Shown here: piece after piece, positions 1-33,674 of the stretch
Layout: each line of letters begins with the position of its first letter
Position numbering within the stretch: position 1 is the first letter of the stretch
DNA from: a virus
Taxonomy: Duplodnaviria; Caudoviricetes
Length of the DNA: 33,674 bases
Virus record (IMG/VR): IMGVR_UViG_3300007640_000118
Location: 1-33,674 of that record
Direction: 5' to 3' (one strand)
Position numbers and translations under genes: made by a program
Notes under the pieces: model-generated
What the model was told of the DNA's origin: nothing
Database searches by the model: none
What the model saw: the letters and a program-made list of their open reading frames with translations, nothing else

Positions 1-322
1 CAGCTAGTGCGGCCATAAGGTAGGTCAGAACTGTATCGGCGATTGCGCGGGTGTCTGCAACTACCGCCTTCTCCCTGAACTTGGTGCTGTCCGCTGGAAC
101 CCATACGTCGTGAGCGCGGTCTGCGTCACGCCAATGGTCGTAGCGGCGGCTAATGCGCTCGTAAGACATTTTGGTTAAGGCACGCACGTAGTCTACGAGC
201 TTGATCTCTTGCTCGTCAGAGAGCATGTCAGAGACATCTTCGTAGTTCATCAGTGGCTGTGCCAGATTTGACAGATCAACTACTAGGTCGTTCTTGTCGA
301 GCTTTACGTCTTTGTATCTCAT
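1..322 (-). CDS. Probable portal protein, N-terminal part (runs off left edge)
   Basis: Not in ORF track. ATG at 322 directly follows the terL TAA (323-325); open frame MRYKDVKLDKNDLVVDL...ADTVLTYLMAALA to the window edge. Position after terL is typical for a portal gene. Confidence 0.6.
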   Translation of the reverse strand, partial: MRYKDVKLDKNDLVVDLSNLAQPLMNYEDVSDMLSDEQEIKLVDYVRALTKMSYERISRRYDHWRDADRAHDVWVPADSTKFREKAVVADTRAIADTVLTYLMAALA

Positions 323-1945
323 TTAGAGTTCACCCCAAGACTTCATCCACTTATCCTCTTTTTTGGCGGCCTGTTGCCACCACTGGTCGCCGTCTTTCGG
401 CGGTTGGAACTGATTGTTTAGCGACGAGCCGATGTCTAATGAGCCAGTGAACATGTCGCTAACAGCACCACCCATTCGTGATAGTACATCAAGACCCATA
501 GACAATGCGTCCACTTGGTCATCATTTGTGCCGTTAGGGAACGCTTGACACTCAAGCATAAAGTCGTCGAGCCAATGGGCGGAACGTGGGAGGAATACTC
601 TGCCCCCCTCTATGAGTGGGGTTACGGCGTTTAGGCGCGACACTTTGTCGGTGCTGACCTTGTATGGTATCACGGCGACGCCAGTCTGGTTGCGTAGCTC
701 TTGGATCAGAGATTGGCCGCTGGCCTTGTCTTCTATGTATAGGCCGCGTAGACCGTGGCCGCGCCATCGGGCATTGACCTGTACGCAGACACGCTTCAGT
801 TCGGGGAAGTCGTACTTGTTCCTGATAAGATCAAGAACGTGCATGTCTCCGTTTCGGTCAAGCCCCATGACTAGGAGTACGGAGTAGTCGGCCTGCTCCG
901 TTTTCTTGAACGCGGTGTCAGCCGCTATAATTAGTTGTGTGCAGTCTGGCTTATCATCGTCCCATTGCCACCAGCTATCCTTGATGATGTTACCGCCCTG
1001 TATGAACGGAGACTGCTGGTATAGGGATGCGAACTCGCGGGGGTCTAGCCTTTCTCGCTTTTTGAGTTCGTCAAGTGGGAACCTCTCAGGCCAGAGAGCT
1101 TCCTCGCTTTCATCATAGTAGTGTCTTTTTGATGGGGCGACCTTACTGAGTTGGCCCTGCGGAATGAAGCGCGGGTCATCTTCTGGGAGTTCTGCCACAG
1201 ATTTCTTGACATGTGTATCTACCTTACGAATGGCTGGGAAGTTAATATGATGCCATGCACCCTCTCGCCAATCGTCCGTGTCCATGAGACGGCCAGCCAC
1301 GTCGTCAGGATGCCAGCGGGTAAGGATGACTATCTCTATGGCGGGTGTGCCGTCTGGCTCTGGTTGCTTACGAGTGGTCAGTGCGGATACGTAGTACGAC
1401 CACGTTTTGTTGCGCTGTGTCGCGCTGTCAGCTTCTTCACGGGCTTTGATCGGGTCGTCTACTAGGAGGAGCGTCGCCGCACGACCCGTCGTAGAGCCGC
1501 CGATGCCAGTTGCGTAATATGTTCCGCCCATCGAAGTCCGCCAGTCGTCAACAGCACGGCTCTCCTCAGACAATACAAAGTCAGAAAACGCCTGGCTGAC
1601 GATAGGCTCACGGGCATGGTCGCGTGTCTGCCGACCAAATGTCTTGGCGAGGTCTTGGTTGTACGAGGTGGCAAGGACATTTCGGTTTGGTTTCCGTGCG
1701 AGGTAGTAGACTGGGAAAAGTGTAGACGCAAGCCACGACTTACCATGTCGAGGTGGCATAGTAATAAGTAGTCGTCGAGGGCCGAGCGCCCCCCTCTCAA
1801 GCTGGTCAAGCGCATCTACAAGCTCCTCTTGGAATGGTGCTAACTCAAACTTCGGCGCTAACGCTTTCACGAACCCCCTGAAGCCCGTCTTCGCTTCCTG
1901 TATCTGTAGGAGCTTCTTCGCCGCCTCCGCTCTCGTTATCGCCAT
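323..1945 (-). CDS. terL: Terminase large subunit
   Basis: Walker A-like MPPRHGKS, Walker B LLLVDDP, TRWHPDD coupling motif, RNase H-like nuclease acidic residues (AADTA, IEDKASG, DDQVDA). Confidence 0.95.
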   Translation of the reverse strand: MAITRAEAAKKLLQIQEAKTGFRGFVKALAPKFELAPFQEELVDALDQLERGALGPRRLLITMPPRHGKSWLASTLFPVYYLARKPNRNVLATSYNQDLAKTFGRQTRDHAREPIVSQAFSDFVLSEESRAVDDWRTSMGGTYYATGIGGSTTGRAATLLLVDDPIKAREEADSATQRNKTWSYYVSALTTRKQPEPDGTPAIEIVILTRWHPDDVAGRLMDTDDWREGAWHHINFPAIRKVDTHVKKSVAELPEDDPRFIPQGQLSKVAPSKRHYYDESEEALWPERFPLDELKKRERLDPREFASLYQQSPFIQGGNIIKDSWWQWDDDKPDCTQLIIAADTAFKKTEQADYSVLLVMGLDRNGDMHVLDLIRNKYDFPELKRVCVQVNARWRGHGLRGLYIEDKASGQSLIQELRNQTGVAVIPYKVSTDKVSRLNAVTPLIEGGRVFLPRSAHWLDDFMLECQAFPNGTNDDQVDALSMGLDVLSRMGGAVSDMFTGSLDIGSSLNNQFQPPKDGDQWWQQAAKKEDKWMKSWGEL

Positions 1946-2270
1946 CCTCTACTTCTCCTTCGATTACCTCGCCCTGACGTGCGATTTCCATAAGCTCATC
2001 GACTGTCAGTTCATCGACGCTTTTGTTTTCTACCGTGTGCTGATTAAAGCTGTGGTGTAGGTCGGGCATGACTTTGTTAAGCATCATGCCAAACAGTCTT
2101 ACCTGTTGGTTGTCCCATTTGCGGTTGCCTTCCAAGACTTCTCGCACTGCTGGTATGTTCTTACGCACTACGTCGAGAACGCTACGCCGCACTCTGTCAA
2201 CTTGTTGCGGTGTTACTGCTGGAAGACCCATTCCCCTTGTTGGGTGCGGGTTTTTCTTAACTACGCTCAT
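1845..2270 (-). CDS. Putative terminase small subunit
   Basis: Directly upstream of terL. Start re-assigned to ATG 2270 (GGGGAAG SD). Helical body ending 'DELTVDELMEIA'; acidic tail overlaps the terL start. Confidence 0.5.
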   Translation of the reverse strand: MSVVKKNPHPTRGMGLPAVTPQQVDRVRRSVLDVVRKNIPAVREVLEGNRKWDNQQVRLFGMMLNKVMPDLHHSFNQHTVENKSVDELTVDELMEIARQGEVIEGEVEDGDNESGGGEEAPTDTGSEDGLQGVRESVSAEV

Positions 2271-2413
2271 TACTTCCCCATGAACTGTTGAGATGTAACG
2301 ATAACGCGACATGCGTAAGCAAATCGTCCCTGTCTGAGAAATAAGACAGCGTTTTCAAAATTTGGTGAAAAATATCGGAATGGTGGTGACTGGCATACAG
2401 GAAAGCCGTCGGC

Positions 2414-2432
2414 GGGGCGGCCTAGCCGCCCC
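2414..2432. other. Perfect GC hairpin GGGGCGGC-CTA-GCCGCCCC
   Basis: 8-bp inverted repeat with 3-nt loop in the divergent terS/early-gene intergenic region. Confidence 0.6.
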
Positions 2433-2721
2433 CCACCCTAACAATCTGTCAGATAAGTGACAACTGGTCTAGGTAAGTCATTGTTTTTGTTATAGTTCTG
2501 TAGCCTTCTGAGGGCTATATCTGGTGTTTTATCCTACGGTGTTTAGGAAATGCTCTGACATATCAGCATTTAATCAGGGGGATAGAGGGTAATGGTAATC
2601 ATTTCAGATACTTGGCCTCGTCGTCGAGACCCCCCAAAGGGGGTAGGGGGGAGTAAATGGTGTCGCCGTTGCCGCTGTGGCTCGGCGGAACAAATCAACC
2701 CTGCCTCAAGGAGATAACCTC

Positions 2722-3093
2722 ATGGCTAAAATTACCGTAACCAAGACCTTCACTTCCAAGAACTACACCAACCCTGTTGCCGTCGGTGTCAAGGTTGGCC
2801 GTAAGTCCTACGACCTCAACCGCACTTCTGCCGACGACATCAAAGCGTTCTTCAACGGCAAGTTCGAGGTTGACATCCAAGACCTTCGGAACATCGCAAC
2901 CTTTGTGCTTCGTCGTGCCAAGGACAACGAATACAAGCGGCTGAAATACACTTCCAAGGCTGTTTGTGATGCCTATGTCAGAGCCTCTGGCAAATGCCCT
3001 ACTGCTCTCAAGGCTAACTACACCAAGAAAGCCAAAGCTAACCGTGACTGCTACGAGGCTATCGTTGCAATCGGTCAGGCTATGGTGGCCTAA
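2722..3093 (+). CDS. First early gene, 123-aa basic hypothetical protein
   Basis: AAGGAG SD before ATG 2722; Lys/Arg-rich; followed by its own terminator. Confidence 0.85.
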   Translation: MAKITVTKTFTSKNYTNPVAVGVKVGRKSYDLNRTSADDIKAFFNGKFEVDIQDLRNIATFVLRRAKDNEYKRLKYTSKAVCDAYVRASGKCPTALKANYTKKAKANRDCYEAIVAIGQAMVA

Positions 3094-3108
3094 CATCACC
3101 AACCACTA

Positions 3109-3142
3109 GCGAGGATGGCTTCGGCTGTCCTCGTTTTTTTTT
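3109..3142 (+). terminator. Intrinsic terminator
   Basis: GCGAGGATGGC-TTCG-GCTGTCCTCGT stem with C(UUCG)G loop, then a T run. Confidence 0.9.
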
Positions 3143-3192
3143 GTGCATTTTTTAGTTCATTTTCCACAACAACCAACGAAGGGAACATCAAC

Positions 3193-3516
3193 ATGAACGC
3201 ACCAATGAGCAGAGATGAACGCTACGCCTCAACTTGGGGAACACCAATGGGGCAAGATTGCATCTCGCTCGACACCACTTTGTGCAAGTGGCTGGGTGAA
3301 CGGATGATTTTCTTGTCCGAACACACCAACTCATACCACCCTGACTACACCTACGAAAGCTGGGTCGGTAACTTGGCACAACATGGCTATGCCTTGCTTG
3401 CATACCATGACCACTGGAACGACCACGACGACGACAAGCCTACGGTTGACTATCACCTCAAGGCTCAAGCCGCCATGCTGTTCGTTGCATCAAACCTCGG
3501 TCACTTCTGGGACTAA
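3193..3516 (+). CDS. Hypothetical early protein (107 aa)
   Basis: GAAGGG SD before ATG 3193. The track's upstream start crosses the terminator and is unlikely. Confidence 0.8.
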   Translation: MNAPMSRDERYASTWGTPMGQDCISLDTTLCKWLGERMIFLSEHTNSYHPDYTYESWVGNLAQHGYALLAYHDHWNDHDDDKPTVDYHLKAQAAMLFVASNLGHFWD

Positions 3517-3520
3517 CCAC

Positions 3521-3544
3521 AAGGGGACGCTTCGGTGTCCCCTT
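3521..3544 (+). other. Stable C(UUCG)G hairpin without U tract
   Basis: AAGGGGACGC-TTCG-GTGTCCCCTT, directly 5' of the hammerhead. Confidence 0.7.
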
Positions 3545-3596
3545 CCCTGTCGTATGACGCTAGTAGTCATGCCTGATGAGTTACTGCGAAACAGGG
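3545..3596 (+). ncRNA. Type III hammerhead ribozyme
   Basis: Stem III CCCTGT(3545-50)/ACAGGG(3591-96); GUC cleavage triplet ending at C3551; stem I GTATGAC/GTCATGC; core CTGATGA (3573-79); minimal stem II G3580..C3587; GAAA (3588-91). Loop I TAGTA is complementary to loop II TACTG. Confidence 0.88.
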
Positions 3597-3720
3597 CATA
3601 ACAAGTCATTGGACATCAGCGAGCCTCTTGAACCACATGGTTGGGGAGAGGTCGTGACCCACGCTTATGACCCTTTCGCAATAACTCTTTCCTACACACA
3701 CCAACCAACGGAGGGCTGTT

Positions 3721-3909
3721 ATGCAACAGTTCACACATTACAAATCGTTCAGTTCATTCCTTGCCGATGTCGATAGAGACGAGGCAGTTCACGGCAACAC
3801 CAGTGGCGTAGTAGTCGAGAAGATTACTCGTCGTGTCATTGGCAAGTGGCAAGCCCACAACGATGCCAGCGTCACCGTCAACTGGAAATCAATCAAGGAG
3901 GCAGTGTAA
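3721..3909 (+). CDS. Hypothetical early protein (62 aa)
   Basis: Leader motif plus GGAGG SD; TAATG coupling to the next ORF. Confidence 0.8.
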   Translation: MQQFTHYKSFSSFLADVDRDEAVHGNTSGVVVEKITRRVIGKWQAHNDASVTVNWKSIKEAV

Positions 3910-4163
3910 TGCGGCACATCAGCAAGCCAATGACCAACACGCTGGTCGAAGTATCTCGTGCCACTCTTGCCTACTGGATTGAGAGGGCAGTCACTTGCTC
4001 ACAGTTAATGGATGGCGAGAGCAAGCAGTTCTTGTTCAACCAAATGACCTGTGAGTTTGAGGCTATCTGCGAAAGCATTTCGTCTCGCAACATCCTCGCA
4101 CCGATAGAGGTTGATGACCATCGTCGTCGCTTCTACGATACACAACTCAAGCAATCTGCTTGA
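3909..4163 (+). CDS. Hypothetical early protein (84 aa)
   Basis: AAGGAGG SD; ATG overlaps the upstream TAA. Confidence 0.75.
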   Translation: MRHISKPMTNTLVEVSRATLAYWIERAVTCSQLMDGESKQFLFNQMTCEFEAICESISSRNILAPIEVDDHRRRFYDTQLKQSA

Positions 4164-4187
4164 CATCTGTCACACATCTGCTACACA
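4160..4187 (+). promoter_or_regulatory. Candidate sigma70-type promoter
   Basis: TTGACA, 16-nt spacer, (GC)TACACA resembling the alphaproteobacterial GCTANA -10; TGACA-TC-TGTCA palindrome overlaps the -35. Confidence 0.4.
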
Positions 4188-4204
4188 CCTAACAGGAGGC
4201 TCAG

Positions 4205-4303
4205 ATGGAACTACCAATAGACCAACTCTTGCTAATTGGCGATGCCATCTGGGGCATCACCGTAATCGTAGCCGACATCCTTATGGTCGGCTGGGGAGCA
4301 TAA
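4205..4303 (+). CDS. Small hydrophobic peptide (32 aa)
   Basis: Not in ORF track. AGGAGG SD; MELPIDQLLLIGDAIWGITVIVADILMVGWGA; fills the gap exactly. Confidence 0.7.
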   Translation: MELPIDQLLLIGDAIWGITVIVADILMVGWGA

Positions 4304-4304
4304 C

Positions 4305-4550
4305 ATGACACACATCAACCGCACAAAAATCATCATCCCTTTCAACTACGAACGACCACCACTAAGAGTTCGTGTTGCAAAGGCTCTTGGCTACATCTCA
4401 ATCGGCATCATTGCCTACGCAGTCATTCTCTTGGCCGCCTTCGAGTTCATGGTTGGCTGTGGCACGACCACTTACAACGCCGATGGCACTTACTACACCA
4501 ACGAGTGCCTGTTCATACCATACGAGCCAGTTGAGGGGAGATGGAAATGA
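4305..4550 (+). CDS. Single-TM membrane protein (81 aa)
   Basis: GGGGAG SD; hydrophobic stretch ALGYISIGIIAYAVILLAAFEFMVG; two Cys in the C-terminal part. Confidence 0.8.
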   Translation: MTHINRTKIIIPFNYERPPLRVRVAKALGYISIGIIAYAVILLAAFEFMVGCGTTTYNADGTYYTNECLFIPYEPVEGRWK

Positions 4551-4747
4551 AGATACCAAAGGTTTATCTCAAAGACCAACTCATCAACAATAGCACTCAA
4601 GTCTTGAATGACATTGAGACCAGCCTGCAAAAGCATCTTGGTCACTACTTCCAATGGGAATGGCGTTCAGTTGTGGGTGACAACCCATACGAGCCGCCAA
4701 TGTGGTCGCTTCATATCTATGTAGAGAGGAAAGAAACCGATGAGTAA
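4547..4747 (+). CDS. Hypothetical protein
   Basis: ATGA overlap with the upstream gene, GGAG SD. Confidence 0.7.
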   Translation: MKIPKVYLKDQLINNSTQVLNDIETSLQKHLGHYFQWEWRSVVGDNPYEPPMWSLHIYVERKETDE

Positions 4748-4976
4748 CCATAACAAAATCAAATCCAGAACATTCGCTCGGCCTACTAAGGCGGTGACTG
4801 TCACGCTGACCGACAACTTTGAGGTCGGCGAGAATGTCTACGATGCCATGCTCTACCACATGGAGCAGTGTGTTAAGGATGGCGACCTCACTGGCTGGGA
4901 CTTTTATGTCGTCGAAGAAAGTGGATTTGGTTGGGAAGGTGAAACCCCATTGCCCATAGACGGAGTGCTGACATGA
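4740..4976 (+). CDS. Hypothetical protein (78 aa)
   Basis: GAGG SD; overlaps neighbouring ORFs in an operon-like way. Confidence 0.75.
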   Translation: MSNHNKIKSRTFARPTKAVTVTLTDNFEVGENVYDAMLYHMEQCVKDGDLTGWDFYVVEESGFGWEGETPLPIDGVLT

Positions 4977-5062
4977 ATGACACCACGCAAATCAAACGCT
5001 ATGCCGTTGAGGTATGCGTCCTCATCTTCCTTGCATGGGCTATGTGTCCATGCAACGGGTAA
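4973..5062 (+). CDS. Small hydrophobic peptide (29 aa)
   Basis: Not in ORF track. GGAG SD, ATGA overlap; MNDTTQIKRYAVEVCVLIFLAWAMCPCNG. Confidence 0.55.
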   Translation: MNDTTQIKRYAVEVCVLIFLAWAMCPCNG

Positions 5063-5526
5063 GAACATTCCGATATGTAGTCTATGACCAAGTGCATGAC
5101 TACGTTCGCAATGGGTGGGTGGTATCTGCGACATTCCCACCAAGCGTTCATCACTCGCAGTATTCACTAATCATGGAGAAACGGATGGCAGTTACAAAAG
5201 ACAGCCCCCTATATGGTATGGCCTGTAATCTGAATGACATCGAATACAGGCTGACCAACGAGTTCAGTTGCCAACCCCATACAGTTGGCGGTGAATTGAT
5301 AGCATCAGTCATCGGACTACGAGAGCAAGTAGATGAGATAAACAACGCTCTCACTGATGTCATGCCTCACCTTGCGGATATTATTGATTCATACCACGCA
5401 GACGAACAGCGTGACTACGAAGAAGAAACAGAAACCAACGGAGAAAAGCCCACCAGTCATATCTTTCTGTCCATTGATAAGATGGCTGACTTCTTTCATT
5501 GGATAGAGGATTTGTCAGATGTATAG
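5050..5526 (+). CDS. Hypothetical protein; start uncertain (5050 or 5185)
   Basis: Open frame with an internal GGAG SD before in-frame ATG 5185. Confidence 0.65.
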   Translation: MQRVRTFRYVVYDQVHDYVRNGWVVSATFPPSVHHSQYSLIMEKRMAVTKDSPLYGMACNLNDIEYRLTNEFSCQPHTVGGELIASVIGLREQVDEINNALTDVMPHLADIIDSYHADEQRDYEEETETNGEKPTSHIFLSIDKMADFFHWIEDLSDV

Positions 5527-5722
5527 CGTCTGGCTCATCGACAGAAATCATCAACCCCATCATGCCTGTGATGTCGATGGCGACAGCGTAGGCTACGAAG
5601 AGGTTGAGCAACTCGCCGCTTCACTCGTAACCGAATTGAACGGCGCACTCGCCCCCAACCTGACCAGTTGGATAGTCATTAACAACCAACTCACCACGAT
5701 AGATGAGGCTATCAGTGGCTAA
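5519..5722 (+). CDS. Hypothetical protein (67 aa)
   Basis: GAGGA SD, overlap with the upstream stop. Confidence 0.7.
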   Translation: MYSVWLIDRNHQPHHACDVDGDSVGYEEVEQLAASLVTELNGALAPNLTSWIVINNQLTTIDEAISG

Positions 5723-5752
5723 CACACACCAACCATTACGAAGGGAAACCGT

Positions 5753-7783
5753 ATGCTTACGAAAGCAAAAATCTTGGACTTCATTGTCCAATACAGGCGG
5801 CTGGATGGTAACACATCTCGCAACCTACTACGAAAGTTCGTTGCCGATAACTGGGACAGCCTAGTCGAGAACACGAACGCAAGACGCTCACTGACAGTTG
5901 CCTCTGGCATTAAGTTACGCAAGTGGATCGACAGTGTTGACCGCTGTGTCTTGCTGTCCCTCATTCACGCCGCACTCACTGACTACATGAAGTCTAAGGA
6001 CAGCGGACAGTTTGTCCACGACAGACGAGATGAGTGGTTCGACTTGTGTCTTGAGGCACTGAAAGACGAAACCAAATGCCACTTCAAACGACGAGGCAGT
6101 GGCAAATCTTATGGGTTCAACAAAGTGTTACATGACGACGACGCTGACCTCATCCGCACCATAGACAACGGCCTTGTCAATTTCGCCTACAACGAACCCT
6201 TGACCTTCAAGGACAAGACCAACCACACACCAACCAACACAGGAGAAAGACCCGTGAGTGAAGTTCTATACGCTAACACTTGCATCGCAATACTTAACCA
6301 AGAGCTAGTCGATCAGGGCTTGGCGCAACTTACCGACGCACCACAATTCCCCGACCCAGATGCTGTCAAAAGCATAATGACCCAGATGAACGCAGTCGGC
6401 ATGGCTTCGAGGAGTGACCCTGACAGGTTCATTGAGGCTGTGTCTGCATCGGTGCAACTGATGTCGCTCGGCAATGACTGGCAAACCATAGACCATCTGC
6501 TGTCGGATGCCACCAACCCTGACAACTTTGACACTGTGGCAATCAAACAGATGTTCAAAGAAGACGAGCATATACAGGCAGAGGCAGACGCCCAGCAAGA
6601 GACACGGCCAAAGCCTTCGTGGTCTATTGATCCGACACTCAAGCCAGCCATTGATGCACTACTCAAGCAGAACAACAACCTAACCTTCGACCAGATGGTT
6701 GACCAGTTCAATGAGCAAGTATCCAAAGTCATGGACTTGACCAACCAAGTCAACAGGCTGTCCAAGTCTGCAAGCAATGTCCCTGCCATGCCAACCGCTG
6801 GCGTTGACGATGACCTTACCTACGAGGTCGTCATGCAGAACGCTGGCAAGGTGTTCGGACGCAAGGTCAAAGCACTTGCCTTCGACATACCTACGCTAGT
6901 GTGGCGCAACGCTAACGGCGACGAGGTGCGGCATCCCCTGTGTCCTGATGTCGATGACAACTACGAGTTCAGACCTGACCACCTAATCAAGTTCCTGTCT
7001 GGTCACTTGTTCGGTCAGAACCTCTGGCTTCATGGCCACACTGGCACAGGTAAGACTACGTTAGCCGAGCAAGTCGCGGCTCGCATTGGCTTCCCTGTTC
7101 ACCGTCTCAACCTCGACAGTAACATCGAACGTAGTGACATGGTTGGCTCGAAAGAGTTGACAGTCGAGAACGGTGTGCCTGTCACGACGTATGTCGAGGG
7201 TATCCTACCACGAGCCATGCAACAGCCATCGTTCCTGATACTCGACGAGATGGACGCTGGCCAAGCTGATGTGTTGTTCACCATCCAACGTGCGCTAGAG
7301 AAGAAAGGTCTTGTGCTTACAGAGGACGGTGGCCGAGTGGTTCAGTCTCACGCACTGTTCCGATTCATCGCAACGGCCAACTCTCGTGGTCAGGGTGACG
7401 AGTATGGCTGGTATCAAGGCGTCCGCCCCATGAACGTCGCTACGCTTGACCGCTTCGGTGTGTTCATTGAGGTTGACTACTTAGACAAGACCACCGAGCA
7501 GAAGCTACTCACCAACAAGTATCCGACACTCAAGAAGTCTGACGCCGAAGAGATGTCACAGTTCGCAGTCGAGGTTCGGCAAGCGTTCAAGACTGGCGAG
7601 TTGTCCACCACCATATCACCTCGCGGCATGGATAGTCTGGTCATGTATTTCCTACACATGTCTGACCTCATGCCTGACCGCAAGACAGCACTCAAGAAAG
7701 CACTTGAGGTTGTCATCACTGATCGTGCGCCAGCAGATAGCACTCGCACTGTTATCGAAATGGCTGACCGCGTGTTTTCATAA
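5753..7783 (+). CDS. CobS/MoxR-like AAA+ ATPase with long N-terminal extension
   Basis: Walker A GHTGTGKT, Walker B LILDEMD, FRFIATAN sensor, 'ATLDRF' arginine finger, 'ISPR' motif; adjacent to a VWA gene. Confidence 0.9.
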   Translation: MLTKAKILDFIVQYRRLDGNTSRNLLRKFVADNWDSLVENTNARRSLTVASGIKLRKWIDSVDRCVLLSLIHAALTDYMKSKDSGQFVHDRRDEWFDLCLEALKDETKCHFKRRGSGKSYGFNKVLHDDDADLIRTIDNGLVNFAYNEPLTFKDKTNHTPTNTGERPVSEVLYANTCIAILNQELVDQGLAQLTDAPQFPDPDAVKSIMTQMNAVGMASRSDPDRFIEAVSASVQLMSLGNDWQTIDHLLSDATNPDNFDTVAIKQMFKEDEHIQAEADAQQETRPKPSWSIDPTLKPAIDALLKQNNNLTFDQMVDQFNEQVSKVMDLTNQVNRLSKSASNVPAMPTAGVDDDLTYEVVMQNAGKVFGRKVKALAFDIPTLVWRNANGDEVRHPLCPDVDDNYEFRPDHLIKFLSGHLFGQNLWLHGHTGTGKTTLAEQVAARIGFPVHRLNLDSNIERSDMVGSKELTVENGVPVTTYVEGILPRAMQQPSFLILDEMDAGQADVLFTIQRALEKKGLVLTEDGGRVVQSHALFRFIATANSRGQGDEYGWYQGVRPMNVATLDRFGVFIEVDYLDKTTEQKLLTNKYPTLKKSDAEEMSQFAVEVRQAFKTGELSTTISPRGMDSLVMYFLHMSDLMPDRKTALKKALEVVITDRAPADSTRTVIEMADRVFS

Positions 7784-7795
7784 GGGAGATAAGCT

Positions 7796-9967
7796 ATGAG
7801 AAAATCACAACGCAAAATCACATACATCCCTGACAGTGGCGAGTTAGATACCGCTTACTGTTCGGGTCGTGACTTGATGGATGCAACCAAAGCTGTTGTG
7901 TCTACGTTGTCACGCAATGCCAAAGCTACTGTCACCTTTGCTGGCGACGGTGCTTACACTGATGGCCAACATGTAGTGCTTCCTGCACTACCAGACAACG
8001 CCACTATCACCAAGCGTCAGGGTCTTGTGACTGGCGGCTATGCCAACCACGAGATGTTGCACAATGTCCTCACCGAGTTCAATGGTGAGACCGAGGAGAT
8101 GTGTCGTCGCTGGCACAGTGATGGCCGAGAACTTACGTCTGCACTGGCTAACGCTATGGAAGATGTGCGTATCGAGATGGGTGGCCGTGACCTATACAAC
8201 GGCCTGCCCAAAGCCATTGACCATACCAGTCACGAGGTCAACCAACAGTTCTTGGACAACTACGCTAGTGGTGACATCCCTGCCGATGCTGTGTCTGACT
8301 TCGGCCAGATCGGTGCTGTTGCCATCACATGGGAAGGTCGTCGTCGGCTAGGTTATCCATCCGACACCATGCAGAAATGCCTAGACCTATTGTCCCCCGA
8401 TGTTCGTCGCAAGGTTAACACCATTGTTGATGCTGTTCAGCACCTTGAGACTGGCGTTCGTGGTATGGGCGACATTGATACTGAGGCCGCGTATCGTGGT
8501 TGCAGAGAGTTACACAAACTTGCAGAGAGGATTGCAGATGACTACCAATCTCAACGTCGTAGAGGCGGCAACGGAAATGAAACCAACATCGACCTCGGCA
8601 CTGCCACAAATAATGAGCAAGCTGCTGGAGGAACAGGGCGCACCGCAGATGGCCAAGACAATGGCGATGCTCAACGAGAGGGAGATAAAGGAACTGCTGG
8701 AGGTTCTTCAAATGCAGATCCAACAAGCCTTACTGGAACTGGCGATCAAGGTTCTGGCAAGGGACAATCAGATAACCGCTCTCAAGAAACAGATAGCGGA
8801 ACTGAACAAGATGTAAGTAGTGGCGACCTTCGCTCTGGCGATGATAAGCCAAACACTTATGCACAATCTGATGGCTCTGTCGATACGTCGTGGGAACGTG
8901 ACAACTGCAAGGGTGTCATCACTGGCGAGTTGGTCAAGGCTCTCGACAAAGTAGTCGAGGATATACACAGCCAACGTATTGAGGGCGGCAAGCATACTGT
9001 CCTTACTCGTGACGCTGACTACTGGCAAGTCTCAAAGAAAGACAAGACCAAGTTTAACGACGGTCTCAAAATCAAGCGTTCTAGTAACTTGCAAGACGGT
9101 GACATAGAGTATGCCAATCGTCTCAAGCAGATGGGTAACAAGCTAGGCACGATGCGTCGCAAGTTGGAGCGAGCGTTGGTGTCACAGAAACGTAGTCGCT
9201 ACGCACCACGCAAGCGTCACGGTAGGCTGGACACAAACAAGCTGACCAACATCATCAGGTTTGACCCCCTCGTCTTCCGTCACAAAGTCGTCGATGACTT
9301 CATCAATACCGCTGTCTCTATCTGTGTTGACCTGTCTGGATCAATGCGTGGCAACGAGATCAGTCTTGCCACTGATTGCTCTATCGCTATTGCCGAGGCG
9401 TTGCAAGGCACTGGTGTTGAGTTGGAGATCACTGGCCACAATACGGCTGGCGCTAGTGTCATGTATCGTAGTGACCTTGGTCGTAAGTATCACCGCAATT
9501 GTGCCATTCGCATGACCATGTTCAAGTCGTTCGATACACCACTGCAACGTGCCAGAGGCACACTTGGCCAAATGCCATACGCTGTCGGTGCGGCCAACGC
9601 TGACGGTGATGCGTGGATGTATGCGGCTGACCGACTGCTTCAACGCCCAGAGCAACGCAAGATATTCATTGCCATGTCTGACGGTAGGCCAGCCTATCGT
9701 AACGACTACGGTGATGCGAGTAGCTACAAGCATACTCGTGATGTCGTCGAGTGGATGACGCTCAACGGCATTGACGTTGTGGGTATTGGCATCGGTGATG
9801 ATTGCGTCAAGCAGTTCTTCCCACGTTACGTTGTCGTGCAACGGCTTGATGATCTGAGCAAGCACGTCATGGATCAGCTTGGCAAGATGTTGCTGGGTGA
9901 ACGCTTCGTTGTTGATAACTCAGACCTCATCGCAACAGGACGCCGTGATGCCCAGACAGCCCGCTAA
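7796..9967 (+). CDS. CobT-like VWA-domain protein
   Basis: N-terminal HEMLH...NAMEDVRIE, G/D/S-rich linker, GRLD motif, MIDAS DLSGS and MSDGRP, VVGIGIG. Confidence 0.9.
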   Translation: MRKSQRKITYIPDSGELDTAYCSGRDLMDATKAVVSTLSRNAKATVTFAGDGAYTDGQHVVLPALPDNATITKRQGLVTGGYANHEMLHNVLTEFNGETEEMCRRWHSDGRELTSALANAMEDVRIEMGGRDLYNGLPKAIDHTSHEVNQQFLDNYASGDIPADAVSDFGQIGAVAITWEGRRRLGYPSDTMQKCLDLLSPDVRRKVNTIVDAVQHLETGVRGMGDIDTEAAYRGCRELHKLAERIADDYQSQRRRGGNGNETNIDLGTATNNEQAAGGTGRTADGQDNGDAQREGDKGTAGGSSNADPTSLTGTGDQGSGKGQSDNRSQETDSGTEQDVSSGDLRSGDDKPNTYAQSDGSVDTSWERDNCKGVITGELVKALDKVVEDIHSQRIEGGKHTVLTRDADYWQVSKKDKTKFNDGLKIKRSSNLQDGDIEYANRLKQMGNKLGTMRRKLERALVSQKRSRYAPRKRHGRLDTNKLTNIIRFDPLVFRHKVVDDFINTAVSICVDLSGSMRGNEISLATDCSIAIAEALQGTGVELEITGHNTAGASVMYRSDLGRKYHRNCAIRMTMFKSFDTPLQRARGTLGQMPYAVGAANADGDAWMYAADRLLQRPEQRKIFIAMSDGRPAYRNDYGDASSYKHTRDVVEWMTLNGIDVVGIGIGDDCVKQFFPRYVVVQRLDDLSKHVMDQLGKMLLGERFVVDNSDLIATGRRDAQTAR
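8538..8816 (+). CDS. Possible overprinted coiled-coil protein (92 aa) nested in the CobT-like linker
   Basis: Alternative frame; GAGG 7 nt before ATG 8538; amphipathic heptad-like sequence. Confidence 0.35.
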   Translation: MTTNLNVVEAATEMKPTSTSALPQIMSKLLEEQGAPQMAKTMAMLNEREIKELLEVLQMQIQQALLELAIKVLARDNQITALKKQIAELNKM

Positions 9968-10160
9968 ACTCAAGGGACTACGTATCCCTGCTGAGTGGTT
10001 CGGTCTTATCCCTGGCCGCCCACTCAGCTTTTGGAAACGTGTTCGTCGTCGTGTCAAAGACGCGAATGTTCGACTGCGTGATTACAACAAGGTCAAGGCA
10101 ATCGCTTTGGCTGAACCCTACCCTATCAAGAAGGAACTGGATTATGACAAACCATTCTAA
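9948..10160 (+). CDS. Basic hypothetical protein (70 aa)
   Basis: AGGA SD before ATG 9948; overlaps the ends of neighbours. Confidence 0.7.
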   Translation: MPRQPAKLKGLRIPAEWFGLIPGRPLSFWKRVRRRVKDANVRLRDYNKVKAIALAEPYPIKKELDYDKPF

Positions 10161-10662
10161 TGACATCGCTAAGACAATCGCTGACGCAGAGTTAGCCAAG
10201 TATGGCATCGGTGAGAAGCCGAAGCCCCAACCCAAGCCAGTGTTCAAGACTGTGCGGACTAAGCGCCCCACTACGCAGACGGAGTTGTTTAATATGCCAG
10301 ACATCCCCGACTTCCTGAAGCGCAAGACAGTCAAGTCCAACCACGAAGACCCAACCGAGACCATGAAGATTAAGCTGGGTGTTCGTGCCGCAGAGTTAGA
10401 GCGCATGATCAAAGACGATGCGTTCAAGATGCAACATGGCAAGGCTGATGCCGAGATAGGCAGACAGCAGTGGGATGAGTTCACGCAGACCATCGCCAAG
10501 TACGTCGGTCAAGCAATGGATGCTCGTGGTCTCGCATGGAAGTCAGGCCACGAGTGGTCGCTGGAACGTGGTGCTTTGGTTGACCACATCGCTACGTTCA
10601 TCAAAGACAATGGCGTGTTTCGTGATGCGTCAGGTCGCAACTACATCATCACAGTGAAATGA
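10144..10662 (+). CDS. Hypothetical protein (172 aa) containing DIPDFLKRK
   Basis: AAGGA SD before ATG 10144. Confidence 0.8.
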   Translation: MTNHSNDIAKTIADAELAKYGIGEKPKPQPKPVFKTVRTKRPTTQTELFNMPDIPDFLKRKTVKSNHEDPTETMKIKLGVRAAELERMIKDDAFKMQHGKADAEIGRQQWDEFTQTIAKYVGQAMDARGLAWKSGHEWSLERGALVDHIATFIKDNGVFRDASGRNYIITVK

Positions 10663-10675
10663 AAGGAGAATAAGT

Positions 10676-10816
10676 ATGCCTAAGTTCTTGGTAAAAATAC
10701 ATGCAGACATCGAAGTCGAAGCAGAGAATAAGGATGACGCAGAGGTCACTGCCGCAGAAATGTTTGACTTTGGAAGCGTAGATTTTGAGACAGAGGAGGT
10801 AAGAGAAGATGCCTAG
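10676..10816 (+). CDS. Small acidic protein, DpnD/PcfM-like pattern (46 aa)
   Basis: Not in ORF track. AAGGAG SD; MPKFLVKIHADIEVEAENKDDAEVTA. Confidence 0.75.
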   Translation: MPKFLVKIHADIEVEAENKDDAEVTAAEMFDFGSVDFETEEVREDA

Positions 10817-11009
10817 ATACAGAGTAGCTATTTGTTTTGAAGAGGCTGTCGTCATTGAGGTCGATGCCGACAGCGAGGATCATGCAGAGGAGTTGGCTCA
10901 CGAAATAGCAGAGCAACATGCTGGTTCTGAATACCCACCAGAATACAATGCCGACACAGTTCATCGGGATTATTTCTCACAGGATGCAAAGGAGATTACC
11001 AATGACTGA
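10809..11009 (+). CDS. Small acidic protein, DpnD/PcfM-like pattern (66 aa)
   Basis: GGAGG SD; YRVAICFEEAVVIEVDADSEDHAEELA. Confidence 0.8.
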   Translation: MPRYRVAICFEEAVVIEVDADSEDHAEELAHEIAEQHAGSEYPPEYNADTVHRDYFSQDAKEITND

Positions 11010-11166
11010 TCTGAGAGAAGTTATCGTTCGTGTTTACGTTAGCGCAGAGAGCGCAGAGACACAAAGCGAAGCATTGGATTTTGTTGAAGATGAGTTGAGT
11101 TGGCTATGCACATTAGACAACCCGCTTTTGGCTTTCACAATCGAAGAGGAAAAAGACAATGGATAA
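11002..11166 (+). CDS. Small acidic protein (54 aa)
   Basis: AAGGAG SD before ATG 11002; VIVRVYVSAESAETQSEA. Confidence 0.75.
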   Translation: MTDLREVIVRVYVSAESAETQSEALDFVEDELSWLCTLDNPLLAFTIEEEKDNG

Positions 11167-11599
11167 ATTAACCATGATCGAGAAGGTCGTAGCCACTATG
11201 GATGCGAAGGAAGTTCGGACACTGATCGTAGTGTGTAACGATAGGCTTGGCGAGTTGGGTGAGCCTGTGCATCAGAACGCACCGAAGCCACACACCACGC
11301 CAAAGATTAGGGTTCGTCGTCCATACTACTGCAAGGAGATACCTGACCCCTGCGTCGACAGTATGAAGACGTTTAAGCAAGTGAATACAAACTGGGTTAA
11401 CGACATCGTTAAGTTCGGCAAGCCATGTCTGTTGACGACGAAGGGTGCTGACCAGAAGCCGTGCTACATGATCGTCGTTCATTCGCCAGGGGATAACCTT
11501 GAGTTGCCGAATGGTTGCATCATCAACGACGTTAAGACTGGTGGTGTTTTCAGTAGCGTGTTCGATGCTGTCGCCAATAACACTTTGATGGCGGCATGA
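11159..11599 (+). CDS. Hypothetical protein (146 aa)
   Basis: GAGGA SD, overlap with the upstream stop. Confidence 0.8.
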   Translation: MDKLTMIEKVVATMDAKEVRTLIVVCNDRLGELGEPVHQNAPKPHTTPKIRVRRPYYCKEIPDPCVDSMKTFKQVNTNWVNDIVKFGKPCLLTTKGADQKPCYMIVVHSPGDNLELPNGCIINDVKTGGVFSSVFDAVANNTLMAA

Positions 11600-11634
11600 A
11601 AAGAAAAAGGGGTAGAGGAACCACCCTCTACCCC
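11599..11634 (-). terminator. Intrinsic terminator oriented on the minus strand
   Basis: 10-bp stem GGGGTAGAGG/CCTCTACCCC preceded on + by AAAAGAAAAA, i.e. followed by TTTTTCTTTT on the minus strand. No U tract on +. Confidence 0.8.
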
Positions 11635-11673
11635 AACACACACCAACGCACAAAAGAGAAGTTGCACGTCGAT
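11599..11673 (-). ncRNA. Candidate trans-acting antisense sRNA
   Basis: Minus-strand TTGTTG-17nt-TATATT (11708-11680) upstream and the terminator downstream; carries CUUCUCUUUUGUGCGUUGGUGUGUGU, complementary to the repeated leader motif plus SD. Confidence 0.5.
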
Positions 11674-11714
11674 AACGATAATATAATGCAACTAACGTGC
11701 CACAACAATATACC

Positions 11715-11743
11715 TTGAAGACATCTGCAATGTGTCTTACATT
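11715..11743 (+). promoter_or_regulatory. Candidate sigma70 promoter with overlapping inverted repeat
   Basis: TTGAAG-17nt-TACATT; AAGACA-N9-TGTCTT overlaps it. Confidence 0.5.
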
Positions 11744-11774
11744 TAATACACACACCAAACGCGAGGAGCTTATT

Positions 11775-12266
11775 ATGGAAGTGACAAAAGAATTGGAATA
11801 CGAAGATCAAATAAGATTGCTGACGCAAAGAGTTGATATGCTGGAAAACCTTTGCAAGTTATTGTCAAATAGATTGATTAGAGAGCCAGATCAAAGCCAA
11901 CAGGGGATACCACCACCACCGAAAACTTGTTGCCCGACTAATGATCTAGTGAAATACACACCAAAACAACATGCGACAATGCAAATGCTGGCGCTAGGCA
12001 AAAGCAATAAAGATATTGCACTTGTGCTTGAGGTGACAGAAAGCACTGCAAAGGTTCATGTACGTAGCGTGATGCAGAAGAAGAAATGTTCTAACCGACA
12101 AGAGGTTATGGCTGAGTATAAAATCACTATGTCTCAGTGTTCGGCAGAAGACTACCTAATTTATTCTGGTATCCCTAAAGACTGGGCGATACACCCTGAG
12201 AACTACCCCACACACACCACCAAACTGAGAGAGAGCTACCATGATAAAACTGGAAAAACGTCGTGA
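11775..12266 (+). CDS. LuxR/GerE-type HTH transcriptional regulator
   Basis: YTPKQ..MQMLALGKSNKDIALVLEVTESTAKVHVRSVMQK...NR matches the LuxR C-terminal HTH; GAGGAG SD before ATG 11775. Confidence 0.85.
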   Translation: MEVTKELEYEDQIRLLTQRVDMLENLCKLLSNRLIREPDQSQQGIPPPPKTCCPTNDLVKYTPKQHATMQMLALGKSNKDIALVLEVTESTAKVHVRSVMQKKKCSNRQEVMAEYKITMSQCSAEDYLIYSGIPKDWAIHPENYPTHTTKLRESYHDKTGKTS

Positions 12267-13251
12267 TGTCTGGCATATCGCTGGAACCCTAGCTGGGAAA
12301 CGGGTGCGTCAAAGCACCCGTATTCCTACATCCCACCCCGATGGAAGACGTATGGCAGAGCAAATGCGCTTGGACATTGAACGTAACATCCTGACGAGGA
12401 ACTTCAATCAGCCGACGAACAAGACTGTCGGTGATGCCATTGATGATTACCGTAAATGGAAACAGATAGAAGGTCGTCTGTCTCTGGACATGGATAGGAA
12501 GATTGATAAGCTGTCTGACTACTGGAGCAAGGTGCTGTTGACTGACATCACCACTCACAAGATACAGTCGTTCGTCTTCGACACCATGATGGGCTTACAG
12601 CCTAACAGTGTAAAGCGTTACCTCAACCAACTACGAGCCATCCTAAAGTATGCGGAAGAAAGCTACGGCTGGAAGTGTTGCAAGATACCCATGCCACAAG
12701 TTGATGATGCCAGAGATGTGCATCTGGATGAGGAAGAGGTTATCGCTGTGCTTGAGTTCTTCAAGACGAAAGAGCCTAAGTATTATCCCCACTTCGTCTT
12801 GTTGTTTGATACTGGCGCACGGCTTGGCGAGATGCTGAAGCTGGAACGCTCGTCGTTTGTCGGCGGCGTCGTCAAGATCAGACGAGTTAACAAGATGAAG
12901 CAGAAGACATTGACGAGAGATGTTCCGATGACTGACGACGTTAAGGATATGGTTGTCAATCACTGGCCAAGCAGAGGGTTGGACATCTGGAATGACAATC
13001 GGAGTGCATCAGCCACGCTTAACAAAGCACTGAAGAGAGCCTGTGCATATTGCACAATCAAGCCCATAAGGGTGCATGATGCACGACACACCTTTGCTTA
13101 CCTAACGGCAAAAGCTGGGGCAGATTTAGGTGACTTGCAATATCTTTTGGGACACGCTGACATATCCATGACCATGCGGTACAGAGGTTATGTGCAAAGC
13201 AGGGCAAGGGATTTCGTGCTGTCATCCAGACGCCAACTCGCACATGCCTGA
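12241..13251 (+). CDS. int: Tyrosine integrase
   Basis: TGARLGE (Arg I), HDARHT (H-x-x-R), LLGH...TMRY (catalytic Tyr); N-terminal arm-binding-type beta region. Confidence 0.95.
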   Translation: MIKLEKRRDVWHIAGTLAGKRVRQSTRIPTSHPDGRRMAEQMRLDIERNILTRNFNQPTNKTVGDAIDDYRKWKQIEGRLSLDMDRKIDKLSDYWSKVLLTDITTHKIQSFVFDTMMGLQPNSVKRYLNQLRAILKYAEESYGWKCCKIPMPQVDDARDVHLDEEEVIAVLEFFKTKEPKYYPHFVLLFDTGARLGEMLKLERSSFVGGVVKIRRVNKMKQKTLTRDVPMTDDVKDMVVNHWPSRGLDIWNDNRSASATLNKALKRACAYCTIKPIRVHDARHTFAYLTAKAGADLGDLQYLLGHADISMTMRYRGYVQSRARDFVLSSRRQLAHA

Positions 13252-13456
13252 CACGTTTCTGACACACGGCAACTTTGATTTTTATTCTAAGTTGTTGTAT
13301 TTGTTTTGTATTCGTAGTCATTTACTGTGTCCGTCCCGGGGAGCCACAACACATCTAAACCCATCCTTCGTGGTGGGTTTTTGTTTTTTTACAACGAGTT
13401 ACAAGACCTATCGTTGTGTCCCCTTTGACATCTCTGACACGTTATTGTCACGTTTC
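13249..13456 (+). other. attP with tRNA-Asn-like core and arm-type repeats
   Basis: Core GTCCGTCCCGGGGAGCCA (13329-13346) resembles a tRNA T-stem/acceptor/CCA 3' end. Direct repeats TG(A/T)CACGTT at 13249, 13435 and 13446 (variant at 13260) flank it, with IHF-like TACAANNNNTTA sites between. Confidence 0.85.
13357..13390 (+). terminator. Intrinsic terminator downstream of the att core
   Basis: AAACCCATC-CTTCGT-GGTGGGTTT followed by TTGTTTTTTT. Confidence 0.85.
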
Positions 13457-13538
13457 TGGCAAGCAAAAATGCTTGATAGATATGATAAGATATATATATG
13501 TTGATATACACACACCAACCTATAAAAAGGAACTTGAT

Positions 13539-13943
13539 ATGGTTACTCACAAAAAACACGTTTTCATTGACGGTGACGCTATTACTGCAATCCAGTCTCG
13601 CCTTGAGAGGGGTGAGCATAAGTCTTCGATAGCACAGTCGTTTGGTATCTCGACTTCGACAGTCACGAACTTCGATCCGAACTCTAAAAATTATCGCCCA
13701 GACCTTGTGCGTATTCGTAAAAATTCTTCTGCTAAATTTGTTAAGAATGGCTCTACAGTGAGCGACAACACTGGGAAGACCGCTGTTGTGGTGAACGACA
13801 ACACTGGGAAGATCAGCGACAAGGCGAAGGAATACATCGACGCTTGTTGTATTGTGTTTGATAAGTCGCGTCGTCAGATCATGGACGAAATGGTCAAGGC
13901 TTGTAAAGCGCTTGGCGCTTGTAACGTCCATGACGGTAAATAA
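13539..13943 (+). CDS. HTH-domain protein
   Basis: RGEHKSSIAQSFGISTSTVTN HTH; leader motif plus AAGGA SD before ATG 13539; TTGATA at 13473 with an AT-rich -10 region. Confidence 0.75.
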   Translation: MVTHKKHVFIDGDAITAIQSRLERGEHKSSIAQSFGISTSTVTNFDPNSKNYRPDLVRIRKNSSAKFVKNGSTVSDNTGKTAVVVNDNTGKISDKAKEYIDACCIVFDKSRRQIMDEMVKACKALGACNVHDGK

Positions 13944-14247
13944 TCCAAAGGGCGGTAGGCCGCAACGGACAGGCTTGTCCGTTGGGGCTGACACCCTCAG
14001 AATAAATCCCATTCTCAAGCAGACCTTTGCGCTTATCGACGAAGGCGGTTTCAATCTACATGATCTGGAACTGGCATCTGGTCTTGGCTATGCCACAATC
14101 AAACGGTGGATGGACAAGAACGGTGCGCGGTTGGATAGCGTACAGGCTGTGCTTGAGGTGATGGGATACAGGCTGGAGATAGTGAAACATGAACATATTT
14201 CACCTGTCGATGTGTCCCAAAAAGTCGGCAAAATATCTGTGCGATAA
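13930..14247 (+). CDS. XRE-family HTH protein
   Basis: LHDLELASGLGYATIKRW...ARLDSVQAVLEVMGYRLEI pattern. Confidence 0.75.
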   Translation: MTVNNPKGGRPQRTGLSVGADTLRINPILKQTFALIDEGGFNLHDLELASGLGYATIKRWMDKNGARLDSVQAVLEVMGYRLEIVKHEHISPVDVSQKVGKISVR

Positions 14248-14701
14248 GCACGTCTCTAAGATGTTTACCGAGACAGGCCAGATGCTGTCTTACGCACACT
14301 TTATACATGGTAGCTGGATGGATGGTATGTGTGCGCCTTACAGTAAGGCTGGCAAACTGTTGAGCCATGTCAAACACCCCATGACTAAGTGGGTTGCAGA
14401 GACGGAAGCCAACTACCGTTGGACATACCAGCTTGCTTGTGGATTGATGAATGAGCATTGGCTACGGTTTCATACCACGCACAACACTATGTATCGGATG
14501 CACTGCTTCGTTGATTCACCACCAAACATACCAAAGGGCGGCCTCACTAGGCCGCCTTTGTGTATGCCTGATGCTTACCACTCAGACAACCATGTAGCAT
14601 CTTATCGTGCGTATTATTGCCATGAGAAATCTCACTTTGCTAAGTGGGTTCACTGTACCCCTGTGCCGTTTTGGTACGAGGTTATGCAGTCTCTTCAATA
14701 G
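14189..14701 (+). CDS. Pyrimidine dimer DNA glycosylase (DenV/endonuclease V-like)
   Basis: MNIF...CDKHVSKM..ET.QMLS, H.KHP.T.W, NY.W, P.CMPD.Y, YRAYY..EK..FAKW signature. Confidence 0.85.
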   Translation: MNIFHLSMCPKKSAKYLCDKHVSKMFTETGQMLSYAHFIHGSWMDGMCAPYSKAGKLLSHVKHPMTKWVAETEANYRWTYQLACGLMNEHWLRFHTTHNTMYRMHCFVDSPPNIPKGGLTRPPLCMPDAYHSDNHVASYRAYYCHEKSHFAKWVHCTPVPFWYEVMQSLQ

Positions 14702-14978
14702 GTGCGCCTAACACCTCAAATGAACTTGAAGATAGCGTGTCGCCCAGCATGGCGGCACTGATGTAGCTTAGATAAACTCTTGTCTCTTTGTCGAAATGGA
14801 TGGCGATGCCGTGAGGCATCATCTCTATGATGGGTGACACGATCTTTGCGGCGTCGCCATTAGGCGATAAAATCCCTATCGTCGGCTTCATCGCTAGGCG
14901 CATGTCCGTCTCTACGTCGGCTACTCCGTCCATCGCTTCGTCCAGCAACTCTTGTGCAAAGGTCAATGAATAACTCAA
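14682..14978 (-). CDS. Hypothetical protein, start uncertain (14978/14933/14903)
   Basis: Last ORF of the minus-strand block, converging on the glycosylase gene. Confidence 0.5.
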   Translation of the reverse strand: MSYSLTFAQELLDEAMDGVADVETDMRLAMKPTIGILSPNGDAAKIVSPIIEMMPHGIAIHFDKETRVYLSYISAAMLGDTLSSSSFEVLGAPIEETA

Positions 14979-15411
14979 CAGGCAATCTCCCGCGCATGAA
15001 GTTGATGGATGTGCAGATTAACTGCACGTTGTCCTTACAGTATGCACCGTCAGGGTCAATGCGGTCTATGCTTATGTTCTGGCTCAACCACTTATCGTCG
15101 GTGGCTGGCTGTCCGTAGTACAAGACTAGGCCAGTCATAGCGCAGACACCGCCTTGTTCCCGATAAAGCTGAACGCAATCGGCTAGGGTCAAGTCGAACT
15201 GTACGCCTTGCTTACGACGTGCGCTCTTCAGTTGGGAAACCTTACGTGCTAAGTAGCCTTGCAAAGAACGCTGTGAGTTGTGCCTGTGTTGTACACGACA
15301 CACTTTGCACTGGGTTTCTCTTTTTCGTTTACCGCTCCTGCTGTCGTTCCAGTACCAGTATTCGTCTGAGTTTTTTGTTTTTCCGCAGGAGCGGCAGACA
15401 TGCCGCTCCAT
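14860..15411 (-). CDS. HNH-like endonuclease with N-terminal Zn finger
   Basis: CxxC...CxxC; QGGVCAMTG; SIDRIDPDGAY..DNVQLIC..IN.M. Confidence 0.75.
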   Translation of the reverse strand: MERHVCRSCGKTKNSDEYWYWNDSRSGKRKRETQCKVCRVQHRHNSQRSLQGYLARKVSQLKSARRKQGVQFDLTLADCVQLYREQGGVCAMTGLVLYYGQPATDDKWLSQNISIDRIDPDGAYCKDNVQLICTSINFMRGRLPVELFIDLCTRVAGRSDGRSSRRRDGHAPSDEADDRDFIA

Positions 15412-15422
15412 TGGATAAGGTG

Positions 15423-15590
15423 TTAGCCCCGACGGATACCGCGACCACGAGCCGTTTTATTGGCCATGTTGCGGATGCCAGTTGCAGAGCCAGATGCCGC
15501 AGAGGTTGTGCGGCCAGCACGCTTGGCTGTCTTGTTCATTTTATCTGCGGTCTTCTTCTTTGCCGCAGTTGTACGACGATCATAAGCCAT
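15423..15590 (-). CDS. Small highly basic protein (55 aa)
   Basis: Not in ORF track. AAGGAG SD; MAYDRRTTAAKKKTADKMNKTAKRAGRTT...RGRGIRRG. Confidence 0.8.
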   Translation of the reverse strand: MAYDRRTTAAKKKTADKMNKTAKRAGRTTSAASGSATGIRNMANKTARGRGIRRG

Positions 15591-15605
15591 TAGAGATCTC
15601 CTTTG

Positions 15606-15959
15606 TTAGCTTGCGATGCTTTCCAAATTGTGTATGAAGAACAGGGCGTAGTCGTCCGCAACGTGTCCATCATACGTTTCAAACAGGTCAGACCTGTCAC
15701 CGTCAGGGTGATGGCCTTCTACCCATACCCCGTGTCCCGACGAGTTGAGTTCTTCTATGTAGTCTAAGAACTCTCCGACACTCATCTCGTCGAAATCTGT
15801 CCAAGCCATTACCGTTATCTCATCTCGGTCTGGGTCTTGGCAGATGTCAGTTACACGCCTGACATCTGATGTTATTATTACGTCGGCCTGCCGCTGTAAT
15901 GTGTCGGCAAGCCAAGCGTTAATCTCTTCCTTCGCTAGAGCTTCCGTGTTTTTTTCCAT
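15606..15959 (-). CDS. Acidic hypothetical protein
   Basis: TGATG coupling to the upstream gene; Asp/Glu-rich. Confidence 0.75.
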   Translation of the reverse strand: MEKNTEALAKEEINAWLADTLQRQADVIITSDVRRVTDICQDPDRDEITVMAWTDFDEMSVGEFLDYIEELNSSGHGVWVEGHHPDGDRSDLFETYDGHVADDYALFFIHNLESIAS

Positions 15960-16225
15960 CAGCACTTCCACCGACGACGAGCCGCGCAGATGCGCTTCTC
16001 TGGTGTCTTTGAACAGTTGATTTTGTGCATCTTCATCTGTCCCTTCGAGCGTGAGCAGTAAGAGCTACGTCGTTTACCGCCCCCAGGTTGTGGAGCCTTG
16101 AGCTTCGTCTTGCAGGCTCGGTTGTACTTGGCACGACCTTTTGCTGTGAGACCAGCACCCTTACTTGCTGGGAGCTTTTCGCCTCGGCCAACAGATAGAG
16201 AAACGCTACACCTCTTCTTCGCCAT
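15959..16225 (-). CDS. Basic phage protein resembling DUF6321
   Basis: GLTAKGRAKYN...LKAP...RRSSYCSRS.G...RRWKC pattern recalled from aquatic phages. Confidence 0.7.
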   Translation of the reverse strand: MAKKRCSVSLSVGRGEKLPASKGAGLTAKGRAKYNRACKTKLKAPQPGGGKRRSSYCSRSKGQMKMHKINCSKTPEKRICAARRRWKC

Positions 16226-16718
16226 TGTTGTTCACCACCACTAGCTTTAGTTTTTTTCTACGCTCTGATAGTGACACAACCTTCTCTTCATCGTCGTCCA
16301 TGTCGGGTGTGAACTCGATGACAACTTCCATCGGCTCTTCTGTTTCGATACCCATTTCCCACAGGAATGTTTTGTATAGTGGAAGCCAGTCGCCAAGACG
16401 CATGACCACTAGGCTTTCGCTGGTGTCCATTCGGTTCTTGCGGGATATGACAACTGGTATGTCGGGGGAACGAGACTTCTCTATGCCACGCTCGGCCTGT
16501 TCCATTGCGGCATAGGGGCTGAACTTCTCTGTGCGCTTCGCTTCTACCCATACAAAAGGTGTGCCGTTTAGGTCTGGTAGTCCACCGCCAAATGGGTTGC
16601 TTCCCCCACCTGACAGCGGCGCTCGCTGAACCCTTTGTTCGTCGCCGAACAGCCAGTGGTTCAACCACTTGGCAAGCTCGCGTTCGTACCCGTCGCCTTT
16701 TCTCTTTGATCTAGTCAT
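16206..16718 (-). CDS. Holliday junction resolvase-like PD-(D/E)XK nuclease
   Basis: SKRKGDGYERE, PDL, VEAKR motifs. Confidence 0.8.
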   Translation of the reverse strand: MTRSKRKGDGYERELAKWLNHWLFGDEQRVQRAPLSGGGSNPFGGGLPDLNGTPFVWVEAKRTEKFSPYAAMEQAERGIEKSRSPDIPVVISRKNRMDTSESLVVMRLGDWLPLYKTFLWEMGIETEEPMEVVIEFTPDMDDDEEKVVSLSERRKKLKLVVVNNNGEEEV

Positions 16719-17152
16719 CTCTTCACACCTTTCCCGAATATGAACTTTGGCCTGCCGCCTTTGGGTGACGACGAGGCAGAGAACTCGTAGCTCTCTTTGC
16801 GTTCTGACATAGGAGTTGTGTCGGCTACGTCGGAAAAGATGTAGTCGTCGGACAACCCCAGATTTTCATTGATTGCTGTGCATCTGTCACAGATGTACTG
16901 CCACTTGGGCAGGGTGACAGACTTCTTGCACTTGAGGCACTTGCGTTCCCAAGTAGTCTGTTGTGATTTGTGAGACGGGGCGATTGCGTATTTCGCTCCG
17001 TCAAATTCAGCAAGCCCCTCTCGGACGAGTATTCGTTTCAGTGTGTCGGTGCAGACTTCCATGTAGGCGGCCATCTGCTTATATGTGTATCCATCATCCA
17101 GCATTTCAGAGAGTGCTTGCCTATCTCTTTTCGAGATCGGCTTCTTGTGCAT
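16715..17152 (-). CDS. HTH plus Zn-ribbon protein (putative regulator)
   Basis: GAGGTG SD before ATG 17152; GYTYKQMAAYMEVCTDTLKRIL HTH; CLKC...CDRC. Confidence 0.75.
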   Translation of the reverse strand: MHKKPISKRDRQALSEMLDDGYTYKQMAAYMEVCTDTLKRILVREGLAEFDGAKYAIAPSHKSQQTTWERKCLKCKKSVTLPKWQYICDRCTAINENLGLSDDYIFSDVADTTPMSERKESYEFSASSSPKGGRPKFIFGKGVKR

Positions 17153-17220
17153 ACTCACCTCTGCTGTTTTGTAGGAGCGCACCCGTCAGGGGTGCGCGAT
17201 GTTTCCATACATTTTCTCTC

Positions 17221-17307
17221 TTGACCCAGATTCCTCCCAATCAGTATAATCCTCGACAGAGGTCAATGACAGTCATAGAGCCAAGCCCTAGACGGGCTTG
17301 TCTCTTT
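17221..17307 (+). promoter_or_regulatory. Antisense-oriented sigma70 promoter followed by a terminator-like hairpin
   Basis: TTGACC-18nt-TATAAT (17221-17250); hairpin CAAGCCC-TAGAC-GGGCTTG then TCTCTTT (17282-17307). Confidence 0.55.
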
Positions 17308-17323
17308 ACTGAACTGTTCTGAA

Positions 17324-19330
17324 CTATACTGTACTTGACCTCAACCATTGCTCTACCTCATATCGTGGGATAGACAATGAACGACTTACATCCTCAACCC
17401 CCATCGACTTGTGAATGTGTAACCATACAGCCTGTTGCTTCGGGCTGGGGGTATGCACAACATATTCGCTTCCGTCCGCCAGCCGTTCCGCCCAACCTAT
17501 GTAGTAGGTGCGGTGCAACTCTGTCTGAGTACGAACTTTCCCAAAGGAAATTTGTTGAACCATCTTGAGGCGGCTGTCTGCTTCTAGCTGTGCCTCAAGG
17601 TAACTCGTAGCTGTATATTCTGTGCCATCGAATGACCGCACAGTTACATCTGCGTCGTGTAACCCAGCCTTTGCTCTTGATACGTTCTTGTCACGGAACA
17701 CCTGTGTCACCATGACCTGTGTATCAATGTCGGTAAGCTGTGCAGTTGATCCAGCCTCACGACCAAGACCACCCTCACCTGGTTTGTTGCGGTGGTGAAC
17801 CAAGACTACGCTAGACTTGTACTTAGTACGTACAGATTTGGCGACGTGGTTTACCTTGAACCATTCGGCGGCGTTTGCTTCTTCCAATCCACCGAAGGCG
17901 TTGCGAACTGTGTCAATGACTACGATGTCTGGCTTGATCACATCCAACCAGTCACCAAGTAGTCTGAACCCCTGCTCCGTACCTAAGTTCATCTCACCAC
18001 CATCGTCTGCTGATATAAGTGATGGCGACCACATGTTAAAGTTCTCACCGCAATCCCCAAACATGTTAAGAAAATTGCGAAATCTGTACAGAACAGTGCG
18101 GCTTGGGTTGTCGTAGTCTAAATACAAAACCTTCGCAGGCTTTGAACCAAAAGGCCCAAAGCTCTCGTTGCCAGAAGCCATGCTAACCAACATACCCTGC
18201 AAGAAGAACGACTTGCCGTGGCCGTTGTAGCCAACAACCTGTGTGATTGTTTCTGATGGGATAACTGGGTCTGACCAGTAGCTAGTTTCGCCAAGTGTTT
18301 CAATCAACCTGTCGATGTCACTGCCACGAATAGGAACAAGACGACCTAGCTTGGGAGCTTCCTTCGCCGTGACTATGCGATTACCATCAGCATCGTAGTC
18401 ATCAGGGTACGAGCGACGATCCATATCAATGACACTGCGTATCTTCTGTGTCAGCCAAGCCTCTGTCTGGTCTGTTGTGTACCCAGTGTCGTCGAAGAAC
18501 TCGTCGTGGAACTTACGAACAGCAGTGTAAAGTGTTCCGTTAACGATGCCTTGACGTACCTTCTGCCCAATATAACGAACCATCCATACGTCAGTGCCAT
18601 CACCTTCGCGTAACTTGTGGCCTAAGTGTGCTACACGACGCTTCACTTGGTCATACACTGGCAGTGTATCTTCTACCTGTGTGATTTTTACATTGGCTAA
18701 ACTGAGATTGCCGAAAGCGAACTCTCCAACTTGCGGCGCTTGAACCGTGTCAGGTGCGCCCTTCCACACAAAGTCTTCCATGTCGTCGAGACTTAGGCCG
18801 TATCCTACTTCCATGTGGTATATGTGCTGGACAGAGTTGTCCTTCATCTTGATTGATGGTGGCATTACAACGTACCCACCATCACCACGAAGGTCTAAGC
18901 CCTCGACTTCTGGCCAGTTGCGTGTGACGCCGCCGACGTTGTTGGCAAACCGTTGTCCATGCTGTGGGTGGGCAAAGTAAAAGTGTTTGCCGCGAGCGGT
19001 ATGAACCACAAACGGTGATGTCAGGCTATGTTTCTCTGCGTACTCAACAGATTGTTGGTTGTCGCAATCAAGAACAATGACGCCGCTTATCGCACCTGTC
19101 ACCAGAGCGATGTTAAAATTTGGAACCACGTTTCCACTGTCTGTACGAACACCATTATCGAACCAGTCATCCACCTCTTCTATGGTGGTTGATTGCGTCT
19201 GGTATTTCTTCCAGCCAATCAGTGGCTTCTTGCTCTGAAGAGAGAGGGGGATGATTGTCCACCCTCTCTCAACGGCTTCTACTGCCGCATTATGTAGCGC
19301 CTCACGCCACTTCTTCATCTCTTCGTTCAT
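17324..19330 (-). CDS. Bifunctional primase-polymerase (Prim-Pol) fused to RecA-like AAA helicase
   Basis: GW.IIPL...KKPL..WK, NIALVTG, VLDCD, TARGKHFYF, DLRGDGGYVVMPPS; Walker A GYNGHGKS, IVVIDT, LVHHRNK. Confidence 0.92.
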   Translation of the reverse strand: MNEEMKKWREALHNAAVEAVERGWTIIPLSLQSKKPLIGWKKYQTQSTTIEEVDDWFDNGVRTDSGNVVPNFNIALVTGAISGVIVLDCDNQQSVEYAEKHSLTSPFVVHTARGKHFYFAHPQHGQRFANNVGGVTRNWPEVEGLDLRGDGGYVVMPPSIKMKDNSVQHIYHMEVGYGLSLDDMEDFVWKGAPDTVQAPQVGEFAFGNLSLANVKITQVEDTLPVYDQVKRRVAHLGHKLREGDGTDVWMVRYIGQKVRQGIVNGTLYTAVRKFHDEFFDDTGYTTDQTEAWLTQKIRSVIDMDRRSYPDDYDADGNRIVTAKEAPKLGRLVPIRGSDIDRLIETLGETSYWSDPVIPSETITQVVGYNGHGKSFFLQGMLVSMASGNESFGPFGSKPAKVLYLDYDNPSRTVLYRFRNFLNMFGDCGENFNMWSPSLISADDGGEMNLGTEQGFRLLGDWLDVIKPDIVVIDTVRNAFGGLEEANAAEWFKVNHVAKSVRTKYKSSVVLVHHRNKPGEGGLGREAGSTAQLTDIDTQVMVTQVFRDKNVSRAKAGLHDADVTVRSFDGTEYTATSYLEAQLEADSRLKMVQQISFGKVRTQTELHRTYYIGWAERLADGSEYVVHTPSPKQQAVWLHIHKSMGVEDVSRSLSIPRYEVEQWLRSSTV

Positions 19331-19523
19331 GTGAGTTCTCTTCTAAGTATCTGTGTAAGTTGATGGTTGGGTTTGCATAAACTATTCTGGCTAGTAGATC
19401 GGTGGTGATACTGTTGGTCTTGACCCATCTATAAGGTTGCGTCCTACTCTTCCCTGTGGCCTTTGCCACTTCGGTAACACCCCCGCAGTCCTCGACTAGC
19501 CGACGGACGTTGAACGTGTACAT
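19302..19523 (-). CDS. Cro-like HTH protein (73 aa)
   Basis: AAGGAG SD before ATG 19523; CGGVTEVAKATGKSRTQPYRW; first gene of the replication operon. Confidence 0.8.
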   Translation of the reverse strand: MYTFNVRRLVEDCGGVTEVAKATGKSRTQPYRWVKTNSITTDLLARIVYANPTINLHRYLEENSHERRDEEVA

Positions 19524-19560
19524 TGCTATCTCCTTTTCATATACATCTGAATACAATCAT

Positions 19561-19638
19561 AATACATCTAGGCACAACAGTTGTCTTAGTTTTCATACAT
19601 TTTCTCACATATAAGACAGTTGTGTTTAGATATGTATT
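19561..19638. promoter_or_regulatory. Long imperfect inverted repeat in the divergent control region
   Basis: AATACAT-CTAGGCACAAC-AGT-TGTCTTA ... TAAGACA-GTTGTGTTTAG-AT-ATGTATT. Confidence 0.65.
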
Positions 19639-19730
19639 TGGTATTGTAACAAGGTGGCTAGGGGGTTTTATTTCGGTTTCCTCCCTTCCCTCCTAGCCAC
19701 AACTACCAACACTGATACGGAGAAAATTGT

Positions 19731-20141
19731 ATGGAAACATGGGAAGATTATGAGCGGCAGACCGAGGCTGAAGGTCTAGCTAAACTGGCCGAGGAATACG
19801 GTCAGATCGCCGCCGAGATAGAACGCCTATCTGAAAAAGCAGAAACCCTAAAGATGAAGATTGAGGCTGAGTTTCCAGCAGATGCTGGCGAGTTTGATAA
19901 GCAAGCTGGCTCTTACATGGTCACACTCAATCGACAAGAGAGATGGACTTGGGATAAGGAAGTTCTTGAGACCATCTTCGCATCATCGACCACCCTTCCA
20001 GAGTTCGTGCGCCGCACCTACTCAATCGACAAGCGCAAGTTCAAGTCACTGGACGACGAGCAACAGCGAGAGCTTTTGCCAGCGCTTACTCGTAAGGGTG
20101 GGCCAGTAAAAATCACAGTAAAGTCAGGGGGTCTTGGGTAA
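19731..20141 (+). CDS. Hypothetical protein with N-terminal coiled coil (recombination operon)
   Basis: GGAG SD; TAATG coupling to the ATPase gene. Confidence 0.8.
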   Translation: METWEDYERQTEAEGLAKLAEEYGQIAAEIERLSEKAETLKMKIEAEFPADAGEFDKQAGSYMVTLNRQERWTWDKEVLETIFASSTTLPEFVRRTYSIDKRKFKSLDDEQQRELLPALTRKGGPVKITVKSGGLG

Positions 20142-20938
20142 TGTTCCAACCACTAAACACTTCTGATCATACGACATCGTATAGAAAGACGTTGCTGTAT
20201 GGTCATCATGGCTGGGGCAAGACAACCCAGTTCATCCATTACCAAAAACATTTTGGTAATGGGTTTATCTTGTCAGGCGAGAGCGGACTTAGCTCAATTC
20301 GTGACGCTGGTATTGACTACTTGCCGTTCACATCATGGGGCAACCCGTCCGAGCCTGACAAAAATCAGTACAGCTTTGTCGATATATTCAAGTGGATGCG
20401 TACCGATGATTTCAAAGGTCGTGAATACAAGTGGATAGGCATCGACAGCCTGACTGAACTCAGCGACATGAGCATGGCTCATGCGACTAAGGTCGCAGAA
20501 GCGGACGCACAGAAAGCTGGCAAGCAAGTTAATGGCTTCCAGATTTTTTCCGACCACGCAAAGAACCTGATCGGTGCGTGTAAGGCTATGCGTGATATGC
20601 CATGCCACTTCCTCGTTACCGCTCTGGCTAAAGAGGGACAGGATGACAGTGGCAATGTTGAATACTGGCCAATGGTGGCTGGCAAGCAAGCACAGCAACA
20701 GCTTCCAGGTATTTTCGACAACGTATTCTGTGGGGTACGTCACACATCTGACGCTCACTCCGCAGGCGAAGGGAAGGTTCTTCGGTACGTCGTCACAGAA
20801 GAATACAACGGCTGGAAAGGCAAGGTCAGGGACGAAAAGCGAAGACTGAGAGCAGTCGAGCAAACTGGAAACATCGTCAATCTGTTTAAGAAGATGGATA
20901 TGGATGATGAGGAATTTGAAAAAAGGAGCGAAGCATGA
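20141..20938 (+). CDS. AAA_24 / Sak4-like ATPase (single-strand annealing)
   Basis: LLYGHHGWGKTT, ESGLSSI, IDSLTE, LPGIFDNV; precedes an SSB-like gene. Confidence 0.85.
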   Translation: MFQPLNTSDHTTSYRKTLLYGHHGWGKTTQFIHYQKHFGNGFILSGESGLSSIRDAGIDYLPFTSWGNPSEPDKNQYSFVDIFKWMRTDDFKGREYKWIGIDSLTELSDMSMAHATKVAEADAQKAGKQVNGFQIFSDHAKNLIGACKAMRDMPCHFLVTALAKEGQDDSGNVEYWPMVAGKQAQQQLPGIFDNVFCGVRHTSDAHSAGEGKVLRYVVTEEYNGWKGKVRDEKRRLRAVEQTGNIVNLFKKMDMDDEEFEKRSEA

Positions 20939-21453
20939 GTTTCACATTCAATAATCTAAACCTCAAGAACATTGAGGTATCTAATGGTGGCAGTATCCTA
21001 CCTGTTGGCAACCACGTTGTTGAAGTTACCAACGTGAAGGGCGAGACAAAAAAGGGAACTGGCGCACAGCAAGTAGTCGTGTCTATGCAAGAGGTCGATG
21101 GTGTACGCACCATCACCGATTGGATTATCGTCCACAATCCTAACCACCCGAAGAACGCAGAGATCGGCTTGTCGCAACTCAAGTCTCTGTGTCATTGGGG
21201 CGGCCACCCAGACCCAGATAACCCATTCCCTGATGGAGACCTTTCTGTTCTCAAGGGGTTAATGGTGGGCATCTATGTAAAGGAAGACACCTACAACGGT
21301 AAGACCAGCAATAAGGTCGCGTCTTACAAAGACCCAAAGCGCATCAACCCTGAGTTTAACCCAGAAGCAATCAAAAACCCATTAGGTGCGGCGGTTGCTA
21401 ACCAGATGAACGGAGCCGCAAAGAGCGGCCTCGACGACGACGTTCCCTTTTAG
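20935..21453 (+). CDS. DUF669-like single-stranded DNA-binding protein
   Basis: ILPVGNH.VEV, beta-rich OB-like pattern, acidic tail DDDVPF. Confidence 0.8.
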   Translation: MSFTFNNLNLKNIEVSNGGSILPVGNHVVEVTNVKGETKKGTGAQQVVVSMQEVDGVRTITDWIIVHNPNHPKNAEIGLSQLKSLCHWGGHPDPDNPFPDGDLSVLKGLMVGIYVKEDTYNGKTSNKVASYKDPKRINPEFNPEAIKNPLGAAVANQMNGAAKSGLDDDVPF

Positions 21454-21467
21454 TTGTTGGTGGGGGT

Positions 21468-21497
21468 AGAGGGGGTGAAAGCCCCCTCTTCTTTATT
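21468..21497 (+). terminator. Intrinsic terminator
   Basis: AGAGGGGGT-GAAA-GCCCCCTCT then TCTTTATT. Confidence 0.7.
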
Positions 21498-22124
21498 ATG
21501 ATTAGATCAGTATCAGATAATCAATCACAAATACTGCTAGACATTCTGATGCTGAATGGTCTGTGTAAATTTGATGCCGACATAACCTATGGCAACGGAC
21601 ACTTCTACAAGGTTATACAAGAGCCTAAGTTGAAGTTTGATATAGACCCACAAGTATCTGGCGTTACGCCAGCTTGTAGCACCAACCTACCAATACCAAG
21701 TTACTCCCTTCAGTCAGTAGTGTTTGACCCACCGTTTCTTACTTACGTAAGGAACGGACGTAATGGCAATGGGAACATGGTGATGTCTAGGCAGTATGGG
21801 GGCTACTGGAGATACGACGAACTTGAGCATCACTACAAAGCCACGCTCACAGAAGTTCACAGAATTTTACAGCCGAAGGGCATCCTTGTATTTAAGTGTC
21901 AAGATATAGTGCATAACCATAAACTACACCCAACTCATATAAATATTGTGAACTGGTGTGAAAATACCTTTCGTCTCAAAGACATGTTTATCCTGTCCGC
22001 TAGTAGTCGTATGCCAGTACCGCAACAGAAAGGTGTTGCCCGTCGTGTACAAAAACATGCACGTATTTTTCACTCCTACTTTCTTGTATTGGAAAAGCTG
22101 AATGGACATAACAAAACTAATTGA
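21498..22124 (+). CDS. DNA amino-methyltransferase (N6-A/N4-C)
   Basis: DITYGNG SAM-binding-like motif, VVFDPPF catalytic motif, RILQPKGILVFK. Confidence 0.85.
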   Translation: MIRSVSDNQSQILLDILMLNGLCKFDADITYGNGHFYKVIQEPKLKFDIDPQVSGVTPACSTNLPIPSYSLQSVVFDPPFLTYVRNGRNGNGNMVMSRQYGGYWRYDELEHHYKATLTEVHRILQPKGILVFKCQDIVHNHKLHPTHINIVNWCENTFRLKDMFILSASSRMPVPQQKGVARRVQKHARIFHSYFLVLEKLNGHNKTN

Positions 22125-22890
22125 CGAGTTCTTTGCTAAAGACAAGCGCGAAGAGCCTAGAGCCTACATAGGCGCAAGTTCAGTAGGGCATGACTGCACA
22201 GCTATGCTGTCGTTCAGCCACAGGGGATACCCTGACACGCCCCCCGATCCAAAATTAAAACGCATCTTCCGAGACGGACACAGGATAGAGTACGTAGTCA
22301 TCAGCGATATGGCAAAGGCTGGTGTCCATATCATGGATAAAGACCCCATGACTGGTAAGCAGTGGCGTTATACTGACTACCACGGGAACAGTATGGGAAA
22401 CGCAGATGGCATCGTCGAGACGGATGATGGCATGGCGATAGTCGAGATTAAGTCTATGAACGATAGTAAGTTCAAAGAGTTCTCCAAGAAGGGTGTCAAG
22501 TACAGCCACCCTATGTACTTCGCCCAAATGCAGTACCTGATGGGATTGGCTAGTATGGATAGAGCAGTCCTCGTTAGCTACAACAAGAACACATCTGACT
22601 ACCACCATGAATGGGTGGACTTCGATATATTTTTCTACAACGCACTGAAGCAAAAGGTTGAGGACATTATCAATGGACTTGGCCAGAAAATTTCTACTGA
22701 TGAGGCCGACTGGCGATGTCGTGGTTGCTTCAAGCGAGACGCATGTTGGCATGGCGCTGAACCAGAAAGAACCATGCGGACGTGTGGTAACTGCCATGCC
22801 TCAACTACTAGCGCAGAGTGGACGTGCGGTAAGGGGTGTACGGATAATTGTTTGGATTGGGTGAGGTACGAACCACATGCCAAAGCGTAG
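22102..22890 (+). CDS. Cas4-like PD-(D/E)XK exonuclease
   Basis: YIGAS...C, GH.IE, ADG, EIKS, QMQY.M, CRGC...C plus extra C-terminal Cys cluster. Confidence 0.85.
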   Translation: MDITKLIDEFFAKDKREEPRAYIGASSVGHDCTAMLSFSHRGYPDTPPDPKLKRIFRDGHRIEYVVISDMAKAGVHIMDKDPMTGKQWRYTDYHGNSMGNADGIVETDDGMAIVEIKSMNDSKFKEFSKKGVKYSHPMYFAQMQYLMGLASMDRAVLVSYNKNTSDYHHEWVDFDIFFYNALKQKVEDIINGLGQKISTDEADWRCRGCFKRDACWHGAEPERTMRTCGNCHASTTSAEWTCGKGCTDNCLDWVRYEPHAKA

Positions 22891-23098
22891 TGGATGGCAA
22901 GGCCCGATACCGCCAGAGATAGTTAGCTGTGGCGATATGTGGGTTACGCAGAAATTTAAGAAACTCTGTGTCGAGGCAAGTGATGTCCTGTCTATGCAAC
23001 AGGGTCAGGCACGGAAGAAAAGAGAGGAAGAACTCAACAGGTCACTTGATGAACTGATAAGGCAGGCGAGGCACATCAATGAGCAAAAAGATAATTAA
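22877..23098 (+). CDS. Hypothetical protein (73 aa)
   Basis: GAGG SD, overlapping operon arrangement. Confidence 0.6.
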   Translation: MPKRSGWQGPIPPEIVSCGDMWVTQKFKKLCVEASDVLSMQQGQARKKREEELNRSLDELIRQARHINEQKDN

Positions 23099-23288
23099 CC
23101 TTGAGCATAGCATCACTATGGTCAGGGATAGGATTAAGGATATTGAATGGGAGCTTTCTTACTTTGGGCTGGAGGGGCTGGAAGACGACGTGTCGCACAT
23201 AATTGAAAGGCGTAAGGCTGTAGACAAGCTACGGCACTTGCAAAAGGAACTACTACAGGCGAGGTTAGGGATGACCAATGAGACCTAA
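23079..23288 (+). CDS. Hypothetical coiled-coil protein (69 aa)
   Basis: GAGG SD, overlapping operon arrangement. Confidence 0.65.
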   Translation: MSKKIINLEHSITMVRDRIKDIEWELSYFGLEGLEDDVSHIIERRKAVDKLRHLQKELLQARLGMTNET

Positions 23289-23826
23289 ACTTATAGGATT
23301 TGCTGGCAGGCTTGGGTCTGGTAAGACGCTGGCCGCCGACCTTTTATGTGCCAAGTATGGCTTTATGAAAGTTAAATTTGCCAAGCCAATCAAGGACATG
23401 ATGCGTAGCTTGGGACTTGATGACCGTCACATTGAGGGTGAGTTAAAGGACGAGCCTTGTGACATTCTTGATGGGGAGACACCGAGATGGGCGATGCAAA
23501 GTCTTGGAACGGAATGGGGACGCTCCCTGATCAGCGAAAACTTATGGCTGAACAGGTGGAAAAGGATCGTCGAAGAGAACCTCAATTTGAACAACAACGT
23601 AGTGGTAGACGACTTGAGGTTTCCGAACGAATTAAAAGCGGTGCAGGAGTTGAGCGGCCAGGTGATCGTGTTGCTTCGCAACGACGAGAAAGAAGGGGAA
23701 CACTCGTCTGAGAACACTATAAACCTAAAGGATATTAGGGCTGATCTTGTTATTGATAATAAAAATTGGGATGCGGTAGAGCTAACTAGGGCTATAGATA
23801 GTTGGTGGCTGTCTAATAACCTATGA
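23278..23826 (+). CDS. Deoxynucleoside monophosphate kinase
   Basis: IGFAGRLGSGKT, FAKPIK, TPRWAMQSLGTEWGR, DDLRFPNE, HSSE. Confidence 0.92.
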   Translation: MRPKLIGFAGRLGSGKTLAADLLCAKYGFMKVKFAKPIKDMMRSLGLDDRHIEGELKDEPCDILDGETPRWAMQSLGTEWGRSLISENLWLNRWKRIVEENLNLNNNVVVDDLRFPNELKAVQELSGQVIVLLRNDEKEGEHSSENTINLKDIRADLVIDNKNWDAVELTRAIDSWWLSNNL

Positions 23827-24267
23827 GTTTCTTGCCGATAGCAAAGCTACTACGAAAATAAATAGCGCGACTGATCCGACTATCAATGTTGCCGCAATAG
23901 CTATTACTTCAAGCATCTGCTGACGTTTTCTTTTAGCGGCAAGAGCATCCTCTTGTCGCTTCTTTCTTATATCTGCCCGTAGTCTTACTAACTCTTGCCA
24001 AGCCCCCATACCACGAGAGTAGAGGATGATCTCTCGCAACTGGTTCTCTAAGTCCTCTGCTTTCTTCTTGGCCATGAAGGTGTCAAGAGCCTCCTCCTCG
24101 ACACTGCGGAAGACGCTGGACTTTTTCTTGTTGTGTTGATGGGTGATTTCGTCGATGGAGTTCCAGAGCGTACCAATCTCTTTGGCCAAAGAGGTGATCT
24201 CTTTGCCTGCGGCTACGCCTGCTTTTAATGCGCTGAAAGCCGCAACAGCGGCTGTGACTGGCTCCAT
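23821..24267 (-). CDS. Hypothetical protein with C-terminal TM helix
   Basis: Helical body and hydrophobic C-terminus; last gene of the late block. Confidence 0.8.
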   Translation of the reverse strand: MEPVTAAVAAFSALKAGVAAGKEITSLAKEIGTLWNSIDEITHQHNKKKSSVFRSVEEEALDTFMAKKKAEDLENQLREIILYSRGMGAWQELVRLRADIRKKRQEDALAAKRKRQQMLEVIAIAATLIVGSVALFIFVVALLSARNS

Positions 24268-24276
24268 ACCATTTTC

Positions 24277-24444
24277 CTACCCTAGCTTTTTTTTGCCACT
24301 TACTGGCTCACAGGTTTTCTTTTGCTTTCCCCTGCTAACGTACTTGGCAATGTGCATTGTCCTGTTACTACTCAGGCGTTGGTCTGGCTTTGCGAAAGAC
24401 TTTGCCGCGTCTCTATAAAGCTCCTGCTTACACTTGCTATCCAT
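24277..24444 (-). CDS. Small basic protein (55 aa)
   Basis: Not in ORF track. AGGAGG SD, TAATG coupling; MDSKCKQELYRDAAK...KKKLG. Confidence 0.75.
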   Translation of the reverse strand: MDSKCKQELYRDAAKSFAKPDQRLSSNRTMHIAKYVSRGKQKKTCEPVSGKKKLG

Positions 24445-24599
24445 TATGCCCTCCTAGTCTTTTTAGTAGTTTTCTTTTTAGATGACGCTGACGCCTTGCG
24501 AAAAGCCGCATCTGTCGGCGCACCTTGCTGGCCTTTCTTCCGCATCTTTTTACCCGAAGCACGTCTTGCACGAATGTTATCCCAAAGACCTCTTGTCAT
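24444..24599 (-). CDS. Small basic protein (51 aa)
   Basis: Not in ORF track. TAATG coupling; MTRGLWDNIRARRASGKKMRKKGQQGAPTDAAFRKA, a pattern recalled from aquatic phages. Confidence 0.8.
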   Translation of the reverse strand: MTRGLWDNIRARRASGKKMRKKGQQGAPTDAAFRKASASSKKKTTKKTRRA

Positions 24600-24775
24600 T
24601 ATGCGCCTCGTTTGATTGCGGCTGGCGACTTACGAATAGACAGCTTTCCCTTGTTCAGTATGCAGGGGCATGGTTTTGCCAGCATGTTCCCGTACTGACC
24701 ACCCTTCGCATAATGTGTTGGCCTTTCAGCCTTGCTAACATTACCGACTGACCGTGTTCCTTTTATGCCGTGCAT
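24599..24775 (-). CDS. Small basic protein (58 aa)
   Basis: Not in ORF track. TAATG coupling to the endolysin stop; MHGIKGTRSVG...AIKRGA. Confidence 0.7.
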   Translation of the reverse strand: MHGIKGTRSVGNVSKAERPTHYAKGGQYGNMLAKPCPCILNKGKLSIRKSPAAIKRGA

Positions 24776-25236
24776 TAGTCACCCCATATCTCAAAGTGCG
24801 GAGCGTCAATAAACGGACGCTTACCCTCTGCCCTACGGACATCAATATAACTCGAAGCCGCCCACTCCATCGTCCCGTCAAACTCTGCGATGTTGGCGAT
24901 GTGCCATGCACCGCCCCAGCGAATTGGAACCTTCACCTTCTTCGCCGCCTTCTTCATTGCGTCGGCGATGTTGTCGTAGAGATTAAGTTCCCATGAGCCA
25001 CGAGAGCCTATGTACGCCATGAGGTCTACGGCCTTGCCCTCCAAGTGCTTGGACTTCATGGTCTGTGACGCACCCTTTTTAACAAGCTCTGCCTGCTCTT
25101 CTTCTGTTCGTAGTCCGCAGATTACCCCGAAGTCTATGTCGGTGTGCTTGATTGCTGTAAGCACAACTAGCTTCAGGCGCTCGTCTACGCCCTCTAGTTT
25201 GTTGAGACTACGTTCAGATAACTTGAAGTCACTCAT
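24775..25236 (-). CDS. Endolysin, peptidase M15 family (L-Ala-D-Glu peptidase-like)
   Basis: GLRT.EEQ, SKHLEGKAVD, WGGAW, DAPHFE. Confidence 0.92.
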   Translation of the reverse strand: MSDFKLSERSLNKLEGVDERLKLVVLTAIKHTDIDFGVICGLRTEEEQAELVKKGASQTMKSKHLEGKAVDLMAYIGSRGSWELNLYDNIADAMKKAAKKVKVPIRWGGAWHIANIAEFDGTMEWAASSYIDVRRAEGKRPFIDAPHFEIWGD

Positions 25237-25648
25237 CCTTCATGTTCTTCCTGGCTACGCCTTTAGATTTTTCCCAGCTTCTCATGCCGCCGAGACCCAG
25301 TAACGCAAGGGTTAGGCTCATCAGTTCTCCTGATTGCAGTTGTTCAAACTCTGGCATTGGAATATCTGGAGCAAACACAGCCGTACCCCACTCAGCCAGT
25401 GGGAGGATGAAGAAGTTAGTTAGTAGTCCGAGCGCACATATCCACATGATGGCTGGCCTAGCTCCAGCCACGAACATGGATGCGTGCTTGGCTTGCGCTA
25501 CGTTAGCTTCGACCTGAGACATCGCGGCTTCGTGGGCATGTTTTTGTGCCATCGTCGCTATGTCGTGCGCCAACTTCTGCTTGGTGTCAGCGTCTGGTAT
25601 GAACTTATCCAGTAAACTACTTACTGGCCCTATTAGTGCAGATAACAT
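25229..25648 (-). CDS. Holin, GTA 3-TM-like family
   Basis: GGAG SD before ATG 25648; LLDKFIPD, FVAGARPAIMW, LLGLGGMRSWEKSKG. Confidence 0.8.
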   Translation of the reverse strand: MLSALIGPVSSLLDKFIPDADTKQKLAHDIATMAQKHAHEAAMSQVEANVAQAKHASMFVAGARPAIMWICALGLLTNFFILPLAEWGTAVFAPDIPMPEFEQLQSGELMSLTLALLGLGGMRSWEKSKGVARKNMKDE

Positions 25649-25805
25649 CTGTCTCTCCTGTTTCTCCATTGCAACACTCTGAGATGTAGAGATTGCAAAC
25701 TTGACATTGCACATGCCCATGCACTTCCACTGGCGGTAGATTGCAGTAGCATCGTGGACACTGGTTGTTATCCAGCTTATTTTGTATTGGCCCCTTTTCC
25801 TTCAT
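25617..25805 (-). CDS. Small Cys-rich Zn-finger protein
   Basis: CPRC...VHGHVQCQVC...ECCNGE. Confidence 0.7.
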   Translation of the reverse strand: MKEKGPIQNKLDNNQCPRCYCNLPPVEVHGHVQCQVCNLYISECCNGETGETDVICTNRASK

Positions 25806-25995
25806 GCCCTACCCATATTCCGAAAACGCCTGTGTAAACGCCCATGATAACGCTACAGAAAGCACTCTGACTTGCGCTTGGATCTTCCAATGACATGAAC
25901 CACTCAGCACAACGCCATGACATGGCAGTGCTGGTCAGCATCATTAGTCTTGGTAGTAGGTTGAGCGCGAGCAGGCGCTTCATTCTATCACTCAC
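25777..25995 (-). CDS. Two-TM membrane protein (holin-like)
   Basis: GGGAGG SD and GTGA overlap; LLPRLMML...WFMSL..PS..QSAF.SVIMG...GVFGIW. Confidence 0.7.
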   Translation of the reverse strand: MSDRMKRLLALNLLPRLMMLTSTAMSWRCAEWFMSLEDPSASQSAFCSVIMGVYTGVFGIWVGHEGKGANTK

Positions 25996-26198
25996 GACAA
26001 CCTCCCTCTTACTAAGGGGATGCACTTGTATGAGACTGGTACGTATGGTGGCATGTGCTTGTGGACGAGCGGCCCCATTTCGTAGATGCGTTCCACACAT
26101 TTCTCTTGAGTTTTGTAGGGGCCGAGCTGGTCGTGCAGTTCTATGCACTCTGTTTCACCGCCTATAACGCACGCTAGTAGTACGGCCTTCCACATCAT
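25992..26198 (-). CDS. Small secreted/membrane hypothetical protein
   Basis: Hydrophobic N-terminus and four spaced Cys; coupled to the giant gene's stop. Confidence 0.7.
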   Translation of the reverse strand: MMWKAVLLACVIGGETECIELHDQLGPYKTQEKCVERIYEMGPLVHKHMPPYVPVSYKCIPLVRGRLS

Positions 26199-29100
26199 CA
26201 GAAGCCGTCCTTACCGAATCCACTTGAGCCAAAGCCAGCGTTGAACTTGCTTGACTGCTTCCTCTTGCTACCAGCTTCTCCAGCAACAGCATCAACAACG
26301 CTTTCCTTGAAGCCTCGTATACCTCCAGCAATGGGAACCCTACCCATCACGGAACGGACAGCCTCACGGCGACGAGCGTTCTTCCCTTCAGGGTCGTTGA
26401 TGTACCCAGCGGGGCCAGCGATGAGGACATCATAAGCATCTTCGGCTACGCCTACTGATGGGCCTAGTATAGCGCCTGCGAAACGAACCTTGCCGTAAGC
26501 CCCGTTGTCAGCCTGCTCTGCGGTGTTGTATAAGAGTTCTGCAAACAGACCCAAGCCGCCAATAGCAAGCAGTCCTTCAAAGTAGTTGCCAGCTATTTCG
26601 TCAGTCATGCTGTCTTCTTCGACGCCGACGCCTTTAGCCAGCCACCCGAAGGAGGTGTCAGTAAACCGACGCTCTCTTAATGCACGCTGTTCGTTGTCTT
26701 CACCGCCGCGAGCCTGTACGTGGTCTTTCGCCGCCGCACTCATCCAGCCCATACCTACGCCAGCAGTGGCCAAGTACATCGCTGGGTATGGGTTCCCGCT
26801 GACGCCTTCGTCGATGACGTACTTACCCATCCGAGCCATCATCAACTGGAAGCTCTTAAGCTGGAAGAACATGGAACCCCAAGGCGTCTGCGCCCAGATA
26901 GGTATGTCGTTAGGGTTCGGTGTAAAGATGGCTTCGTTAGTGAAGCGCAGTAAGGCATAACGCAAGGCCTTGTTTGCCTGCATGTCGCTGTCACGAATGT
27001 CTGTAAGCTCTGGCGACTTGATGTCCAAGAAGTCGGTGGACGCACCTTCCCCTGTCAAACCATATCGTGTCAGGAACCTTACTGCTGTCTTGTAAGATTT
27101 GCTGTCGTATTTACCAGCAGTGGCGAGCCTTCTTGCTCTCTGTATCTCAGACTTGAAAGCCTCAAACCCCACGATGCCAGCAACTTCCCTGTTCATATTT
27201 GTCCAGGGAGTTAGTAGTGTGAAGTTGAAGAAGCTGTTTTGTAGCTTCTGCGAACCCTCGCCAGCCATCTGAACCATACGGTCGTGCAACAAGTTCTCAA
27301 TACCGACACCGATGTTCTTGGCGGCGGCACGATAAGATGGGTCTCCGTAGTATTTCTTCTGAGCCGATAGAAATGCCTTCATGTTTCCAGAGCGGATCAG
27401 AGGCAGAACCTTGTCGCCAAGAGATGTTAGCGTCGTAAAGCCAAGCAGAGATATAGAGTTAAACGCTTTGACGTTTCTTGACACTCTGTATGCGACTTGG
27501 TTTTCAGAGAACTTCTTGAGCGGCCTTTTGTTCAGAACATCCACCATATCTTCAGCCAGCTTCTTGGCGGTGGCTGAGATAGAGCCGTCAGGGAAGTCCT
27601 TAAGACCGTTGACAATGCTGTCGATTCTTATGTTCAGGTTGGCATCGCCCTGATCAGCAGGGTCGTAGTGAGACAACAACATTCTCTTTACTTCATCAAC
27701 TGTATGCTCTTTTGTCTTGAGCATTTTCTTAGCTGTTTCTACTAACTCTGTTGTCTGGTCTTCCGAGAGTTTCAACGCTGGTATTAGCATCTGCTCAATA
27801 GGCGCTTCTTCTTGGTACTGTCTGTAACGATAGACCACCTTCTTATTGGACATGAGGGTTTTAACAGCACCCTTAACGCCAGTTTCAGCTACAGACATGT
27901 ATGATGAGAAGCCATGCCCGCCCACGCCAAACTTTCCAGTCAGCGCAATCTTACGTGTTGTGCTGTCGAAGTAACGAGACACGAGACCCTCTAAGTCGTT
28001 GACCAAGAATGTGTCCATGAAGTCGTACTGCTCTGGCTGTAAGTTGATCACGCGATTGTAGAACGGGTCGCCGACGGCACGACGTATTACGTCGTCTCCG
28101 TAAACTTCGCCGTCACTGTCGAGCAAGCCGTTTATGAAATCCTCAGACTTTCTGTGCGCGGCATTAGCGTCAAGAGATGCGTCCTCAAAGTCTGGGCGAC
28201 GGCTTTCCTCAAAGAAGAACTGTGCAAAAGCCTTCTTTGCTTTCGATGGGTTCTGTCTGATTAGCTCTATGTCCCATTGCTGTGGCACATAGTAGTCTCC
28301 AGGCCCACGACGAGCGTCACCAACTGGTATTCCAAGCTCAACCATGCGTTCGCGTTCTGCCTCAAACGCAGATATAAGCTGACGAGCGGCACGCTGTTCT
28401 TTTATAGACAGCTTCCGCACTTCACTCTCGCCTCTACGGATTGCATCAATGATGCGTTTGTGAGACTGAGGCTGTGCTTGTAAATCAACGCCAGATGTTA
28501 CTCTGTTAGGTAAGAAAGCCAGTGACTTTCTACCCCAACGCCTCGCCCAGCCTTTGTTGTCATCAAGCTCTTTGAGCAAGTTGAACACAGGCATAACCTT
28601 GTCTGACAGATCAACGTCGTGACGCTCATATATCCCAACGCCATTTGCTGGCTTTATGTAGTCGCCCATCCACTTAGCGCCGTAGTCTCTCAAGCGCTGG
28701 CTGTTCTCTCTAAACCACCCAAAGATTGATGAGTTCTTTTTAACGGCATCAACGTCTTGGTCAGTGAGAGGTTCTTTTCTCACCATTCTACGGATAGGTG
28801 CAACAAGGTCTGGAACTCCAGCTTCCTGTAGCTGGCGGCTCACGCCAACCATGTCGTCAAGGTTGATTGCTCTTTCATTGAACATCATACCTTCAAGTGC
28901 GTTGCCTGTCGTAGCCAATGTCCCAGGCTCCCCAAGCACACTGTAGTACATTCCACGACGATCACTGTCGTAGAAGTCAGCGTCTACATGCTTCATGTGG
29001 TTGGGGTCGAACGTGATTATTTCGGACAACTCTGAACGACCAGCGGCTTCCCCAATAAGTCCTTCATACCCCTGCTCTTTCAGGAATTGTGCAAACCGTT

Positions 29101-32100
29101 TGCGTCCATAAACCCTGTCAGCGGCTCTTAAGCCATTTGCTTTCCCCCATTCTGCGTATGTACTTGGGTCGCTCATAGCACCAGTAATTAGTTCGTAGAA
29201 ATCCAAGCCATCCACCTCGCCCTGGCGTAAGTAGTCGGCTATAAACTGGTGTTGTTCCTCAGAGATGAACCCGCGCTTTTGTGCCGTGACCAGCATTGGC
29301 TGTATGTCTGAAGGCTCGCCAGTGCTGTAGCTAAACATTTTATTTTCTCTAATGTCGAAATGGTTTTTACGGCGTGTGAACATTGGTATTACGCCAGCCA
29401 TCTTCTTATTACCCGTTAGGCGAGCAAAGGCTTCTTTCGCGCTCTCTAGCTTCGCGTTCAAATGCGCGATTTGATCCATAGCCTTGTCGGGGTTGTTTCC
29501 TACTCTTGAGAGCCACTCAAAATGTTCGAGATATTTGTTGGCCTCTTCTATCTGCTTGATAAGACCTTCTGCTACCTCCAGCTTTTCACCCTCTAGGTTG
29601 CTTGCCAGCCTACGGTAAGCCTCAATAGGTGTCCTGTCGGTGTAGCCAGCGGCATAGCTATAGTTGGTAGATGTGTATGAGCCTGGCCCAAACTGCCCAT
29701 CTTCGCTTGGAATCAAATAGACATCTGGGTTACGCGCCCTGTCGAACTGATCCATGACTGGCGTTCCGTGATAGGTAACGAAGTCTGCTAAGTCGTCGTC
29801 GATGTCAGCGCCTAAGAACTCACGCAACATAAGCTGTTTTTCACGGCTCATGCTGTTGATAACTTCACGAACGTAAGGCCGAGCCATAGATGGGCTGACT
29901 GTTGGGTACTCGTAGGTAGAGACAGATGTTTTTATAGGCGTGCTTGCACGCTTATATGTGAACATATCGCCATGATAGAGCATCTGGCGGTACTGCTGAC
30001 GTATGGTCTGGCGTCCAATAAGACCGTTCAGTACATAAGCAACGTACTCATACAGCCTGTCTGCCATCTGCGAGAGATACCCTTTAACGGTTAGCTGAGA
30101 GAAGGAACCGTCGCCGTGACGCACGTCGTATATGTTTCCTTTTGCAACACGCTCAGTCATCCACTTACCGAAACCGTCTACAAACCACTCTTCTGCGATG
30201 TCTGTGTCTTTGTAGTTGTCGATGCGCGAATACTTTTCTGCAATGTCGAGAGCGGCTTTGTCACCTTTCTGGAGTGCTTCGTTGTAGCCCTGAAGCATGT
30301 GGTCTCTGTCAGCGCTATCAAATGTTGCACGGCTAACCATGTGGCCAATTTCGTGCATGACATCTATTGGGTCTGCGTTTCCTTGACTGATACCGATAGC
30401 AAACTGACGGAGTTGTTTCCGCATCACATTGAATGGCTCACCATTCAAGCGTGCAGTCTCAGCAAATCCAGCCTTCGCCCCTGATGGCATAGGCTCACCA
30501 GACAGCTTGAATAGATCTTCGGCAGTCATAAATGTTGTATTGTTTTCAACAAGATCTGTGGCTGTTCTGCCCATCATGTTGAGCATACGATACAACATGG
30601 TACGTGCTGTGTACTCAACCTTCTTATCGCGGTGCGTGATCTTACCAAGAACTTCCTTGATCGCCACAGGGGCGTCACCAGGAATACCGTTCTCCATGTC
30701 TGGGGTGCTACGTTGCCGAGCCTCAATATCAACGGCGCGGCCAACCACGCTCGTCTTAACTGGTAGCGGGTTCTTACGGATCGTGACGACGAAGTTGATG
30801 GCGGCTTCTGCGAGATCGTAGTCACCTTCTTCCAGAGCTTTATTGAACCGAACAATCGCGTCTGCGCCATTGTCCTCAATATCCACTTCCTTGAGGAACT
30901 TAGCTATCGACGGAGTTATCCGTATTTCGTAGTTGTCAGGCATGGCTTTTGCCCTGCTCCACAACTCTTGCTTTAACTCTCTGTTTTGTGGTGTATCGTC
31001 TCTGTTATCAGCCAGACGCTTTAGAATTTCCTTAGTGTGCATCTCTTTAGGAGAGCGTGTGACTACTGGGTTCACGTCAGGAACTGATGCGTTACCGAAC
31101 ACTTCAGATTCTGCTGTGTTTATTGACTGCGCCACTTTAACGGCTAGGTCTTTTGCCTTCTTCTCTACCCGCTTTACATACTTCTGGGCTACTAAGTTGC
31201 CGCCCTTGTAGACACGACCAGCCTTATCGACTTGTGGCGCAAGACCGTCAGTGTTTCTAAAGTTCGTATTGTAGATACGGACAAACTCATCAATGCCGTT
31301 ATCAAGGGCAATGATCATGTCGTTAGCTTGCTGAACCATTAGGGCAGATAGCTTACCGTCTGCGTCTGTCTTCTCTGATATAGAGCGAAGAATAGCGGCT
31401 TCTGTTTCAAACGAGCTTGCTAATGTGCCGCTGTTGTCGCTCATGTTTGCGACGACTTCTTCTGGTATAGACATCAGGCCGCCATCTTCCTGAGTGGCGA
31501 TAAGCCGCGCCAGTTCTGCATTGATCTCTTGGTCTGTGAGGTCTGATGCGTCTAGCTTGTTTAATGCCCCAGAGAAGCTCTCGTCGTTCAGGAACCGCAT
31601 GATGCGGTATGACTGAGCAAGCATACGACCACGAGCAATGCGGCTGGACATGTACTTGAATGGCTTAACCACCTTCCCGTTAGGGAGTGTGATGTCAGTC
31701 TTACTTCCGTCGTATAGTGGCTTGCCGTTCTTGTAGCTGTCTAGCATTGTGACACGCACGCCGCCCTCGACTACGTTGCCGTTGATGTCTGTACGACTAG
31801 CGTGCGTCTTTTCACCTGGACGACCACCAAACTTGCCGTAGACTTTCTTAGCCGCACGCTCAAGTACGTCGGCAAGGATGCGTGCATCGTGGCCTACCGC
31901 ACCACCCACACGCAACGCCTCTTCAAGTTCAATCTGAACTTCGCGCAAATCATGTAGCTGTTTAGCCGCCATACGTGCGGCAGATGTACCCTCACCCTTA
32001 ACTGTAAGAGCCTCAAACTGGTTCTTAAGTGGCCGACCAGCGGACACGCTGTCAGCGGCAATGTCTGGGTCTGGCATAATGCGGTCAAACATTTCGACCA

Positions 32101-33674
32101 GTTGCTCATCCAGAGGGCCATCCATTCCAAGCAGACGACGAACCAAGGCTTCCGCCTTTCTGCCAACGTCTCTGAACAGGCGGGTAAGTAGGCTACCCTG
32201 CGCCGCTTGGCGACGGTTTGCTACGTAGATAGCGAACTGGTTAGCGAAGAACTCTGATGGGCTACGCATTTCAGATGAGCTAATACCAGGAAGTCTCTTC
32301 TTCAGTGCGGCCACATCAGCGCCTTCAGCGCCTACGTAACCGCGTGCAATCTTCCAGAACTCCATACGCTCTGCTGGTGTCAGCATGTTCATGTATGCCC
32401 AATGAGCCATCTCATGGGCAAAGTTAAGAGCGTCTGTCTGTTTGTTTGACCTACCAATAAGGATGGTGTTGCTCTGCTGGTCAGTGGCCATGTGGCGGCC
32501 TGGCTGTTTGAAAGCGTAGTTATCTGCTTTGTCGAATACAGGCATTGCGCTTTCTAGCATTGCGCCCTGTCTGTTTTCTGAGCCAGAGATCATGTTGAAG
32601 ATCGTCAGTATCTCTGAGATCTCCTTGCTATCCTTTCCAGAGAGCGCTTCGTTTAACTGCTTGTAAGACTGGACACGAGATTGGTTCGGTAGCTTGACGC
32701 CGTTAGGCGCAAACTTAGCGATAGCTTCGTAGCCAGCCTCTAAGGCTGAAGTGAACTGATCGAACTCTTCCAGGCTCTTGAACTTGCTCCACTCTACGTC
32801 TTCCATGTCGGCTACGTAGCGCTGTAAGTCGCCGACAGTTCGCACGCTTTCAGGCAACCCAAGTTGCTTAAGTAGTGGTGGGGTGTTCTCGTCCGTTAGA
32901 TCTATATTGTCCAGTTCCTTGAGGTTTACTGCGCGGTTCTCCCTTGAACGGGGAGAGCTTTCAAGGCCAAGAACCTCTGCTGGCACAAGGCTTTCTGTCT
33001 CACCAGCCTGCCGTCCTGTCATACGTTGGCCGCCAAAAGCTATAAATTCTTGGTCTGGGTCAAGTGGACGGAATGTCTTGATGGCCGCAACAGTCCCTGA
33101 CTTTACGGGTGCGCCACGAGCATCAAGATGGTTGACTGTGCCGATAACGAATTGGTTAGGCTTAAGGTTGCCGCTGATCTGACGCAGATCTGTTTGTGGT
33201 GGCGCACCTTTTTTGCTGGTCATGTTAAGAACACGGACAGCCTTGTTCTTGCCGTAATCTGGGTGCTTCGGATCAATGATTTGCAAAGACAAAATCTTGT
33301 CTTCTGGTAGCAAGTCTTGTGTAAGGCCAGTACGAACAGGAATTTGCTCCGTAGCCCCTGTGATTGGGTCATACGACGTTACCGTCAGGGGTGCATCTTC
33401 GGAGCCAGCGTAGCGCTGAGTGTTGTGGTAGTCAGGTATCTCAGTCGGCAACGTAGCTGTAGAGCGTTCTTCAACCACTCCCTTTGAAGAAAGAACTTCA
33501 TCAAGTTCTTTCTTCACAGACTTGGCGAGTTTCTTGTAAAGCTCACTACGAGTGAACGCCATGTCTGATGTAACAGTGTCGCCGTTACGGCGAATGATTT
33601 GGTAGGCTTTCTTGCCGTCCTCATCTACGAACTCCTCTGTTGTTACCTCTAGCTGATCTACGGTTGTTGTCTGA
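26198..33674 (-). CDS. Giant polyvalent, probably internal-virion protein (>2490 aa, 5'-truncated)
   Basis: Frame stays open from 33562 to the window edge. Two HExxH motifs (HEMAH, HEIGH) with downstream Glu motifs; ART-like YHGT...FGPGSYTS...GYEG...EIITFDPN; helical C-terminal region. Confidence 0.85.
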   Translation of the reverse strand, partial: QTTTVDQLEVTTEEFVDEDGKKAYQIIRRNGDTVTSDMAFTRSELYKKLAKSVKKELDEVLSSKGVVEERSTATLPTEIPDYHNTQRYAGSEDAPLTVTSYDPITGATEQIPVRTGLTQDLLPEDKILSLQIIDPKHPDYGKNKAVRVLNMTSKKGAPPQTDLRQISGNLKPNQFVIGTVNHLDARGAPVKSGTVAAIKTFRPLDPDQEFIAFGGQRMTGRQAGETESLVPAEVLGLESSPRSRENRAVNLKELDNIDLTDENTPPLLKQLGLPESVRTVGDLQRYVADMEDVEWSKFKSLEEFDQFTSALEAGYEAIAKFAPNGVKLPNQSRVQSYKQLNEALSGKDSKEISEILTIFNMISGSENRQGAMLESAMPVFDKADNYAFKQPGRHMATDQQSNTILIGRSNKQTDALNFAHEMAHWAYMNMLTPAERMEFWKIARGYVGAEGADVAALKKRLPGISSSEMRSPSEFFANQFAIYVANRRQAAQGSLLTRLFRDVGRKAEALVRRLLGMDGPLDEQLVEMFDRIMPDPDIAADSVSAGRPLKNQFEALTVKGEGTSAARMAAKQLHDLREVQIELEEALRVGGAVGHDARILADVLERAAKKVYGKFGGRPGEKTHASRTDINGNVVEGGVRVTMLDSYKNGKPLYDGSKTDITLPNGKVVKPFKYMSSRIARGRMLAQSYRIMRFLNDESFSGALNKLDASDLTDQEINAELARLIATQEDGGLMSIPEEVVANMSDNSGTLASSFETEAAILRSISEKTDADGKLSALMVQQANDMIIALDNGIDEFVRIYNTNFRNTDGLAPQVDKAGRVYKGGNLVAQKYVKRVEKKAKDLAVKVAQSINTAESEVFGNASVPDVNPVVTRSPKEMHTKEILKRLADNRDDTPQNRELKQELWSRAKAMPDNYEIRITPSIAKFLKEVDIEDNGADAIVRFNKALEEGDYDLAEAAINFVVTIRKNPLPVKTSVVGRAVDIEARQRSTPDMENGIPGDAPVAIKEVLGKITHRDKKVEYTARTMLYRMLNMMGRTATDLVENNTTFMTAEDLFKLSGEPMPSGAKAGFAETARLNGEPFNVMRKQLRQFAIGISQGNADPIDVMHEIGHMVSRATFDSADRDHMLQGYNEALQKGDKAALDIAEKYSRIDNYKDTDIAEEWFVDGFGKWMTERVAKGNIYDVRHGDGSFSQLTVKGYLSQMADRLYEYVAYVLNGLIGRQTIRQQYRQMLYHGDMFTYKRASTPIKTSVSTYEYPTVSPSMARPYVREVINSMSREKQLMLREFLGADIDDDLADFVTYHGTPVMDQFDRARNPDVYLIPSEDGQFGPGSYTSTNYSYAAGYTDRTPIEAYRRLASNLEGEKLEVAEGLIKQIEEANKYLEHFEWLSRVGNNPDKAMDQIAHLNAKLESAKEAFARLTGNKKMAGVIPMFTRRKNHFDIRENKMFSYSTGEPSDIQPMLVTAQKRGFISEEQHQFIADYLRQGEVDGLDFYELITGAMSDPSTYAEWGKANGLRAADRVYGRKRFAQFLKEQGYEGLIGEAAGRSELSEIITFDPNHMKHVDADFYDSDRRGMYYSVLGEPGTLATTGNALEGMMFNERAINLDDMVGVSRQLQEAGVPDLVAPIRRMVRKEPLTDQDVDAVKKNSSIFGWFRENSQRLRDYGAKWMGDYIKPANGVGIYERHDVDLSDKVMPVFNLLKELDDNKGWARRWGRKSLAFLPNRVTSGVDLQAQPQSHKRIIDAIRRGESEVRKLSIKEQRAARQLISAFEAERERMVELGIPVGDARRGPGDYYVPQQWDIELIRQNPSKAKKAFAQFFFEESRRPDFEDASLDANAAHRKSEDFINGLLDSDGEVYGDDVIRRAVGDPFYNRVINLQPEQYDFMDTFLVNDLEGLVSRYFDSTTRKIALTGKFGVGGHGFSSYMSVAETGVKGAVKTLMSNKKVVYRYRQYQEEAPIEQMLIPALKLSEDQTTELVETAKKMLKTKEHTVDEVKRMLLSHYDPADQGDANLNIRIDSIVNGLKDFPDGSISATAKKLAEDMVDVLNKRPLKKFSENQVAYRVSRNVKAFNSISLLGFTTLTSLGDKVLPLIRSGNMKAFLSAQKKYYGDPSYRAAAKNIGVGIENLLHDRMVQMAGEGSQKLQNSFFNFTLLTPWTNMNREVAGIVGFEAFKSEIQRARRLATAGKYDSKSYKTAVRFLTRYGLTGEGASTDFLDIKSPELTDIRDSDMQANKALRYALLRFTNEAIFTPNPNDIPIWAQTPWGSMFFQLKSFQLMMARMGKYVIDEGVSGNPYPAMYLATAGVGMGWMSAAAKDHVQARGGEDNEQRALRERRFTDTSFGWLAKGVGVEEDSMTDEIAGNYFEGLLAIGGLGLFAELLYNTAEQADNGAYGKVRFAGAILGPSVGVAEDAYDVLIAGPAGYINDPEGKNARRREAVRSVMGRVPIAGGIRGFKESVVDAVAGEAGSKRKQSSKFNAGFGSSGFGKDGF

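Follow-up and report, generated by a model that had tools for sequence, protein, structure and literature searches.

Why should a strong terminator and a candidate promoter face the minus strand in a gap among plus-strand phage genes? A sequence-only reading of this locus had proposed that a single antisense small RNA (sRNA) made here silences many early genes at their ribosome-binding sites. The window, which is the whole stretch of DNA analysed (33,674 nucleotides, a 33.7-kb fragment), comes from a temperate, CRP-810-like phage. The CRP-810-type gene set of cobS-cobT, luxR, integrase, and prim-pol is present in its conserved order, as are genes for terminase, CobT/vWA, Sak4, a Cas4-like nuclease, and lysis. 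Among annotated phages, the integrase is matched best by Roseobacter phage CRP-810, in which the gene order is the same. No match to annotated phages was found by blastn with positions 11000-13600. In the CRP-810-type family, most members carry an integrase, luxR was found in 107 of 251 genomes, and the function of cobS is described as uncertain (PMC11288001, main text). Integrases related to that of the window were found in Rhodospirillales and Paracoccaceae MAGs, so the host is likely alphaproteobacterial. DNA of the window is present in freshwater, mollusc, sediment, marine, and urban metagenomes.

The cassette lies in the gap 11600-11774, where it overlaps no start region. The minus-strand terminator that had been noticed there was confirmed (Table 1). 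It was the first listed in a terminator scan of positions 1-18000, and the U-tract behind the hairpin is absent from the plus strand. An RNA of about 75 nt containing the proposed seed also fits the coordinates. Folding of 11599-11675 gave a z of -6.9 against 200 shuffles, part of which is accounted for by the terminator. The minus-strand promoter is less secure. TTGTTG-17-TATATT is present as had been claimed, but a sigma-70 consensus scan lists neither this site nor the predicted luxR-integrase promoter, both of which are below its threshold. The 44-nt 5' module folds at -13.7 kcal/mol on the minus strand vs -1.7 on the plus strand, on which the motif copy is predicted to be mostly single-stranded between hairpins. 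The seed is only partly exposed in the predicted fold, as half of it is buried in the 5' hairpin but the loop and tail are free. The sole RNA run found (X20) has no cover over 11088-12967 and is uninformative for the cassette.

Table 1. Features of the window that bear on the cassette and its predicted targets (target energies in kcal/mol, ranks by whole-RNA cofold)
Feature	Position	Strand	Details
Predicted 75-nt sRNA	11599..11673	-	+1 ~11673; contains no AUG; from folding and promoter pattern
Intrinsic terminator and U-tail	11599..11634	-	stem 11634-11609, 11 pairs; 10-nt U-rich tail
Single-stranded 7-nt G/U tail, predicted toehold	11635..11641	-	from folding
5' hairpin, 12-13 bp including 5 G-U pairs	11642..11673	-	RNA nt 1-32; 3' arm is first half of seed
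Pyrimidine loop CUUCUCUU, anti-Shine-Dalgarno, 8 nt	11654..11661	-	unpaired probability ~0.9
Inverted repeat	11661..11704		arms 11661-11669 and 11696-11704; L120 has an inverted repeat of other sequence at the equivalent place
-10-like hexamer TATATT	11680..11685	-	17-nt spacing from TTGTTG
-35-like hexamer TTGTTG of predicted sRNA promoter	11703..11708	-	matches -35 at 3/6
Predicted luxR-integrase promoter TTGAAG-17-TACATT	11715..11743	+	+1 ~11750; below scan threshold
Operator-like palindrome GTGT(A/C)T-N8-A(T/G)ACAC	11732..11751		overlaps -10 and +1 of luxR-integrase promoter
LuxR/GerE HTH regulator, 163 aa	11775..12266	+	PF00196
Tyrosine integrase, 336 aa	12241..13251	+	PF00589, phrog_1
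CobS-like AAA+ ATPase, 676 aa	5753..7783	+	phrog_249, PF07728
7-mer copies preceding starts	3696, 4183, 5724, 6225, 11750, 12212, 13510	+	
7-mer copies in coding DNA	3321 (exact copy), 11290, 11956, 13086	+	no SD and start
Predicted target: integrase leader, inside luxR 3' end	12209..12236	+	rank 1/49, -21.7
Predicted target: internal in-frame cobS start region (GTG 6254)	6223..6250	+	rank 2/49, -17.7
Predicted target: codons 1-8 of 81-aa ORF 4305-4550	4306..4329	+	rank 3/49, -17.4
Predicted target: leader of 134-aa HTH-like gene (13539-13943)	13507..13533	+	-16.7
Predicted target: cobS leader	5720..5748	+	-16.7; best genome-wide duplex after self
Predicted target, weaker: luxR leader	11747..11770	+	-12.0
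Predicted target, weaker: leader of 62-aa ORF 3721-3909	3693..3716	+	-11.1

The seed of the predicted RNA is complementary to a C/A-rich box that recurs in the window. The 10-mer ACACACCAAC has six exact copies, every one on the plus strand. When one mismatch is allowed there are 11 copies, again all on the plus strand, where 3.07 +/- 1.83 are expected; 11 copies were reached in one of 100 shuffles. The 7-mer ACACACC occurs 12 times on the plus strand and once on the minus strand. One of the 12 is in the cassette, seven precede a start codon with a Shine-Dalgarno (SD)-like stretch, and four are in coding DNA without an SD. The box is placed approximately 27-32 nt ahead of the start codon. The cassette had been taken for the only motif copy not followed by a gene. 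This is not the case, as the exact copy at 3321 is within an ORF and is followed by neither an SD nor a start, and the copies at 11290, 11956, and 13086 are also coding. The target strings that had been quoted for 6224, 13508, and 5722 are all present, but the supposed leader at 6224 is internal to the CobS ORF. At 6223-6256, a strong SD and an in-frame GTG inside cobS could give a 509-aa form that lacks a 167-aa N-terminal part. This internal box and start are absent at the aligned region of the L132 cobS. A box variant with a strong SD was also seen at 4183-4303 on the plus strand, before an unlisted 32-aa hydrophobic ORF (ATG ~4205), with predicted binding of only -7.9.

Which genes could the RNA reach? 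In a whole-RNA cofold against 49 start regions (median -4.7), the top seven were all motif genes, with terL just below them (-11.0). The same seven lead an accessibility-corrected scan of 47 start regions (-16.3 to -11.7; next -9.3). In a genome-wide duplex scan, eight of the 10 best non-self duplexes are at start regions, seven flagged by the script and the integrase leader by inspection. In a control, the seed of the window was run on the relative G001, and none of its 10 best duplexes were at start regions. Several target mismatches are G-U pairs. Flipping the 8-nt G/U seed in silico cost 7-13 kcal/mol on the top seven targets. Replacing the loop cost 1-7 kcal/mol over the same seven, and about 4-7 kcal/mol on integrase, cobS, the HTH-like gene, and luxR. 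The HTH match of the gene at 13539-13943 is below the Pfam cut-off. The site at 4306..4329 had not been proposed before, and it pairs with a part of the sRNA that other targets do not match exactly. Motif-bearing leaders thus top the interaction ranking, as had been predicted, but the ranking is in part a circular one, the box having been recognised by sequence likeness beforehand. Because the targets were partly known in the window, only relatives give an independent test.

An integrase alignment search that covered 26 of 64 database parts gave at least 80 loci, and a narrower integrase alignment over as many parts returned the same 80, so the sample is a subset of the family. Of 43 family loci listed, all but L122 gave an integrase hit, and these 42 were scanned for minus-strand terminators; several of them hold little upstream DNA. 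A minus-strand terminator stands in the gap before luxR or the integrase at seven of the 42 loci, chosen by position: the window, L120, L132, L133, L145, L360, and L361. The window, L120, and L133 are related, and L360 and L361 are distant. L121, L126, L127, and L131 are repeats of L120. L123 (identical to the window) and L124 and L125 (near-identical) were not counted as independent. L125 carries a different, 72-bp longer small-ORF stretch at 1400-1630, between the 207-aa and 82-aa genes, with its cassette unchanged.

The full layout of hairpin, pyrimidine loop, G/U tail, and terminator was found in five of the seven loci; L132 and L145 are less regular. A layout descriptor, written after the positives were seen, misses these two and adds L139 (plus strand, 12062). 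It matches 4 of 204 background terminators vs 6 of 131 in family loci. It is thus position and not rate that is the signal. The promoter pattern TTG-N3-(16-18)-TA is present in six of the seven, and in five it places +1 no more than 1 nt from the first base of the hairpin. The empirical chance of the pattern is 0.012-0.039 per 9-nt window. L120, L133, L360, and L361 share TTG-N3-17-TA in identical register. The 5' module folds better on the minus strand in six of seven loci, although any strand rich in G and U tends to fold easily. In L120, where LuxR and integrase have 50% and 67% identity to the window, the cassette is likewise upstream of luxR. Its box differs from that of the window and pairs in its related terminator are altered; a G-U hairpin with a pyrimidine loop and a TTG-17-TATA site in the same register are also present. 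Related terminator stems with changed pairs were found in L120, L132, and L133. In L132 and L133 there is no LuxR hit, yet the cassette precedes the integrase, at 146-209 nt from the integrase match.

In an integrase tree of 33 rows, the seven cassette loci are all in one 16-row clade (100/100) and none are in the 17-row clade with CRP-810. L129, the closest integrase relative (77%, sister to the window), has neither luxR nor the cassette before its integrase. The five best cassettes barely align. A MAFFT/RNAalifold consensus recovers the terminator but not the 5' hairpin because these sequences align so poorly. A covariance model from the five likewise held the terminator only, and it found its training set and, weakly, L132. 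The evidence for the predicted shared structure is therefore a set of individual folds and not formal covariation. Further relatives were not recovered by other routes. A DNA-pattern scan of viral contigs gave 118 loci, mostly chance matches, none with cassette context. In two further pattern scans (one mis-spaced, 40 loci), the cassette was found among 151 loci only in L120-type contigs. A single-protein LuxR search and a LuxR alignment against genome contigs found nothing, and Rfam had no match at the cassettes of L133, L145, and L360. A leader peptide on the plus strand was tried and rejected; short ATG minigenes are present in four copies and in neither the window nor L120.

Different elements were also seen in this part of the family. 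L135 (1895-2030), L136 (700-840), L139 (9360-9500), and L140 (4075-4200) have another minus-strand element before luxR, with a hairpin, a U/G-rich stretch, and a long G-U-containing hairpin, and no U-tail. Exact matches of 10-12 nt connect this variant to the genome's own start of integrase (L135), cobS (L139), and cobT (L140); L136 has none. In L139, a hairpin with a CU-rich loop and then a terminator are on the plus strand downstream of the integrase (12020-12100), with no convincing target.

The cassette is a real, conserved non-coding element. Its predicted targets were compared among the relatives. In L120, the top two of 32 start regions in cofold are the HTH gene (rank 1) and integrase. 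In L360, the top three of 40 are integrase, cobS, and cobT, and in L145 the top three of 17 are cobS, cobT, and integrase. L132 has cobS at rank 2 of 38 and L133 has integrase at rank 6 of 27. L361 has the full layout, yet none of the start regions in its locus is a predicted target (best -5.4), and a second copy of a 14-mer was not found in its genome. Integrase, the CobS-like ATPase, and the HTH gene, which had been among the targets first claimed, thus recur in relatives, but luxR is not conserved as a target, being outside the top eight in L120, L145, and L360.

Each RNA was also ranked on its own leader among orthologous leaders from the rest of the family, many of which are C/A-rich as well. 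The own cobS leader ranked 1, 2, 1, and 1 of 15 (Fisher p 0.009). The own integrase leader ranked 1, 2, 21, 12, 6, 1, and 25 of 35 (p 0.018), a mixed result, and the cobT control ranked 8, 8, 4, and 3 of 20 (p 0.22), which is not significant. These p-values treat the loci as independent, which they are not fully. With a uniform 28-nt seed and duplex energy, cobS ranked 1, 6, 1, and 1 of 14 and integrase 3, 2, 8, 2, 15, 1, and 8 of 34. The own integrase leaders of L132 and L133 rank 21 and 12 of 35 with RNA structure vs 8 and 2 of 34 by duplex energy alone. Seed-shuffle z values are weak (L132 -1.6, L133 -0.4, L360 -1.2, L361 +0.7). C/A-rich leaders are also present in relatives without a detected cassette, such as L122 and L138, and the L145 RNA is predicted to bind the L122 cobS leader at -25.9. 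In L360, 16 consecutive nt of arm and loop perfectly complement the integrase from the SD through the AUG. The integrase site is within the luxR 3' end, and the stretch encoded there differs between the LuxR of the window and the L120 type in step with the RNA. As judged from these sequences, the apparent co-variation of RNA and targets reaches into protein sequence. Covariation of seed and target in related phages, which had been suggested as a check, is thus supported for cobS, but it is mixed for integrase. The original idea of one sRNA pairing over the C/A box and SD of several genes gains from the layout in divergent relatives, from the predicted transcription start at the hairpin in five of seven loci, and from this co-variation, but its target list shifts.

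Other explanations share parts of this evidence. The RNA could be made but act mainly in cis, through perfect pairing or transcription collision with read-through toward luxR-integrase as in OOP, its likeness to leaders being the trace of a duplicated leader. No plus-strand terminator is listed between ORF 11159-11599 and luxR, and the perfect duplex of the sRNA with such a transcript is computed at -85.8 kcal/mol. The plus-strand copies of L133, L145, L360, and L361 also keep a leader-like SD and ATG. But cis action needs no loop or seed that tracks distant cobS leaders, as the ranks of 1, 2, 1, and 1 of 15 suggest, and a separate promoter for luxR-integrase is predicted downstream of the cassette; this explanation appears unlikely. 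The box could instead enhance translation or be bound by a protein (SAS- or stoperator-like), with the copy at 11636 a relic leader and the terminator an insulator of early genes from antisense transcription. ACA motifs alone are described as enhancing translation (PMC3879156). The four 7-mer copies in coding DNA and the C/A-rich leaders of cassette-less relatives would also fit, and at luxR and the HTH gene the box abuts an operator half-site and the predicted +1. However, this explanation leaves four things without an account: the promoter-hairpin-terminator geometry of five barely alignable loci, the G-U-dependent minus-strand folding, the gene-by-gene matches beyond the box (4306, and the 16-mer of L360), and the different shared word in each phage. 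It is considered quite improbable.

The RNA might also be real but directed mainly at host mRNAs, as its anti-SD loop and G/U tail would fit many strong leaders, in which case the phage matches are secondary. In L361, which is in a Paracoccaceae MAG, the layout is kept and no target is predicted nearby, and the phage sRNAs PreS and DicF are described as targeting host mRNAs (PMC12197685). The preference for own-phage leaders in the window, L120, L145, and L360 goes against this, and it seems very improbable. To go by the folding and pairing models, the 75-nt RNA probably acts in trans to block translation of several genes of its own phage, namely those for integrase, the CobS-like ATPase, and the HTH protein, and a few small early ones.

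How could such a repressor work? Host RNA polymerase would start at ~11673 on the minus strand and stop at the terminator. Pairing with the C/A box and SD would begin at the free G/U tail and the anti-SD loop. The hairpin, weakened by its G-U pairs, would then unzip to give a 20-25-bp duplex that masks an ACA-type enhancer and the SD, as GcvB does. Use of Hfq is suggested by the U-tail.

The predicted luxR-integrase promoter stands back to back with that of the sRNA. A similar plus-strand promoter was found before the integrase in L132 and L133, and none was found in the other four loci. The operator-like palindrome that covers the -10 of luxR-integrase is the sole exact match in the window, and CRP-810 and many relatives likewise carry it ahead of luxR. 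It is likely the operator of the LuxR-like repressor, judging by its position and sequence. Weaker copies in the window (2330, 13492, and 19581) have two mismatches each, and about four such copies are expected by chance. In CRP-810 (L001), copies were seen at 1707, 7736, 9569, and 16971. Those of the window and CRP-810 are at roughly corresponding control points, namely the early region, luxR, behind the integrase, and the replication divergence. Since the promoters are back to back and the palindrome covers the luxR-integrase -10, repressor binding there would favour the sRNA over the luxR-integrase promoter. In a lysogen, the luxR-integrase message would then yield repressor but little integrase, and leaky early transcripts would be mopped up. 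Upon induction, read-through early mRNA with a perfect copy of the site would soak up the sRNA. Its most likely role is, tentatively, that of a second, post-transcriptional lock on lysogeny. The direction in the life cycle is the weakest step, as the same pairing would also fit a role in lowering the output of integrase and early genes in the lytic phase.

Two other sites in the window were observed. The region 13242-13462, between the integrase and the HTH gene, has repeated CTGACAC words and is likely attP. A stretch at ~13325-13345 is common to L120 and ends in what is presumably the likeness of a tRNA 3' end. No tRNA near attP was found in seven of nine loci, nor in L120 or L124. Behind an ssb-like gene, at 21431-21500 on the plus strand, there is a terminator with a G/U lead-in that resembles that of the sRNA (18.6 bits, E 0.63). 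From this likeness the two terminators may possibly share an origin.

The candidate resembles some known regulators. GcvB is described as pairing just upstream of the SD with C/A-rich, ACA-containing enhancers of several mRNAs (PMC3879156). By computation, the G/U seed of the candidate likewise pairs with C/A-rich stretches that precede the SD. GcvB is encoded by the host and regulates amino-acid transport, whereas the candidate is 75 nt, is phage-encoded, and adds an anti-SD loop. An Rfam scan of the window to E=1 gave two weak unrelated hits, neither at the cassette, and no GcvB match. The candidate works like GcvB but is not a member of the GcvB family, as there is no Rfam hit. The immunity RNAs C4 of P1/P7 and CI of P4 are short and maintain lysogeny by acting in trans, at more than one site, on the transcripts of their own phage; they are processed and act within one operon or leader. 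Rfam gave no C4 or CI match at the window's cassette.

The cis-antisense RNAs sar of P22, OOP and aQ of lambda, and STnc6030 of BTP1 are described as steering lysis/lysogeny or immunity, with sar blocking translation initiation (PMC12197685). Each is encoded opposite a single target. In contrast, the candidate is not encoded opposite the start or 3' end of its predicted targets, which are five to seven dispersed start regions 0.1-8 kb away, with imperfect pairing. VpdS of phage VP882, PreS of lambda, and 24B_1 of an Stx phage are phage-encoded and trans-acting with effects on the life cycle; VpdS alters phage and host mRNA levels, and 24B_1 is proposed to repress an antirepressor (PMC12197685). 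By that review's description, they differ in having no shared, co-evolving box in many of their own genes and no integrase-leader targeting.

The Start-Associated Sequences of cluster K mycobacteriophages are asymmetric, one-orientation repeats by the start codons of non-structural genes, for which the authors left open an RNA or a protein partner (PMC3203893). Their likeness to the C/A box is in orientation and placement only. They have another sequence, a 13-bp consensus overlapping the SD that the window box does not share, and belong to phages whose hosts are of another phylum; the available text reports no cognate RNA (PMC3203893), whereas the candidate RNA shares a genome with its box. 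CRP-810 shares the cobS-cobT, luxR, integrase, and prim-pol order with the window but is itself in the cassette-less integrase clade, and no cognate cassette was detected in its genome. Its early genes have a start-adjacent word of their own in common, in the leaders at 479, 695, 929, 1205, 1827, and 6037: a purine-rich SD, then AGCC or similar, ahead of the ATG. The main text of the paper on CRP-810-type phages has no matches for 'sRNA' or 'promoter' (PMC11288001). In the literature covered, chiefly open-access main texts, no sRNA is reported in CRP-810-type phages, nor an sRNA of any phage that governs a co-evolving regulon made up of several of its own genes.

From the predicted structures and pairings, the cassettes likely form a new family of trans-acting, GcvB-like translational repressors of phages' own genes, and most described phage regulatory RNAs are either cis-antisense to one gene or aimed at host mRNAs. 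A wider picture is conceivable, although doubtful. One large CRP-810-like clade might run a self-directed RNA regulon, in which the sRNA evolves together with a box that marks the starts of integrase, CobS, and other early genes and extends even into luxR and cobS codons, with a bistable lysogeny lock and decoy release. If L135, L136, L139, and L140, with their differently built element, are counted in, 11 of the 16 clade members may use this logic. If true, the arrangement would solve the problem of repressor and integrase sharing one message, and it would flag CobS, whose function is uncertain, as a protein that needs to be kept off. Start-associated repeats in phages would gain an RNA-based explanation that can be tested, and the control of lysogeny would gain a level of RNA regulation, in which sRNA and targets evolve together throughout a widespread family of aquatic phages.
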